Part shown: piece by piece, positions 1 through 32,000 of the stretch
Position numbering within the stretch: position 1 is the first letter of the stretch
How the letters are laid out: the number at the start of each line of letters is the position of its first letter
Source of the DNA: Delftia acidovorans NBRC 14950
GTDB taxonomy: Bacteria > Pseudomonadota > Gammaproteobacteria > Burkholderiales > Burkholderiaceae_C
Length of the DNA: 32,000 nucleotides
Assembly: GCF_001598795.1 (NCBI RefSeq)
Contig: NZ_BCZP01000004.1
Coordinates: 90,001-122,000 of the forward strand
Reading direction: 5' to 3'
Translations under genes and position numbers: made by a program
Notes under the pieces: generated by a model
What the model was told of the DNA's origin: nothing
Seen by the model: only the letters and a program-made list of their open reading frames with translations
The model's database searches: none

Positions 1-883
1 CGTCCGGGCGCCGGCGCAGCAGGCCGGCCGGCGTGCCGGGGTCGATGGCCGGCGGCAGCTGCGGCAGGGCGGCAGGCGCATCCAGCGCGGCGATCAGCGC
101 CTCGGGCACCTGGCCCGTGAGCACGGCCAGCCGGTGCTGCGCCATGGCGATCTGCGCCTGCAGCGCGGGAATGCGCGAGCGCGTGGCCTCCAGCTGGGCC
201 TGGGCGCGCGCCAGGTCGAACTCGGTGCCGCTGCCGTGCGCCAGGCGCAGCTGCACCAGGCGCAGCGTGTCCTGCTGGTTGGCCGCATTGGCCTGCGCCA
301 AGGCCAGGCGCTGCTGCCAGCCGCGCAGGTCGGCGTAGCTGCCCGCCACCTGGGCCGCAATGGCCACCTGCAGGGCCGCCAGGTCGGCCGCATCGGCGCG
401 CAGGTCGGCATGCCGCGCCTCGATGCTGCGCCGCACGCGGCCGAACACGTCGATCTCCCAGCTCGCGGCCAATCCGGCGGTGTAGCTGCGCTGGCTGCGC
501 GGGCCATAGAAGGCCTCGCTCTCGCTGAGCTTTTGCTGCGTGGCCCGGCCCGACATCGTGATCGTGGGTAGCTGGTCGAAGCGGCTTTCGCGCAGCAGCG
601 CCTGGGCACCGTCCAGCCGCGCCAGCGCCACCTGCAGGTCCTGGTTGTCGCCCAGCGCGCGCTCCACCAGCTGCGTCAGCTGCGGGTCCTGGAACTGGCG
701 CCAGAAGGCGGCGTCAGGCTCGGCCTGGGGGGTGGCCGGTGCAGGCTCGGCCCGCGCGAACTGCGCTGCGGCCCGCGGCGCCGCAGGCGCCTTGAAGTCG
801 GGGCCGACCGCGCAGCCGCCCACCAGGGCGGCGGATGCCAGCGCCAGCGCGTGGCGGCTCAGGGACTTGCGTATCTCAGGCAT
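1..883 (-). CDS. RND efflux outer-membrane factor lipoprotein, NodT/OprN family (partial; 3' end outside the window)
   Basis: The reverse-strand frame is open from the ATG at 883-881 to the window edge. My translation is MPEIRKSLSRHALALASAALVGGCAVGPDFKAP...FWRQFQDPQLTQLVERALGDNQDLQVALARL... It has a lipobox (LVGGC) and a typical NodT-family N-terminus. The ATG overlaps the stop of the upstream RND gene (ATGCCTGA). The gene is missing from the ORF track because it is truncated by the window edge. Confidence 0.85.
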   Translation of the reverse strand, partial: MPEIRKSLSRHALALASAALVGGCAVGPDFKAPAAPRAAAQFARAEPAPATPQAEPDAAFWRQFQDPQLTQLVERALGDNQDLQVALARLDGAQALLRESRFDQLPTITMSGRATQQKLSESEAFYGPRSQRSYTAGLAASWEIDVFGRVRRSIEARHADLRADAADLAALQVAIAAQVAGSYADLRGWQQRLALAQANAANQQDTLRLVQLRLAHGSGTEFDLARAQAQLEATRSRIPALQAQIAMAQHRLAVLTGQVPEALIAALDAPAALPQLPPAIDPGTPAGLLRRRPD

Positions 884-3800
884 GTGGGGACTCCAGGGAG
901 GCGGGCTGGGCAGGCCCGGTGGAATGCGCAGGCGCATGCCCCGTCAGCGCGCGGCCCGAAAGCCGGCGCAGCGTGACGTAGAACACCGGCGTGAGGAACA
1001 GGCCGAACAGGGTCACGCCCAGCATTCCCGAGAACACGGTCACGCCCGTGGCCGCGCGCACCTCGCTGCCCGCGCCGCCACCGATGAGCAGGGGCACGGC
1101 CCCCGCGATGAAGGCGATCGAGGTCATGACGATGGGCCGCAGCCGCAGGCGGCAGGCCTGCAGCGCGGCATCGACGATGCCCACGCCGCGCAGCTCCAGC
1201 TCGCGTGCGAATTCCACGATCAGGATGGCGTTCTTGCAGGCCAGCCCCATCAGCACCACCAGGCCCACCTGCACGAAGACGTTGTTGTCGCCGCCGGCCA
1301 GCCAGACGCCGAACAGCGCCGCGCAGATGCACACGGGCACGATGAGGATCACGGCCAGCGGCAGCGTCCAGCTCTCGTAGAGCGCGGCCAGCACCAGGAA
1401 GACCAGCATCACGGCAATGGCGAAGACCACTGCCGCGGCGTTGCTCTGCTCCACCTGCTGGTAGCTCAGGTCGGTCCAGGCCAGCTCGATGCCGCGCGGC
1501 AGCGTGCGCTGCGCGATCTCCTGGAGCTTGGCCAGCACCTCGCCCGAGGACAGCACGCGCGGGTCGGAGTCGCCGATCAGATCGGCCGCCGGAAAGCCGT
1601 TGTAGCGCAGCACCGGGTCGGGGCCGAAGCTGGGCACCACGGTGACCATGGAGCCTATGGGCACCATCTCGCCGCGCGCATTGCGCGTGCGCAGACTGGC
1701 GATGTCCTCCACGGTCTGGCGGTGGTCCGCGTCGGCCTGCAGCATCACGCGCCAGACGCGGCCGAAGGCGTTGAAGTCGTTGACGTAGACCGATCCCAGG
1801 TAGGCCTGCAGCGTCTGGAACAGGTCGGTCAGCGCCACGCCCTGGGCCTTGGCCTTGGTGCGGTCCACCTTGACTTCCAGCTGCGGGATGTTGGACTGGT
1901 AGCTGCTGACCGGGTAGGTCATGCCCGGCGTTTTGGCGATCTCGGCCTGGAAGGCCTGCAGCGCCTGCTGCAGCGCCGCGTAGCCCAGGCCCGCGCGGTC
2001 CTGCAGGAACAGCGAGTAGCCCGAGCCGTTGCCCAGGCCCTGGATGGGCGGGGGCATCAGCGCATAGGCGAAGCCGCCCTCGATCTGCGAGAACTTCGCG
2101 CCCAGCTCGGCATTGATGGCCTCGGCGCTGCGCGTGCGCTCGCCGAAGGGCTTGAGCATGATGTAGGCGCTGGTCAGGTTGGGCGTGGTCGTGGACTGCA
2201 GCGCGTTGAAGCCCGCGAAGGCGGCGACCATGTCCACGCCTTCCACGCTTTTGGCGGCATCGACCATCTGGCGCGTGACCGCATCCGTGCGGTTCAGCGA
2301 AGCCCCCTCGGGCAGCTTGGCGCCGCCGAACAGGTACAGCTTGTCCTGCAGCGGAATGAAGCCGCCCGGCACGGCCTGGAACAGCACGGCCGTGCCCGCC
2401 AGCAGCGCCGCATAGACCGCGAACACCAGGCCCCGGCGGCGCAGCGAATGCCCCACCGAGTTCTGGTAGCCGTGGGCGCTGCGGTCGAAGAAGCGGTTGA
2501 AGGGCCGGAAGAGCCAGCCCAGGCTGCGGTCCAGCCCGCGCGCCAGCGGATCGCGCGGCGCGCCGCGCGGCTGCAGCAGCTTGGCCGCCAGCGCGGGCGA
2601 CAGCGTCAGCGAGTTGATGGCCGAGATCACCGTGGAGATGGCAATCGTCACGGCGAACTGCTTGTAGAACTGACCCGTCACGCCGCTGAGAAAGGCCATG
2701 GGCACGAAGACCGCGCACAGCACCAGGGCGATGGCGATGATGGGGCCCGAGACCTCCTTCATCGCCAGGTGGGCCGCCTCCAGGGGCGTGTGCCCTTCCT
2801 CGATGTAGCGCTCCACGTTCTCCACCACCACGATGGCGTCGTCCACCACGATGCCGATGGCCAGCACCAGGCCGAACAGGGTCAGCGTGTTGATGGAGTA
2901 GCCCAGCAGGTACAGCCCCGCGAAGGTGCCGACGATGGACACGGGCACGGCCAGCAGCGGAATGATGGAGGCGCGCCAGGTCTGCAGGAAGACGATGACC
3001 ACCAGCACCACGAGGATGACGGCCTCGATCAGCGTGCTCTGCACCGCCTTGATGGAGTCGCGCACGAAGACCGTGGGGTCCCAGACCGTCTCGAAGGCCA
3101 CGCCCTCGGGCAGGTCCTGGGACAGCTTGTCCATGGCCGCGTAGACCTGCTCGGCCACGCCCAGCGCATTGGCGCCGGGCGACAGGAAGATGCCGACGGC
3201 CGCCATGTTCTTCTTGTCGCTCCACGAGCGCAGCGTGTAGTCGCTGGCGCCCAGCTCGATGCGCGCCACGTCGGCCAGGCGCACGACCTGGCCGTCCGCA
3301 CCGCCCTTGAGCACGATGCTGCCGAATTCCTCGGGCGTCTTCAGCCGCCCGCGCACGTTGATGGACAGCAGCTTGTCCGCGCTCTGCGGACTGGGCTGCG
3401 CGCCCAACTGCCCGGCCGAGACCTGGATGTTCTGCTCGCGGATGGCGGCAATCACCTCGGGCGCCGTGAGCTGGCGCGCGGCCACCTTGTCCGGGTCCAG
3501 CCACACGCGCATGGCGTAGTCGCCCGCGCCGTAGATGCCCACGTCGCCAATGCCCGGAATGCGTGCCAGCACGTCCTTGATCTTGAGCGTGACGTAGTTG
3601 CGCAGGTACAGCGCGTCATGCTGGCCGTCCTGGGACACCAGGCCCACGTACATCAGAGGCGTGGACGACTGCTTTTGCGTGGTCACGCCGAACTGGCGCA
3701 CCTCCTCGGGCAGACGGCTCTGGGCCTGGCTGACGCGGTTTTGCACGCGCACGGCGGCCGTGTCGGGATCGACGTCGGGGCGGAAGGTGGAGACCACCTG

Positions 3801-4070
3801 CAGGCTGCCGTCGGACGCCGCGACCGACTTCATGTACATCAGGCCTTCGACGCCGTTGATGGCCTCCTCCAGCGGCACGGCCACCGACTCGGCGACCTCC
3901 TTGGGATTGGCGCCCGGATAGGTGGCGCGCACCACCACGCTGGGCGGCACGACCTCGGGATACTCGCCCACGGGCAGCTGCGGAATCGCGACCAGCCCCA
4001 CGGCGAACAGGATGATGGAGAGCACGACCGCGAAGATCGGCCGGTCTATGAAGAATTTGGAGAAGTCCAT
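876..4070 (-). CDS. RND multidrug efflux permease (HAE1 family, MexF-like), 1064 aa
   Basis: Part of track ORF 876..4304(-). The internal ATG at 4070 gives MDFSKFFIDRPIFAVVLSIILFAVGLVAIPQLPVGEYPEVVPPSVVVRATYPGANPKEV..., the canonical AcrB/MexF N-terminus. The length of about 1060 aa is typical. GGGAAG lies upstream of the ATG. Confidence 0.95.
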   Translation of the reverse strand: MDFSKFFIDRPIFAVVLSIILFAVGLVAIPQLPVGEYPEVVPPSVVVRATYPGANPKEVAESVAVPLEEAINGVEGLMYMKSVAASDGSLQVVSTFRPDVDPDTAAVRVQNRVSQAQSRLPEEVRQFGVTTQKQSSTPLMYVGLVSQDGQHDALYLRNYVTLKIKDVLARIPGIGDVGIYGAGDYAMRVWLDPDKVAARQLTAPEVIAAIREQNIQVSAGQLGAQPSPQSADKLLSINVRGRLKTPEEFGSIVLKGGADGQVVRLADVARIELGASDYTLRSWSDKKNMAAVGIFLSPGANALGVAEQVYAAMDKLSQDLPEGVAFETVWDPTVFVRDSIKAVQSTLIEAVILVVLVVIVFLQTWRASIIPLLAVPVSIVGTFAGLYLLGYSINTLTLFGLVLAIGIVVDDAIVVVENVERYIEEGHTPLEAAHLAMKEVSGPIIAIALVLCAVFVPMAFLSGVTGQFYKQFAVTIAISTVISAINSLTLSPALAAKLLQPRGAPRDPLARGLDRSLGWLFRPFNRFFDRSAHGYQNSVGHSLRRRGLVFAVYAALLAGTAVLFQAVPGGFIPLQDKLYLFGGAKLPEGASLNRTDAVTRQMVDAAKSVEGVDMVAAFAGFNALQSTTTPNLTSAYIMLKPFGERTRSAEAINAELGAKFSQIEGGFAYALMPPPIQGLGNGSGYSLFLQDRAGLGYAALQQALQAFQAEIAKTPGMTYPVSSYQSNIPQLEVKVDRTKAKAQGVALTDLFQTLQAYLGSVYVNDFNAFGRVWRVMLQADADHRQTVEDIASLRTRNARGEMVPIGSMVTVVPSFGPDPVLRYNGFPAADLIGDSDPRVLSSGEVLAKLQEIAQRTLPRGIELAWTDLSYQQVEQSNAAAVVFAIAVMLVFLVLAALYESWTLPLAVILIVPVCICAALFGVWLAGGDNNVFVQVGLVVLMGLACKNAILIVEFARELELRGVGIVDAALQACRLRLRPIVMTSIAFIAGAVPLLIGGGAGSEVRAATGVTVFSGMLGVTLFGLFLTPVFYVTLRRLSGRALTGHAPAHSTGPAQPASLESPHA

Positions 4071-4083
4071 GGTGCTTCCCGGT

Positions 4084-5298
4084 TCACTGCGCGGCCACGG
4101 CCGGCGCCTTGGCCACCGCCGCCTGCCCGTCGCCGGGAGCAGGCTTGGGGCTGATCGGCATGCCGGGGTAGTAGATGCGCTGCAGGCCGCCGACCACGAG
4201 GCGGTCGCCCGCCGCCAGCCCCTTGTCCACCACGCGCCGGCCATCGACCATGCGGCCCAGCTCCAGGTCGCGGCGCTCGGCCTTGTTGCCCTCGCCCACC
4301 ACATAGACGTACTTGCGGTCCTGGTCGGTGAGCACGGCCTTGTCGTCGATCAGCAGCGTCTGCCGCTCGCCGCCCACGCCCTGCGCGTCTTGCAGTTGCA
4401 CGCGCGCGAACAGGCCCGGCGTCAGCAAGCGGTCGGGATTGGGCAGGCGGGCGCGCATGCGCACCGTGCCCGTGCCCGCGTTGAGCTGGTTGTCGGTGAA
4501 GTCCAGGCTGCCCGCATGCGGAAAGCCTTCGTCGCCAGCCAGCCCCACACGCACGGGCCGCTGCACGCCGGGCCGCCCCTTGGTGTCCTTGGCGGCCTGC
4601 TGCTGCCGCAGGAAGCTGTGCTCGTCCGCATCGAAGTAGACATACACCGGGTCCTGCGAAACCACGGTGGTCAGCACGCTCTGGTCGGCCTGGGCCAGGT
4701 TGCCCACGGTGAGCAGGGCGCGGCCCGCGCGGCCGGAGACCGGCGCGCGTACCTCGGTGAAATCCAGGTTGAGCCGGGCTGCCGCCAGCGCGGCCTCGGC
4801 GGCGCGCACCTGGGCGGCGCTCTGGGCCAGGGCACCGGCGCGCGTATCGGCTTCCTCGCGCGAGACGGCATGCTCTGCCACCAGCTGGCGGGCGCGCTGG
4901 TCCTGGGTGCGGGCCAGCGCGGCGCCTGCGCGCGTGCGCTCCAGCTCGGCCTCGGCGCTGGCCAGGGCGGCGCGGTAGGGCCTCTGGTCGATCACGAACA
5001 GCAACTGGCCCTTCCTGACCTCCTGCCCCTCGCTGAAGGCAATGCGCTCGATATAGCCCGACACGCGCGGGCGCAGTTGGACCGACTCCACGGCATCGAT
5101 GCGGCCGTTGAACTCGTCCCAGACACGCACGCTGGTCGGCACGACCTCGCTCACCAGCACCTCGGGCGCAGGCGGCGGGCCGTCGCTGGCATGGGCATCG
5201 CCCACGGCCTGCGGGCGGCAGCCGGCAAGCAGGGCCAGCGCCGCCAGGGCGCCTCCGAACAGGGCACGCCGCAACGGCGGCGGTGGAAGAACGGGCAT
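4084..5298 (-). CDS. RND efflux periplasmic adaptor (membrane fusion protein, MexE-like), 404 aa
   Basis: Part of track ORF 4084..5421(-). The ATG at 5298 is preceded by AAGGAG. The N-terminus MPVLPPPPLRRALFGGALAALALLAGC is a lipoprotein signal. HlyD/MFP hallmarks are present (RPRVSGYIERIAFSEGQEVRKGQLLFVID, coiled-coil hairpin, LDFTEVRAPVSGR). The gene lies 13 nt upstream of the RND gene. Confidence 0.9.
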   Translation of the reverse strand: MPVLPPPPLRRALFGGALAALALLAGCRPQAVGDAHASDGPPPAPEVLVSEVVPTSVRVWDEFNGRIDAVESVQLRPRVSGYIERIAFSEGQEVRKGQLLFVIDQRPYRAALASAEAELERTRAGAALARTQDQRARQLVAEHAVSREEADTRAGALAQSAAQVRAAEAALAAARLNLDFTEVRAPVSGRAGRALLTVGNLAQADQSVLTTVVSQDPVYVYFDADEHSFLRQQQAAKDTKGRPGVQRPVRVGLAGDEGFPHAGSLDFTDNQLNAGTGTVRMRARLPNPDRLLTPGLFARVQLQDAQGVGGERQTLLIDDKAVLTDQDRKYVYVVGEGNKAERRDLELGRMVDGRRVVDKGLAAGDRLVVGGLQRIYYPGMPISPKPAPGDGQAAVAKAPAVAAQ

Positions 5299-5419
5299 GG
5301 ATCGACTCTCCTTGAGGGGGATGGGCAAGGCCCTGCTGCCGGGGCTGCGGCGGGGCCGGAAAAAGGGGCGGGACCGCAGGCTCTGGAGGCCTTCCAGGCG
5401 GTTGCTCACAATGGGTTGC

Positions 5420-5450
5420 ATTCTTCAAGTTCAAGTGAACTTGAAGTCAT
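5420..5450 (-). promoter_or_regulatory. SoxR-box (MerR-type) promoter reading toward the RND efflux operon
   Basis: The minus strand reads ATGACT-(19 nt)-AAGAAT. The spacer contains the palindrome TTCAAGT-nn-ACTTGAA (5430-5445), which is close to the E. coli soxS operator CCTCAAGTTAACTTGAGG. The box starts at position 5 of the -35 hexamer and ends 3 nt before the -10, the same geometry as the soxS promoter. A 19-bp spacer is the MerR-family hallmark. Confidence 0.6.
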
Positions 5451-5717
5451 GATCCGCGCGCAAAGACACCACGAAAATTGAGGACGGTTTGCCGGGGATA
5501 TCGCTGGCCGGATCGGACAAGCGCAGCGGCAATTGACCAGGAACGACCTGAGAAGACCTGGACAGGCGCGCACAGACGGACACACGCGCGTTGCCGCACC
5601 TGCAGGACGCCACCACTACACTGCAAGGCCATCTGACCCAGGGTGGCGGCCAGGTACCGCCAGAAACCGCCGACGAACGCCGACACCCTCCATGGAAAAG
5701 CACTGGATGCCTGCCGC

Positions 5718-8700
5718 ATGAATCTGCTTGCTCACGCCACACTGTCCCGGCCACAGGGACGCAACGAACGCATCAGCACCGTGAGGGTGCTGGCCCTGGA
5801 GATGCCGGGCGGCGACACCACGGCCACCGCAGCGCGCCATGTCGTGACCTTGCAGGTCACGCAATTGAAGGCCGGCGTCGTCGCGCAGGTCGATGACAGC
5901 ACGCTCACCCCCTTGCCCCAGGCGCTGGAGCCTGCACGCCAGCGCGCGCTGGCCTACCTGCGCCAGCGCCTGGGCGCGGGCGATGTGCTGCAGTCCCATG
6001 AGGGCTTTGCGGAGCTGGATGCTGAAGCAGGCCCGGCGCCCTCCCCCGGCCAGGCCCCGGGACAGGCCACGGTGCCGCCAGGCCTGTCGGAGTCGGCCTT
6101 GCAGGCCGGCGCCATTTCCGCCCTGTGCAAACGCCTGGACGGCAGCGCCTGGCGGCTGATGCCCTCGGGCCAGCAGGCCCGGCTGGTGTGGCGGCTGGCC
6201 GAGTATGCGGACCCCGCGCGCGGCGGCGCCGCCCAGCGCCTGCTGCATGCCCAGGTTCCACGCCTGGTGGCGCTGCTGGGCACGGGGGACGATCTGCTCG
6301 ACTACTGCCTGGCCTACCTCATCGGGCGCCTGGGCGATGGCGGCGCGGCGGTGGCCCTGCAGGCGCTCTCGCAACGCGGCACCAGCGAGGCCACGCGCGA
6401 TCTGGCGCACCAGGCCTGGCTGGCCCTGCTGGAGCCGCAGGAACGCCAGGCGGCGCTGCAGGAGTACCAGGCGCAGTGGGCCGGGATCCCCCCGCAGAAA
6501 AACGGCCCGAAAGAGGACGGACCGCAGGCCGAACAGGCCTTCTTCCAGGCACTTGGGCCACAGGCGCTGCTGGCGGCCGATGCGCTGGGCGCGCACGACG
6601 GCGCCATCCACCAGCAGCTGCTGGCCTGGATGGAGCGCATCCCCTTCACGCGCGCCTGGTGGCCGGCCCTGCGGCGCATCCACAAGCGTGCCGAGTGGCG
6701 GCGCGACCACGCCCTGCTGGCCGTGCTGCATGCGCGCTTCGATGGCCCGCGCGACGAGGGTGCCGTCTTCAGCCGCGACACCTCGCTGTACCTGCGCCTG
6801 CGCGGCTGGCGCCAGCTGCGGCGCATGGCCTCGGCCGACCACAGCGAAAGCGCCGCCCATGCCGCAGCCCTGCTCCAGGCCATGGACCGCTGCTGCGCGG
6901 GCCTGCCTGCCTCGCGCTCCGGCCGCCTGCCCGAATCGCGCTGGCTGCTCGCCGCCCGGCTGCTGCTGCCGCGCTGGCCGCAACTGCATGCCTCGGCCCG
7001 CGCCCACACCTGGTACACCGACGAGCCGCTGGACCTGCAGCAGCTGCCCGCGCAGCGCGTGGAAGGACTTTCGGCCATGTGGGACGCCCACCCCGGGCAA
7101 CTGCTGCAACTGGTGGGCCGTTCGCAGTCCACGCTGCTGCTGTGGTCGCTCACGCGCGCCCTGCAGGACCAGAAGGCCTTTCTGGACGGCCTGGATGCAG
7201 CGGCCACCGCGCCGCTGCTGCACAAAACCTATGCACCGGCGGCTGCGCTGGGCCTTCAGATCGCGCAGCAGCGCATGGTCTCGCTGACCGACGATGCGGC
7301 GCGCCGGCCCTGGCTGCTGGCGCTTGCGCAATGCGGCGACGGGCCTGCCGCCAGCTACCTGGGCGCCTGGCTGTCGCGTGACCGCGCAGGCGCCGCGCGC
7401 GATGCCGAACTGGTGGCCGCCCTGCTGCTGTCACCGGCCGCCAGCTCGCGCACCCAGGGCCTGGCCCTGCTGTTTTATGCCGATGGTGCAGCCGTGGCCC
7501 TGGCCTTGCTGGCGGCGCTGCCCACGCTGGACGCCGAAAGCCCCGCGCTGGCCGATATCCGCGATGCGGTGCAGGCGCTGTTCGATGGCAACGGCCCGCT
7601 GGCTGCGCAGGCCGCCAGCGTCCCGGCCCCACCGCTGCACCACCTGCTGGCGCATTCGGTGACGGCGCTGGTGGAGATGGCCACCGCCTGGCTGCTGGCA
7701 CACCCGCAGGGCCTGCGGACCCTGCCGCCGGCGGCGTTGCGCGGGCTGCTGGAATCCGAGGAACCTGCGCGCATGGCCTGCGGCATACGGCTCATGGGCA
7801 GCCTGGCCGATGACCTGCTGTGCGAGCAGGCCGCCATGCTGGCCGAATTCGCCGTATCGCCGCATGCCGCCTTGCGCGCAGCGGCAGCGCCCCTGGTCGA
7901 GCGCCTGGCCGGCACCCCCGTCTACAACACGCGCTGCAACGCCCAGATCGCCGAGCGCCTGCACGAAGTGCTGTTCCGCGCGGAAAAGGCCGAAGGCGTC
8001 CACGACGCGGCGCTGCGGCTGCTCACCGGCCCGCTGGCCGCCGTGGCCCCGGCCCGCGATGCCTCGGGCATCTGGCGCGCCCTGCAGGCTCAGGCCAAGG
8101 GCGCACAGCGCTACGGCGTCTGGGGCCTGAAGGCGCTGGACCTGCAGGTCTACACGCTGCGCCAGTGGTCCACGCTGGCCCGGCATGCCGATGCCGACGT
8201 GCGCGCCTTGAGCCGCCAGAGCATCGATGCGCAGCTCACCCCCATGGACCGGACCCTGCCCGAGCAGGCCGAACAGCTGCTGCCGCTGGCTGACGCCCTG
8301 TTTGCCGACACGCAGCAGTACGCACGCGAGATGTTCGGCCAGCGGCTGCCGGACGGCGCCCTGTCGCCGCAGCTGCTGCTCGGCTGGGTCGATCACGCCC
8401 AGCCCTGGGTGCAGGCCCTGGGCCGCCAGCGGCTCGCGCAGCACATGAGCGCGCCCGAGGCCAGCCTCTTCCTCACGCGCCTGGCCCAGCACCCCGCCAC
8501 CAGCGTGCAGCTGTTCGTCACGCAATGGCTGCTCGCCCTGCCCGACGAGCCCGCGCCGCAGCGCGCGGCGCGCCTGCAGGAGCTGCAGCCCTACTTCCTG
8601 GCCGTGCTCAGCCAGGTGCACCGCGCGCGCGCCAGCAAGACACGCGTGCTGCATTTCCTGCGCAGCCAGGTGCAGGCGCCCGAGACCGCCGCCGTGGTGG

Positions 8701-8861
8701 CAGCCATCTTTGCGCGGCAGGTGGTCAGCGCCAGCCATGCCGACCAGCCCGACTATGTGGCCGGGCTGCGCGACATCGTGCAGCGCCATCCCCAGCTGGC
8801 GCAAAGCTTCATGCAGCCCCTGGCGGCGGAGCGGCGCGGCCAGGCCCCGTCTTCAACCTGA
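5718..8861 (+). CDS. Large Ala/Leu-rich alpha-helical-repeat protein (ARM/HEAT-like by composition); putative retron accessory protein
   Basis: Track ORF 5643..8861(+) is a single uninterrupted 3.2-kb frame with high third-position GC. The antisense ORFs are Arg/Gly-rich junk. The start is uncertain: GTG 5643, ATG 5718 (chosen) or ATG 5802. I recognise no catalytic motif. The repeat-like helical character is inferred from composition only. The gene sits 31 nt upstream of, and co-directional with, the SWIM gene. Confidence 0.6.
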   Translation: MNLLAHATLSRPQGRNERISTVRVLALEMPGGDTTATAARHVVTLQVTQLKAGVVAQVDDSTLTPLPQALEPARQRALAYLRQRLGAGDVLQSHEGFAELDAEAGPAPSPGQAPGQATVPPGLSESALQAGAISALCKRLDGSAWRLMPSGQQARLVWRLAEYADPARGGAAQRLLHAQVPRLVALLGTGDDLLDYCLAYLIGRLGDGGAAVALQALSQRGTSEATRDLAHQAWLALLEPQERQAALQEYQAQWAGIPPQKNGPKEDGPQAEQAFFQALGPQALLAADALGAHDGAIHQQLLAWMERIPFTRAWWPALRRIHKRAEWRRDHALLAVLHARFDGPRDEGAVFSRDTSLYLRLRGWRQLRRMASADHSESAAHAAALLQAMDRCCAGLPASRSGRLPESRWLLAARLLLPRWPQLHASARAHTWYTDEPLDLQQLPAQRVEGLSAMWDAHPGQLLQLVGRSQSTLLLWSLTRALQDQKAFLDGLDAAATAPLLHKTYAPAAALGLQIAQQRMVSLTDDAARRPWLLALAQCGDGPAASYLGAWLSRDRAGAARDAELVAALLLSPAASSRTQGLALLFYADGAAVALALLAALPTLDAESPALADIRDAVQALFDGNGPLAAQAASVPAPPLHHLLAHSVTALVEMATAWLLAHPQGLRTLPPAALRGLLESEEPARMACGIRLMGSLADDLLCEQAAMLAEFAVSPHAALRAAAAPLVERLAGTPVYNTRCNAQIAERLHEVLFRAEKAEGVHDAALRLLTGPLAAVAPARDASGIWRALQAQAKGAQRYGVWGLKALDLQVYTLRQWSTLARHADADVRALSRQSIDAQLTPMDRTLPEQAEQLLPLADALFADTQQYAREMFGQRLPDGALSPQLLLGWVDHAQPWVQALGRQRLAQHMSAPEASLFLTRLAQHPATSVQLFVTQWLLALPDEPAPQRAARLQELQPYFLAVLSQVHRARASKTRVLHFLRSQVQAPETAAVVAAIFARQVVSASHADQPDYVAGLRDIVQRHPQLAQSFMQPLAAERRGQAPSST

Positions 8862-8892
8862 GCGCCGCAACAAGGCACGGAGTCGATCGGAC

Positions 8893-10620
8893 ATGGAATT
8901 TCGCTATCAGTACTACGGCAGCACGCAGGTCAACGACACGGCGGCCGAGCAGGCCTTCTCCTTCGCGCCCGACCTGCTGCGCCCACCCACACGCTTCGAC
9001 GGCCTGCTCCGGCGCGACGGCCCGGCCTACCTGCAGGTGCGCGAAGGGCTGTCCGCGCTGCACAGCGTGGTGGTCAGCGACCTGCGCACGCGCGGCCGCG
9101 ACAAGACGGCCTACCGCGAATGGCTGCAGGAGCACGAAGCGCAAATGCTCGCCACCTTCATGGCCGACACCGGCGGCGCCCAGGCGCGCGCCAAGGAAAT
9201 CAGCGCCGAACTCAAGAACCTGCGCGAGACCCGCAACCAAGTGCTCTCCCCCTTCTACAAGGCCCAGCGCAAGTACTTCGACTGGCTGTTCGTGGCCAAC
9301 CGCGATGCGTGGTATGTGCTCGACCCCGTGATCACCGTGCACCCGGACCGGCTGCTGTTCGAGGCCTTCAGCCAGGACGAATCGAGCTACTGCGCGGTCA
9401 GCATCCGGCACGAGGCCTTCGAGCATGCGGGCGAGCGCATCTGCGGCACCACCAACATCGATTACTCGGCCAGCCTCTACGAAGAATTCCAGAAGATCCG
9501 CAACTACCGGGACACGCGGCTGACGCTGGACCCGGCCGGCTTTGCCGTGCAGGTGGGCGGTGACCCCGCGCTGCGCGAGGAAAAGATCGACCTGCCCGAC
9601 AGCTGGCTGCGCGGCTTCGTGCAGGTCTCCAGCGCCATGGCCCTGCCCGCCACCGTGCTGGAGCTGCACCCCATGGACCTGTTCAACATCTGCGCGCGGC
9701 TGCGTGCCCGGCGCGAGCGCCACGGCCCGCGCGCGCTGCGCTTCGAGCTGGCGCCGGGACAGCCGCCCGCCGTGGTGTTCGAGCCCTGGGAGGAGCTCCT
9801 GGCCACCCGGCGCTCGCACGTCGTCAGCGATGCCATGGGCACGGGCGGCGGCACCATCCGCCTGTGGGGGCGCCGCCGCCTGCTCACGCTGGAGCGGCTG
9901 ATCTCCCAGGCCACGCGCGTGCGCGTGCACCTGCTGGGCAGCGGCATGCCCAGCTTCTGGGTGATCGAGCTGGGACTGGTCACGGTCACGCTGGGCCTGT
10001 CTGGCTGGAGCGCCAACGACTGGGCCGCCAGCGCACGCTTTCACCTGATGGCGCCGCAGGCCGAGGTCACGCCTGCCCAGGTCGAGGCCGTGGGCCGGCA
10101 GCTGCAGTCGTGCTGGCAGGCCGGCGCGCAGGATCTGGCCCAGGCCACGGGCCTGGCCCCGGCCCAGGTGCACACGGCCATGACACGCTGGATGCAGGCC
10201 GGGCGTGCGGTCTACGACCTGGACGCCGGGCGCTACGCCTGGCGCGAACTGCTGCGCGAGCCGCTGACGGCGCAGCAATTGCAGCCCGCCAACCCCGAGG
10301 AGGACAAGGCGCTGGCCCTGGTGCGCGGCAAGGCCATTGCCCCGCCGCGCATCGACCGCAAGGACGGGTTCAGCCGCATCACCGGCCAGATCCCGCGCGC
10401 CGACGGCAAGCGCCTGTTCGACACCCAGCTCGAACTCGATGCCGACGAGCGCCTGACCGATGCGCGCTGCAGCTGCAACCACTACCAGCAGTACCGGCTG
10501 CGCCAGGGGCCCTGCGAGCACATGATTGCGCTGCGCCTGGTGGCGCAGCCCCAGCTCGATGCCGCCCGCCAGCCGACCGGCCCGCAGATGAAGGCCGCAG
10601 GACAAGGAGAAATCGCGTGA
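8893..10620 (+). CDS. SWIM zinc-finger protein (WH-SWIM-like), 575 aa; putative retron accessory protein
   Basis: Part of track ORF 8710..10620(+). The ATG at 8893 (MEFRYQYYGSTQV...) has ACGGAG about 12 nt upstream. The C-terminus ...DARCSCNHYQQYRLRQGPCEHMIALRL matches the SWIM signature CxCxnCxH. Confidence 0.85.
   Translation: MEFRYQYYGSTQVNDTAAEQAFSFAPDLLRPPTRFDGLLRRDGPAYLQVREGLSALHSVVVSDLRTRGRDKTAYREWLQEHEAQMLATFMADTGGAQARAKEISAELKNLRETRNQVLSPFYKAQRKYFDWLFVANRDAWYVLDPVITVHPDRLLFEAFSQDESSYCAVSIRHEAFEHAGERICGTTNIDYSASLYEEFQKIRNYRDTRLTLDPAGFAVQVGGDPALREEKIDLPDSWLRGFVQVSSAMALPATVLELHPMDLFNICARLRARRERHGPRALRFELAPGQPPAVVFEPWEELLATRRSHVVSDAMGTGGGTIRLWGRRRLLTLERLISQATRVRVHLLGSGMPSFWVIELGLVTVTLGLSGWSANDWAASARFHLMAPQAEVTPAQVEAVGRQLQSCWQAGAQDLAQATGLAPAQVHTAMTRWMQAGRAVYDLDAGRYAWRELLREPLTAQQLQPANPEEDKALALVRGKAIAPPRIDRKDGFSRITGQIPRADGKRLFDTQLELDADERLTDARCSCNHYQQYRLRQGPCEHMIALRLVAQPQLDAARQPTGPQMKAAGQGEIA
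10468..10521 (+). other. SWIM zinc-finger motif C526-x-C528-x12-C541-x-H543 within the 8893-10620 CDS
   Basis: Codons TGC 10468, TGC 10474, TGC 10513 and CAC 10519 are in frame with the ATG at 8893. Confidence 0.8.
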
Positions 10621-10649
10621 CCCGCCTCAATTGCTCTACACTGCCACGC

Positions 10650-10876
10650 GGAGCGACGCGCAGGCTCTTGCAATCCGGGTGGTGTTTCGCCACCCTTGTG
10701 AACTGCCGTTTCATGCACCACGGGCGCCGTTTTCACTGTGCCACCCCAGCGACGGTATGCGTTTTCCTGAGTGGCTTGCCACAAGCGAAACACGCATACC
10801 GTCGCGGGGTGGCGTCGAGCGAACAGCTCCCGTCCCGTGAGCCCTGCGGGCTCTTCGACGAGAAGCGCGTCGCTCC
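10650..10876 (+). ncRNA. Putative retron msr-msd non-coding RNA (template/primer for msDNA)
   Basis: GGAGCGACGCGC (10650-10661) is the exact reverse complement of GCGCGTCGCTCC (10865-10876), like retron a1/a2 repeats. Between them are a hairpin at 10677-10695, a long imperfect hairpin at 10741-10812 (7+14+3 bp with two bulges) and a nested hairpin at 10813-10860. The element ends 51 nt before the RT ATG, and no credible ORF lies in the 307-nt spacer. The exact ends and the branching G are not determinable from sequence. Confidence 0.6.
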
Positions 10877-10927
10877 ATTTCTTTGCCCGCCGCACAGCGG
10901 CCGGGCCCGCCTTGCCGGGGTGGCCGC

Positions 10928-12904
10928 ATGAGCCAGCCGCAACCCACACGCGCCGAGATCTACGAGCGCATCAAGGCCTCCAGCAAACAGGAAGTCATCC
11001 TCGACGAGATGCAGCGCCTGGGCTTCTGGCCCAAGGGCGAGGGACAGCCGCAGCTGGCCGCCGCCCACATCCAGCGCGAGGGCGAGCTGCAGCGCGAGCT
11101 GGCCGAGCTGCGCCAGCAGATCGCCGTGCGCCAGAACCCCGAGCGCGCATTGCGCCAGATGCGCAAGGAGCGCATGCAAAAGGCGCTGGCCCAGCGCGAG
11201 GAAACCAAACGCCGCCAGGCCCAGGAGCGCCACGACAAGGCGCTGGCCTGGCATGCGAAGCGGGCCACGCACGTGGGCTATCTGGGCCCCGGCGTCTCCG
11301 CTGCCCTCCAGGGGCCGCAGGCCGGTGAGGCACCGCCTGCTGCCGGGGAACGCCGGCAGGCCGACCCGCAAAGGCTGGCCCGGCATGGCCTGCCGGAACT
11401 TGCCGATGCAGCGCAGCTGGCCGATGCCATGGGCATCACCGTGGCCGAGCTGCGTTTCCTGGGCTTTCACCGCGAGGTGGCCCGCACCCACCACTACCAC
11501 TCGTTCACCCTGCCAAAGAAGACCGGCGGCGAGCGGCTGATCTCCGCGCCCATGCCGCGCCTCAAGCGCGCGCAGTACTGGGTGCTGGACAACATCCTCG
11601 CCAAGGTGCCCGCGCACGATGCCGCGCACGGCTTCCTGGCCGGCCGCTCCATCGTGAGCAATGCCGCGCCGCATGCGGGCCACGACGTGGTCATCAACCT
11701 GGATGTGAAGGACTTCTTTCCCAGCATTGCCTTCGGCCGCATCAAGGGCGTGTTCTGTCATCTGGGCTATGGCGAGGCCATGGCCACCCTCCTGGCCCTG
11801 CTGTGCAGCGAAAACCGCGCCCAGGCCTGGCAGGTGGATGGCGAGAAGCTCTTCGTCGGCGGCAAGGCGCGCGAGCGCGTGCTGCCCCAGGGCGCGCCCA
11901 CCAGCCCCATGCTCACCAACCTGCTGTGCCGCCGCCTGGACCGCCGCCTGCTGGGCCTGGCCAGGCAGCTGGGCTTTGTGTACACGCGCTATGCGGACGA
12001 CCTGACCTTCTCCGCCTCGGGCGAGGCCGCGCGCGACAACGTGGGCCGGCTGCTGGGCCGCGTGCGCTGGATACTGCGCGACGAAGGCTTCACGCCCCAC
12101 CCCGACAAGGAGCGCGTGATGCGCAAGGGCCGCCGCCAGGAGGTCACGGGGCTGGTGGTGAACGCGGACAAGCCCGGCGTATCGCGCGAGACGCGCAGGC
12201 GCCTGCGCGCCGCCCTGCACCGCGCCACGCAGGCCAGCGCCGGCAAGCCGGCGCACTGGCAGGGGCAGGCAGCCCAGCCCTCGCAATTGCTGGGACTGGC
12301 GCAGTTCGTGTACCAGGTCGACCCCGTGCAGGGCGGTCCGCTGCTGGGCCAGGCCCGCCAGCTCACGCGCAGCCCCATCGACCGCGCCAACGATGCCCTG
12401 CTGCAGGCCAGCCGGCAGGACCGCGCGGCGGCGCGTGCGCAGCCGCCCGCAAGCGCACAGTTCCGGCGTCTGGCCGCCAGCGGGCAGGCGCCTGCGCTGG
12501 CCAGCGGCAAGACGTGGTGGCAGCCGGCCGAGCCGGCGGCACCCGTGATCGAGAAGACCGACCAGCAGCGGCGCGAACAGCGGCTGCAAGAGCGCGAGGC
12601 CGCACGCGCCCAGGCAGCTGCGGCCGCACGGCCGGCCGTGGACACGCCGCAGCAGCAGCCCGCACAGGCGCCGAGCCCCGACGCACAGGCACCCGGCCCA
12701 TCGCCGATGCCCGGCCTGCTGACCTACTGGGCGCAGATCGTGATCTGCTTCTTGCTGGGCACGGTGTTCCAGGCGCGCCTGATCACGCTGATCGGCATCG
12801 TGCTGGTCCTGCTCCTGCGCTACCGGCGCATACGGCGCTGGGATGTCTTTGCCGGTGCGATGGTGGTGGCCGTGCTGCTAGGCCTGGGGTTGCGGCTGTC
12901 GTGA
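10928..12904 (+). CDS. Retron-type reverse transcriptase with N-terminal coiled-coil-like extension and C-terminal transmembrane segments, 658 aa
   Basis: Part of track ORF 10883..12904(+), starting at ATG 10928 (MSQPQPTRAEIYERI...). RT motifs: HYHSFTLPKKTGGERLISAP, NAAPH (codons 245-249), NLDVKDFFPSI, LPQGAPTSP, YTRYADDLTF (YADD at 11990-12001) and RQEVTGLVVN (VTG at 12143-12151). NAxxH and VTG are regarded as retron-RT signatures. Confidence 0.88.
   Translation: MSQPQPTRAEIYERIKASSKQEVILDEMQRLGFWPKGEGQPQLAAAHIQREGELQRELAELRQQIAVRQNPERALRQMRKERMQKALAQREETKRRQAQERHDKALAWHAKRATHVGYLGPGVSAALQGPQAGEAPPAAGERRQADPQRLARHGLPELADAAQLADAMGITVAELRFLGFHREVARTHHYHSFTLPKKTGGERLISAPMPRLKRAQYWVLDNILAKVPAHDAAHGFLAGRSIVSNAAPHAGHDVVINLDVKDFFPSIAFGRIKGVFCHLGYGEAMATLLALLCSENRAQAWQVDGEKLFVGGKARERVLPQGAPTSPMLTNLLCRRLDRRLLGLARQLGFVYTRYADDLTFSASGEAARDNVGRLLGRVRWILRDEGFTPHPDKERVMRKGRRQEVTGLVVNADKPGVSRETRRRLRAALHRATQASAGKPAHWQGQAAQPSQLLGLAQFVYQVDPVQGGPLLGQARQLTRSPIDRANDALLQASRQDRAAARAQPPASAQFRRLAASGQAPALASGKTWWQPAEPAAPVIEKTDQQRREQRLQEREAARAQAAAAARPAVDTPQQQPAQAPSPDAQAPGPSPMPGLLTYWAQIVICFLLGTVFQARLITLIGIVLVLLLRYRRIRRWDVFAGAMVVAVLLGLGLRLS
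12725..12901 (+). other. Predicted hydrophobic (2-3 TM) C-terminal tail of the RT
   Basis: The C-terminal sequence is YWAQIVICFLLGTVFQARLITLIGIVLVLLLRYRRIRRWDVFAGAMVVAVLLGLGLRLS. It has three hydrophobic stretches separated by Arg-rich loops, and follows a Pro/Ala/Gln-rich low-complexity linker. Confidence 0.6.
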
Positions 12905-12909
12905 TGTTC

Positions 12910-12944
12910 GCGGGGCCGCAGGCCTCAGAGGCCTGCGGCCCCGC
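12910..12944. terminator. Bidirectional GC-rich hairpin between the convergent RT and AraC genes
   Basis: GCGGGGCCGCAGGCC (12910-12924), a TCAGA loop, then GGCCTGCGGCCCCGC (12930-12944) form a perfect 15-bp stem. It starts 6 nt after the RT stop and overlaps the last codons and stop of the AraC gene. There is no clear U-tract. Confidence 0.55.
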
Positions 12945-13758
12945 CCGCCACGGGTGCACTGCGCAGCGCCAGGAAGCGGCGCGGCGAGGTGCCCACCGCC
13001 TTGCGGAACATGGTCACGAAGGCGGGTGCGCTCTCGTAGCCCAGGGCATCTGCCACGGTCTGTATGCGCAGCCCCTCGGACAGCTTTTGCAGTGCGGTGA
13101 GCACATGCAGCTGGCGGCGCCACTGGTTGACCGTAAGCCCGGTCTCGGCCAGGAACAGCCGCGTCATGCTGCGCTCGCTCATGCCGATGCGCTGGGCCCA
13201 GTCGGCCAGCCGTGCCTGCAGCTGCGGCTGCTCGCACAGGGCGTTGGTCATGCGGCGCAGGCGCCGGTCGTGCGGCAGGGGCAGGTGCAGTCCTTCGGGC
13301 TGCGCCGCCTGGATCTCGTCGAGCAGCACCTGCATGAGCCGGCCATCGCCGCTGTCGGGCTCGTAGTCCTGCGGCAGACCCTGCACGCGGTCCAGCAGCG
13401 CACTGAGAAAGGGCGAGACGGCCAGCGCATGGCAGGGTCCGGGCACGGGGCGCACGGCCCCTGCCTCGACAAAGACCACGTAGCCGCTGGCCGCACCGCT
13501 GCAGCTGACCCGGTGCAGCGTGCCGCCCGGAATCCAGGCGGCGCTGCGCGGCGGCACCACGCAGACGCCCGCATCGGTCTCCAGCGTGATCAGCCCCGCA
13601 TGGGTGACCATGAGCTGGCTCTTGCGGTGGGCATGGAAGTTCATCCCCCAGTCGCCGGGGCCCGACCGCATGGGCAGGACGATCACGGGACGGTCCACAT
13701 GGTCGGGGTCCCACCTCTCGGGCAGGACTTTGAGCAGGGCTGAATCCACGGCATTCAT
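12925..13758 (-). CDS. AraC-family transcriptional regulator (N-terminal cupin-like sensor, C-terminal HTH), 277 aa
   Basis: Track ORF 12925..13758(-). The C-terminal region ...LADWAQRIGMSERSMTRLFLAETGLTVNQWRRQLHVLTALQKLSEGLRIQTVADALGYESAPAFVTMFRKAVGTSPRRF is a canonical AraC double HTH. Confidence 0.9.
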   Translation of the reverse strand: MNAVDSALLKVLPERWDPDHVDRPVIVLPMRSGPGDWGMNFHAHRKSQLMVTHAGLITLETDAGVCVVPPRSAAWIPGGTLHRVSCSGAASGYVVFVEAGAVRPVPGPCHALAVSPFLSALLDRVQGLPQDYEPDSGDGRLMQVLLDEIQAAQPEGLHLPLPHDRRLRRMTNALCEQPQLQARLADWAQRIGMSERSMTRLFLAETGLTVNQWRRQLHVLTALQKLSEGLRIQTVADALGYESAPAFVTMFRKAVGTSPRRFLALRSAPVAGGAAGL

Positions 13759-13789
13759 GGTGTTTCTCTCAGTTCATGTCAATCGGTCA

Positions 13790-14173
13790 TCAATCGGACC
13801 CGAGCAGCTCCCGTGCACGCTGCTGCGCCTCCTCGGGGGAGGCCACCAGCAGCATGGGATAGCCCCAGGCCTTGCCGAACATCTGTGCGAAGGCCTCGGC
13901 CTCGGCGCGCTTTTGCGCATCGGGCTCGGCGTGGACCAGGGCGCGCACCAGGCTTTTGAGCTCGGGGCGGCGGGCCTTCATCCACAGCACGACCTGCTTG
14001 CGCTCCTCAGGTGAGCGCTCCTCCTGGGCCATGTCGCCGTCGCTGAAGAAGACAAAGGCCTGGCCGCGGGCCAGCAGGGCCGAGAAGTCCTCCAGCAAGC
14101 GGTCCACGGGCACGGCCTTGTCGCGCTCGTAGCCCATGCGGACCAGGGGAAAGCTGCTGCTGTCGATGTACAT
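13790..14173 (-). CDS. Hypothetical protein, 127 aa (no family recognised)
   Basis: Part of track ORF 13790..14458(-). The ATG at 14173 (MYIDSSSFPLVRMGYERDK...) has a strong GGAGG 6 nt upstream. Third-position GC is high. The gene lies 31 nt upstream of the AraC gene on the same strand and downstream of the second SoxR-type promoter. Confidence 0.6.
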   Translation of the reverse strand: MYIDSSSFPLVRMGYERDKAVPVDRLLEDFSALLARGQAFVFFSDGDMAQEERSPEERKQVVLWMKARRPELKSLVRALVHAEPDAQKRAEAEAFAQMFGKAWGYPMLLVASPEEAQQRARELLGSD

Positions 14174-14346
14174 GGAAACCTCCGGCCGATGCCATTCAAT
14201 ACAAATGAGACCCATTACTGTATGAATGAACGGCAGCTGCGTCATTGCAGCACTCAGCCAAAGAATTTCGCAGTCCGGCCAGGACGCTCGCATGGGCGGT
14301 ACAGACCCGGTTGCCCTGTTCCTGCGCTTTCGCTCAGAATGGCCGC

Positions 14347-14377
14347 ATTCTTCGAGTTCAAGTGAACTTGAAGTCAA
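14347..14377 (-). promoter_or_regulatory. SoxR-box (MerR-type) promoter reading toward orf127-araC, divergent from soxR
   Basis: The minus strand reads TTGACT-(19 nt)-AAGAAT with the palindrome TTCAAGT-nn-ACTTGAA at 14357-14372. It is nearly identical to the module at 5420-5450 and ends 20 nt upstream of the soxR ATG. Confidence 0.6.
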
Positions 14378-14396
14378 GCCACAAAGGAAAGCCACC

Positions 14397-14900
14397 ATGA
14401 AAACCGAGGATGATCCACTGCTCAGCATCGGCGACGTGGCGCAGCGCAGCGGGGTCAAGGCCTCGGCGCTGCGCTTTTACGAGTCGCTGAACCTGATCGA
14501 GTCCGTGCGCAGCGCCAGCGGCCACCGGCGCTACCACCGCTCGTCGCTGCGGCGCATCGCCTTCGTGGTGTTCGCCCAGCGCATCGGCTTCACGCTGGAG
14601 GAGATCGCCGAGCAGCTGGCCAAGCTGCCCAGCCGACATGTCCCCACGGGCGGGGACTGGCAGAAGATGTCGCGGGTCTGGAAGCAGCGGCTGGACGACC
14701 GCATAGGCGAGCTGCAGCGGCTCAGCGAGAGCCTGGACCAGTGCATTGGCTGCGGTTGCCTGTCGCTGCGCCACTGCGTGCTGCACAACCCCGGCGACCT
14801 GTGCGCACAGAACGGCCCGGGGCCGCGCCGCTGGCTGGGCGACCCGCCGCCCGTGGCCATGGGCGGGCCCTGCCCGGGCCACTGCCACGACGAAGGCTGA
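14397..14900 (+). CDS. soxR: Redox-sensitive transcriptional activator SoxR (MerR family, [2Fe-2S])
   Basis: Part of track ORF 14226..14900(+), starting at ATG 14397 after AAAGGAAAG. The MerR HTH is LSIGDVAQRSGVKASALRFYESLNLI. The SoxR cluster motif CIGCGCLSLRHC (CX2CXCX5C) is present. Confidence 0.9.
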   Translation: MKTEDDPLLSIGDVAQRSGVKASALRFYESLNLIESVRSASGHRRYHRSSLRRIAFVVFAQRIGFTLEEIAEQLAKLPSRHVPTGGDWQKMSRVWKQRLDDRIGELQRLSESLDQCIGCGCLSLRHCVLHNPGDLCAQNGPGPRRWLGDPPPVAMGGPCPGHCHDEG

Positions 14901-15722
14901 TCAGGACACGCGCCGTGTCGTGACGAAGTCCAGCACCGCCTGCAGCATGCGCTGCAGCGTGGGCTGGATCTGTTCGGCGCGCTCGGGCAGGTAGTCGAAG
15001 GGCAGCGCTTCCTGCATGTAGCTGCACTGCGTCATCTCCAGCTGCACGGCGTGGATGCCGGCCTCGGGCTGGCCGTAGTGGCGCGTGATGTAGCCGCCTG
15101 TGAAGCGGCCGTTGAGTATGGCGGTGTGGCCCGGCGCGGTCTGCGCAATGGCCAGCAGATGCTCGGCCAGCTCCAGCGCGCAGCTCGTGCCCTTGCCGGT
15201 GCCCAGGTTCAGGTCGGGCAGCTTGCCTTCGAAGAAACGCGGCAGCACCGAGCGGATGGAGTGCGCGTCCCACAGCGCCACGGTGCCGTGCACGGCCTTG
15301 AGGCGGTCCAGCTCGGCGCGCAGCTGTGCGTGGTACGGGCCCCAGATGGCCTCGCGGCGCGCGGCGATTTCGGCGTCCGCGGGCACATCGGCCGGGTCGG
15401 CGTACAGCGGCGTGTCGTCGAAGGTGTCCACGGGGCACAGGCCGGTGACGCTCTGGCCCGGGTAGAGGCTGGCGCCATCGGGCGGACGGTTCAGGTCCAC
15501 CACATAGCGCGAATGCGTGGCCACCAGGATGGAGGCGCCCATGGCCTTGGCGAACTCGTACAGGCGCGGCAGGTGCCAGTCGGTGTCGGGCACGTGGCGG
15601 GCTTCCTCGGTCAGGCGCGCGGCGATGTCGGGCGGCACATGGGTGCCCGCATGCGGCATGGAGATCAGCAGCGGCGCCGTGCCCTGGTGGAAGACGAAGG
15701 GAGGGGGAGCGGTATCGGTCAT
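14901..15722 (-). CDS. hutG: N-formylglutamate amidohydrolase (deformylase)
   Basis: Part of track ORF 14901..16067(-), starting at ATG 15722 (MTDTAPPPFVFHQGTAPLLISMPHAGTHVP...DTDWH...LWDAHSIRS...LPDLNLGT...GGYITRHYG). It closely resembles Pseudomonas HutG (FGase family). Confidence 0.9.
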   Translation of the reverse strand: MTDTAPPPFVFHQGTAPLLISMPHAGTHVPPDIAARLTEEARHVPDTDWHLPRLYEFAKAMGASILVATHSRYVVDLNRPPDGASLYPGQSVTGLCPVDTFDDTPLYADPADVPADAEIAARREAIWGPYHAQLRAELDRLKAVHGTVALWDAHSIRSVLPRFFEGKLPDLNLGTGKGTSCALELAEHLLAIAQTAPGHTAILNGRFTGGYITRHYGQPEAGIHAVQLEMTQCSYMQEALPFDYLPERAEQIQPTLQRMLQAVLDFVTTRRVS

Positions 15723-15778
15723 GGTGTGATTCTGGAACGTTTCTGGCGGGTTTTGCGGGCCCATGGCTTGCGGGGGCC

Positions 15779-17179
15779 TCAGGATTGCAGGGTGGCCGCG
15801 CGGGCCGCGACAAAGCCATGGGCTGCCGCCTCGTGCAGCGCATGGCGGCCGGCCTGCACGCGGCGCTCGCCGCCCACCCACAGGCTGTGCAGGGCGCTGC
15901 TGCGGTGGCTGCCGAAGACATGGGCCGAGACCATGGCCTGCACCGGCAGGCCGGCCAGCGCCACATGGTTTGCGTCCAGCGCCAGGAAGTCGGCCTGCTG
16001 GCCCACGGCCAGCCCGGCCACGGGGCGGCCTGCGGCCTGGGCGCCGCCCTGCACGGCGGCGGTCCACAGCGCGGTGCCCACCTGCGGGTCGGGGCCTGCC
16101 AGCACGTTGCGCTGGCGCAGCGACAGGCGCTGGCTATATTCGAGCATCAGCAGTTCCTCGGCAGCGTTGACGCAGGCATGGCTGTCCGAGCCCACGCCCC
16201 AGGCGCCGCCTTGGCCCAGCCATTGCGGCATGTCGAAGATGCCATCGCCCAGGTTGGCCTCGGTGGTGGGGCAGATGCCGGCCACGGCGCCGCTGCGCGC
16301 GGCGCCCGCGTATTCACCGGGCGTCATGTGGGTGGCGTGGACCAGGCACCAGCGCGCGTCCACGGGGGCATGCTCCAGCAGCCATTGCACGGGGCGCTGG
16401 CCGCTCCAGGCCAGGCAGTCGTCCACCTCCTGGGTCTGCTCGGCAATGTGGATGTGGATGGGCGCGCGCGCATCCAGCGCCGTCAGGCCCTCCACGGCCA
16501 CGCGCAGGCTGTCGGGCGGCACGGCGCGCAGCGAGTGCGGCGCCAGGCCCAGGGCCGCGCCCTGGGCACGGGCCTCGGGCAGCAGGCGCTGCAGCAAGGC
16601 CAGCATGTTGTCCGTGCTGCGGATGAAGCGCGCCTGGTCGGCGCGCGGCGGCTTGCCGCCGAAGCCGCTGGTCTGGTAGAGCACGGGCAGCAGGGTGATG
16701 CCCATGCCGGCCTTGCGCGCGGCGCGCAGCAGGGCCAGGGACAGCGTGGCGTCGTCGGCATAGGGCCGGCCATCCCGGTCGTGGTGCACGTAGTGGAATT
16801 CGCAGACCGAGGTGTAGCCGGCCTCCAGCATCTCCACGTACAGCCAGGTGGCGATGGCCTCCAGCGACTCGGGCGTGATGCGCGCGGCAAAGCGGTACAT
16901 GAGGTCGCGCCAGCTCCAGAAGCTGTCCTGGGCCTCGGCGCGGTATTCGGTCAGGCCCGCAAAGGCGCGCTGGAAGGCATGCGAGTGCAGGTTGGGCATG
17001 CCGGGCAGCACGGGGCCGGGCGCGCGCGGCGCGCTGCCCGGCTGTGCGTCGGCCTGTACGGCCTGCAGGCTTCCTGTGCCATCCCAGCGCAGCAGCACAT
17101 TGCGCGCCCAGCCCGTGGGCAGCAGCGCGTGCTCGGCGAACAGCGTGCGGCTGTCGGAAGTCTGGTCGATGCCGCTCAT
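15779..17179 (-). CDS. hutF: Formimidoylglutamate deiminase
   Basis: Part of track ORF 15779..18097(-), starting at ATG 17179 (MSGIDQ...LFAEHALLPTGWARNV...LPGMPNLHSHAFQRAFAGL...HIHIAEQTQEVDDCLAWSGQRPVQWL...GICPTTEANLGDGIF). It is co-linear with Pseudomonas HutF. The ATGA overlaps the upstream gene. Confidence 0.92.
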   Translation of the reverse strand: MSGIDQTSDSRTLFAEHALLPTGWARNVLLRWDGTGSLQAVQADAQPGSAPRAPGPVLPGMPNLHSHAFQRAFAGLTEYRAEAQDSFWSWRDLMYRFAARITPESLEAIATWLYVEMLEAGYTSVCEFHYVHHDRDGRPYADDATLSLALLRAARKAGMGITLLPVLYQTSGFGGKPPRADQARFIRSTDNMLALLQRLLPEARAQGAALGLAPHSLRAVPPDSLRVAVEGLTALDARAPIHIHIAEQTQEVDDCLAWSGQRPVQWLLEHAPVDARWCLVHATHMTPGEYAGAARSGAVAGICPTTEANLGDGIFDMPQWLGQGGAWGVGSDSHACVNAAEELLMLEYSQRLSLRQRNVLAGPDPQVGTALWTAAVQGGAQAAGRPVAGLAVGQQADFLALDANHVALAGLPVQAMVSAHVFGSHRSSALHSLWVGGERRVQAGRHALHEAAAHGFVAARAATLQS

Positions 17180-18321
17180 TGTCCGGCCTCCAGGATGTCG
17201 GCCAGCGCGCGCACGAAGCGTTCGTTGTCGGCCTCGGTGCCCACGGAGACGCGGATGAAGTGCTCGAAGCCGGGCTCCTTCCATGGCTTGGTGATGATGC
17301 CCCGGGCCAGCAGCGCCTCGTTCACGGGGCCGTTGGGACGGCCGATGTCGATGAACAGGAAGTTGGCGGCCGAAGGCGCTATCCGAAGCGCAGGCAGTGC
17401 AGGCAGGGCGGCCAGCCGCTGCGCCAGCACATCGCGCAGGCGCACGGTCTCGGCCACGCCGCGCTGCATGAAGTCCTCGTCGCCCCAGGCCGCCAGCGCC
17501 GCCGCCTGGGCGGCCTGGTTGACGTTGAAGGGCGTGCGCACGCGGTCCAGCAGTTGCACCAGGGCCGCGTCGCTGGCCAGTCCGTAGCCCACGCGCAGGC
17601 CCGCCAGGCCCCAGGCCTTGGAGAAGGTGCGCAGCACGATCCAGGGCATGGCGCGGCCGCGCAGCAGGGCCAGCACGTCGGGGTAGTCGTCGGCGTGCAG
17701 GGCGTACTCGTAGTAGGCCTCGTCCACCACCAGCAGGGTCTGCGGCGGCGTGGCGTCCAGCAGGCGCGCGAAATCGCCGGCGCTGAACATGCAGCCCACG
17801 GGATTGGAGGGATTGGCCAGCATGGCGATCTTGGGGCCGCGCGCCAGCGCCTGGCACCAGGCATCGACGTCGAAGCCCAGCGCGGGCGTAAGCTCCAGCA
17901 GCTCGACGCGGGCGCCCATCATGCGCGGGTAGATCTCGTGCAGGCCGAAGGCCGGGCGCTGGGTGAGCACGCGGTCGCCGGGCGAGAGAAACGCCTGGCA
18001 GAGCATCTGCAGGATGTCCTCGGAGCCGTTGCCCACGGCAATGGCCTCGGCCGGCACGCCGGTGCGCGCCGCGATGGCCGCGCGCAGCGCCGTGCATTGC
18101 GCATCGGGATAGGTGCCCACGTGCAGGGCCAGGTCGGCCAGGGCGCGGGCCACGGCAGGGCTGGCGCCAAAGGGGTTCTCGTTGCTCGCCAGCCGCGCGA
18201 TCTCGGTGACGCCGTAGCGCGCCCGCACGGCCTCGGAGGACAGGCCTGCGTTGTAGGGCGGCAGCGGCGGCACTTCGGGGCGTGCCAGGGTGTGGATCGC
18301 GTGGATGGCGGGAGCGTTCAT
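17176..18321 (-). CDS. Histidinol-phosphate-aminotransferase-family PLP enzyme (HisC-like), 381 aa
   Basis: Part of track ORF 17176..19530(-), starting at ATG 18321 (MNAPAIH...). Motifs are LASNENPFGASP, NPSNPVG and LRTFSKAWGLAGLRVGY (PLP lysine). ATGA start/stop overlaps occur at both ends (18318-18321 and 17176-17179). Confidence 0.88.
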   Translation of the reverse strand: MNAPAIHAIHTLARPEVPPLPPYNAGLSSEAVRARYGVTEIARLASNENPFGASPAVARALADLALHVGTYPDAQCTALRAAIAARTGVPAEAIAVGNGSEDILQMLCQAFLSPGDRVLTQRPAFGLHEIYPRMMGARVELLELTPALGFDVDAWCQALARGPKIAMLANPSNPVGCMFSAGDFARLLDATPPQTLLVVDEAYYEYALHADDYPDVLALLRGRAMPWIVLRTFSKAWGLAGLRVGYGLASDAALVQLLDRVRTPFNVNQAAQAAALAAWGDEDFMQRGVAETVRLRDVLAQRLAALPALPALRIAPSAANFLFIDIGRPNGPVNEALLARGIITKPWKEPGFEHFIRVSVGTEADNERFVRALADILEAGQ

Positions 18322-19706
18322 AGGTCGAATACCTTGCCGGGGTTGAACAGATGCAGGGGGTCCAGCGCCTGCTTGATGGCGCGCATCACGGCCAGTTCGG
18401 CCGGCGTGCGGCTGGCGCCGAGATAGGGCTTCTTGTGCAGGCCGATGCCGTGCTCGGCCGAGACGCTGCCGCCGAACTCGCCGACCAGGTGGTACAGCGC
18501 GGCCTCGACGCCTTCGCAGTCGCCGTTGGCGGTGGCACCGTCCACCGAGACATGCAGGTTGCCGTCGCCCACATGGCCGAAGAACAGCGAGTGGTGGCCG
18601 GGCCAGCGCGCGTCGAACGCGGCGCGGCAGGCATCGGCGAAGCGGCCGATGTCGGCCTGGGGCAGGCTGACGTCGAAGTTGACGGGCGGATGCATGTTCG
18701 TGTTGAGCTCGGCCGGCGCCTCGCGCAGCTTCCACAGCTGGCGCGCCTGGGCCACGGACTGGGCGATGACGGCATCGGCCACCTCGCCGGCCTCCATGGC
18801 CTCGCCCAGGGCCTCTTCCACGTCGGCGCGCAGCGTGGCCTCGTCCTTGCCGTCCACATCGATCAGGGCCAGCAGCGCATGCGCCTGGCCAAAGGGCGGC
18901 TGCAGCTTCTGCCAGCGGATGGAGGCCTGGATGAAGCTGTCCCACATCAGCTCGAAGGCCGCCACGCCGTTGCCAAAGCGCGATTGCATGCGCGCGAGCA
19001 CGGACAGCGCCGCATCGAAGTCCGGCACGGCCACCAGGGCCGTGGCGCGGGCCTGGGGCGCGGGACGCAGGCGCAGCAGCACGCGCGTGACGATGCCCAG
19101 CGTGCCCTCCGAGCCGATGAAGAACTGCTTGAGGTCGTAGCCCGTGTTGTTCTTGAGCATGGGGCGCAGCATGGGCAGCACCGTGCCGTCGGCCAGCACC
19201 ACCTCCAGGCCCAGCACCTGCTCGCGCATCATGCCGTGCTGCAGCACGCCGTTGCCGCCCGCATTGGTGGCCACGTTGCCGCCGATCTGGCAACTGCCGC
19301 GCGCGCCCAGGTCCACGCCGAAGACCATGCCTGCGGCCACGGCCGCCTCCTGCACGGCCTGCAGCGTGGCGCCGGCCTGCACGGTCATCAGCGCGGTGCG
19401 CGCGTTCACGTCCTCGATGGCGTTCATTCGCTCCATGGAGACGGCCACGGCACCCGGCACGGGCACGGCCGCACCGGCCAGGCCCGTGAGCCCGCCCTGG
19501 GGCACGACAGGCACGCGGTGGGCCGTGCACAGGCGCATGAGCGCGCTGACCTCGTCGGTGCTGCGCGGGCGCACCAGGGCCAGCGGGCGCTGGGGCGGCG
19601 TGCCGCTCCAGTCGGTGTGGTAGCGCGCGGGCACATCGTCGCCGCGCTGCGCCACTTCGGCGCCCAGGGTGGAAATCAATTCATCGAGAAACAGTGCATG
19701 GGACAT
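18318..19706 (-). CDS. FAD-linked oxidase / D-2-hydroxyacid dehydrogenase family protein (GlcD-like), 462 aa
   Basis: Part of track ORF 18318..19817(-), starting at ATG 19706 (MSHALFLDELISTLG...). It has an FAD_binding_4-type segment (LALVRPRSTDEVSALMRLCTAHRVPVVPQGGLTGLAGAAVP) and a C-terminal FAD-oxidase_C-like segment (SAEHGIGLHKKPYL). Confidence 0.82.
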   Translation of the reverse strand: MSHALFLDELISTLGAEVAQRGDDVPARYHTDWSGTPPQRPLALVRPRSTDEVSALMRLCTAHRVPVVPQGGLTGLAGAAVPVPGAVAVSMERMNAIEDVNARTALMTVQAGATLQAVQEAAVAAGMVFGVDLGARGSCQIGGNVATNAGGNGVLQHGMMREQVLGLEVVLADGTVLPMLRPMLKNNTGYDLKQFFIGSEGTLGIVTRVLLRLRPAPQARATALVAVPDFDAALSVLARMQSRFGNGVAAFELMWDSFIQASIRWQKLQPPFGQAHALLALIDVDGKDEATLRADVEEALGEAMEAGEVADAVIAQSVAQARQLWKLREAPAELNTNMHPPVNFDVSLPQADIGRFADACRAAFDARWPGHHSLFFGHVGDGNLHVSVDGATANGDCEGVEAALYHLVGEFGGSVSAEHGIGLHKKPYLGASRTPAELAVMRAIKQALDPLHLFNPGKVFDL

Positions 19707-19716
19707 GAGCAGGCTT

Positions 19717-21003
19717 TCAGTGGCTCCCCTGCCCGCAGCGGGTCCGCACGATGCGGCCCTGGCGCACGATGGTGCAGTCCGGCCGGTTGCCGAACCAGTA
19801 GGCCAGCTCGGCCGCATGGCGCACGGGCCAGAGCACGAAGTGGGCAGGACGGCCGGCCGCGATCAGGCCATGCTCGTCCTGCAGGCCCAGGGCGCGCGCG
19901 GCATGGCGGGTGATGCCCGCCAGGGCCTCGGGCACGGTGAGCCGGAACAGGGTGCAGGCCATGTTGGCCATGAGCAAAAGGCTCAGGCAGGGGGAGGTGC
20001 CCGGATTGTGATCGGTAGAGACGGCCATGGGAACGCCCGCGGCGCGCAGGCCAGCGATGGGCGGCATGTGGGTGTCGCGCAGCGTGTAGTAGGCGCCGGG
20101 CAGCAGCACGGCCACGGAACCCGCGCCGCGCATGGCGGCAATGCCGGATTCGGACAGGTGCTCGATGTGGTCGCACGACAGCGCGCCATAGCGGGCCGCG
20201 AGGGCCGCCCCCTCCATGTTCGACAGCTGCTCGGCATGCAGCTTGACGGACAGGCCCAGGCGGCGTGCGGCCTGGAAGACCTGCTCGGTCTCGGCCAGCG
20301 AGAAGGCAATGCGCTCGCAGAACACATCGACCGCATCGACCAGGCCCTCGGCCGCCAGCGCGGGCAGCATGGTGCCGGCGACGAGGTCGATGTAGTCCTG
20401 GCTGCGCCCTGCGTACTCGGGCGGCAGCGCATGCGCGCCCAGGAAGGTGGTGCGCACGGTCACGCCCAGGGCCTGGCCCAGGCGCCGGGCCACGCGCAGC
20501 TGCTTGCGCTCGTGCTCCAGCGCCAGGCCGTAGCCCGACTTGATCTCGATGGCGCAGACGCCCTCGTCCAGCAGCTGCTGCAGGCGCGGCAGGGCCTGGG
20601 CGAACAGCTCGTCCTCGCTGGCCTCGCGCGTGGCACGCACGCTGGAGACGATGCCGCCGCCGGCGCGGGCCACTTCCTCGTAGCTGGCGCCGTCCAGGCG
20701 CATGGCGAATTCGTTGGCGCGCTCGCCGCCATAGACCAGGTGGGTGTGGCAATCGACCAGGCCCGGCGTGGCCAGCATGCCCTGGCCGTCATGGCGCGGC
20801 AGGGACGCATATGCGGGCGGCAGGGCCTGCTGCGGCCCCACCCAGGCCACGCGGCCCTGCTGCACCACGATGCAGGCATCCTCCCCGTCACCCACGGCCT
20901 GGCCGGCCTCGAACATGTCAGGCGCCAGGCGCAGGTTCTGCCAGCAGCCGTCGGCCGAAGAGGATGGAGCGAGTGCGGAAGCGGGTGCGTGGGGCTCGGT
21001 CAT
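19717..21003 (-). CDS. hutI: Imidazolonepropionase
   Basis: Part of track ORF 19717..21153(-), starting at ATG 21003. Motifs are [31 protein letters not shown] and [10 protein letters not shown], typical of HutI amidohydrolases. Confidence 0.93.
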
Positions 21004-21031
21004 GGGTGGATTCCTTGGATGTCGTGGGTCG

Positions 21032-21592
21032 TCAGCAGGCTTGCAGCAGCACCTGCACCAGCCGCGCGTCGTCGGTCTGCGGCGCCAGCTGCTGCGGGTC
21101 GGGCTGCGGCGCGCTCCACCACAGGCCCTGGCCGGGGATGAGCGCAGCGCCATCCGCCTGCCAGTTGCCCTGCAGCACCATGCACAGGCCGGCGTCGGCG
21201 CGGCCGGCGTCGGCAGCGCTGTCCAGCACCTGGACCTGCGCCCGCCACCGGCCGCGCCGCGCCATCACGTTGAAGTCGGTGGAAGTGCCGCCCAGCAGCG
21301 AGCAGCCCAGCGCCACATCGCCGGAGAAGGCAAACGGCTGCCAGCGCGCGTCCAGCACATGGTCGATGCCTTCGCCGCGCAGGTGCACGCCGTCGCCATC
21401 GAGCAGCATGATCTGCCGGTCCACGCCCGCAAAGGCCGAGAACGGGCCGGGCTGGTCAATGGTGGCCACGCTGATGCGCCAGCCGAAAGCCTCCATGCCC
21501 GCCCCGGGCGGCCAGCAGGCGATCTCGCGCGTGCTGCCGCCCCCGTTCTTCCAGGGGCTGGCGGCGATCTGGTTCAGGTCGAAACGCTGCAT
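21032..21592 (-). CDS. hutD: HutD-family protein, 186 aa
   Basis: Part of track ORF 21032..22444(-), starting at ATG 21592 ([25 protein letters not shown]...). The WKNGGGxTxEI motif and the position between hutU and hutI match HutD. Confidence 0.8.
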
Positions 21593-21615
21593 TGCCGTGG
21601 TGTCCTGCAAGCGGC

Positions 21616-23349
<1,734 letters not shown>

Positions 23350-23388
23350 GGCGATCTCCTGGATGCGGGGGGTGAGCGGTTGCGGGGT

Positions 23389-24960
23389 TCAGGCAGCCTG
23401 GTGGCTGGGCAGGTGGCGGACGATGGCCTGGGGCCAGTCCGTGGCAAGCGCCCACTGGCGCATGGTTTCGATGTCGGGTGCCAGGTAGCGGTCACGGTCC
23501 AGGTGCGGAACCTGGCTGCGGATCAGCGCGTACTGCGCCTCGATCAGCTCGGAGCTGTTCAGGCTGCGGTCGAAGTCCATGCCCTGGGCGGCGGCCATGG
23601 CTTCCACGCCCACGATGACGGCCGTGTTGCGCGCCATCTCGCCCAGGCGCCGTGCGCCGTAGGTGGCCATGGAGACATGGTCTTCCTGGTTGGCCGAGGT
23701 GGGCAGGCTGGTGACGCTGCTGGGGTGGGCCAGGCACTGGTTCTCGGCAGCCAGGGCGGCGGCCGTGACCTGGGCGATCATGAAGCCCGAGTTCACGCCG
23801 CTGTCGGCAATCAGGAAGGCCGGCAGGCCCGACAGGCCGGTGTCCAGCAGCAGGGCCATGCGGCGCTCGGAGATGGCGCCGATCTCGGCCAGGGCCAGGG
23901 CGATGATGTCGGCCGCGAAGGCCACGGGCTCGGCGTGGAAGTTGCCGCCCGAGATCACGTCGCCGTTGTCGAAGACCAGCGGGTTGTCCGAGGCGGCGTT
24001 GGCCTCGATCACCAGCACGCGGGCCGCATGGCTGAGGTTGTCCAGGCAGGCGCCCATGACCTGGGGCACACAGCGGATGGAGTACGGGTCCTGCACGCGG
24101 CCGCAATGGGGGTGGGAGGTGTCGATGGCGCTGCCGTCCAGCAGTTCGCGCACGGCGGCGGCCACGGCGATCTGGCCAAGCTGGCCGCGCGCCTCATGGA
24201 TGCGGGCGTCAAACGGTTTGACCGAGCCCTTGATGGCCTCCAGCGTCAGGCAGCCCGCCACCAGGCCGGCGGCGAACACGCTCTCGCCCTGGAACAGGCC
24301 CACCAGGGCCAGCGCCGTGGATACCTGGGTGCCGTTGAGCAGGGCCAGCCCTTCCTTGGGGCCGAGCACGAAGGGCTCCAGGCCCACGTGGCGCATGGCC
24401 TCGGTGCCGGACACCACCTGTCCATCGATCTTGGCCTGGCCTTCGCCGATCAGCACGCAGGCCAGGTGCGACAGCGGCGCCAGATCGCCCGAGGCGCCCA
24501 CCGAGCCCTTGGCAGGAATCACGGGCAGCACGTCGGCGTTGGCCAGGGCCAGCAGCGCATCGACCAGCTCGGGGCGCACGCCCGAATGGCCGCGCGCCAG
24601 GCTCACGGCCTTGGTGGCCAGCACCAGGCGCACCACGGCGTCGGGCAGCGGATCGCCCGTGCCCACGCTGTGCGACAGCACCAGGTTGCGCTGCAGCTCT
24701 GCCAGGCGGTCATGGGCGATCTTGGTGGAGGCCAGCTTGCCGAAGCCGGTGTTGATGCCATAGACGACCTGGTCCTCATCCACGATGTGCTGCACATGGG
24801 CCTGGGCGGCGCGCATGCGCTCGTAGGCGGACGCCGCCATGGACAGGCGCACGCCGCCCTGCTGGATGGCCCGCAGCTGGGCCAGGCTGACCTGACCGGG
24901 CTGCAGCGTCAGCGCGGTGCCGGGACGGGAGGTGAGGCCGGGAGTCGTGATGGTGTTCAT
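23389..24960 (-). CDS. hutH: Histidine ammonia-lyase
   Basis: Track ORF 23389..24960(-), 523 aa. It contains [11 protein letters not shown] and the MIO-forming [16 protein letters not shown] motif. Confidence 0.97.
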
Positions 24961-25012
24961 GGTGATGCCCTGTCGGTGTCTGGGAGGGTGTGCCGGGATG
25001 GATGTCTATGCC

Positions 25013-25022
25013 TGTCTATACA
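25013..25022. promoter_or_regulatory. Candidate HutC operator upstream of hutH (TGTCTATACA)
   Basis: It differs by one mismatch from the HutC-type palindrome TGTA-N2-TACA. It lies 53 nt upstream of the hutH ATG in the 113-nt hutC-hutH spacer. A second TGTCTAT copy sits at 25002-25008. Confidence 0.4.
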
Positions 25023-25073
25023 ATATCAATCGAAGCGGAACAGCGCAAGAGCGGGAACCCCGCCTTTCAGGCC

Positions 25074-25862
25074 TCAGCCGTCGTGCGATCCGCCGTCGGT
25101 GCGAAAGCGGCTGCCCAGCCGGTAGCGCATGCCCGGATGCACGCAGTGCACCCAGGTCACGGGCGTGCCCAGGTACCAGGTGCGGCGCGTCAGCGTCAGG
25201 CAGGGCTGGTCCGCGTCCATCTGCAGCCAGCGCGCCTGCTCGGGCGTGGGCAGCATGGCGTCCACCACATGCTCGATCTGGTCGAAGGGCACGTTGCGCA
25301 CCAGATACACCGAAGGCTGGATCAGCGAGAAGTCCTGCTCCATGAAGTCCGGCGCCATGCGCGGGTTCACATGGCGGTCTTCCAGCTGCACGGGCACGTC
25401 GTTCTCGAAATGCACGCCCTGCAGGTGGAACACCGAGCTGCCCGCAGACAGCTGCAGCGAAGCCGCCGCCTCGGGCGAGGCCGACTCTCGGCGCACGCTG
25501 ATCAGCTCGAAGCGGTGGTCATGCCCGCGCTGGCGGATCTCTTCGGCGATGTTGGCGATGCGCAGCAGCGTGGACTGCGGCTTTTCCTCGGCCACGAAGG
25601 AGCCCACGCCGGCCACGCGCACGATCACGCCCTGCTCGGCCAGCTCGCGCAGCGCGCGGTTGGCCGTCATGCGGGCCACGCCGAACTCCTGCACCAGCTC
25701 CTGCTCGGACGGCACGCGCTCGCCGGCCGACAGCGAGCCATCGGCGATCTTGCGCAGCACGTGGTCCTTGACCTGCTGGTACAGGGCCATGGGCACCTCC
25801 GCCGTCGTTGCGGAAAGTCGGGAAGCCGTGGAACGCGAAGACATGGTGTGGGCAGTGGTCAT
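25074..25862 (-). CDS. hutC: Histidine utilisation repressor (GntR family, HutC/UTRA subfamily)
   Basis: Track ORF 25074..25862(-). The GntR wHTH is LYQQVKDHVLRKIADGSLSAGERVPSEQELVQEFGVARMTANRALRELAEQGVIVRVAGVGSFV, followed by a UTRA-like C-terminus. The start is uncertain: ATG 25862, 25844 or 25790. Confidence 0.85.
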   Translation of the reverse strand: MTTAHTMSSRSTASRLSATTAEVPMALYQQVKDHVLRKIADGSLSAGERVPSEQELVQEFGVARMTANRALRELAEQGVIVRVAGVGSFVAEEKPQSTLLRIANIAEEIRQRGHDHRFELISVRRESASPEAAASLQLSAGSSVFHLQGVHFENDVPVQLEDRHVNPRMAPDFMEQDFSLIQPSVYLVRNVPFDQIEHVVDAMLPTPEQARWLQMDADQPCLTLTRRTWYLGTPVTWVHCVHPGMRYRLGSRFRTDGGSHDG

Positions 25863-25871
25863 GGAAAAGCG

Positions 25872-26651
25872 TCAGTGTGCAGCAGCGGCCAGCGACTCTG
25901 CGCGAATCTCTTCGGTCAGCCGGGCTTTCAGCTCCATGAACTCGGGCGATGTCTTGACCGTGTAGTGGCGCGGATGCGGCAGGTTCACGGGAATATCGGC
26001 CTTGATGCGGCCCGGGCGCGCGCTGAACACGGCCACGCGGTTGGCCATGAAGATGGCCTCGTCGATGTCGTGGGTGACGAACATCACGGTCTTGCGCTCG
26101 GCCTCCCAGATGCCCAGCAGCAGCTCCTGCATGAGCACGCGGGTCTGGTTGTCGAGTGCGCCGAAGGGCTCGTCCATGAGCAGGATCTTGGGATCGTTGG
26201 CCAGCGCGCGCGCAATGGCCGTGCGCTGCTGCATGCCGCCAGACAGCTGCTTGGGAAAGTGGTTCTCGAAGCCGCGCAGCCCCACCTTGGCGATGAAGTA
26301 GTCGCTGCGCTCCTTTTGCAGCGCCTCGCTCACGCCCTTCTCACGCAGGCCGAAGCGGATGTTCTGGGCCACCGTCAGCCAGGGGAACAGCGTGTAGCTC
26401 TGGAACACCATGCCCCGGTCGGCGCCCGGGCCGTCCACGGCGCGGCCGTCCAGCAGCACCTGGCCCGTGGTCGGGAAATCCAGCCCTGCCGCAATGCGCA
26501 GCATGGTGGACTTGCCGCAGCCCGAAGGGCCGAGGATGGTGACGAAGTCGTTCTCGCGGACCTCGAAATCCACAGGCAGCAGGGCCTGCGTGCTCGTGCC
26601 CTTGTGGCTGGTGAAGGTGCGCGAAACACCTTGAATAGACAAAAGATTCAT
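25872..26651 (-). CDS. ABC transporter ATP-binding protein (NitT/TauT nitrate/sulfonate/bicarbonate-type family)
   Basis: Track ORF 25872..26654(-). The ATG at 26651 is preferred over the GTG at 26654, and GGAG lies upstream. Motifs are Walker A GPSGCGKST, signature LSGGMQQR and Walker B LLMDEPFGALD. Confidence 0.93.
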   Translation of the reverse strand: MNLLSIQGVSRTFTSHKGTSTQALLPVDFEVRENDFVTILGPSGCGKSTMLRIAAGLDFPTTGQVLLDGRAVDGPGADRGMVFQSYTLFPWLTVAQNIRFGLREKGVSEALQKERSDYFIAKVGLRGFENHFPKQLSGGMQQRTAIARALANDPKILLMDEPFGALDNQTRVLMQELLLGIWEAERKTVMFVTHDIDEAIFMANRVAVFSARPGRIKADIPVNLPHPRHYTVKTSPEFMELKARLTEEIRAESLAAAAH

Positions 26652-26815
26652 CACGATTCTCCAGGGCGCTTGTCAATATTCACGGCGGCTGCAACCGGCG
26701 CGACTCACCTCAGAGACACCGAGGAAGGGCCTACGCCGGCCGCGCCGCCCCGCACCGAGGGTGTCGTCCCCCTTCAAGGGGGAAGCGGCGCAGCCGCTCA
26801 GGGGGTAGATCCTTT

Positions 26816-27706
26816 TCACAGGGTGCTCCACTCGAACATGCGACGGTTGACGGTCTTGAAGATGAAATCGGACACCAGGCCGATGAGGCCGATCACGATG
26901 ATGCCGAAGATGATCTGGCCCGTGTTCAGCAGCGCCTGGCTGTCGGTGATCATGTGGCCGATGCCCGAGGACGAGCCGATCAGCTCGGCCACGATCACAT
27001 AGGTCCAGGCCCAGCCCAGCACCAGGCGCAGCGTCTCGGCAATGCCGGGCGCGGCGCCCGGAATCAGCACGCGGCGCACCACGCCGGTGTTGGAGGCGCC
27101 CAGCGTGTAGGCGGCCTCCACCAGGTCCTTGCGCGCGCCGCCCACGGTCACGGCCACCATCAGCGTGATCTGGAACACCGAGCCGATGAAGATGACCAGC
27201 AGCTTCTGCGTCTCGCCCACGCCGGCCCACAGGATCAGCAGCGGGATGAAGGCCGAGGCCGGCAGGTAGCGGCAGAACGACACGAAGGGCTCGAAGAAGG
27301 CCTCGACCGGCTTCCAGGCGCCCATAGCGATGCCCAGGGGCACGGCCACGACCGAGGCCAGGATGAAGCCGCCCATCACGCGCCATACCGTCATGCCGAT
27401 GTCGTGCAGGAAACCGTATTCGGTGAACAGCAGCACGCCCTCGCGCGCCATGGTCATGGGGCTGGCCAGAAAGGTCGGGGAGACGAAGCCGCCCAGCGTC
27501 ACAGCCGCCCAGACGAGAAAGAACAGCACGAAAAAGGCCACACCCAGCACCCACTTGGCCGTGGGGCTGACGGGCTCCAGCGGCGCCATGCGGCGGCGGC
27601 GGACGGGGGCTGGCGCCGCGGCGGGCGCGGGAGCGTGCGGTGTGGCGTGGGTCATGGGCTTGTTAGCCGGCTGGACTGCGGAAGTGGATGCGGCTTGCAT
27701 GGTCAT
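26816..27706 (-). CDS. ABC transporter permease (binding-protein-dependent inner-membrane component)
   Basis: Track ORF 26816..27706(-). It has multiple hydrophobic helices and an EAA-like loop (VEAAYTLGASNTGVVRRVLIPGAAPGI). The N-terminal approx. 40 aa are Pro/Ala-rich, so the start could be further downstream. Confidence 0.88.
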   Translation of the reverse strand: MTMQAASTSAVQPANKPMTHATPHAPAPAAAPAPVRRRRMAPLEPVSPTAKWVLGVAFFVLFFLVWAAVTLGGFVSPTFLASPMTMAREGVLLFTEYGFLHDIGMTVWRVMGGFILASVVAVPLGIAMGAWKPVEAFFEPFVSFCRYLPASAFIPLLILWAGVGETQKLLVIFIGSVFQITLMVAVTVGGARKDLVEAAYTLGASNTGVVRRVLIPGAAPGIAETLRLVLGWAWTYVIVAELIGSSSGIGHMITDSQALLNTGQIIFGIIVIGLIGLVSDFIFKTVNRRMFEWSTL

Positions 27707-27718
27707 CCCCTGGCGGGC

Positions 27719-28693
27719 TTACTGGATGAAGCTGGCGTCGTACATCACGCCATAGTTCTCGGGGATGGAGCGGATGATGCCGGCCTCCTTGAGGATCACG
27801 GCCGACTCCTTCATGAAGGGCACCAGCTCGTTGGCGAAGAATTTCTGGTTGGCTTCCTTGTCGGACCACTTCAGGTAGGAGGCCGACTTGCCGAACTGCT
27901 CGCCACCCTGCTTGACGGCTGCGCCCATGATCTCGAAGGACTTGGTCTTGTCGGCCTCGATCATGGCCACCGCATCGAAATACGACTGGGCCAGCGCCTT
28001 GGCCGCGGCCGCGTTGGCCTTGAGCCACTTGGGATCGCAGCCCACCGTGTCCATGACCATGGGGTAGTCGATGGTGGTGGCCAGGATCTTGCCCGCCGCC
28101 GGGTTGGCGCGGATGGTGGACAGGTAGGGCTCGTAGCTCATGGCCGCATCGTTCTGGCCGGCCACGAAGGCCTGGGCCGCGGGCTGCGGCTCCAGCGAGA
28201 CGGTCTTCACATCCTTCATGGTCATGCCGTTCTTGTGCAGCATCCAGGCCAGGCCGAAGTACGGCGCCGTGCCCGGCGCGCTCACGGCCACCGTCTTGCC
28301 CTTGAGGTCGGCAAAGCCCTTGACGTCATTGCGCACGGCGATGCCGTCGGCGCCATAGGACTTGTCCATCTGGAAGATCTGCACGATGGGCACGCCGTTG
28401 GTGTTCCAGGCCACATGCGTCTCGATGGTGGTGGCCGCGCACTGGATGGCGCCCGAGGCCAGGGCCAGGTGGCGGTCCTTCTGCGGAATCATCTTCAGGT
28501 CCACCGCCAGGCCGTTCTTCTTGAAGATGCCGGCCTTGTCGGCCAGGGTCAGCGGCGCAAAGCCGGTCCAGCCCGACATGCCCAGGGTGATCTTGGTCTC
28601 CTGCGCGGCAGCGGGCTGCAGTGCGGCGGCAAGGCAGAGGGCGGCGGCCAGCGGCCCCAGGGGCAGGCGGCGGAACGTGGGGATCGAACTCAT
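27719..28693 (-). CDS. ABC transporter periplasmic substrate-binding protein (NMT1/SsuA-like), 324 aa
   Basis: Part of track ORF 27719..28978(-). The ATG at 28693 is preceded by AGGAG. The signal peptide is MSSIPTFRRLPLGPLAAALCLAAALQPAAAQE. The gene is followed 12 nt later by the permease gene. Confidence 0.85.
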   Translation of the reverse strand: MSSIPTFRRLPLGPLAAALCLAAALQPAAAQETKITLGMSGWTGFAPLTLADKAGIFKKNGLAVDLKMIPQKDRHLALASGAIQCAATTIETHVAWNTNGVPIVQIFQMDKSYGADGIAVRNDVKGFADLKGKTVAVSAPGTAPYFGLAWMLHKNGMTMKDVKTVSLEPQPAAQAFVAGQNDAAMSYEPYLSTIRANPAAGKILATTIDYPMVMDTVGCDPKWLKANAAAAKALAQSYFDAVAMIEADKTKSFEIMGAAVKQGGEQFGKSASYLKWSDKEANQKFFANELVPFMKESAVILKEAGIIRSIPENYGVMYDASFIQ

Positions 28694-28793
28694 GTGGCAC
28701 TCCTCGGTCGGGAAAGCAAGTTGGCGATGGCAGTTTCGGGGTCCGCAGGCAGACCAGTGCGGGAGCCCGAAGTGTGTTTTTGCCGACCGGACA

Positions 28794-28803
28794 TGTATAT
28801 ACA
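28794..28803. promoter_or_regulatory. Candidate HutC operator upstream of the ABC transporter-hutC operon (TGTATATACA)
   Basis: This is a perfect 10-bp palindrome matching the TGTA-N2-TACA HutC-type operator. It lies 101 nt upstream of the substrate-binding-protein ATG in a lower-GC spacer. Confidence 0.5.
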
Positions 28804-28967
28804 GGATTACCCGGCAAACCGGTGATGGAGCGAGCATCCTGCATCTACCTGCGATCAACACATAGAGCAACAGCAAATGCCGTGCCAACCAAGCTTGTCC
28901 ATACAACCTGGGGAAAATCCCGGGTAGCAGCTCACCACCGTGGTGCATGCCACGGGGCTGCGCGCCG

Positions 28968-29858
28968 CTACGGTGCAATCACGGCACGCGCCACCTTCAA
29001 GAACGGTGCAATCAGCGGCGAGGCATTGCCCGCCGGCACGGCCAGCACCACGCCCTGGGGGGCCACGCGGCCCCGGATGCGGCGGCAGGCCAGGCGCTGG
29101 CCATCGTGGGCGCGGTCCACCACTGGCCGCGTGGTCAGCACGCTCAGGCCGTGGCCATTGGCCACCATGGAGCGCAGCATCTCGATGGAGGCGAATTCAT
29201 GGGCCACCAGTGGCGTCACGCCGGCCTCGCGGAACAGCGACAGGAAATACTCGCGGCTGTGCGGAAGGTTGATCAGCACCAGCGGGTAGCGGGCCACCTC
29301 GGCCAGCCCCACGCTGGTCCTGGCCGCCAGCGCATGGCGCTGCGGCAGCAGCACATAGGGCGGCAGCGCCGCCACGGGCAGCAGCTCCATGCGGGGACGC
29401 GCCAGGCCCGTGTCGTACTGCAGGGCCGCATCGAGCTCGCCGCGCTCCACCTGCTGCGTGAGCGAGGCGATATCGCCCTCCACCAGCTCCAGCGCAATGC
29501 CGGGGTGCAGGCGCTGCATCTGCGCCAGCAGGGCAGGCACCCAGCGCGCGCCCAGCGTGCTCAGAAAACCCAGGCGCAGCACGCCCGCCATCGCCGCCGT
29601 GCGCGGCCCCTGCAGGCTGCGTGCGCCGTCCAGCAGCGCCTGGGCCTCGCGGCTGCGCACCGCGCCGGCCGCCGTGAGATCCAGCCCCCTGGCATGGCGG
29701 CGCACGAACAGCGCCTCGCCCCACAGCGCCTCCAGGTCGGCAATCGCCTTGGAGATGGACGGCTGGGACACGCCGATGGCCTCGGCCGCGCGCGCCGTGC
29801 TGCCATGGCGTGCGGCGGCCACGAAATACTCCAGCTGGCGCAGGCTGATCTGGATCAT
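28968..29858 (-). CDS. LysR-family transcriptional regulator, 296 aa
   Basis: Track ORF 28968..29858(-). The N-terminal HTH is MIQISLRQLEYFVAAARHGSTARAAEAIGVSQPSISKAIADLEALWGEALFVRR. It is divergent from the CoA-transferase gene. Confidence 0.92.
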   Translation of the reverse strand: MIQISLRQLEYFVAAARHGSTARAAEAIGVSQPSISKAIADLEALWGEALFVRRHARGLDLTAAGAVRSREAQALLDGARSLQGPRTAAMAGVLRLGFLSTLGARWVPALLAQMQRLHPGIALELVEGDIASLTQQVERGELDAALQYDTGLARPRMELLPVAALPPYVLLPQRHALAARTSVGLAEVARYPLVLINLPHSREYFLSLFREAGVTPLVAHEFASIEMLRSMVANGHGLSVLTTRPVVDRAHDGQRLACRRIRGRVAPQGVVLAVPAGNASPLIAPFLKVARAVIAP

Positions 29859-29872
29859 CTTTTTAAATGCAG

Positions 29873-29904
29873 TGAATCAGGAATGAATATTTTCCATTGA
29901 TTCA
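29873..29904. promoter_or_regulatory. Inverted repeat in the LysR / CoA-transferase divergent promoter region (possible LysR site)
   Basis: TGAATCA (29873-29879) and TGATTCA (29898-29904) are symmetric about a central AATATT, within a 94-nt AT-rich spacer. Assigning it to the LysR protein is inference. Confidence 0.3.
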
Positions 29905-29952
29905 ATCCCACGCCAGCATGCAGCCATAGACCACCCGTCCAAGGCTGCACCC

Positions 29953-31194
29953 ATGACCGAGTCCACCCCCCTCACCGCCCGCCCGCTCGACGGCGTGCGC
30001 ATTCTCGACTTCACGCGCGTGCTGGCCGGGCCGCTGTCCACGGCCCTGCTGGCCGACCTGGGCGCCGAGGTCGTCAAGATCGAGCCACCGCAGGGCGACG
30101 ACTACCGCGCCATCGGCCCCATGAACAACGGAGAAAGCGCGCTGTTCACGGTGATGAACCGCAACAAGCAAAGCCTGGTGCTGGACCTCAAGCACCCTGA
30201 GGCCGTGGCCCTGGTCCACGAGATGGCGGCCCAGGCCGACGTGGTGGTGGAGAACTTCCGGCCCGGCGTGGCCGAGCGCCTGGGCATCGGCGCAAGCCAG
30301 TTGCGGGCGCTCAATCCGCGCCTGGTCTACGTCAGCGTCTCGGGCTTCGGGCAGACCGGGCCGCTGGCCCACCGGCCGGCCTACGACATCATCGTGCAGG
30401 CCATGAGCGGCCTCATGGAGGCCACGGGCGAGCCCGATGGCGCGCCCACCGTGGTGGGCGAGGCCGTCAGCGACGTGGTGGCCGGCCTGTTCGCCTCCTG
30501 GGCCACGCTGGCCGCGCTGCTGCAGGCCCGCGCCACGGGACACGGCCAGCAGGTGGACGTGGCCATGTTCGACACCACGCTGAGTTTTCTGGCCACCTCG
30601 GTGGCGCGCTACCTGTTCACGGGCCGGCCCGCGCGCCGCGTAGGCAACCGCCATCCGCTGTCGGCCCCCTTCGGCGTGTACCGCGCAGGCGACGGCCACT
30701 TCGCGCTGGCCGTGCTCAACAACAAGCTGTTCGCCGCCGCCCTGCAGGCCATGGAACTGGGCAGCCTGGCCGGCGACCCGCGCTTTGCCAGCGACGAATC
30801 ACGCTCGGCCCACGAACCCGCGCTGCGCGAGGCCATCGAGGCCTGGGCCGGCCGCCATGAAGTGGCGCAGGTGGTGGCCGCGCTGGATGCGGCCGGCGTG
30901 CCCGCCGCGCCCATCTGGAACATTGCCCAGGCGCTGGAATCACCCCAGAGCCAGGCACGCGGCCTGCTCGGCGCGGTGCAGGACGAGCGCCTGCCCGGCC
31001 TGCGCCTGCCCACCCAGCCCGTGCATTTCAGCGGCGCCGCACCCAACCGCGCCGAGCGCGCACCGGCCCTGGGCGAGCACACCGAGGCCCTGCTCTCGCA
31101 GTGGCTGGGCCGGGGCGCCGAAGCCATTGCCGCGCTGCGCGCATCCGGTGCCCTGGGCACCGCAGGCGCGGCCCCCTCTTCCCCATCACATTGA
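29953..31194 (+). CDS. Family III CoA-transferase (CaiB/BaiF family), 413 aa
   Basis: Track ORF 29953..31194(+). Motifs are LDGVRILDFTRVLAGPLSTALLADLGAEVVKIEPPQGDD and ENFRPGVAERLGIG, and the catalytic-Asp region is GEAVSDVVAGL. Confidence 0.9.
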   Translation: MTESTPLTARPLDGVRILDFTRVLAGPLSTALLADLGAEVVKIEPPQGDDYRAIGPMNNGESALFTVMNRNKQSLVLDLKHPEAVALVHEMAAQADVVVENFRPGVAERLGIGASQLRALNPRLVYVSVSGFGQTGPLAHRPAYDIIVQAMSGLMEATGEPDGAPTVVGEAVSDVVAGLFASWATLAALLQARATGHGQQVDVAMFDTTLSFLATSVARYLFTGRPARRVGNRHPLSAPFGVYRAGDGHFALAVLNNKLFAAALQAMELGSLAGDPRFASDESRSAHEPALREAIEAWAGRHEVAQVVAALDAAGVPAAPIWNIAQALESPQSQARGLLGAVQDERLPGLRLPTQPVHFSGAAPNRAERAPALGEHTEALLSQWLGRGAEAIAALRASGALGTAGAAPSSPSH

Positions 31195-31204
31195 GCGAAC
31201 TTCC

Positions 31205-32000
31205 ATGAACTTCCAACGACTGGGCACCACCGCCGAAGACCACGCCATTGCCGATGCCGTGGCCCGATTTGCCGACGACTCACTCGCCCCGCTGGCGCAG
31301 CGCATGGACGAAGAGGCACTGTCCGCCACCTGCCATGTGCCGGGCCTGGCAGCCCTGGGCGTGATGGGAATGAACCTGCCCGAGGCGCTGGGCGGCCCCG
31401 GCGTCACGCCCACGGCCATGCTGCTGTCCCTGGTGGCCATCTCGCGCGCCTGCGCGGCCACCTCGTCCATGATCGGCGCCCACTACCTGGGCACCGATGC
31501 CGTGCTCATCGGCGGCGACGACGCCCAGCGCCAGCAGTGGCTGCCGCACTGCGCCAGCGGCGAATGGCTGGCCGCCTTTGCGCTGACCGAGCCGCGCGGC
31601 GGCTCCCACCCGGCCGACATGCGCACGCGCGCCGTGCGCGATGGGGACGACTATCTGATCACGGGCGTCAAGCACTTCATCTCCAACGCCGCCGAGGCGC
31701 GCTTCATGGTGGTCTTCGCCAAGACCGACATGGAGGCCGGCGCGCGCGGCGTCAGCGCCTTCATCGTGCCGCGCGATCTGCCCGGCATCCAGGTCTCGGC
31801 GCCCGAAAAGCTCATGGGCATCCGCGGCGGCCATGCCTTCGAGGTATCGCTGGACGGCGTGCGCGTGCCTGCCAGCCACCGGCTGGGCGCCGAGGGCACA
31901 GGCTTCAAGACGGCGATGAAGGTGCTGGACAACAGCCGCCTGGACGTGGCGGCCACCGCCCTGGGCGTGGCCGAGGCCGCCCTGGCCGCCGCCGCGCAAT
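31205..32000 (+). CDS. Acyl-CoA dehydrogenase family protein (partial; 3' end outside the window)
   Basis: My translation from ATG 31205 is MNFQRLGTTAEDHAIADAVARFADDSLAPLAQRMDEE...LAAFALTEPRGGSHPADMRTRAVRDGDDYLITGVKHFISNA...GFKTAMKVLDNSRLDVAATALGVAEAAL. The frame stays open to the window end, so the gene is not in the ORF track. Confidence 0.88.
   Translation, partial: MNFQRLGTTAEDHAIADAVARFADDSLAPLAQRMDEEALSATCHVPGLAALGVMGMNLPEALGGPGVTPTAMLLSLVAISRACAATSSMIGAHYLGTDAVLIGGDDAQRQQWLPHCASGEWLAAFALTEPRGGSHPADMRTRAVRDGDDYLITGVKHFISNAAEARFMVVFAKTDMEAGARGVSAFIVPRDLPGIQVSAPEKLMGIRGGHAFEVSLDGVRVPASHRLGAEGTGFKTAMKVLDNSRLDVAATALGVAEAALAAAAQ

Follow-up and report, generated by a model that had tools for sequence, protein, structure and literature searches.

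Two copies of a predicted SoxR control region flank a type XIII retron and an araC-family module in Delftia acidovorans NBRC 14950

Gene content of the locus

The window analyzed is a 32,000-nt stretch of the Delftia acidovorans NBRC 14950 genome (contig NZ_BCZP01000004.1, positions 90,001 to 122,000), and all coordinates refer to it. Its left end carries a three-gene RND efflux operon on the minus strand. The first gene codes for a 404-aa OqxA/MexE-like periplasmic adaptor (4084–5298; TIGR01730 above cutoff), whose best matches are the OqxA and MexE models, the second for a 1064-aa OqxB/MexF-like RND permease (876–4070; ACR_tran, E=0; NF000282, 1393 bits, above cutoff), and the third for a NodT/OprN-like outer-membrane efflux channel (2–943; Pfam OEP, TIGR01845) extending past the window edge. 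Leader 1 (5299–5403, minus strand), the predicted 5' UTR of this operon, is fast-evolving and unalignable between the deep Delftia lineages.

The adjacent retron is encoded on the plus strand. A −10-like CTACACT motif (5616–5622) upstream of its first gene marks where, on the left, homology with retrons in other contexts ends; Diaphorobacter (L093/L094) and Delftia sp. PS-11 (L187) have the motif upstream of their homologous gene as well. Two accessory genes code for a 1047-aa protein with a WGR-like domain and HEAT/ARM repeats (5718–8861; PADLOC WGR_XIII, E=9e-216) and a 575-aa SWIM zinc-finger protein (8893–10620; PADLOC SWIM_XIII, E=3e-202; Pfam SWIM). A second CTACACT (10636–10642) is followed by the msr-msd non-coding RNA, the two together spanning 10636–10876. 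In this RNA the 12-nt a1 repeat (10650–10661) pairs with a2 (10865–10876), enclosing a long msd hairpin (fold of −134.9 kcal/mol, z=−6.7). An Rfam scan of 5000–15000 gave chance-level matches only and no retron RNA family. The reverse transcriptase (10928–12904; 658 aa; PADLOC RT_XIII, E=1e-175; Pfam RVT_1) has RT_XIII as its best PADLOC model, far ahead of the other retron RT models, which places it in retron clade 10. With the linked SWIM and WGR/HEAT-ARM proteins and the a1/a2-bearing msr-msd, the system is assigned to type XIII from its sequence. Between the RT stop codon and the end of araC lies a perfect 16-bp G+C hairpin (12910–12944), which extends over the araC stop codon and folds at −40 kcal/mol on both strands (z about −5.4).

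The next two genes lie on the minus strand: an araC-family regulator gene (12925–13758; 277 aa, cupin and HTH domains; Pfam HTH_18, HTH_AraC, AraC_binding) and orf127 (13790–14173), which is paired with the araC gene in every case. The product of orf127 has no match in Pfam, NCBIfam or PADLOC; homologues exist. The orf127-proximal ~110 nt of leader 2 (14174–14331, minus strand) align with the unrelated loci L115 and L119 and, on this comparison, orf127 and araC form a distinct two-gene module that has a conserved upstream region of its own. The 167-aa product of soxR (14397–14900, plus strand) scores 185 bits with TIGR01950 against a cutoff of 117 bits, and its translation carries CIGCGCLSLRHC, the CX2CXCX5C [2Fe-2S] motif. 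The literature found on SoxR in Delftia only lists resistance genes and does not deal with this locus.

Two SoxR-box modules and a relic soxR start

Two related SoxR promoter modules are predicted on the minus strand: copy 1 (5404–5450; SoxR box 5429–5446) between the efflux operon and the retron, and copy 2 (14332–14377; SoxR box 14356–14373) within the soxR/orf127 intergenic region, where its operator overlaps the soxR start region. The predicted box at both sites, CTTCAAGTTCACTTGAAC, agrees with the E. coli consensus CCTCAAGTTAACTTGAGG at 14 of 18 positions, and an experimentally verified SoxR box of S. maltophilia has the same score (PMC4411124). The predicted promoter hexamers are ATGACT (−35, 5450–5445) and AAGAAT (−10, 5425–5420) for copy 1, and TTGACT (−35, 14377–14372) and AAGAAT (−10, 14352–14347) for copy 2; the −35 of copy 1 reads ATGACT in the NBRC 14950 window and TTGACT in other strains. 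At each site the hexamers are separated by an over-long 19-bp spacer with the box between them. A generic sigma-70 scan of the interval called no promoter at either site, as expected of a scan for spacers of 16–18 bp, and the calls of a terminator scan of the interval are located inside genes.

By analogy with characterized SoxR promoters, a SoxR dimer would sit on the 18-bp box inside the 19-bp spacer; oxidation of its [2Fe-2S] clusters by redox-cycling compounds would lead to untwisting of the spacer, enabling RNA polymerase to start transcription. Copy 1 would drive the MexE/OqxA-like efflux operon and copy 2 orf127-araC. It is likely, taken jointly with the whole of the explanation preferred below, that both copies represent cores of SoxR-activated MerR-type promoters directed leftward on the minus strand, and we infer that SoxR would bind both boxes and induce both operons.

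The initial annotation described the two copies as a 46-nt direct repeat with 42 identical positions. The repeat and its common orientation hold, as does the quoted copy 1 (5404–5449, 46 nt), while copy 2 had been given an additional G and begun one base early, at 14331. Its sequence is GCTCAGAATGGCCGCATTCTTCGAGTTCAAGTGAACTTGAAGTCA at 14332–14376, 45 nt without the third G, and 41 of 46 alignment columns are identical, with four substitutions and one 1-nt gap. The 18-bp box is the same in both (18/18), and the 3' 32 nt (GCATTCTTC[A/G]AGTTCAAGTGAACTTGAAGTCA) match at 31 of 32 positions. With up to three mismatches allowed, this 32-mer occurs in the window at these two sites only (expected 0.00 from 100 shuffles), as does the operator core TCAAGTNNACTTGA. 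Both copies also share GCTCA[C/G]AATGG outside the operator and hexamers, past which leaders 1 and 2 have no significant homology. Identity had been said to continue well beyond the operator; it does, and further than noted, as a match to the soxR start at 5462–5484 enlarges the related segment to at least 81 nt (5404–5484).

This match begins 12 nt beyond copy 1 and represents a 23-nt plus-strand fossil of the soxR start codon with its ribosome-binding region (AAAGACACCACGAAAATTGAGGA), arranged as AAAGACACC-ACG-AAAATTGAGGA, with ATG replaced by ACG. It agrees with the soxR start of the relative L006 at 22 of 23 positions (z = 9.8). The ACG is found in all aligned retron-bearing loci (6/6), both deep Delftia lineages included, and the fossil is identical across these lineages (23/23). 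A second conserved block, TGGCCGGATCGGACAAGCG (5505–5523, plus strand), is identical in L001, L004 and L095 (19/19) and specific to loci with copy 1. Identity at 4-fold sites between the window and L004/L095 is 0.78, well below the conservation of the fossil and of this block. The fossil region contains no conserved ORF, a 16-nt indel breaking every frame, and no conserved RNA structure or covarying pair.

The dead soxR start beside copy 1 indicates that this copy descends from a real soxR–efflux junction rather than from a convergent operator. Judged from its sequence, copy 1 is either a duplicate or a relic of an entire divergent soxR–efflux control region, and the dead start that follows it shows the duplication of this putative junction directly.

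Non-enteric SoxR regulons, that of P. aeruginosa for example, usually hold several SoxR-box promoters. Two independent promoters of one regulon could have become alike by selection on the same operator and promoter elements, with no duplication. The work on S. maltophilia is cited for the prevalence of such multiple promoters (PMC4411124), and the near-identical part is indeed the functional core, with diverged flanks. Such an origin is nevertheless very improbable. The fossil offers no promoter function to select, yet it is preserved at the level given above in all of the aligned two-box genomes; the shared GCTCA[C/G]AATGG is external to the operator and hexamers; and the second copy is missing from every retron-less relative. 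Of the earlier proposal of two paralogous SoxR-dependent promoters, the present-day SoxR-box architecture at both sites is retained and independent origin is discarded.

The conservation of the fossil and of the 5505–5523 block relative to 4-fold sites could also mean that the chief role of copy 1 lies on the opposite strand, with a relic soxR promoter driving or gating transcription of the retron and the efflux operon using another promoter. The soxR promoter of S. maltophilia and that of its divergent target have a −10 region in common, with the box reaching from −4 to +14 of soxR (PMC4411124); applied here, this geometry places a rightward RNA start near 5432. We consider this reading quite doubtful, since the retron has its own conserved CTACACT before the first gene and before msr, also in box-less genomes, the 90–130 nt between the block and the first CTACACT vary in length and sequence between strains, and the fossil region conserves neither an RNA structure nor an ORF. 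A two-way control region, in which the leftward promoter would serve the pump and the fossil soxR promoter would send a SoxR-occupied, autorepression-type transcript into the retron, seems equally doubtful. A rightward transcript of this kind would pass through the fossil and the 5505–5523 block.

Distribution across genomes and order of events

All 22 loci that hold the retron, araC/orf127, the adaptor gene and soxR have two boxes. Among ten retron-less loci with soxR and the adaptor gene, none has two boxes and eight have one; in the other two, both from Luteibacter, no box passed the match threshold. The nine retron loci in other contexts have no box, and the same cassette likewise lacks a box at its other places in further genera and where it stands by itself in Delftia sp. 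PS-11. A comparison of synteny had been suggested in the initial annotation, with one copy expected where soxR adjoins the mexE-like gene; retron-less relatives with this direct arrangement (L005, L006, L007, L009 and L010) do hold a single module. The direct arrangement is the widespread state, found in Acidovorax, Comamonas and Luteibacter. Both copies beside orf127-araC in retron-less relatives, the pattern expected of mere promoter paralogy, were not observed: L003, L008, L098, L099 and L100 hold one copy, by soxR. What varies in presence among genomes is a unit of box 1, the fossil and the retron (about 5404–12924).

In Comamonas and L003, orf127-araC occupies the same place without the retron and has an orthologous leader 2 (z=56). 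At such loci, orf127-araC and the efflux genes are arranged head to tail, 165 nt apart. This araC–efflux spacer, 85% conserved between L003 and Comamonas, contains no terminator-like site or stable structure. It shows no similarity to leader 1 (z<1), and no remains of it were found near the RT/araC junction. The conservation of the spacer and the dissimilarity of leader 1 are awkward for a simple insertion into the araC–efflux spacer.

At retron-bearing loci, the efflux operon is separated from box 2 by the 7.5-kb opposite-strand retron and the 16-bp GC hairpin. Copy 1 probably keeps this operon under direct SoxR control despite the intervening retron.

Mestre et al. (2020; PMC7736814) suggested a DEDE transposase as a possible ancestor of the SWIM protein of type XIII retrons. 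The cassette occupies different chromosomal contexts in different genera, and direct repeats flank the 8.9-kb segment. The repeats might therefore be taken for attachment-site or target-site duplications of an integrative island or transposon carrying the retron, which we regard as extremely improbable. The absence of integrase and transposase from the interval, noted earlier, is confirmed by the Pfam, NCBIfam and PADLOC matches of all nine genes, and there is no tRNA match. Cassette ends lack terminal inverted repeats in the window, in C. composti and in Diaphorobacter sp. HDW4A; in D. aerolatus (L094), the remaining context of the four, a single significant match was found, and it overlaps the gene start. 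The repeats enclose araC and orf127, which remain when the retron is absent, and so are not the ends of the variable unit; in other contexts the cassette has no copy of the box. A compositional test of 5450–14330 against the flanks had been proposed; GC content was uninformative (0.68–0.75 in the retron, 0.68–0.75 in the efflux- and hut-side flanks) and did not mark the interval as foreign. Identity at 4-fold sites between the two deep Delftia lineages is 0.76–0.83 for the retron and 0.72–0.86 for the flanks. This equality indicates an old arrangement passed on vertically, consistent with the mode of inheritance that Mestre et al. (2020; PMC7736814) reported for type XIII retrons.

The initial annotation had alternatively proposed that soxR and the efflux operon were once directly divergent and that retron, araC and orf127 entered between them with duplication of the junction. 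The duplication is upheld and this proposal appears largely right, except for orf127-araC as part of one inserted block, as orf127-araC occurs without the retron and the cassette occurs alone. Taken literally, a single block of retron, araC, orf127, leader 2, box and soxR 5' end would have entered within the first codons of soxR when this gene and the efflux operon still diverged directly, for instance through recombination with foreign DNA sharing soxR on the right or through integration of a circle, and the old box with its truncated soxR start would remain as copy 1. The wide occurrence of the direct arrangement, which extends to Burkholderia RND-9 (bioRxiv 10.1101/2021.12.01.470848), accords with such an event, and the fossil is exactly the remnant expected from a break inside soxR. 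Leader 1, unlike the araC–efflux spacer, weakly resembles leaders of the direct arrangement (z=3.9 and 2.9), and copy 1 retains the ancestral base at two positions (CTCACAATGG, AAAGACACC) at which copy 2 and the lone copy in L003 have derived bases in common. The single-block event is unlikely all the same. With orf127-araC and its leader 2 in place in Comamonas and L003 without retron or copy 1, the block is separable and the link of soxR to orf127-araC is older than the retron or independent of it. No donor with retron-araC-orf127-soxR lacking copy 1 was found, and no recombination breakpoint marking a foreign origin of copy 1 is visible in the adaptor, RND and channel genes; L003 is the closest relative along the entire efflux operon.

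We prefer a stepwise order, within a history that is ambiguous: soxR would at first have directly adjoined the pump operon, the orf127-araC module would then have been inserted into the leader, and the retron rearrangement on the Delftia stem would have produced a second copy of 81 nt or more of the control region. The left breakpoints of this duplication are not placeable, since leader 1 has no significant homology to leader 2 or to the araC–efflux spacer. L003, itself retron-less, groups among retron-bearing lineages in the hutG+hutF tree (86.5% bootstrap) and likewise in the soxR tree, whereas it falls outside them in the araC+orf127 tree. The conflict indicates that the region is a mosaic, with polarity not fixed by the trees; given the nesting of L003, the retron-less state could reflect allele exchange or secondary loss.

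Every component of the locus is of a known kind, and no new kind of system is present. The locus provides a clean, datable case of a regulon surviving a disruptive insertion, with a copy of the sensor's control region, dead start codon included, staying by the pump operon. Delftia is an opportunistic pathogen and a frequent contaminant. It is predicted to induce its MexEF/OqxAB-like multidrug pump directly via SoxR in response to redox-active metabolites. Relatives of the type XIII retron act in anti-phage defense. The placement of a vertically inherited type XIII retron inside a putative stress regulon gives a concrete handle on possible stress-regulated retron expression; if two-way control were true, expression of a retron with such relatives would be wired to a redox-stress sensor. 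The relevance of a SoxR-linked pump to antibiotic tolerance has been shown for Burkholderia RND-9 (bioRxiv 10.1101/2021.12.01.470848).

Comparison with known systems

In RND-9 of the Burkholderia cepacia complex, soxR neighbors an RND efflux operon of three genes whose promoter contains a SoxR box (bioRxiv 10.1101/2021.12.01.470848). The same arrangement occurs in the retron-less relatives L005–L007, L009 and L010 and is kept in the window as copy 1 with the soxR fossil. In Delftia, however, 8.9 kb separate the live soxR from this place, the operator occurs in duplicate, and the retron and araC-family module lie between. By HMM the Delftia pump is MexEF/OqxAB-like, and its likeness to RND-9 is one of arrangement.

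The soxR-mfsA region of S. maltophilia (PMC4411124) has the same box position between −35 and −10, the same 19-bp spacer and an equal agreement with the E. coli consensus. Its soxR start codon also follows shortly beyond the box, as in Delftia, which would imply autorepression from the same site. A single MFS pump gene and a single site are present there, whereas two predicted sites and two operons are found here.

As in E. coli soxRS, soxR is divergent from the gene of an AraC-family regulator under a SoxR-box promoter, here a predicted one. Unlike SoxS, the Delftia protein is full length (277 aa, with a cupin domain) and is encoded after orf127, and the orf127-araC module also exists without soxR (L115, L119). 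It matches the SoxS model weakly (E=9e-4, below cutoff), and a cascade from SoxR to the AraC-family regulator is a conjecture. The SoxR regulon of P. aeruginosa reportedly consists of mexGHI-opmD, PA2274 and PA3718 (Palma 2005; Dietrich 2006/2008); it resembles the predicted Delftia regulon in having few SoxR-box promoters, one of an RND pump among them, and a soxR divergent from one small target gene. We know of no report that the P. aeruginosa boxes are mutual duplicates with a gene fossil attached.

The retron corresponds to the type XIII family of Mx162, Mx65, Ne144 and Sa163 (Mestre et al., 2020; PMC7736814) in combining RT_XIII, SWIM_XIII and WGR/HEAT_XIII in one operon and in the position of the msr-msd, with its a1/a2 repeats, just upstream of the RT gene. 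It differs from them in its betaproteobacterial host, Delftia, and in its embedding in a predicted SoxR regulon.

Genes of the interval and the retron

The 70% G+C content of the window makes ORF lists noisy; a gene map built from codon-position GC and HMM searches gave a clear result. The minus strand carries an RND efflux operon comprising genes for an outer-membrane channel (2–943), an OqxB/MexF-like permease (876–4070) and an OqxA/MexE-like adaptor (4084–5298). Next to it, on the plus strand, lie the WGR/HEAT (5718–8861; PADLOC WGR_XIII, E=9e-216), SWIM (8893–10620; SWIM_XIII, E=3e-202) and reverse transcriptase (10928–12904; RT_XIII, E=1e-175) genes, which make up a complete type XIII retron, the Mx162/Mx65 family (Mestre et al., 2020; PMC7736814). 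The minus-strand genes for an AraC-family regulator (12925–13758) and for orf127 (13790–14173), which has no known family, are followed by plus-strand soxR (14397–14900; TIGR01950, 185 bits against a cutoff of 117), whose product contains the cluster motif CIGCGCLSLRHC.

The classical msr-msd RNA is sited between the SWIM and RT genes, with 12-nt a1/a2 repeats (10650–10661 and 10865–10876) flanking a long hairpin (fold z = -6.7). The motif CTACACT, with a -10-like TACACT, stands both before the first retron gene (5616–5622) and just before msr (10636–10642). Upstream of the first retron gene it is also present in two Diaphorobacter loci (L093, ~9906–9912; L094, ~9907–9913) and in Delftia sp. 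PS-11 (L187, ~9948–9954); the retron probably uses this motif twice as a promoter element of its own. The length of the retron operon 5' leader differs among strains: in D. acidovorans MMO-42 (L002, 1250–1290) the stretch from CTACACT to the first retron gene carries a short tandem expansion of 3–4 GGTATCGGCA-like units, and the window has one related unit at this site. The RT and araC genes converge on a perfect 16-bp G+C hairpin (12910–12944, -40 kcal/mol) that extends over the stop codon of araC and lacks a T-run; it may block transcription from either side.

The repeated putative SoxR promoter module and a soxR start fossil

The first copy of the direct repeat, on the efflux side, has exactly the sequence and position (5404–5449) reported in the initial annotation. 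The second, on the soxR side, is GCTCAGAATGGCCGCATTCTTCGAGTTCAAGTGAACTTGAAGTCA, 45 nt at 14332–14376; the 46-nt version at 14331–14376 included an extra G and began one base early. The identity of 42/46 accordingly gives way to an alignment in which 41 columns are identical, four are substituted and one holds a 1-nt gap. Over their 3' 32 nt the copies match at 31/32 positions, while the 32-kb window contains no third site for this 32-mer at up to 3 mismatches (0.00 expected from shuffles) and the operator core TCAAGTNNACTTGA occurs only in copies 1 and 2. The repeat is genuine and far exceeds chance. No significant homology between the copies was found leftward past GCTCA[C/G]AATGG, and the related segment covers at least 81 nt (5404–5484), more than was first reported.

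Both copies share a minus-strand layout consisting of a -35 hexamer, a 19-bp spacer and the -10 hexamer AAGAAT. The -35 hexamer is TTGACT in copy 2 and in copy 1 of other strains, and ATGACT in copy 1 of this strain. An 18-bp box, CTTCAAGTTCACTTGAAC, straddles the junction of the -35 hexamer and the spacer; it is identical in the two copies (18/18) and matches the E. coli consensus CCTCAAGTTAACTTGAGG at 14/18 positions. The experimentally verified box of Stenotrophomonas maltophilia mfsA has the same consensus score and the same 19-bp geometry (PMC4411124). The only core difference between the copies, A5427 versus G14354, falls in the spacer beside the -10 hexamer. Copy 1 faces the efflux operon and would give it a leader of ~114 nt, and copy 2 faces orf127-araC, its operator stopping 23 nt ahead of the soxR ATG. 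The box, spacer and hexamers support the SoxR-promoter anatomy originally proposed for both copies, and from this architecture we infer SoxR binding and activation at both predicted promoters.

Twelve nucleotides past copy 1, positions 5462–5484 read AAAGACACC-ACG-AAAATTGAGGA, where the soxR start of relatives reads AAAGACACC-ATG-AAAATTGAGGA. This dead soxR start (fossil) matches the start in the Comamonas locus L006 at 22/23 positions (z = 9.8 from shuffles), and the ATG to ACG change is found in 6/6 aligned retron-bearing loci, both deep lineages included. Since a promoter needs neither the ribosome-binding region nor the first codons of a neighbor, copy 1 is a copy or remnant of the whole soxR–efflux control region and did not arise as an operator by convergence.

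Across deep Delftia lineages the fossil (23/23 or 21/23) and a block at 5505–5523 (19/19) are more conserved than 4-fold sites of neighboring genes (0.78 per site), whereas the efflux-operon leader is unalignable between these lineages. A conserved ORF in the fossil region is excluded by a 16-nt indel, and no covarying pairs indicative of RNA pairing were found there. In S. maltophilia the soxR promoter has its -10 region in common with the target, the box spanning -4 to +14 (PMC4411124); by analogy, a relic rightward promoter at box 1 could give rise to a transcript that begins near 5432 and enters the retron. This is quite improbable, as the retron has conserved -10-like motifs of its own and the spacer between the box 1 region and the retron is variable.

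Arrangements of the interval in related genomes

The comparison covered 80 loci, with one genome per species, supplemented by exact-protein look-ups and a metagenome scan. The window's SoxR is 100% identical to that of D. tsuruhatensis NBRC 16741, but other genes show 86–96% protein identity to that strain, which makes the window's source a different Delftia strain. Four states were distinguished for the interval that is bounded by the hut operon and a conserved gene for an S-methyltransferase. In state A (Acidovorax, several Comamonas, Luteibacter), soxR is directly divergent from the efflux operon, with one SoxR box; no box above the match threshold was found in the two Luteibacter loci. In state B (C. 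testosteroni and L003, a retron-less Delftia-clade MAG), soxR is divergent from orf127-araC, the efflux operon follows araC on the same strand after 165 nt, and the single box lies beside soxR. State C is the window's order, in which the retron separates araC from the efflux operon; it is shared by 21 further loci that cover both sites, the set representing at least two deep lineages, and two boxes are present in 22/22 with the window included. In state D, found in Delftia sp. PS-11, only the retron and a Tae4-Tai4 island occupy the stretch from the methyltransferase gene to hut.

In the latter genome (CP181346.1; L187, 9811–19084) and metagenome contig L179, the cassette lies in the interval from the S-methyltransferase gene to hutG, and after it comes an AT-rich island that carries the type VI effector/immunity pair Tae4-Tai4 and an 82-aa ORF; the efflux operon, soxR, orf127-araC, SoxR box and soxR fossil are all absent from this interval. 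In C. composti and Diaphorobacter, homologous retron cassettes (first gene 61–66% identity) have unrelated surroundings and no box. The interval is a rearrangement hot spot, with the retron as its most persistent occupant.

The initial annotation had set two paralogous promoters against insertion of a retron–araC–orf127 block at an old soxR–efflux junction, with its duplication. The junction of soxR and the pump with a single box in retron-less state A favors the latter, and retron-less relatives with orf127-araC likewise have only one copy. The duplicated junction tied to the retron position thus stands; the single block does not, orf127-araC being a separate unit. This pair occurs at 40–55% identity in unrelated proteobacterial contigs without soxR or a SoxR box, and is preceded by a conserved region of its own, ~110 nt long, AATGACGC ... 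TCTCATTTGTATT (window 12925–14331; L115, 9390–10807; L119, 9400–10807), which forms the orf127-proximal part of the leader beside copy 2. In three Comamonas loci with soxR beside the pump (L006, L009 and L010, ~9770–9800), an AT-rich leader of ~300 nt holds ATTCAATAAAGATAGC, which is similar to what immediately precedes orf127. Such loci may have lost orf127-araC secondarily rather than simply retained the ancestral order.

Homology to retron cassettes elsewhere starts only at CTACACT (5616–5622), so the variable unit consists of box 1, the fossil, ~130 nt and the retron, roughly 5404–12924. Neither mobility genes (integrase, transposase) nor a tRNA or terminal inverted repeats single it out; the lack of mobility genes had been noted before. 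In the compositional comparison that had been suggested, the GC of the retron unit equals that of the flanks. Identity at 4-fold sites between the two deep Delftia lineages is 0.76–0.83 in the retron and 0.72–0.86 in the flanks, which indicates long co-residence and vertical inheritance, as reported for type XIII retrons (PMC7736814).

The preferred reading, tentative and with a little under an even chance, is that the duplication came about as the retron was rearranged in an ancestor resembling state B; the leader beside copy 1 shows no similarity to the state B spacer (z < 1), making simple retron insertion into that spacer awkward. That a block entered an ancestor resembling state A and disrupted soxR is rather unlikely, and the remaining probability falls to other routes such as an earlier two-soxR stage or allele exchange. 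Copy 1 retains two ancestral bases at positions where the only copy in L003 and copy 2 have derived ones in common. In the hutG+hutF tree retron-less L003 clusters with retron-bearing L004/L095 (86.5% bootstrap), and in the araC+orf127 tree it lies outside the retron-bearing lineages. Against D. tsuruhatensis NBRC 16741 (L001), 4-fold identity in window 4084–13758 is 0.81–0.86 in the araC, RT, WGR and adaptor genes and 0.92 in SWIM, compared with 0.94–0.98 in soxR, hutG, hutF and orf127. The greater divergence of the araC-to-adaptor segment within Delftia points to allelic exchange: two araC-to-pump alleles appear to circulate, swapped by recombination.

Regulatory implications and known systems

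In state B the efflux genes lie downstream of araC on the same strand, and no terminator-like site or stable structure was found in the spacer between them; the single SoxR promoter could then reach the pump. Alternatively, the pump would be controlled via a 67-nt block in this spacer (L003, 8412–8478; L008, 8407–8473; L098, 11306–11372). The block is 85% identical between L003 and C. testosteroni, far above neutral expectation, and retron-bearing genomes lack it; it may serve to regulate the pump, perhaps as a target of the AraC-family protein. In state C the route from the soxR-side promoter would be blocked by 7.5 kb of opposite-strand retron and the hairpin, leaving copy 1 as the sole SoxR-type promoter able to serve the pump, which would account for two near-identical cores amid decayed surroundings.

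Overall, the initial interpretation holds in part, the repeat being a duplicated soxR–efflux junction linked to the retron position and both copies having SoxR-promoter anatomy. The placement of orf127-araC downstream of a SoxR promoter in Delftia and Comamonas would put an AraC-family regulator under SoxR, formally resembling enteric soxRS. SoxR-box promoters, SoxR-adjacent RND pumps and type XIII retrons are all of known kinds; new here are the way these parts are arranged, the fossil of soxR, and a connection of a retron with a redox regulon that can be tested.

Follow-up and report, generated by a model that had tools for sequence, protein, structure and literature searches.

A type XIII retron in Delftia acidovorans with a covarying msr-msd RNA and a SWIM protein predicted to resemble a sliding clamp

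Mx162 was the first retron ever found. It is now classed as type XIII, and Retron-Mxa1 (Mx162), Mxa2 (Mx65), Sau1 (Sa163) and Nex2 (Ne144) all stand in the experimentally validated column for this type (Mestre et al. 2020, Table 1, PMC7736814). The same study identified a HEAT protein as the co-evolving partner of the reverse transcriptase (RT), and predicted a nuclease in type XIII on the strength of a 'DEDE' motif in its SWIM protein. A 2026 metagenome survey ranked type XIII third in abundance and found it in a wider range of phyla than any other group (10.64898/2026.05.14.725207), so that its description as rare in a first-pass annotation of the locus studied here does not hold. That annotation also named no experimental description of msDNA, trigger or effector; this is contradicted for msDNA by the four validated systems, whereas for the trigger and effector mechanism our literature search likewise found no study.

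We analysed a window of 32,000 nucleotides from D. acidovorans NBRC 14950, the forward strand of which carries three co-directional genes: a HEAT/ARM gene (ATG at 5718 to TGA at 8861, 1047 aa), a SWIM gene (8893 to 10620, likewise ATG to TGA, 575 aa) and a retron RT gene (ATG at 10928 to TGA at 12904, 658 aa). They are separated by 31 nt and 307 nt, respectively, as the first-pass annotation had it. All three proteins matched type-specific PADLOC models (WGR_XIII, 1.9e-212; SWIM_XIII, 1.5e-202; RT_XIII, 2.3e-175). Because these matches are joined by a non-coding RNA spacer that aligns, with strong covariation, with spacers beside type XIII RTs from many phyla, the locus is almost certainly a complete and intact chromosomal type XIII retron of the Mx162/Mx65/Sa163/Ne144 family, with the gene content that the first-pass annotation gave for this type. 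The type is already catalogued, and as a classification this is ordinary. The elements form an apparent operon in the order WGR-like/HEAT gene, SWIM gene, msr-msd and RT gene.

This arrangement recurs in related genomes. In a search by RT similarity, 70 of the 80 loci fetched encode a SWIM homologue; with a single exception, its gene precedes the RT on the same strand. Of the 10 loci lacking it, 8 had less than 2.2 kb of upstream sequence. The reciprocal search by SWIM similarity (80 loci) recovered an RT in 55 of the 59 loci with enough downstream sequence and a HEAT gene in 45 of 46; the SWIM-to-RT spacer in related loci is typically 260-370 nt. Comparison at the sequence level thereby shows the family identity of all four parts and the conservation of gene order across phyla. 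Two alternatives raised at the outset, namely a non-retron RT (group II intron, DRT/UG or DGR) and upstream genes forming an operon independent of it, are ruled out with virtual certainty by the RT_XIII score of 582 bits, the two-way adjacency and the covarying msr-msd between the genes.

The RT (10928-12904) also matches Pfam RVT_1 and is 100% identical to D. acidovorans proteins. Its PADLOC matches are dominated by retron models, the runner-up to RT_XIII being RT_other at 329 bits, and its closest solved relatives are retron RTs, the best being Ec86 RT (1.6e-42); NCBIfam returned weak matches to group II RT, Drt2 and Drt3a, far under cut-offs. The motifs listed by the first-pass annotation, which include the retron RT signatures NAxxH, YADD and VTG, were all located: NAAPH (11660-11674), NLDVKDFFPSI (11696-11728), YADD (11990-12001) and VTGLVVN (12143-12163). 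A type XIII-specific N-terminal extension (aa 1-150, 10928-11377; consensus ELYxRI..SKD..L.EM.RLGFWP) is conserved in the closest RT cluster representatives, and the RT_XIII profile includes it from aa 2 onwards. Towards the C-terminus, an Ala/Gln/Pro-rich low-complexity linker (aa 470-595, 12335-12712), unconserved in the RT alignment, leads into two hydrophobic segments (aa 597-630 and 638-658, 12716-12901) that are split by RYRRIRR and were called from Kyte-Doolittle windows above 1.6. These segments, and transmembrane (TM) segments in related RTs, bear out the proposed membrane anchor.

Could the anchor itself be the effector, with the C-terminal helices disrupting the membrane when triggered, as an abortive-infection device of the proteobacterial subclade? 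Two hydrophobic segments around a positively charged loop would suit such a role, and the RT's own helices would then be the counterpart of the separate two-TM partner protein described for type IV retrons such as Ec48 (Mestre et al. 2020, PMC7736814). Furthermore, despite the unconserved linker, a C-terminal TM is found in 11 of 11 complete RTs from Burkholderiales, Pleionea and Vibrionaceae loci, and also in one unclassified MAG; of the closest RT cluster representatives (32 clusters at 50% identity), 17 have one or two such segments. However, none was found in the members examined from other phyla: Myxococcota, Bacteroidota, Cyanobacteria, Acidobacteriota and Planctomycetota showed neither an RT TM nor a consistent downstream TM ORF, yet they retain the SWIM and HEAT genes, so that the anchor is an add-on. 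Since it is missing from most of the family, it cannot be a family-wide effector, and a long flexible linker ending in one or two helices suits simple tethering. We regard a membrane-acting retron as quite improbable, and say the same of the RT tail as the effector in this locus.

The spacer upstream of the RT contains an msr-msd RNA gene (10650-10876), recognised from folding, inverted repeats and covariation. The structured spacer and perfect 12-bp inverted repeat noted earlier were both confirmed: the a1 arm GGAGCGACGCGC (10650-10661) pairs with the a2 arm GCGCGTCGCTCC (10865-10876), and the 307-nt spacer folds at -157.8 kcal/mol (z = -6.4), with none of 100 shuffles folding as well. Perfect repeats of 12 bp or more whose arms are 180-220 nt apart were found in 27 of the 60 homologous spacers but in none of 1200 shuffles, so that the repeat is beyond chance; repeats of the a1/a2 type, varying in sequence and separated by 180-216 nt (about 200), were present in 41 of the 60 related spacers, compared with about 3% of shuffles. 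Between the arms lie an msr hairpin, GGGTGGTG-TTT-CGCCACCC (10677-10695, conserved core CTTGCAAyCCGGG...), and a long imperfect msd hairpin (10719-10834) with outer stem CACGGG/CCCGTC and an inner stem pairing 10741-10761 with 10793-10812. Aligning 39 sequences, which represent six or more phyla, gave a covariation score of 0.357, against 0.16 or less in slid controls and a value that none of 500 shuffles reached. Within this alignment, the 8 pairs of the msr hairpin are paired in 99.4% of cells, with compensatory changes at 5 pairs, and helices 5 and 6 of the msd hairpin show both-side changes in 42 of 47 pairs. A small extra hairpin, GAGCCCTGCGGGCTC (10839-10853), is confined to the Delftia locus and a Pelomonas locus, where it is inserted with respect to the other 37 sequences. 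Position 10663 is the candidate branching G, on the sole ground that it is placed after a1 and that most sequences have G in that alignment column. By analogy with known retrons, it is very probable that the Delftia locus makes msDNA.

Neither Pfam nor NCBIfam has a family for the 1047-aa protein (5718-8861), which is of the Mestre cluster 216_1 type. Alignment with orthologue N-termini backs the start at 5718, and the WGR_XIII match spans aa 31-1007 of the translation starting at 5793. In an AlphaFold2 (AF2) model (mean pLDDT 87.8), aa 1-101 (5718-6020) are predicted to form a WGR-like domain in which a four-strand sheet is followed by a helix and one more strand (pLDDT about 85-93). Most orthologues in the family alignment read SDKVYEVDL...VVNFRYGRRG...KGY here; RYGRRG is missing from the Delftia protein and other Burkholderiales, the canonical WGR motif being degenerate in this lineage. 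The remainder (aa 127-1031, 6096-8810) is modelled as an all-alpha HEAT/ARM solenoid, helical by DSSP except for two 3-residue strands within aa 423-434, and Foldseek against the PDB returned HEAT scaffolds only (SF3B1, CAND1, PP2A-A, karyopherins and condensin HEAT subunits). On this model the large protein is a WGR-like domain joined to a HEAT solenoid, a scaffold fold that contains no enzyme domain.

The SWIM protein (8893-10620; Mestre cluster 114_1 type) is 35-63% identical to orthologues across phyla and matches SWIM_XIII over aa 1-552. Its zinc finger, CxCx12CxH (CSCx12CEH; C526, C528, C541 and H543; 10468-10521; Pfam SWIM, 2.5e-5), is where the first-pass annotation placed it, and the four ligands are invariant in sets of 34 and 80 orthologues. 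Upstream, a winged-helix-like domain of three helices and a beta hairpin is modelled at aa 394-450 (10072-10242); weak PDB sequence matches of this region are to the wHTH proteins TFE and AdcR (E 0.04-0.16), and a DprA-type winged helix has been predicted there (Mestre et al. 2020, PMC7736814). The central part, aa about 144-370 (9322-10002), is predicted to adopt a two-domain, PCNA-like DNA-clamp fold, over a range read from the secondary-structure pattern. All top 50 PDB matches of the model are PCNA (E 6.6e-8 to 1.4e-6; TM on target 0.48-0.59 for 49 of them), and PCNA, beta clamps or herpesvirus processivity factors make up most of the usably named top BFVD matches. The call comes from a single AF2 model of moderate confidence (pLDDT 70.7, pTM 0.71), with pLDDT below 50 at aa 190-195 and 214-233, within the acidic motif region, and a sequence-profile comparison with DnaN and PCNA gave no support for it. 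Basic residues on four clamp helices are invariant or nearly so (K201/R203, R240, R271/R272, and R327-R329 with R335).

The same region bears GTTNIDYS and WGRRRL motifs and five acidic residues (D144, E157, D162, D190 and E229) invariant in 34 orthologues from many phyla, and the published DEDE motif is present as D-x7-D-x4-E-x32-D-x38-E at aa 144-229. On this motif, which includes D144, E157, D190 and E229, rests the proposal that the SWIM protein is a nuclease derived from a Mutator/IS256-like DDE transposase and cuts DNA once the RT-msDNA releases it (Mestre et al. 2020, PMC7736814). The motif implies a transposase fold, whereas the AF2 model places it in a clamp-like one, albeit with poor confidence at aa 190-235. 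In addition, no transposase, integrase or RNase H-like protein appears in the top 50 PDB or among the named top 50 BFVD matches, the strand and helix order (four strands, helix, strand) is unlike that of RNase H-like folds, and a PDB sequence search gave no transposase match. The model thus suggests that the SWIM protein resembles a sliding clamp, not a nuclease, and we consider the transposase-derived nuclease unlikely. The view that the locus has no recognisable enzymatic effector accordingly stands as far as the models go, which contain no enzyme domain or transposase fold, with the caveat that a nuclease had been predicted in print from a motif that is present here.

The Delftia locus lies among an RND efflux operon, AraC and MerR regulators and hut-type catabolic genes. 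D. tsuruhatensis has the same neighbours and an RT of 87% identity, and comparison of the two species shows vertical inheritance within Delftia. The family was absent from 2.9 million viral contigs. This housekeeping setting, genus-level synteny and viral absence fit a domesticated, non-defence role as well as they fit defence. Such a toxin-free retron would make msDNA for a cellular role (DNA/RNA transactions or stress regulation), with the SWIM and HEAT proteins as msDNA-handling or processivity factors. In keeping with this, no toxin or nuclease domain was recognised in the locus proteins by Pfam, NCBIfam, PDB sequence or fold searches, the clamp-like fold is typical of polymerase tethering factors, and type XIII has been reported to stand apart from other types in its correlation with host 16S, with possible domestication suggested (Mestre et al. 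2020, PMC7736814). However, neighbours are not alike among the three Comamonadaceae genera examined, which indicates that the element has moved in the past, and the type is spread patchily across many phyla. Moreover, the invariant acidic residues and GTTNID motif resemble an active or metal-binding site, PADLOC places type XIII among defence and candidate-defence models, and all retron types characterised so far are described as defence systems. Domestication seems to us rather unlikely.

The reading we prefer, a type XIII retron in which RT-msDNA controls a partner and phage triggers the output, is in our judgement quite probable. Following general retron biology, the RT would prime from the 2'-OH of the G just 3' of a1 (candidate 10663) and, starting at 10864, copy the msd leftwards. 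The product would be a branched msDNA some 145-160 nt long with a long DNA hairpin as its main feature, like Mx162. The SWIM protein may hold this msDNA through its SWIM finger, its winged helix and the basic helices of its clamp-like double domain, while the HEAT solenoid may scaffold the RT with its WGR-like module for binding nucleic-acid ends. The models make the SWIM and HEAT proteins likely msDNA- and RT-binding partners, and in the beta- and gammaproteobacterial members examined the RT C-terminal helices would tether the assembly to the inner membrane. The best effector candidate would be the SWIM protein's invariant acidic site, with nucleic acid as its target, although a toxic or effector activity of this site is only tentatively proposed. 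By analogy with characterised retrons, the most likely output is that the RT-msDNA complex would hold a partner in an inactive state until the msDNA is altered by phage infection, and we infer that the Delftia locus may thereby confer toxicity and phage defence.

The locus comprises three genes and one structured spacer, all on the forward strand. A WGR-like/HEAT protein gene (5718-8861, 1047 aa) is followed after 31 nt by a SWIM protein gene (8893-10620, 575 aa), and a gap of 307 nt separates the latter from the retron RT gene (10928-12904, 658 aa); ORF boundaries and both gaps agree exactly with the first-pass annotation. The start of the HEAT gene was placed at the ATG at 5718 rather than at an upstream GTG (5643), because the former aligns with the initiator methionine of the orthologues. 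The retron motifs previously reported in the RT, namely NAAPH, NLDVKDFFPSI, the catalytic YADD and VTGLVVN, were all located, and the retron signatures NAxxH and VTG are both satisfied. PADLOC type-specific models cover all three proteins nearly full length, the large protein matching WGR_XIII at 1.9e-212, the SWIM protein SWIM_XIII at 1.5e-202 and the RT RT_XIII at 2.3e-175 (582 bits, compared with 329 bits for the runner-up RT model). Retron RT models dominate the PADLOC match list of the RT, which together with the RT_XIII score rules out a non-retron RT. Pfam identified only RVT_1 and the SWIM finger in the three proteins, NCBIfam returned only sub-threshold matches, to other retron RT families, and the closest solved relatives of the RT are retron RTs, with the Ec86 RT at 1.6e-42. 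Delftia acidovorans proteins match the RT at 100% identity. Among the 120 RT clusters (90% identity) listed, more than 110 share 97-100% identity with the RT, and those of them that bear an organism name are all Delftia; some of these near-identical Delftia RTs have already been named "retron-type reverse transcriptase" by JGI.

Type XIII, as defined by Mestre et al. 2020 (PMC7736814), combines a clade 10 RT with a cluster 114_1 protein, which has an acidic DEDE motif, a winged helix and a SWIM CxCx12CxH finger, and usually with a WGR-like + HEAT/ARM protein. In the window, clade 10 membership of the RT was assessed by proxy, from the lead of RT_XIII over the next model and from the type XIII partners that accompany all of the nearest RT cluster representatives and loci. 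The cluster 114_1 protein is recognised from its SWIM_XIII score, its motif at aa 144-229 and its finger, with a winged helix in the structural model, and the cluster 216_1 protein is the WGR-like + HEAT/ARM product encoded upstream of the SWIM gene, its WGR signature being degenerate. As the locus matches the published definition and the PADLOC models, the earlier classification as type XIII was right. Table 1 of Mestre et al. 2020 (PMC7736814) places Mx162, Mx65, Sa163 and Ne144, all type XIII, under experimentally validated retrons, and a 2026 metagenome survey (10.64898/2026.05.14.725207) ranks type XIII third in abundance, with the broadest phylum range. The first-pass annotation had described the type as rare and its msDNA as experimentally undescribed, and neither statement stands. 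The first msDNA to be described, in 1984, was Mx162. The finding is real and correctly typed; its family is already catalogued, so it does not represent a new kind of system, and the classification itself adds nothing new, since PADLOC-type tools already label the locus "retron XIII".

The closest 50%-identity RT cluster representatives were aligned and the alignment was scanned against one genome per species, which yielded 80 loci from Burkholderiales, Vibrionaceae, Bradyrhizobium, Myxococcota, Bacteroidota, Cyanobacteria, Acidobacteriota, Planctomycetota, Verrucomicrobiota and Bacillota. SWIM homologues were present in 70 of these 80 loci and HEAT homologues in 50, all on the same strand as the RT, and the order HEAT-SWIM-spacer-RT is kept bar rare variants, such as those at loci L031 and L041; in eight of the ten loci lacking a SWIM homologue, the sequence available ahead of the RT is shorter than 2.2 kb. 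The reverse test used 80 metagenomic loci fetched via the SWIM protein, a sample made up of the best 80 SWIM matches and not extending to distant SWIM relatives. Here, an RT was found in 55 of the 59 loci with enough downstream sequence, and a HEAT gene in 45 of the 46 with enough upstream sequence. The four parts are therefore tightly linked, from the RT side as well as from the SWIM side, which rules out, for the loci sampled, the refuting alternative named in the first-pass annotation, that the upstream genes usually occur without an RT and form an independent operon. Among 2.9 million viral contigs, the type XIII family gave one fragmentary match only.

The spacer ahead of the RT had been described as structured and bounded by a perfect 12-bp inverted repeat. 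This is borne out, with arms at 10650-10661 and 10865-10876 separated by 203 nt and ending 51 nt before the RT start codon, and the spacer additionally contains a long hairpin. Its folding is far more stable than that of shuffled sequences (z = -6.4; 0 of 100 shuffles equally stable). In homologous loci the SWIM-RT spacer is mostly 260-370 nt long; with arms 180-220 nt apart, perfect inverted repeats of at least 9 bp occur in 41 of 60 spacers and in 3% of shuffles, and those of at least 12 bp in 27 of 60 spacers and in none of 1200 shuffles. The arm sequences vary from locus to locus, as a1/a2 arms do, and the inter-arm gap of the window lies near the modal value of ~200-207 nt. In an alignment of 39 elements, taken from a1 through a2, the msr core is strongly conserved (CCTTGCAAyCCGGGCGGTGtaTCGCCGyCCtTGC...CATGCrTCACTGG), 99% of cells in the msr hairpin are paired, and 42 of the 47 pairs of the long msd hairpin change on both sides. 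RNAalifold likewise found compensatory changes in 23 of 26 pairs, the named structure has 70% of its cells paired compared with 57% in shuffles, and the covariation of 0.357, at most 0.16 in slid controls, was reached by none of 500 shuffles. The window ncRNA is a conserved, structured template, aligning full length with ncRNAs that adjoin type XIII RTs in Myxococcota, Bacteroidota, Cyanobacteria, Acidobacteriota and Proteobacteria. Its location makes 10663 the probable, candidate branching G, and the 2'-5' branched msDNA predicted from it would be ~145-160 nt long.

Several smaller features of this region deserve mention. A small extra hairpin, GAGCCCTGCGGGCTC (10839-10853; 15 nt, GC-rich), forms an insertion within the 5' portion of the msd and occurs, among the 39 aligned ncRNAs, only in the window and in the Pelomonas locus (L001). 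An Rfam scan of 5000-14000 at E <= 1 found no retron RNA and returned only chance matches to mir-431, CRISPR-DR29 and CC0196; the CRISPR-DR29 match (12963-12997; 21.5 bits, the gathering score being 39; E 0.82), a GC hairpin located just past the RT stop codon and inside the 3' end of the AraC gene, is almost certainly due to chance. In public annotations of Comamonas composti (L082, 14804-15112) and of the homologous locus L083 (12921-13229), a 102-aa ORF is called between the SWIM gene and the RT gene; it overlaps the msr-msd position and probably reflects the ncRNA being miscalled as a gene. A sigma-70 promoter scan returned no sites, and terminator-like sites were no commoner than in shuffles.

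The AF2 model of the large protein, built from 35 Burkholderiales homologues (pLDDT 87.8), shows a WGR-like sheet-plus-helix domain at aa 1-101, a disordered linker and an unbroken alpha solenoid that runs to aa 1031, and its fold matches are HEAT scaffolds, including SF3B1, CAND1, PP2A-A, karyopherins and condensin. As modelled, the protein could not house a hidden enzyme domain. Most phyla have a canonical WGR domain at the N-terminus (SDKVYEVDL...FRYGRRG...KGY); in Burkholderiales (the window, 5718-6020, and the loci L001, L003, L005 and L007) the FRYGRRG signature is lost and the predicted fold is retained. In three loci from Planctomycetota and Polyangia/Minicystis (L064, L068 and L074), whose SWIM genes end at about 2598, 7827 and 7857, respectively, a C-terminal WGR domain (...VYQVSLDRxRLKVRWG...) is fused to the SWIM protein, and the upstream sequence yielded no HEAT/ARM homologue. 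This fusion indicates that the WGR module moves between the two accessory proteins.

The SWIM protein is 35-63% identical across phyla, and its orthologues share as invariant features D144, E157, D162, D190, E229, GTTNID, W325-G-R-x-R329 and the four zinc ligands. Its C-terminal finger reads CSCx12CEH, and the published DEDE spacing is present at aa 144-229. A PDB sequence search with the SWIM profile identified no solved relative and only marginal wHTH and coiled-coil matches. The AF2 model, built from 80 homologues (pLDDT 70.7, pTM 0.71), is weak at aa 1-30, 62-71 and 190-235 and at the C-terminus, part of the DEDE region thus being of low confidence, and it shows from N to C a small sheet, a long helical hairpin, a beta/alpha region at aa ~145-370, a winged helix at 394-450 and the SWIM module. 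In a Foldseek search of this model against the PDB, PCNA accounted for all of the top 50 matches (E from 6.6e-8, probability 1.0; TM on target ~0.5-0.6 over ~260 aligned columns), and those BFVD matches that carry a usable name were mostly viral PCNAs, beta clamps and herpesvirus processivity factors. The better-modelled second half of the beta/alpha region (aa 254-369, pLDDT 77-90) contains two beta-alpha-beta-beta-beta motifs, the signature of a clamp domain. Furthermore, four helices of the clamp-like region carry invariant or near-invariant basic residues (K201/R203, R240, R271/R272, and R327-R329 with R335), a pattern resembling that of the DNA-facing helices of clamps. Profile comparisons by hhalign were not significant for either E. 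coli DnaN (E 0.37) or a human PCNA sequence entered by hand (E 0.058). Given the fold matches, the double motifs and the basic helices, we regard a clamp-like DNA-binding fold of the central region as likely, as a structural prediction to which the sequence comparisons with DnaN and PCNA lent no support. The Mutator-type RNase H-like fold implied by the transposase-like reading of the DEDE motif by Mestre et al. 2020 (PMC7736814) is unsupported, with no transposase or RNase H-like protein among the top PDB and BFVD fold matches or the PDB sequence matches, but it keeps some probability, aa 190-235 being weak in the model.

What the SWIM protein would share with PCNA, the beta clamp and proteins of the herpesvirus UL42/UL44 type is therefore the predicted fold of its central ~230-260 residues. 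It differs from them in lacking detectable sequence homology, in its added N-terminal sheet, helical hairpin, winged helix and SWIM finger, and in its invariant acidic cluster, a feature that to our knowledge is not found in sliding clamps. A literature search found no paper linking retrons with a PCNA-like protein. The E. coli yehF/yehH/yehI-yehLMPQ cluster (WGR, DUF4132, MoxR, VWA, SWIM) also groups WGR-domain, large helical and SWIM proteins, but has no RT or ncRNA. As a possible relative of the accessory pair it was set aside after a weak test: in comparisons using single sequences as templates, only the SWIM finger is shared with YehQ (E 0.018), and YehI gave nothing significant.

The C-terminus of the RT carries, after an Ala/Gln/Pro-rich linker, two strongly hydrophobic stretches split by RYRRIRR. 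One or two C-terminal TM segments were detected in 17 of the 32 closest RT cluster representatives, and the anchor is present in 11 of 11 complete RTs of Burkholderiales, Pleionea and Vibrionaceae loci plus one unclassified MAG. In the loci examined, the RTs of Myxococcota, Bacteroidota, Cyanobacteria, Acidobacteriota and Planctomycetota have no C-terminal TM segment, and no separate downstream TM gene was consistently found beside anchor-less RTs. A membrane anchor is mentioned neither in the 2026 survey (10.64898/2026.05.14.725207) nor by Mestre et al. 2020 (PMC7736814) in their main text. Limited in the loci examined to beta- and gammaproteobacteria and one unclassified MAG, the anchor is a subclade add-on. 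The hydrophobic stretches could in principle form the effector itself; the family's many anchor-less RTs sit poorly with that idea, which we consider improbable. Membrane tethering of the RT is the most economical reading.

Two observations concern membrane segments elsewhere in the family. In an alphaproteobacterial MAG (L040, about 9172-9800) the RT ORF ends 64 aa past YADD, and a second ORF, overlapping it in a different frame, has a TM segment at its end; a frameshift or an assembly error seems to have split a TM-anchored RT, which, if so, would carry the anchor into Alphaproteobacteria. Three more distant RT cluster representatives (P0176, P0178 and P0185) have several hydrophobic segments that are N-terminal, not C-terminal, which points to more than one origin of membrane attachment among retron RTs.

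Set beside Mx162, Mx65, Sa163 and Ne144, the Delftia locus has the same parts: an RT matched best by RT_XIII, a SWIM protein with DEDE motif, winged helix and CxCx12CxH finger, and a WGR-like + HEAT/ARM protein. It also shares the type XIII gene order, and its ncRNA aligns with those of myxobacterial loci (Archangium, Hyalangium, Myxococcaceae). Unlike these, it resides in a betaproteobacterium; its RT is ~170 aa longer than the ~470-490-aa RTs of distant representatives and myxobacteria, by virtue of the low-complexity linker and membrane anchor; and it departs from most type XIII loci in having lost the WGR signature RYGRRG and gained the small msd hairpin. With Retron-Eco1 (Ec86), Ec67, Ec78, Ec83, Eco8 and Kva2 it shares a homologous RT core and the combination of ncRNA, RT and accessory protein(s). 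The solved retrons possess recognisable effectors (NDT, Toprim, PtuAB, an OLD-like ATPase-nuclease or HEPN), whereas none is recognisable in the Delftia locus, whose predicted msDNA is much longer and whose RT has N- and C-terminal extensions; beyond the shared RT core, a PDB sequence search found no solved relative of any type XIII component. The type IV retron (Ec48) similarly combines a retron RT with a two-helix membrane element, encoded there by a separate downstream gene, whereas the Delftia helices are fused to the RT and confined to one type XIII subclade; the two RTs belong to clade 3 and clade 10, respectively (PMC7736814).

Upstream of the retron and divergent from it lies an RND efflux pair (876-5421), made up of an AcrB-family RND efflux gene (876-4304, reverse strand) and a HlyD-type membrane-fusion protein gene (4084-5421, reverse strand), so that the 296-nt region between pair and retron (5422-5717) must hold both promoters. 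The downstream block (12925-21153) begins with an AraC-family regulator convergent with the RT gene (12925-13758, reverse strand) and a MerR regulator (14226-14900, forward strand), followed by amidohydrolase and aminotransferase genes of a hut-type cluster. In Delftia tsuruhatensis (L085), where the RT is 87% identical, the retron has the same neighbours, and its downstream genes form a histidine-utilisation-type cluster (FGase, HutF-like, HutD, urocanase). The retron of Comamonas composti (L082) lies after an RtcR-RtcB-RtcA operon, and that of Diaphorobacter between glyoxalase and hemX. Since neighbours are shared within the genus and differ in Comamonas and Diaphorobacter, the retron is vertically stable within Delftia and has relocated over longer times, in agreement with the remark of Mestre et al. 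2020 (PMC7736814) that type XIII follows 16S more than other types. With RND efflux, AraC, MerR and hut-type neighbours and with synteny in D. tsuruhatensis, the window offers no sign of a defence-island or mobile-element location. The RNA-repair cluster directly upstream of the C. composti retron (1961-9736) encodes RtcR, a Band_7 protein, RtcB, a metallo-beta-lactamase with a Pfam match to Anti-Pycsar Apyc1, RlaP and RtcA, and could be a coincidence or a stress/defence neighbourhood.

The main rival explanation, a domesticated system with no toxin at all, is favoured by this genomic setting and the want of a recognisable effector, and disfavoured by the invariant acidic residues of the SWIM protein; we think it rather unlikely. 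As effector, the strongest candidate would be the invariant acidic site in the SWIM protein, which we put forward tentatively. In the mechanism we favour, the RT would make a long-hairpin msDNA, the SWIM protein (through its clamp-like domain, winged helix and SWIM finger) and the WGR/HEAT scaffold would bind the RT-msDNA complex, which in the Delftia lineage would be located at the membrane, and disturbance of the msDNA by phage would switch on an output. The statement that trigger and effector of type XIII are undescribed holds, in that no functional study, and no published toxicity or phage-protection test, was found in the searchable literature; census and environmental-retron papers do not mention the type, and mechanistic papers exist for types I-A, I-C, II-A, III-A3, VI, IX and Retron-Eco8.

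Type XIII is abundant, spans many phyla and is historically the first retron family, with no trigger, effector or structure in the literature searched. Three observations, all of them predictions, sharpen the effector question: the predicted sliding-clamp fold of a protein published as a putative transposase-like nuclease, the giant protein that is WGR-like and otherwise HEAT only, and the membrane anchor of the RT in a proteobacterial subclade. The betaproteobacterial copy may be easier than a myxobacterial one to move into E. coli or Pseudomonas, and would therefore make toxicity, msDNA and phage assays more practical. Finally, it is conceivable, if doubtful, that type XIII retrons have neither a transposase-like nuclease nor a classical toxin, and that a clamp-fold SWIM protein and a WGR/HEAT scaffold grip the unusually long msDNA hairpin, with the RT-msDNA tethered to the membrane, by way of the RT, in the beta- and gammaproteobacterial members. 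If true, this type would work differently from any toxin-antitoxin retron yet characterised, perhaps as a complex for processivity or msDNA presentation, or as a sensor by which host factors are recruited.

Follow-up and report, generated by a model that had tools for sequence, protein, structure and literature searches.

Two accessory genes of a chromosomal type XIII retron in Delftia acidovorans: a SWIM protein with a predicted clamp-like fold and a WGR/HEAT partner

Introduction

The 32,000-nucleotide window analysed here, from Delftia acidovorans NBRC 14950, contains two adjacent long open reading frames, and they raise the question of what a protein ending in a SWIM finger is doing beside a very large helical one. 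The original prediction read them as a candidate sensor/effector pair of a retron, a bacterial reverse-transcriptase (RT) element thought to serve in antiviral defence. The interval almost certainly carries both accessory genes of a canonical chromosomal type XIII retron, whose operon runs in the order WGR/HEAT protein, SWIM protein, msr-msd RNA, RT. The pair is not new: it is already catalogued, within a known system class, having been published as the type XIII accessories (Mestre et al., 2020, NAR; PMC7736814). We are confident in this reading of the locus as a whole; the clamp/scaffold mechanism set out below is far more tentative than the identity.

Coding status of the two genes

The two genes, in window coordinates, are:

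5718 to 8861, plus strand: large accessory protein, ATG start, 3144 nt, 1047 aa, Mestre cluster 216 type
8893 to 10620, plus strand: SWIM accessory protein, from the ATG of MEFRYQYY, 575 aa, Mestre cluster 114_1 type

Both are real genes rather than the chance reading frames of high-GC DNA, as judged from a GC3 of 0.88–0.89 and a GC2 of 0.52–0.56 in both, a pattern missing from the overlapping antisense frames. A GGAG sequence lies 11–14 nt 5' of the SWIM start, and dN/dS values of 0.19–0.31 against Delftia and Comamonas orthologues reveal purifying selection on both genes; the RT gene is under purifying selection too. The 3.1-kb frame is rich in Ala (19.0%) and Leu (15.6%), as had been noticed, and the peptides quoted at the time lie at residues 658 and 708. 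Its description as nearly Lys-free is numerically fair (1.1%), but neighbouring proteins contain 0.4–3.3% Lys; at 70% G+C low Lys is expected genome-wide, and it is no peculiarity of this protein.

Identity as a type XIII retron

Immediately behind the pair lie the RNA and enzyme of the retron:

10650 to 10876, plus strand: retron msr-msd ncRNA, flanked by the SWIM and RT genes
10650 to 10661 and 10865 to 10876, plus strand: a1 and a2 arms, a 12-nt perfect inverted repeat
10677 to 10695, plus strand: conserved msr hairpin
10720 to 10833, plus strand: long msd stem-loop
10928 to 12904, plus strand: retron RT, 658 aa, extended at its N-terminus; motifs NAAPH245, YADD355 and VTG406

The PADLOC type XIII profiles cover all three proteins end to end: WGR_XIII (PDLC02973) matches the large protein at E 9.4e-216 over profile positions 1–966 of 973, SWIM_XIII (PDLC02972) matches its partner at E 1.5e-202 over positions 1–504 of 509, and RT_XIII matches the RT at E 1.2e-175 and 583 bits, the next model scoring 329 bits. 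Pfam RVT_1 also matches the RT, whose nearest solved structure is the Ec86 RT (E 1.6e-42), with Ec67 at E 1.4e-32. The published definition of the type, which this locus fits on every point, comprises a SWIM finger of the form CxCx12CxH, a DEDE motif, a winged helix and a WGR-like/HEAT partner (PMC7736814).

The msr-msd RNA folds at -129.9 kcal/mol (z = -8.3), with the branching G probably at 10663–10664. When 20 loci are aligned, 36 of the 53 pairs show compensatory changes and 93.6% of cells are paired, as against 35–44% in slid controls; none of 500 shuffles matches this. Most adjacent loci have lineage-specific a1/a2 repeats, which span about 210–245 nt.

That the two genes are part of the neighbouring retron, as originally proposed, is borne out both by these matches and by a neighbourhood survey of 80 related loci from at least six phyla. 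An RT is present in 65 of the 80, directly downstream and on the same strand in 53, and in 72 loci the large protein is encoded upstream in the same orientation. In 60 of 80 the SWIM gene is followed by the msr motif, including loci in which the RT is displaced by 2–8 kb and several loci lacking an RT in the sequence examined. Among the 72 loci that have an RT or full 10-kb flanks on both sides, seven have none within 10 kb.

Those seven loci offer some comfort to a different reading, in which the pair is an independent module of the yeh/MolR kind that adjoins a retron by chance. The E. coli yehF-yehI-yehLMPQ cluster does combine a WGR protein (YehF), a very large helical DUF4132 protein (YehI) and a SWIM protein (YehQ), with neither RT nor msr-msd RNA, so that the likeness named in the original prediction has a real object. 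It is a likeness of architecture only. Homology of the pair to any of the three is undetectable (hhalign probabilities of 1.2%, 0.2% and 0.2%), YehQ carries its SWIM finger at the N-terminus, and the MoxR AAA+ and VWA genes of the E. coli cluster are not present near this cassette. The RT in 65 loci and the msr RNA directly behind the SWIM gene in 60 already contradict an independent module, which we regard as hardly credible.

The SWIM protein

Of the cassette's components the SWIM protein is the best conserved: 91 of its residues are invariant among 81 orthologues. Three regions can be distinguished:

8920 to 10002, plus strand: predicted sliding-clamp-like (PCNA-like) two-domain module, residues ~10–370, with domain limits inferred from the secondary-structure string
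10072 to 10242, plus strand: winged helix-turn-helix, residues 394–450, with three helices and a two-strand wing in the AF2 model
10417 to 10533, plus strand: SWIM zinc finger, CxCx12CxH, ligands C526, C528, C541 and H543

The finger is bona fide, exactly as called: the ligand positions, read from the motif CSCNHYQQYRLRQGPCEH, are invariant in the 81 orthologues, and Pfam SWIM (PF04434) matches residues 509–547 at E 2.5e-5 and 24.1 bits (cut-off 19.6 bits). The winged helix gives weak profile matches to those of TFE and KdgR (E 0.1–0.2), and a DprA-like winged helix is likewise described for the type XIII SWIM protein (PMC7736814).

Residues ~10–370 resemble a sliding clamp, a resemblance predicted at the level of the fold. 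In the AF2 model (pLDDT 81.5, pTM 0.81), residues 254–369 form a beta-alpha-beta-beta-beta unit in two copies, and a helical hairpin (residues 72–135), lacking in shorter family members, is inserted in the first clamp-like domain. Foldseek against the PDB returns 437 matches at E <= 1e-3, the best 50 of which are all PCNA or other clamps; target-normalised TM scores against single-copy clamp chains are 0.50–0.63, with rmsd values of 5–10 A. Against BFVD, the named best matches are PCNA, DnaN and herpesvirus processivity factors. Neither Pfam nor comparison with E. coli DnaN yields a clamp signal in the sequence.

Within the clamp-like module lie the invariant acidic residues D144, E157, D162, E163, D190 and E229, together with many invariant Arg residues. 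The DEDE motif is D144-x7-D152-x4-E157-x32-D190-x37-E228, and H150, D262 and E275 are further residues invariant in the 81 orthologues. Mestre et al. (2020; PMC7736814) proposed that such a protein is a nuclease. On this view the DEDE cluster would form a metal-dependent active site derived from a Mutator/IS256-like transposase, and the SWIM protein an effector that cuts DNA once it leaves the RT-msDNA complex, the HEAT protein serving only to regulate it. The presence of the Dx7Dx4Ex32Dx37E spacing, the invariance of its acidic residues D144, E157, D190 and E229 along with D162 and E163, and a column identity of 0.87–0.89 that makes this region the most conserved stretch of the protein all speak for such an active site. 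The structural comparisons point elsewhere: none of the best 50 PDB matches and none of the named BFVD matches is an RNase H-like transposase or nuclease, and profile searches of PDB sequences and Pfam found no nuclease or transposase match. We know of no catalytic function for clamp folds. A nuclease effector is accordingly a doubtful possibility, if one that deserves to be kept in mind, and the combination of clamp, winged helix and SWIM finger fits msDNA or DNA binding better than the published notion of a transposase-derived nuclease. The earlier suggestion that the SWIM protein binds msDNA is plausible, given these modelled domains and a gene that keeps its place beside the msr-msd RNA where the RT lies further off.

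The large protein

The partner is, on its AF2 model (pLDDT 88), a divergent WGR domain followed by a HEAT solenoid:

5718 to 6005, plus strand: WGR-like domain, residues 1–96, beta-beta-beta-beta-alpha-beta
6096 to 8810, plus strand: HEAT/ARM-like alpha-solenoid, residues 127–1031, ~50 helices, AF2

The first domain is modelled as strands 2–13, 16–26, 41–51 and 54–62, helix 70–86 and strand 90–95. A Pfam search of this protein finds no WGR match, its W-G-R signature residues being degenerate or lost, while Pfam WGR (PF05406) matches the N-termini of 28 of 42 orthologues, with a best E of 4.7e-10. PARP WGR domains touch DNA breaks, which suggests nucleic-acid contact for this domain as well; the family differs from PARP1-3 in that the PARP catalytic domain is missing and, in the local copy, the signature residues too.

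Residues 127–1031 are all-alpha, and Foldseek retrieves SF3B1, CAND1, transportins/karyopherins and PP2A-A at E 1e-7 to 1e-5; Pfam HEAT_2 matches 28 of 42 orthologues. The ARM/HEAT solenoid foreseen from composition is thus well founded. "Giant repeat protein" is right in so far as the model contains degenerate HEAT-like helix pairs, but no repeats are seen at the level of sequence. The searches place the large protein in no well-known housekeeping family, nor is the pair rarely near an RT; either outcome would have told against the original prediction.

Distribution and genomic setting

Across phyla, identity is 45–50% for the SWIM protein, 44–52% for the RT and only 22–30% for the large protein, a gradation consistent with a conserved core and a variable sensor. 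RT co-evolution is reported to be stronger with the HEAT protein than with the SWIM protein, which weighs against our reading, and inheritance of the type to be vertical and correlated with 16S (Mestre et al., 2020; PMC7736814). Such inheritance leaves room for a role other than defence. In this second reading the element is domesticated, its msDNA put to housekeeping or regulatory rather than anti-phage use, and the pair is no sensor/effector in the immune sense. The setting lends it some substance: the cassette sits between efflux and hut genes, with efflux, regulator and histidine-utilisation genes as neighbours, at a conserved chromosomal position that is not a defence island; the same site and flanks recur in D. 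acidovorans, D. tsuruhatensis and one Comamonas MAG; purifying selection acts on each of the three genes; and no relatives turned up in 2.9 million viral contigs. In the searchable literature, moreover, we found no phage-defence test of type XIII, nor any experimental evidence of msDNA production, of phage defence or of toxicity from a type XIII accessory pair. To our knowledge, however, every functionally tested retron type acts in phage defence. The HEAT protein diverges far faster than its partners, and between Delftia species the 5' part of its gene is more diverged than flanking genes, both of which are typical of conflict genes; across phyla, moreover, the cassette is patchily distributed. 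We consider a housekeeping or regulatory role unlikely.

Proposed mechanism

Building on the gene identities, ncRNA structure, gene linkage and predicted folds described above, and by analogy with Ec86, Ec48 and Sen2, we infer every binding and activation step of the following mechanism, the candidate sensor and effector roles of the pair included; as a whole it is possible but tentative. The RT would copy the msd RNA into branched, multicopy single-stranded msDNA of ~150 nt with a long hairpin. The SWIM protein would supply the nucleic-acid-binding core, its Arg-lined clamp-like module, winged helix and SWIM finger holding or encircling the msDNA duplex stem. The fast-evolving WGR/HEAT protein may serve as a scaffold or sensor coupled to the RT-msDNA particle, presenting a large and variable surface to phage-derived triggers. 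Infection would then disturb the msDNA-protein complex and free a growth-arresting activity. No recognisable toxin, ATPase or nuclease domain was found in the cassette; this activity might reside in the SWIM protein's invariant acidic cluster and, in the proteobacterial subgroup to which the locus belongs, in the RT's hydrophobic tail:

12713 to 12901, plus strand: RT C-terminal tail, residues ~596–658, two or three hydrophobic membrane-helix-like segments by hydropathy

Were the tail the real effector in the proteobacterial subgroup, acting on the membrane like type IV 2TM effectors, a sensing or regulatory part would fall to both the WGR/HEAT and the SWIM protein. Comparable tails occur in most of the 600–670-aa RTs of beta- and alphaproteobacterial loci, as this reading would have it. 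But in cyanobacteria, Bacteroidota and Myxococcota the type XIII RTs (465–520 aa) are tailless and yet accompanied by the same accessory pair, so the tail cannot be the general effector, and we hold this alternative to be distinctly improbable. The tail may be a mere membrane anchor for the complex.

Comparison with known systems

With sliding clamps (PCNA, the DnaN beta clamp, herpesvirus processivity factors) the SWIM protein shares, in its model, the fold of residues ~10–370, including the two-domain beta-alpha-beta-beta-beta plan with invariant Arg in helices. It differs from them in its hairpin insertion, its fusion to a winged helix and SWIM finger and its invariant acidic cluster, and no clamp loader gene is encoded nearby. 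Tripartite retrons such as Ec86/Eco1 (NDT), Ec48 (2TM) and Ec78 (PtuAB) likewise join an RT and msr-msd to co-transcribed accessories, and the RTs of Ec86 and Ec67 are homologous to that of this cassette; the accessory proteins of Ec86/Eco1, Ec48 and Ec78 are unrelated to the WGR/HEAT and SWIM pair, and the ncRNA here has an architecture peculiar to type XIII (PMC7736814).

The closest counterparts are the type XIII retrons, the class of Mx162, Mx65, Sa163 and Ne144, whose gene content and order are those found here. The SWIM CxCx12CxH, DEDE motif, winged helix and WGR-like/HEAT partner are the same. The RT, too, is extended at its N-terminus, carries the NAxxH, YADD and VTG motifs and has a structured msr-msd directly 5'. 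Nothing essential differs. The local traits are the degenerate WGR signature and the RT tail shared with other Proteobacteria; we found no mention of the tail in Mestre et al. (2020; PMC7736814).

A type XIII retron cassette

That the large protein and its SWIM partner belong with a retron, as the original prediction proposed, is borne out by full-length matches of both proteins and of the downstream reverse transcriptase (RT) to the PADLOC type XIII models. The large protein matches WGR_XIII (E 9.4e-216, 717.4 bits, profile positions 1-966 of 973), the SWIM protein matches SWIM_XIII (E 1.5e-202, 671.8 bits, profile positions 1-504 of 509), and the RT matches RT_XIII (E 1.2e-175, 583 bits), the runner-up RT model reaching 329 bits; the nearest solved relative of the RT is the Ec86 RT (E 1.6e-42). 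Since the pair corresponds to the accessory module published for type XIII retrons, the finding is of a kind already known. The elements of the cassette are as follows:

5718-8861, + strand, large protein (WGR/HEAT), 1047 aa
8893-10620, + strand, SWIM protein, 575 aa
10650-10876, + strand, msr-msd RNA, 227 nt, between the SWIM stop codon (10620) and the RT start, placed by inverted repeat, fold and covariation
10928-12904, + strand, retron RT, 658 aa

The window has a G+C content of ~70%, which gives rise to long ORFs in many frames. Codon-position G+C nonetheless singles out one coding frame per gene of the pair, with GC1/2/3 of 0.79/0.52/0.88 for the frame at 5637-8861 (+) and 0.67/0.56/0.89 for that at 8449-10620 (+). 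Antisense ORFs over both genes, in which the pattern is absent, were rejected as high-G+C artefacts. The large protein starts at ATG 5718, the very point at which its PADLOC profile match begins; the SWIM gene starts at ATG 8893, with a GGAG 11-14 nt 5' of it, and the RT at ATG 10928, its motifs being NAAPH245, YADD355 and VTG406. With dN/dS values of 0.19-0.31 against Delftia and Comamonas orthologues, both genes of the pair are under purifying selection, and gene-wide positive selection of the large protein is not seen. A sigma-70 promoter scan of window 5300-13100 returned zero sites, and terminator-like matches in that interval were uninformative.

The msr-msd RNA

The SWIM-RT spacer holds a retron msr-msd RNA whose two ends, GGAGCGACGCGC at 10650-10661 and its complement at 10865-10876, pair as an inverted repeat of 12 nt without mismatch. 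The element folds at -129.9 kcal/mol (z = -8.3 versus shuffles) into a structure with two principal elements:

10677-10695, + strand, short conserved hairpin
10720-10833, + strand, 114-nt stem-loop (msd)

A lineage-specific inverted repeat of 9-16 nt, spanning ~210-245 nt, occupies the same place in the majority of related loci whose RT is adjacent. When 20 loci from several phyla are aligned, compensatory changes are found in 36 of the 53 pairs of the consensus structure, the paired fraction of alignment cells is 93.6% as against 35-44% with slid partners, and the covariation score is 0.547 versus ~0.1, the observed values being reached by 0 of 500 shuffles. Homologous RNAs are present in two myxobacterial loci (L037 and L073). 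Searched against Rfam at E <= 1, the whole window gave a chance miRNA-like match only, and no retron family.

The base of the msd stem is near-invariant across phyla, CACTGG...TCTTCACTG pairing with CGAGTGGA...CCAGT (window 10720-10833; columns 96-113 and 195-210 of alignment A4), whereas compensatory changes accompany free variation in the distal stem. Such a combination of a near-invariant base and a variable distal stem suggests the base as a candidate protein-recognition site.

Linkage across loci and genomic setting

An alignment scan with the SWIM family, at one genome per species, retrieved at least 555 loci; analysis was confined to the best 80, which span Burkholderiales, Alphaproteobacteria, Gammaproteobacteria, Cyanobacteria, Bacteroidota, Myxococcota, Acidobacteriota and further groups. 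Within these best 80 of at least 555, a type XIII RT is found in 65, lying on the same strand and directly downstream in 53, and the large protein is encoded upstream on the same strand in 72. Homologues of the pair thus do not rarely neighbor an RT, one of the two outcomes that had been named as fatal to the original prediction, the other being membership of the large protein in a housekeeping family; given the linkage data, neither has come about. Of the RT-less loci among the 80, eight have flanks cut short; the seven with full 10-kb flanks are mostly cyanobacterial.

The msr motif CTTGCA-N4-G-N3-GG-N-G-N2-TCGCC is found 3' of the SWIM gene in 60 of the same 80 loci (again the best of at least 555), adjoins the SWIM gene even where the RT sits 2-8 kb off, and is present without an RT in the sequence examined at six loci (L026, L038, L060, L062, L071 and L079). 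Because the motif stays beside the SWIM gene when the RT is displaced or not found, the SWIM-RNA link is at least as tight as the SWIM-RT link.

Several loci depart from the common arrangement. In seven cyanobacterial loci (L029, L035, L042, L052, L072, L074 and L075; for example, L052 13149-15080 and L075 13886-15252), 2-8 kb separate the RT from the SWIM gene and msr motif, and in all seven an RNase III + dsRBD gene precedes the RT at a short distance, accompanied in several of them by a gene for a Swt1-like HEPN-RNase III fusion, an NYN RNase, or both. These loci may represent a variant with RNA-targeting or RNA-processing accessories. The Calothrix parasitica locus L043 (2010-11641) encodes two HEAT proteins (1263 aa, and 1066 aa with a WGR domain) and a SWIM protein, with no RT within 10 kb, while at L056 (10001-11677) the SWIM gene is solitary, lacks an msr motif and is flanked by ferritin and transaldolase genes.

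The window is collinear, flanks included, with Delftia acidovorans, at 96-97% identity, and also with D. tsuruhatensis and a Comamonas MAG. The neighbors of the cassette are an RND efflux pump with its MFP, AraC and MerR regulators and hut (histidine-utilization) genes, and the setting is not a defense island. The MerR-family regulator at 14226-14900 does match PADLOC 'mad1' (E 8e-11) over the helix-turn-helix only, which is most likely generic MerR similarity rather than a sign of a defense gene. Beyond it, 14901-25860 (-) holds a histidine-utilization cluster including an amidohydrolase family protein, urocanase, histidine ammonia-lyase and a GntR/UTRA regulator, followed by an ABC transporter; presumably, to judge by names read from translations, N-formylglutamate amidohydrolase-like and formimidoylglutamate deiminase-like genes are also among them. 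These are ordinary chromosomal genes. A scan of viral contigs found no relatives of the cassette, and this absence, together with vertical inheritance and a conserved chromosomal position, would be in keeping with a domesticated cassette that serves some role other than defense, a reading we judge to be unlikely.

The large protein

The large ORF had been described as Ala/Leu-rich and nearly Lys-free, with a composition fitting an ARM/HEAT-type solenoid. Both peptides quoted in support were found, and Ala (19.0%) and Leu (15.6%) are indeed abundant. Lys is as scarce as stated (1.1%), but this is no distinguishing mark: neighboring proteins contain 0.4-3.3% Lys, and since the scarcity is genome-wide it was ruled out as a special trait. 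The solenoid is upheld by an AF2 model (pLDDT 88, pTM 0.65), whose parts are:

residues 2-95, beta-beta-beta-beta-alpha-beta domain
residues 127-1031, uninterrupted alpha-solenoid

The top Foldseek matches of this all-alpha region's protein in the PDB are generic HEAT scaffolds, namely SF3B1, CAND1, transportins and PP2A-A.

Sequence searches with the window copy are less informative. Pfam and NCBIfam give zero matches even at E <= 10, a PDB sequence search returns no solved relative, and a word-indexed search for homologues yields 34 hits, so few because of the protein's composition; orthologues were drawn from the related loci instead. Among 42 such orthologues, Pfam WGR is found in 28 N-termini (best E 4.7e-10) and HEAT_2 likewise in 28, from which it follows that the window protein carries a divergent WGR domain. 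Judged by sequence identity across phyla, the large protein, at 22-30%, is the fastest-evolving component of the cassette; the SWIM protein stands at 45-50% and the RT at 44-52%.

The 5' part of the large gene (window 5530-6513, compared with the related locus L001) shows ~86% DNA identity with unaligned patches, as against 93-97.5% for flanking genes. The gene-wide dN/dS of the large gene is only 0.31 despite this diverged 5' part between Delftia species.

The SWIM protein

The zinc ligands C526, C528, C541 and H543 assigned to the SWIM finger fall exactly where the motif CSCNHYQQYRLRQGPCEH puts them, and the Pfam SWIM match lies above the curated cut-off. The AF2 model of the protein has a pLDDT of 81.5 and a pTM of 0.81. 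With it, Foldseek returned 437 PDB hits at E <= 1e-3. Every one of the best 50 is a sliding clamp, whether PCNA or another (probability 1.0, E from 4e-8), aligned over ~250-285 columns with target-normalized TM scores of 0.50-0.63 to single-copy clamp chains; among predicted viral structures (BFVD), the named top matches are PCNA, DnaN and herpesvirus processivity factors. The order of secondary-structure elements supports a clamp fold, in which a chain has two or three domains with a pair of beta-alpha-beta-beta-beta motifs in each. Residues 254-369 match that order exactly, running beta-alpha-beta-beta-beta twice, the equivalent of one clamp domain, and residues ~10-215 form a second, less regular domain into which a helical hairpin (72-135) is inserted. 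Thereafter the model places:

residues 394-450, winged helix, with weak profile matches to TFE and KdgR
after the winged helix, beta-rich C-terminal domain with the SWIM finger

The likeness to PCNA and DnaN is one of predicted architecture and not of sequence: Pfam PCNA_N/C and DNA_pol3_beta do not match the SWIM protein even at E <= 10, an hhalign comparison of the SWIM family with E. coli DnaN has a probability of 0.08%, and a PDB sequence search finds no solved relative.

Among 81 orthologues, 91 residues of the SWIM protein are invariant, including the acidic D144, E157, D162, E163, D190, E198, E229, D262 and E275 and the basic R30, R50, R203, R240, R280, R283, R307, R323, R327, R329 and R335. 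In the model, several of the invariant arginines lie in helices that would line the inner face of a clamp. The predicted fold, taken with these invariant basic and acidic residues, argues for a role in holding DNA or msDNA, and against the idea of a domesticated transposase.

Should the cassette possess an activity that arrests growth, this might instead be a nuclease built on the acidic cluster of the SWIM protein, where the motif D144-x7-D152-x4-E157-x32-D190-x37-E228 (also E229) is present. The predicted sliding-clamp-like fold is at odds with such a transposase-derived nuclease, no nuclease fold, nor the RNase H-like fold of a Mutator/IS256-type DDE transposase, appears among the listed best 50 (of 437) PDB hits or the listed best 50 BFVD matches, and a PDB sequence search gives no transposase or RNase H-like match; we regard a nuclease here as somewhat unlikely.

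The helical hairpin at residues 72-135 (window 9106-9297) is the least conserved part of the clamp-like module, with column identities of 0.42-0.44. The family counts some 1660 representative members, and many of the shorter ones (470-510 aa) appear to lack it, query residue ~140 aligning to their own residue ~70.

The RT tail and a possible mechanism

Residues 596-658 of the RT (window 12713-12901) come after a low-complexity linker and form two or three hydrophobic segments that resemble membrane helices. In beta- and alphaproteobacterial type XIII loci most RTs of 600-670 aa have a similar tail; in cyanobacteria, Bacteroidota and Myxococcota, where the RTs measure 465-520 aa, it is absent. 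The tail is not mentioned in the available text of the retron classification of Mestre et al. (2020; PMC7736814).

We offer a four-step model, which as a whole is possible but tentative. The RT would convert the msd stem-loop into msDNA. The SWIM protein would use its clamp-like module, its winged helix and its SWIM finger to bind the duplex stem of this msDNA, forming the conserved core of the complex, and the WGR/HEAT protein would serve as a scaffold or sensor on the RT particle; RT-HEAT co-evolution is reported by Mestre et al. (2020; PMC7736814). Infection would then disturb the complex and set free a growth-arresting activity. In Proteobacteria this activity could be the hydrophobic RT tail itself, an assignment that we think quite unlikely.

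A bolder version would give the SWIM partner a true sliding-clamp fold, ringing or riding the msDNA hairpin or imitating the host clamp to lure phage replication proteins, so that type XIII would be a DNA-clamp-based surveillance complex rather than a nuclease- or transposase-derived effector, tethered to the membrane in Proteobacteria by the RT tail. Taken jointly, these proposals are somewhat unlikely to hold. Nothing similar to a clamp-based retron surveillance complex was found in the searchable literature, nor any experimental study of type XIII accessory proteins. The clamp-like SWIM fold and the membrane-type RT tail are two leads, either of which could guide the first mechanistic experiments on type XIII.

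Comparison with known systems

The pair had been likened to the E. coli yeh/MolR cluster. Such a cluster does exist in E. coli K-12, with yehF (WGR), yehI (DUF4132, 1210 aa), yehL (MoxR), yehP (VWA) and yehQ (SWIM), but the analogy does not extend to homology: hhalign of the pair families against YehQ, YehI and YehF gives insignificant probabilities of 1.2%, 0.2% and 0.2%, and DUF4132 has no match in the large protein. The SWIM finger of YehQ is N-terminal, while that of the window protein is C-terminal, and the MoxR AAA+ and VWA genes of the E. coli cluster are missing among the window neighbors. Membership of the pair in yeh/MolR is accordingly rejected; the likeness is one of theme, not of family.

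Mx162 and Mx65 were the first msDNA elements ever discovered. Together with Sa163 and Ne144, they are members of type XIII in Mestre et al. (2020; PMC7736814), from whose classification the PADLOC type XIII models derive. As defined there, type XIII consists of a clade-10 RT and a 'primary' protein (cluster 114_1) with the motif Dx7[D]x4Ex30-32Dx37E, a DprA-like winged helix and a C-terminal SWIM finger, CxCx12CxH, usually with a WGR-like/HEAT-ARM protein (cluster 216 type) upstream (PMC7736814). The window fits this published definition item by item. Its RT has the RT_XIII score and retron motifs; its SWIM protein has the acidic motif, the modeled winged helix and the C-terminal finger; its large protein is the upstream WGR-like and HEAT/ARM component, Pfam WGR being detected in the orthologues and not in the window copy; and its contiguous msr-msd RNA has a1/a2 repeats and a conserved structure. 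Type XIII ranks third of 28 retron groups, with 143 candidates, in a recent survey of metagenomes, and is among the commonest and taxonomically broadest of them. The present locus adds no new kind of system to this group, and is a clean, complete and selectively maintained example of it in the culturable genus Delftia.

Follow-up and report, generated by a model that had tools for sequence, protein, structure and literature searches.

The window analysed in this work is a 32,000-nucleotide stretch of the genome of Delftia acidovorans NBRC 14950 (contig NZ_BCZP01000004.1, positions 90,001 to 122,000 of the forward strand), and all coordinates given below are counted from its first letter. It carries a cassette whose parts are all co-oriented and follow the order WGR/HEAT gene, SWIM gene, putative ncRNA and reverse transcriptase (RT) gene. 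The features are as follows:

5718..8861, plus strand: gene for a WGR/HEAT-ARM repeat accessory protein (PADLOC model WGR_XIII, 9.4e-216; predicted start codon)
8893..10620, plus strand: gene for a SWIM zinc-finger accessory protein (575 aa from the ATG at 8893; PADLOC model SWIM_XIII, 2.1e-202)
10637..10642, plus strand: TACACT, a possible -10 promoter element (a lead only), 7 nt upstream of a1
10650..10661, plus strand: a1, the 5' arm of the terminal stem, GGAGCGACGCGC, an exact complement of 10865-10876
10663, plus strand: predicted priming (branching) guanosine, with G10664 as the alternative
10667..10699, plus strand: conserved msr core, made of CTTGCAA and hairpin P1, near-invariant across phyla
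10700..10719, plus strand: conserved, mostly unpaired segment (…CATGCACC), the predicted reverse-transcription stop, where the RNA 3' end would overlap the msDNA 3' end
10720..10833, plus strand: putative long msd stem-loop, which includes the 72-nt hairpin 10741-10812 and has its basal helix at 10720-24/10829-33
10839..10853, plus strand: small hairpin GAGCCC-TGC-GGGCTC, seen only in some betaproteobacterial loci
10855..10860, plus strand: conserved TCGACG motif (ACGAAGG in the family consensus), shortly before a2, in what would be the first-copied part of the template
10865..10876, plus strand: a2, the 3' arm of the terminal stem, GCGCGTCGCTCC, an exact complement of 10650-10661
10928..12904, plus strand: gene for a retron reverse transcriptase (658 aa; PADLOC model RT_XIII, 2.3e-175; Pfam RVT_1, 7.5e-20)

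The RT and both accessory open reading frames are intact and are matched to the PADLOC models end to end. For the RT, RT_XIII was the best model at 582 bits, the runner-up model reached 329 bits, and the best 25 matches listed were all retron RT models. The translation contains the NAAPH, YADD and VTG (VTGLVVN) motifs and has the extended N-terminus that is characteristic of type XIII. Its identity to Delftia acidovorans proteins is 100%, and that to the RT of strain SPH-1 is 99%. The SWIM gene product shows a Pfam SWIM match at its C-terminus (PF04434, 2.6e-05), where a CxC…CxH motif can be seen, and its Delftia homologues are annotated at 575-576 aa. The reading frame of the WGR gene is open from 5643, and the WGR_XIII match spans residues 26-1057 of its translation. 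Weaker PADLOC matches to HEAT-ARM_XIII were obtained for the same product, and a Pfam scan of it gave no match.

Type XIII includes the first retrons ever found. Mestre et al. 2020 (PMC7736814) define it by an RT of clade 10 and a SWIM protein, in front of which a WGR/HEAT protein is usually encoded. All of these components were found in the Delftia cassette, namely the clade 10 RT, the linked SWIM protein (cluster 114) and the preceding WGR-like/HEAT-ARM protein (cluster 216).

The cassette is flanked by ordinary chromosomal genes. Those upstream encode an RND efflux pump, and those downstream are of the AraC, MerR and histidine-utilisation kinds. The efflux operon, with AcrB and HlyD-type genes, occupies window positions 1-5600 on the minus strand, and genes of the AraC, MerR, FGase and HutF types lie at 12925-21150. 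No integrase, transposase or phage domains were found among the neighbouring open reading frames scanned. The downstream neighbours recur in Delftia lineages in which RT identity is only 84-91% (87-91% in the loci L081, L083 and L084), which fits the vertical inheritance reported for type XIII.

Residues ~480-658 of the RT (window 12365-12904) form a C-terminal extension of ~180 aa, which begins where the matches of many homologues stop. It is of low complexity and then carries hydrophobic, transmembrane-like segments (LLTYWAQIVICFLLGTVF, LITLIGIVLVLLL and FAGAMVVAVLLGLGL). The homologues that match through residues ~650 come from Aquabacterium and Undibacterium and include several metagenomic proteins. 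The hydrophobic C-terminal tail suggests that the RT may be anchored in the membrane in this branch.

The spacer between the SWIM and RT genes had been singled out in the initial annotation as a candidate msr-msd region bounded by a perfect 12-bp inverted repeat, and the two arms at 10650-10661 and 10865-10876 are indeed exact reverse complements. A perfect inverted repeat of at least 12 bp arose in 5 of 2000 mononucleotide shuffles of the 307-nt spacer. The hairpin proposed at 10677-10695 forms 8 bp, one of them G·U (-12.7 kcal/mol). The imperfect hairpin proposed at 10741-10812 also folds as described, with a bulged A10748, a 14-bp core and a bulged C10791 (-51.0 kcal/mol), and RNAfold adds a few pairs to the 3 bp given previously. 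The fold of the whole 227-nt element reaches -128.4 kcal/mol, compared with -88.7 ± 5.2 kcal/mol in dinucleotide shuffles (z = -7.6), and none of the 200 shuffled sequences was as stable.

The simpler statements made about the spacer hold as well. AGG follows a1 directly on its 3' side (10662-64), a2 ends 51 nt upstream of the RT ATG at 10928, and only GC-rich chance reading frames cross the spacer. The lower G+C content that had been noted is real but modest, with 64% in the element and 66% in the spacer versus 70% in the SWIM gene and 72% in the RT gene. The 51 nt between a2 and the RT start (10877-10927) contain an imperfect GC-rich hairpin, GCCCGCCGCACAGCGGCCGGGC. This segment varies among Delftia lineages and is absent in Pelomonas, in contrast to the ncRNA, and it probably lies outside the retron element.

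The check that had been named beforehand was the conservation and covariation of homologous spacers upstream of orthologous RTs. For this comparison, 80 related loci, one per species and from many phyla, were retrieved via an alignment of diverse RT homologues. The order WGR-SWIM-spacer-RT is kept in most of them, with a WGR homologue at the same position in most, and the spacers measured are mostly ~270-700 nt long. An alignment of nine spacers from nine species revealed blocks that are invariant across phyla. The blocks that stand out most are CTTGCAA with the hairpin GGGCGGTG-TTT-CGCCGTCC behind it, and a CACTG…GC segment; between them lies a stem that is variable in sequence. A strict regular expression for the msr core recovered only 30 of 69 spacers and was replaced by a covariance model. 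This model (R1) was built from an alignment of 16 trimmed sequences, in which RNAalifold predicted 46 pairs, 35 of them with compensatory changes; the sequence of the window belongs to the seed, and most of the matched elements lie outside it.

Model R1 gave 80 same-strand matches in 70 sources (69 of the 80 related loci and the window), all of them upstream of the RT. The only match in the window covers 10652-10873 and scores 176.8 bits. Across the matched elements, 95.6% of the pair cells are standard-paired, versus 62.7% in shuffles and 38-41% when the partners are slid by 1-3 columns. Both sides have changed in 43 of the 46 pairs, and none of 500 shuffles reached the observed values. Because the alignment used for these counts had been fitted to the model, they are biased towards the structure; an independent MAFFT alignment points the same way. 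The element is thus conserved, and its helices covary strongly. Searches of Rfam 15 at the gathering threshold gave no match in the whole window or in four myxobacterial loci, and a relaxed E-value applied to 10550-10950 gave only chance-level matches to models of miRNA-like hairpins.

Within Delftia, the ncRNA is almost invariant while RT identity drops to 84-91% and the spacer between a2 and the ATG diverges. All changes in the stems keep pairing: the locus L082 has two compensatory double changes, and the other stem substitutions create G·U pairs. The conservation of the ncRNA above that of the RT, together with changes that are compensatory or wobble-compatible, indicates continuing selection on the structure.

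The number of copies differs among the related loci. One element copy is present in the Delftia window, and in 10 of the 80 related loci a single RT gene is preceded by two or three msr-msd copies, usually as a tandem array spanning a few hundred nt (L025 at 3230-3946, L030 at 2250-3067, and L014, L017, L021, L022, L036, L040, L049 and L061). Within such loci, identity between copies is mostly 87-100% in the msr and 43-82% in the variable msd stem, and each copy has its own a1/a2. With several copies per RT, one RT would produce several distinct msDNAs. This arrangement goes unmentioned in the main text of Mestre et al. 2020, which contains neither 'tandem' nor 'duplicat'. In three other loci (L071, L075 and L076, the last from the Firmicute Seinonella), the computed gap between the SWIM and RT genes is very small or missing (2, 56 and -8 nt), and model R1 gave no match. 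If these loci have an ncRNA at all, it must be located elsewhere or have a structure of another class; a 'Firmicutes' structure is listed separately for type XIII by Mestre et al. (PMC7736814).

Each homologous element is bounded by a terminal inverted repeat of 8-25 bp, whose sequence is unrelated from one element to the next. Between cognate a1 and a2 arms, the contiguous helix has a median length of 13 bp and the duplex energy averages -42 kcal/mol, whereas non-cognate arms combined across loci reach 7 bp and -20 kcal/mol. In Pelomonas (L001), GAGTGCAGTGCG/CGCACTGCACTC stand exactly where Delftia has GGAGCGACGCGC/GCGCGTCGCTCC. In the Delftia locus L082, the change G10655A in a1 is compensated by C to T in a2.

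The segment just upstream of a1 is also shared between lineages. The sequence CAATTGCTCTACACTGCCACGC (window 10630-10649) is almost invariant among Delftia lineages. Delftia and Pelomonas have CTACACTGC in common at an equal distance from a1, and the neighbouring spacer differs. In two Undibacterium loci, TAGAAT or TAAAAT is found at the equivalent place, in one of them with TTTACA 18 nt further upstream. A consensus scan of 10300-11100 for promoters and terminators detected no full sigma-70 site and no T-run terminator. A dedicated promoter may start transcription at a1.

In the msr core, hairpin P1 consists of outer pairs at 10670-72/10697-99 and an inner stem at 10677-84/10688-95; it is 99.7% paired across the family, with double changes in six of its eight pairs. 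In known retrons, the priming G is found at the inner end of a1 or immediately behind it, in the context CAGC in Mx162 and Sa163 and GAGC in Mx65 (PMC6868368). The Delftia junction reads C10661-A10662-G10663-G10664-C-T-CTTGCAA. Of the 80 rows in the alignment of the family, 44 have A at column 11 and 37 have G at column 12, which lies four nt before CTTGCAA. A-G is the commonest junction, its G standing four nt upstream of CTTGCAA in 21 elements and two nt upstream of it in 14. The branching position proposed in the initial annotation, just behind the 5' repeat, fits both the A-G pattern that follows a1 in the family and the published CAGC/GAGC context (PMC6868368). G10663 appears to be the best candidate, with G10664 as second choice; since the junction differs from locus to locus, the assignment to one particular G is uncertain. 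A pairing of CTC 10665-67 with GAG 10858-60, suggested by the Undibacterium loci, was also considered and rejected, with only 3-18 of ~72-75 sequences pairing per position.

No covarying helix was found that would form a second msr hairpin in 10700-10719. In Mx162, the msr and msd overlap by 8 bases (PMC6868368), and it is from this layout that we infer the placement of the reverse-transcription stop and overlap in 10700-10719.

The 72-nt hairpin at 10741-10812 is real, and its extent had been underestimated, as the stem reaches 10720-10833. The basal, middle and apical helices of this msd stem comprise 35 pairs, all with compensatory changes and 93.6-97.3% paired. In the basal helix (10720-24/10829-33), which is 97.3% paired, all five pairs show double changes; it is formed by ACGGG/CCCGT in Delftia, by ACTGG/CCAGT in most loci and by ACAGG/CCTGT in the metagenome-assembled genome locus L007. 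An additional helix of three pairs in the msd is 82.0% paired and covaries, and it is imperfect in Delftia. The order of parts looked for as a mark of membership, one to three msr hairpins with a long msd stem-loop behind them, is thus present in the element.

The nested hairpin that had been proposed at 10813-10860 held only in part. Its motifs CGTCGA (10813-18), TCGACG (10855-60) and GAGCCC-TGC-GGGCTC (10839-53) are present, but the outer stem is not supported by comparison. This stem was not chosen by RNAfold when 10813-10860 was folded alone. Across the family, the arms CGTCGA and TCGACG are 73.5% paired with one another, one of the pairs has double changes, and the stem would cross the 97%-paired basal helix, so it was rejected. 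Both arms are conserved motifs whose role is not readable from covariation, and the CGA of the TCGACG motif is invariant in the 16-sequence seed alignment. The small hairpin at 10839-10853 occurs in Delftia, Pelomonas (L001) and L007 and is gapped in the other aligned loci; in L082 and L007 it takes the compensatory form GAGCCT/AGGCTC.

The two parts of the element also differ in the kinds of pairs they use. In the msr helices (10667-10699), G·U pairs make up 14.6% of the paired cells, versus 1.2% in the long msd stem; the cells counted in both are not phylogenetically independent. Avoidance of G·U is expected of a long stem whose pairs have to hold in the RNA and again in its DNA copy, and the frequent G·U pairs of hairpin P1 are what a helix acting only as RNA should show. 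On the opposite strand, the G·U pairs of the msr would be C·A mismatches, which fixes the strand of the element. When the DNA strand complementary to 10713-10864 was folded, it reached -51.8 kcal/mol (z = -7.8). The depletion of G·U could serve as a sequence-only marker to separate msr from msd in uncharacterised retron ncRNAs.

Type XIII, which comprises Mx162, Mx65, Sa163 and Ne144, is reported to have an ncRNA structure class to itself and to bear signs of vertical inheritance (PMC7736814). The validated members are Retron-Mxa1 (Mx162), Retron-Sau1 (Sa163), Retron-Mxa2 (Mx65) and Retron-Nex2 (Ne144), and 21 published covariance models serve as a panel in later surveys (bioRxiv 10.64898/2026.05.14.725207). 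The Delftia system resembles the Mx162 class in its RT clade and in its SWIM and WGR/HEAT accessory genes (PMC7736814). Its ncRNA likewise lies upstream of the RT on the same strand and has a1/a2, the A-G context, the msr core and a long msd stem. It can be aligned base for base with the corresponding sequences of Archangium, Hyalangium and Myxococcaceae, and model R1 covers both Delftia and the myxobacterial loci L019, L023, L024, L027 and L034, as a structure specific to type XIII would. The element is close in size to the 241-nt primary transcript of Mx162, and the RT has an extended N-terminus like the myxobacterial RTs (PMC6868368). What ties the Delftia system to the validated retrons is its match to the PADLOC protein models, the classification in the literature and the homology to the Archangium, Hyalangium and Myxococcaceae loci; among the 120 matches listed in a search from a Myxococcaceae RT, no protein was named as that of Myxococcus xanthus. 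In the literature searched, no cellular role was reported for type XIII, no paper specific to a retron in Delftia was found, and the conserved msr sequence gave only an unrelated match.

The Delftia system differs from the myxobacterial type XIII retrons in several respects. The host is a betaproteobacterium, a1/a2 are 12 bp long instead of ~33 bp, and the extra hairpin at 10839-10853 adjoins a2. The junction is CAGG, unlike the CAGC of Mx162 and Sa163 and the GAGC of Mx65. The RT has the ~180-aa C-terminal tail with hydrophobic segments, and the possible -10 element TACACT, common to Pelomonas, lies 7 nt before a1. A comparison with Retron-Eco1 (Ec86) and the enterobacterial types I-III shows the same general plan of inverted repeats, a priming G at the inner end of a1, msr hairpins and an msd stem, and an RT with the NAXXH, YADD and VTG motifs (PMC6868368). 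In contrast to these retrons, to which the Delftia ncRNA has no sequence similarity and whose Rfam models give no match, Delftia has different accessory proteins and a much longer msd. Its system is chromosomal and stably placed, and not borne by a prophage or an island (PMC7736814).

Taken together, a conserved, covarying element upstream of orthologous RTs and the type XIII protein matches support the retron reading put forward in the initial annotation, to which the context of RT_XIII, SWIM_XIII and WGR_XIII and the covarying a1/a2 contribute. On the sequence evidence, 10650-10876 on the plus strand is very probably the msr-msd ncRNA gene of a chromosomal type XIII retron in Delftia. The class of ncRNA is already known (Mestre et al. 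2020, PMC7736814), and the Delftia element is an ordinary further member of it that introduces no new principle.

Other origins of such a structure have to be weighed. The element lies between two co-oriented genes, is highly stable (z = -7.6) and has no separate consensus promoter that could be detected, so it might be a structured 5' leader, attenuator or terminator that regulates the RT or ends the SWIM transcript and is never reverse transcribed. However, no terminator-like site with a T-run was found, and the layout that is conserved (terminal inverted repeat, A-G junction, msr hairpin and long stem) is that of a retron. Such a leader would also have to accompany retron-type RTs across phyla, as the element does, and the avoidance of G·U specifically in the long stem is hard to explain in a structure that acts only as RNA; this explanation is considered very improbable. 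The idea of a repetitive palindromic or mobile element of the REP or MITE kind, or of an RNA read from the opposite strand, draws on the nearly palindromic long stem and on two weak reverse-strand model matches over the long stem in other loci. It is next to negligible in view of the single copy in the 32-kb window, the placement of the matches upstream of the RT in related loci, the frequent msr G·U pairs that would become C·A mismatches on the other strand, and the full-length matches, which are all on the RT strand.

The element may also be a retron ncRNA by descent that is now an inactive relic, kept by linkage and yielding no msDNA in Delftia. The unusually short a1/a2 of 12 bp could be read in this way, as could one predicted basal pair that is mismatched in Delftia (C10728·A10825, according to the column mapping of the model-based alignment). 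The chromosomal location with the same flanking genes in divergent Delftia would leave room for decay. Against such decay, the ncRNA is far more conserved among Delftia lineages than the RT protein or the a2-to-ATG spacer, its stem changes are compensatory or wobble-compatible, which indicates continuing selection on structure, and the RT and accessory reading frames are intact and match their models end to end. A relic is considered very improbable.

For a functional type XIII retron, a mechanism can be proposed whose steps are taken from established retron biochemistry. The RNA would be transcribed with the RT gene or just ahead of it, and a1 would pair with a2. The RT would bind the conserved msr core (CTTGCAA and hairpin P1), and the 2'-OH of G10663, or possibly G10664, would prime cDNA synthesis, which would start opposite ~10864. 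Copying would run leftwards through the small hairpin and the long stem and stop near 10713-10720, and the copied template would be removed by RNase H. The expected product is a branched RNA-DNA molecule with ~150 nt of DNA in a long hairpin, which presumably assembles with the RT, SWIM and WGR/HEAT proteins.

It is conceivable, although rather doubtful, that the Burkholderiales branch of type XIII represents a distinct variant, marked by minimal a1/a2 of 12-13 bp, an extra hairpin in some members that lies in the stretch of template copied first, possibly its own promoter at a1, and a membrane-anchored RT tail. If this were true, the same chromosomal position in divergent Delftia would point to a role that is linked to the cell envelope or is of a housekeeping kind. 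Such a role would contrast with the soluble abortive-infection complexes of other retron types.

The analysis supplies an RNA gene annotation for a retron that is found across Delftia and whose RNA is detected by no curated Rfam model, with precise coordinates for a1/a2, the predicted priming G and the msd. The variable msd stem, built of Watson-Crick pairs only, is where donor sequence could be inserted for retron-based editing. Delftia is a genetically tractable betaproteobacterial host with a compact ncRNA, and it could help to test the function of type XIII retrons.

Follow-up and report, generated by a model that had tools for sequence, protein, structure and literature searches.

The window analyzed here, a 32,000-nucleotide stretch of DNA from Delftia acidovorans NBRC 14950 (contig NZ_BCZP01000004.1, positions 90,001 to 122,000), contains a complete chromosomal type XIII retron, in which a WGR/HEAT gene, a SWIM/DEDE gene, an msr-msd ncRNA, and a reverse transcriptase (RT) gene follow one another in this order (Table 1). 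The best PADLOC model of the RT was RT_XIII (E value, 2.3e-175), with RT_other as the runner-up (1.6e-98), and the YADD and VTG motifs of retron RTs were located by regular expression. A clade 10 RT, a SWIM/DEDE neighbor, a WGR/HEAT-ARM neighbor, and a contiguous msr-msd with a1/a2 repeats and a probable priming G were all present; as judged from sequence, the gene at 10928–12904 thus encodes the RT in a complete retron of type XIII (Mestre 2020). The retron-type RT of the preliminary description was therefore borne out, also by Pfam RVT_1 (7.5e-20). Type XIII includes Mx162, the first retron discovered. In a recent metagenome survey, this type was among the more abundant retron groups and the widest taxonomically (SPIRE preprint).

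Table 1. Features of the type XIII retron in the window (nucleotide positions are counted from the first letter of the window; residues are those of the RT unless stated otherwise).
Feature	Residues	Position (nt)	Strand	Basis
WGR-like / HEAT-ARM repeat partner gene		5718..8861	+	PADLOC WGR_XIII, E 9.4e-216, residues 26-1057 of 1072-aa ORF
SWIM zinc-finger / DEDE-motif partner gene	575 aa from ATG 8893	8893..10620	+	PADLOC SWIM_XIII, E 2.1e-202
msr-msd ncRNA gene		about 10650..10876	+	Perfect 12-nt inverted repeat, 203 nt apart
a2/a1 inverted repeats		10650-10661 and 10865-10876	+	12-nt perfect repeat
Priming G (probable), in CAGG		10663	+	CAGC context of the priming G in Mx162 and Sa163 (PMC6868368)
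msr hairpin		about 10677-10696	+	
Long msd hairpin		10720-10833	+	
Type XIII retron RT gene	658 aa + stop	10928..12904	+	PADLOC RT_XIII, E 2.3e-175; Pfam RVT_1, E 7.5e-20
N-terminal extension	1-140	10928..11347	+	Matches PADLOC RT_XIII by itself
N-terminal helical head with motif EMQRLGFWP	helices 8-17 and 20-30			
Two long N-terminal helices, N-P between them	43-69 and 71-114			AlphaFold2
YLGPGVSAAL motif, then variable linker	after helix 71-114			
Canonical retron RT core (fingers, palm, thumb)	about 149-470	11372..12337	+	Ec86 RT alignment, Foldseek
YADD	355-358	11990-12001	+	Regular expression
VTG	406-408			Regular expression
Conserved motif FRxLAAxGQAP...WWQPA...PV.E.T	512-544	12461..12559	+	78-sequence alignment
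Variable Pro/Ala/Gln low-complexity linker, predicted disordered	568-593	12629..12706	+	
Hydrophobic helix H1, LLTYWAQIVICFLLGTVF, predicted TM1 inside to outside	597-614	12716..12769	+	Hydropathy; AlphaFold2 helix 594-614; orthologues
Hydrophobic helix H2, LITLIGIVLVLLL, predicted TM2 or second half of helical hairpin	618-630	12779..12817	+	Hydropathy; AlphaFold2 helix 617-632
Basic loop RYRRIRRWD	631-639	12818-12844	+	Directly after H2
Hydrophobic helix H3, VFAGAMVVAVLLGLGL, predicted TM3, C-terminus outside	640-655	12845..12892	+	Hydropathy; AlphaFold2 helix 638-657

In type XIII, the two partner genes have been regarded as an accompanying module with a putative effector function, the DEDE/winged-helix/SWIM protein being cluster 114_1 and the WGR-like/HEAT-ARM protein cluster 216 (Mestre 2020, PMC7736814). 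The ORF of the WGR/HEAT gene opens at GTG 5643, and ATG 5718, taken from the first position of the PADLOC alignment, is the likely start. Weaker HEAT-ARM_XIII matches were also obtained on this protein with PADLOC; HEAT_2 matches were found on the equivalent genes of Hahella and Massilia, and the copy in the window had no match in Pfam or in a PDB sequence search. The gene was kept 5′ of the RT in orthologous loci L001–L009 and L011. The SWIM/DEDE protein showed a Pfam SWIM match (E value, 2.6e-5), CxCx12CxH at residue 526, and a DEDE-like arrangement Dx7Dx4E...D...E from D144, consistent with the SWIM CxCx12CxH and DEDE motifs described for the type XIII partner (PMC7736814). Its gene was present at every orthologous locus, and a PDB sequence search with the protein gave no match.

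The msr-msd ncRNA folded with a minimum free energy of −129.9 kcal/mol (z, −7.4), and a consensus from eight orthologous loci contained 86 pairs, 22 of them with compensatory changes. No Rfam retron ncRNA family was matched, either at gathering thresholds over the whole window or in E-value mode at 10580–10940; the Rfam matches MIR6425 and c4-a1b1 were dismissed as chance. The 2′-OH of G10663 would prime reverse transcription, and the msd template would be copied into an msDNA of approximately 150 nt. A consensus scan of 5300–13200 revealed no sigma-70 site and no convincing terminator. A conserved TACACT 7 nt 5′ of the a2 arm is no more than a candidate −10 element.

The RT ORF starts with ATG, the other in-frame candidate being TTG 10883. 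The start peptide MSxPQPTRAE was kept in orthologues of six genera and the sequence upstream of it was not, which supports ATG 10928 as the start. A first homologue search with the window protein gave near-identical Delftia proteins only (more than 100), and diverse homologues were drawn from 50% representatives, a genome scan, and a profile search. Pfam RVT_1 spans residues 196–409, the HYHSFTLPKKTGGERLI motif begins near residue 189, and residue 11 of Ec86 RT aligns with residue 149. The AlphaFold2 model had a mean pLDDT of 87, and its best PDB fold match in Foldseek was Ec86 RT (TM-score 0.82, normalized to the target); the full model matched RT cores only in the PDB, which is uninformative for the extensions. 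The core is a standard retron RT, and its dN/dS was 0.11–0.23.

The segment preceding the core had been described as a charged extension of about 190 aa and as an unusual architecture. It is indeed long, charged, and helical, with 41% of residues 45–112 charged, but the alignment to Ec86 RT places the true extra segment at approximately 140 aa rather than 190. Nor is it unusual: residues 2–129 alone match the PADLOC RT_XIII model (E value, 2.8e-18), an alignment of 32 type XIII RTs showed the segment to be conserved between phyla, and an extended N-terminus has been recorded for Mx162, Mx65, Sa163, and Ne144 (PMC6868368). This N-terminal extension characterizes type XIII (clade 10) RTs as a family, and its dN/dS was 0.12–0.29. 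As for the suggested coiled coil, a label that rests on charge distribution, conservation, and AlphaFold2 secondary structure, the model contains long charged helices, and residues 43–114 likely form a helical hairpin. The extension is nevertheless more than a generic coiled coil, as it holds the motifs EMxRLGFW and YLGxGVSxGL, which are conserved in the type XIII alignment. No Pfam family was found for it; a weak match to fvmX5 (‘FtsH ternary system domain X5’; E value, 0.0095) occurred in one of the 32 N-terminal extensions and was rejected as coiled-coil-type noise. The extension probably makes contacts specific to type XIII, either with the unusually long ncRNA/msDNA or with partner proteins.

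While this N-terminal extension was already known for type XIII, the C-terminal tail is apparently undescribed: the literature searched contained no description of a hydrophobic or transmembrane (TM) tail on type XIII RTs, no structure of a type XIII retron, and no experimental study of type XIII function. The C-terminal extension (residues about 480–658) consists of two helices, an FRxxAAxGxAP..WW motif, a helix at 545–567, a variable disordered linker, and three hydrophobic helices. In the 78-sequence alignment, the columns F512, R513, A517, G519, P522, W531, P539, E542, and T544 were invariant or nearly so, and residues 512–544 were modeled by AlphaFold2 at a pLDDT of about 80–93 without regular secondary structure. 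Some relatives carry a similar-looking Trp-rich terminal peptide, e.g., KKWWKLF. Linker residues 575–589 had a pLDDT below 50, and segment 546–597, which overlaps the linker, showed a mean identity of 32% to orthologues and a dN/dS of 0.25–0.88, compared with 0.13–0.64 for the tail.

Behind the Pro/Ala/Gln linker, the three hydrophobic stretches noted earlier at 12725–12901 were recovered at nt 12716–12892. The 19-residue Kyte-Doolittle mean exceeded 1.6 in the tail only (maximum, 2.30; 1.52 in the rest of the protein), and AlphaFold2 modeled tail helices of 21, 16, and 20 residues with pLDDT block means of 84–93. The hydrophobic pattern was kept in all 10 full-length orthologues, from Delftia, Comamonas, Diaphorobacter, Lampropedia, Xenophilus, and Cupriavidus, and 111 of 112 further relatives (Variovorax, Massilia, Janthinobacterium, Pseudoduganella, and Hahella) had one to three C-terminal hydrophobic segments. 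Long spurious ORFs are numerous in high-GC genomes, and the extensions could in principle be annotation or assembly artefacts, arising from a wrong start codon at the N-terminus and from a frameshift or read-through at the C-terminus. The probability of this is negligible: more than 100 independent assemblies encode this 658-aa protein, conservation begins with the start peptide and does not reach further upstream, the tail has been preserved in different genera at a dN/dS below 1, and GC3 stays at 0.82–0.95 through the tail to the stop codon, indicating that the frame is coding there. Orthologues thus keep both the start and the tail, with no sign of an internal Met start or of a frameshift or fusion absent elsewhere. 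The tail is real, conserved, and under purifying selection.

The TM label of the tail rests on hydropathy, charge distribution, conservation, and AlphaFold2 secondary structure. The tail contains uncharged runs of 18, 13, and 16 residues, and the basic loop between H2 and H3 has five K+R. Among 71 three-segment relatives, the mean K+R count was 2.96 in the H2–H3 loop versus 1.23 in the H1–H2 loop, and 94% showed a positive-inside pattern. H2 comprises only 13 uninterrupted hydrophobic residues, and simple sums on the Hessa scale were borderline at about +0.3 to +1 kcal/mol. Therefore, H1 and H2 may together make a re-entrant hairpin instead of each crossing the membrane fully, and the number of spans predicted from sequence is uncertain (two, three, or a hairpin). 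A PEP-CTERM or sortase-like sorting signal, in which a TM segment is combined with a basic C-terminus, was rejected, as there is no N-terminal signal peptide and the catalytic domain would need cytoplasmic dNTPs. Some polar tail positions are conserved, namely a Gln in H1 and a basic stretch with a Trp before H3, and these could point to a role beyond anchoring.

HEAT/ARM proteins bind helices and extended peptides, and the three helices might instead form a hydrophobic module outside the membrane that packs on the HEAT/ARM partner or drives RT oligomerization. The shortness of H2, the borderline insertion sums, and the co-evolution of the RT with the HEAT protein in type XIII (Mestre 2020, PMC7736814) are in line with such a module. 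Uncharged runs of 13–18 residues with Arg/Lys flanks and the prevalence of the positive-inside pattern in the relatives argue against it, as do the single terminal hydrophobic helix of some relatives, which is typical of tail anchors, the RDD membrane domain of at least one other, and the variable-length disordered linker before the helices, which is expected of a tether. We therefore regard a soluble module as very unlikely.

In a neighbor-joining tree, RTs with a C-terminal extension fell into essentially a single type XIII subclade, so that the tail, unlike the type XIII-wide N-terminal extension, can be called specific to a clade. Within this subclade, the tail contained one, two, three, or five hydrophobic segments or an RDD domain, the latter above the Pfam cut-off in one member (P0137). 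The C-terminal extension and tail gave nothing against Pfam other than PRIMA1 at an E value of 0.07, the tail matched none of the PADLOC effector models, and the extension is covered neither by the PADLOC RT_XIII model nor by Pfam. Every tailed locus examined retained the SWIM and HEAT partners, the single-TM version of Hahella among them.

The tail is probably an inner-membrane anchor or localization device of the type XIII RT, with the SWIM/DEDE and HEAT proteins as the effectors. The three helices would insert in the inner membrane with the N-terminus inside and the C-terminus outside, leaving the catalytic domain in the cytoplasm and the strongly basic H2–H3 loop on the cytoplasmic face. 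The RT-msDNA complex would thereby be tethered to the membrane, probably along with the HEAT and SWIM proteins; the effector role would lie with the SWIM/DEDE (nuclease-like) and HEAT partners, and the tail would provide localization. Variation in the number and type of segments within the subclade is more readily explained by an anchor than by a specific pore.

The preliminary description had also proposed that the RT serves as its own effector. By analogy with the 2TM protein of type IV Ec48, the tail would be the effector or a part of it: once the RT-msDNA is perturbed, for example by a phage, the helices would oligomerize and permeabilize the inner membrane. Defense by Ec48 requires its 2TM protein, and abortive-infection systems commonly act through TM effectors (bioRxiv 10.1101/2020.06.21.156273); selection on the tail is purifying, and the tail has moderately conserved polar and aromatic sites (W..L..Q in H1; a basic stretch and W..F...M at H3). 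However, two dedicated partner genes persist in every tailed locus examined, a range from a single helix to five segments or an RDD domain is hard to square with one pore structure, no PADLOC effector model resembles the tail, and the RT falls outside the type IV clade. An effector role of the tail is accordingly unlikely, and the constant retention of the SWIM and HEAT genes leaves the own-effector proposal unsupported.

The retron is flanked by an RND-efflux membrane-fusion (HlyD-type) gene and an AraC-family gene, at a site shared by D. acidovorans, D. tsuruhatensis, and a Comamonas MAG. In the window, the RT gene stops at 12904 and the convergent AraC-family gene ends 20 nt beyond, the 3′ side of the RT holds no separate small TM gene, and no mobile-element genes were seen adjoining the retron. 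The flanking genes differ in Diaphorobacter, C. composti, Lampropedia, Xenophilus, Hahella, and Massilia, which indicates that the 7-kb cassette has moved. The shared site and the lack of adjoining mobile-element genes, together with the presence of the 658-aa RT in more than 100 Delftia-derived sequence clusters, would suit a domesticated, vertically inherited housekeeping element for a membrane-proximal DNA/RNA transaction or a stress response, in which the tail puts the RT at its site of action and phage defense plays no part. Consistent with this, a correlation of 0.78 with host 16S has been reported for type XIII, and domestication has been proposed (Mestre 2020, PMC7736814). The movement of the cassette speaks against a housekeeping element, and the DEDE nuclease-like partner suits a conflict system. 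Such a role, which concerns biological function and is compatible with the anchoring mechanism, appears distinctly improbable. All retron types whose function has been tested are known to act in defense against phages, which also weighs against it.

If the tail is an anchor, a further reading may be advanced, which we hold to be speculative and, taken as a whole, rather unlikely. The large, Burkholderiales-dominated subclade would both synthesize its msDNA and retain it at the inner membrane, bound to an RT that is an integral membrane protein, and the tether would be mechanistically essential rather than a passive label. It might link the status of the msDNA to membrane integrity, with the tail as a latent pore, or place the SWIM/DEDE nuclease and the HEAT scaffold where phage DNA enters, and the FRxxAAxGxAP..WW motif would be a HEAT/ARM docking site.

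A conserved RT membrane anchor in a whole subclade would be a concrete and testable clue to where type XIII systems act. For msDNA production or genome editing, full-length RTs of this subclade would be membrane proteins, and truncation at about residue 480–570 may therefore be needed. Current models (PADLOC RT_XIII and Pfam) miss the C-terminal extension and its conserved WW motif.

Compared with the known type XIII retrons Retron-Mxa1 (Mx162), Mxa2 (Mx65), Sau1 (Sa163), and Nex2 (Ne144), the Delftia system shares an RT_XIII match over the N-terminal extension and core, the extended N-terminus itself, and the two partner genes, WGR/HEAT-ARM and winged-helix/DEDE/SWIM. The Mx162 primary transcript is 241 nt and the Delftia msr-msd about 227 nt; both lie directly 5′ of the RT, with the priming G in a CAG context. 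The host here is a betaproteobacterium, unlike those of the four retrons. Ordinary type XIII RTs end about 125 residues after YADD, whereas the Delftia RT adds approximately 180 aa with the FRxxAAxGxAP..WW motif, the disordered linker, and the three hydrophobic helices. Among solved structures, Ec86 RT (PDB 7v9x, 7v9u, and 8qbk) comes closest to the Delftia core (about 31% identity; TM-score 0.82), but at about 320 aa it has neither the 140-aa N-terminal domain nor a C-terminal extension, and its partner is an NDT-type effector.

Type IV Ec48 (Retron-Eco6) is likewise a retron with transmembrane helices, and a functional analogy through a membrane-acting component is possible. Its TM protein, which bears a signal peptide, is encoded separately and accompanies a clade 3 RT, whereas the Delftia helices form one protein with a clade 10 RT, show no detectable sequence similarity to PADLOC effector models, and occur beside other candidate effector genes; the clade 3 RT with a separate signal-peptide 2TM gene that characterizes type IV does not describe the Delftia locus. 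An extra C-terminal module on the RT is also found in type I-C Ec67 (RT-Toprim), type XI (RT-protease), type XII (RT-TIR), and type VII-A1 (RT-DUF3800). Those modules are soluble enzymatic effectors that replace a separate effector gene, whereas the Delftia module is a predicted membrane segment and the partner genes remain.

The reverse transcriptase (RT) ORF was recovered just as the preliminary description had placed it. Its core is of the canonical retron type with a YADD motif, and the Pfam domain RVT_1 covers residues 196–409. According to PADLOC analysis, the RT matched RT_XIII (E value, 2.3e-175), the ORF ending at 10620 matched SWIM_XIII (E value, 2.1e-202), and the ORF ending at 8861 matched WGR_XIII (E value, 9.4e-216). 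Alignment offsets indicate likely starts of the WGR and SWIM ORFs at ATG 5718 and ATG 8893, respectively. The SWIM protein has its CxCx12CxH finger at residue 526, and a Dx7Dx4E...D...E motif begins at D144; Mestre et al. (2020; PMC7736814) describe such a finger and a DEDE-type motif in type XIII cluster 114_1. By the definition of that study, a complete type XIII retron is present with the RT as its final gene, and the identity of this gene product as a type XIII retron RT is almost certain. The order HEAT (WGR/HEAT gene), SWIM, ncRNA, RT was kept in Delftia, Comamonas, Diaphorobacter, Lampropedia, and Xenophilus, and the Massilia and Hahella loci showed the order HEAT, SWIM-like gene, gap, RT.

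Features of the retron locus and its neighbors (window coordinates)
Feature	Position	Strand	Remarks
AcrB-family protein, RND efflux pump upstream of the retron	876–4304	-	
HlyD-type membrane-fusion protein, RND efflux pump upstream of the retron	4084–5421	-	
msr-msd ncRNA	10650–10876	+	Directly upstream of the RT; perfect a1/a2 repeat, covariation
Retron RT ORF	10928–12904	+	ATG start, 658 aa
Conserved peptide FRxxAAxGxAP...WWxP...P..E.T	12461–12559	+	RT residues 512–544; several columns invariant; upstream of the linker
AraC-family gene	12925–13758	-	Convergent with the RT
222-aa ORF between AraC- and MerR-family genes	13790–14458	-	No Pfam or PADLOC match
MerR-family gene	14226–14900		

The retron ncRNA occupies the 307 nt that separate the SWIM gene from the RT. 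Its short hairpin and its long msd hairpin of approximately 115 nt are enclosed by a perfect 12-nt inverted repeat (a1/a2; 10650–10661 and 10865–10876), and the fold had a minimum free energy of −129.9 kcal/mol (z = −7.4 against shuffled sequences). Compensatory double changes were observed in 22 of 86 consensus pairs, among them pairs of the a1/a2 stem and of the distal msd stem, when eight orthologous loci from several genera were aligned. An Rfam search of the element returned no matching family. G10663, located past the 5′ arm within a CAG, is a candidate priming G by its likeness to the CAGC context given for Mx162 and Sa163 (PMC6868368). A sequence conserved across genera, ATTGCxCTACAC(T), lies immediately upstream of the a2 arm (10631–10649, + strand). 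Within it, TACACT at 10637–10642, 7 nt ahead of 10650, could be a −10 element of the msr promoter; a consensus scan found no full sigma-70 site.

The preliminary description had assigned the RT a charged N-terminal extension of about 190 residues. An extension beyond the minimal retron RT was confirmed, with its length corrected to about 140 residues: residue 11 of Ec86 RT, the closest solved protein, pairs with residue 149 of the Delftia RT, and a minimal retron RT therefore lacks an equivalent of the first ~140 residues. Residues 45–112 are 41% charged. The extension is not an oddity of this one protein, as residues 1–141 alone matched RT_XIII (E value, 2.8e-18), and 32 aligned type XIII RTs shared EMxRLGFW near residue 28 and YLGxGVSxGL near residue 120, flanking two long, charged helices. 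Tail-less relatives in this comparison included Xanthomonadales, the firmicute Paenactinomyces, and Myxococcales. The dN/dS of the extension (0.12–0.29) was close to that of the RT core (0.11–0.23). No Pfam family spans the extension, and a weak Pfam match to fvmX5 was rejected as noise because just one of the 32 members carried it. An AlphaFold2 model built from 78 aligned sequences (mean pLDDT, 87; pTM, 0.71) placed helices at residues 8–17, 20–30, 43–69, and 71–114, which form a small helical head and then, probably, an antiparallel helical hairpin. Extended N-termini of unknown function were reported for the myxococcal RTs of Mx162, Mx65, Sa163, and Ne144 (Simon et al., 2019; PMC6868368), and these retrons were assigned to type XIII (Mestre et al., 2020; PMC7736814); the N-terminal extension of type XIII RTs is thus already known. 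The linker to the core (RT residues ~128–150) is variable and accepts insertions, such as a tandem AAPVG-type repeat in Delftia sp. PS-11 (L002) and an insert of ~100 aa in the representative RT P0121.

The C-terminal 191 residues had no PADLOC or Pfam match, and it is this portion of the RT that lies outside the coverage of existing models. As the preliminary description held, it ends in three hydrophobic stretches, which are free of charge (residues 597–614, 618–630, and 640–655; nt 12716–12892) and separated by QAR and a basic loop, RYRRIRRWD. The 19-residue Kyte–Doolittle mean exceeded 1.6 in this tail only (maximum 2.30, against 1.52 in the rest of the RT). GC3 remained at 0.82–0.95 up to the stop codon, indicating that the frame is coding along its entire length, and independent Delftia assemblies yielded the identical 658-aa product in over 100 sequence clusters; an artefactual origin of the extensions is effectively refuted. 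All three segments were kept in 10 of 10 full-length orthologues recovered by a genome scan, in which the preceding Pro/Ala/Gln linker varied in length and averaged 32% identity. A profile search added 112 relatives, with names from Variovorax, Massilia, Janthinobacterium, Pseudoduganella, and Hahella, and 111 of them had one to three C-terminal hydrophobic segments (three in 61, two in 44, one in 6). The dN/dS was 0.13–0.64 for the tail versus 0.25–0.88 for the linker. The tail is real and under selection.

AlphaFold2 modeled the tail as helices at 594–614, 617–632, and 638–657 (pLDDT block means, 84–93) preceded by disorder at 575–589. Among 71 three-segment tails, the loop between the second and third segments averaged 2.96 Lys + Arg versus 1.23 between the first and second, and in 94% the charge pattern agreed with an N-terminus in the cytoplasm and a C-terminus outside. 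We consider it quite likely that the tail is membrane-embedded, and very unlikely that it is instead a hydrophobic protein-interaction module with no membrane segment. The conserved peptide upstream of the linker could act in docking of the HEAT/ARM partner, or else as a motif at the membrane interface. Similar Trp-rich ends (KKWWKLF, KWWEFWKW, SWWKFW) were noted in the relatives P0133, P0134, P0139, P0141, P0146, and P0262.

Among the best 150 representatives at 50% identity, ordinary type XIII RTs terminate ~125 residues past YADD, and long hydrophobic C-extensions were concentrated in the ~35 closest. A rough neighbor-joining tree of RT cores placed these in a single subclade of ~26 leaves, with only two strays; of the two extensions, the C-terminal one is essentially confined to this subclade and the N-terminal one is shared across type XIII. 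Within the subclade, the C-terminus takes the form of one terminal helix, a pair of helices and then a basic end, a set of three helices, or five segments; in further members the extension is only short, with a Trp-rich end such as KKWWKLF. Larger C-terminal membrane modules occur in P0131, P0137, P0140, P0136 (about five hydrophobic segments), and P0127. The first three share an RDD-like ...GTRVV ending, with P0137 above the Pfam cut-off for RDD, P0131 just below it, and P0140 without a match. A few distant type XIII-like RTs (P0176, P0178, P0185, P0210, P0237) carry one to four hydrophobic segments at the N-terminus rather than the C-terminus, which suggests independently acquired membrane attachment. 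Given these varied modules and positions, membrane association seems to have been selected several times in differing forms.

The RND efflux neighbor was also present in D. acidovorans, D. tsuruhatensis, and a Comamonas MAG (L001, L003, L007) and absent in other genera. Just 20 nt separate the RT stop from the AraC-family gene end (12902–12927), leaving no space for an intergenic terminator. The 222-aa ORF may not be a genuine gene, given the high-GC sequence. Domestication of the retron for a role other than defense would accord with the correlation of type XIII with 16S (Mestre et al., 2020; PMC7736814) and with the conserved, chromosomal Delftia site between the HlyD-type and AraC-family genes; however, the flanks differ in other genera, and we regard it as unlikely.

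With moderate confidence, we favor a membrane-tethered, msDNA-making type XIII RT whose tail is a localization device. The RT would prime at G10663 and copy the msd (~150 nt) into msDNA. Its three tail helices would enter the inner membrane and leave the catalytic domain in the cytoplasm, so that a flexible linker of ~25–50 residues would tether the RT–msDNA complex, presumably with its HEAT and SWIM partners alongside. The tail would serve localization, not killing. The preliminary description had proposed the tail as the RT's own effector, and by analogy with the separate two-TM effector of the type IV retron Ec48 it might be a latent pore. An anchor is preferred because the SWIM and HEAT genes were never lost in the tailed systems examined, the membrane segments differ in number and kind, and the tail resembles no known PADLOC effector model; a pore is rather unlikely.

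The architecture is less exotic than first described. The locus falls in a described family that PADLOC would call retron XIII, and the N-terminal extension has been published. Transmembrane segments on type XIII RTs were not mentioned in Mestre 2020, Millman 2020, or the 2026 SPIRE survey, nor found in a full-text search of limited scope; within this limited literature, the membrane-tailed subclade, widespread in Burkholderiales, is apparently undescribed. The tail is relevant to any attempt at expressing these RTs, and it offers a solid, testable clue to the biology of type XIII, which is among the commonest retron types.
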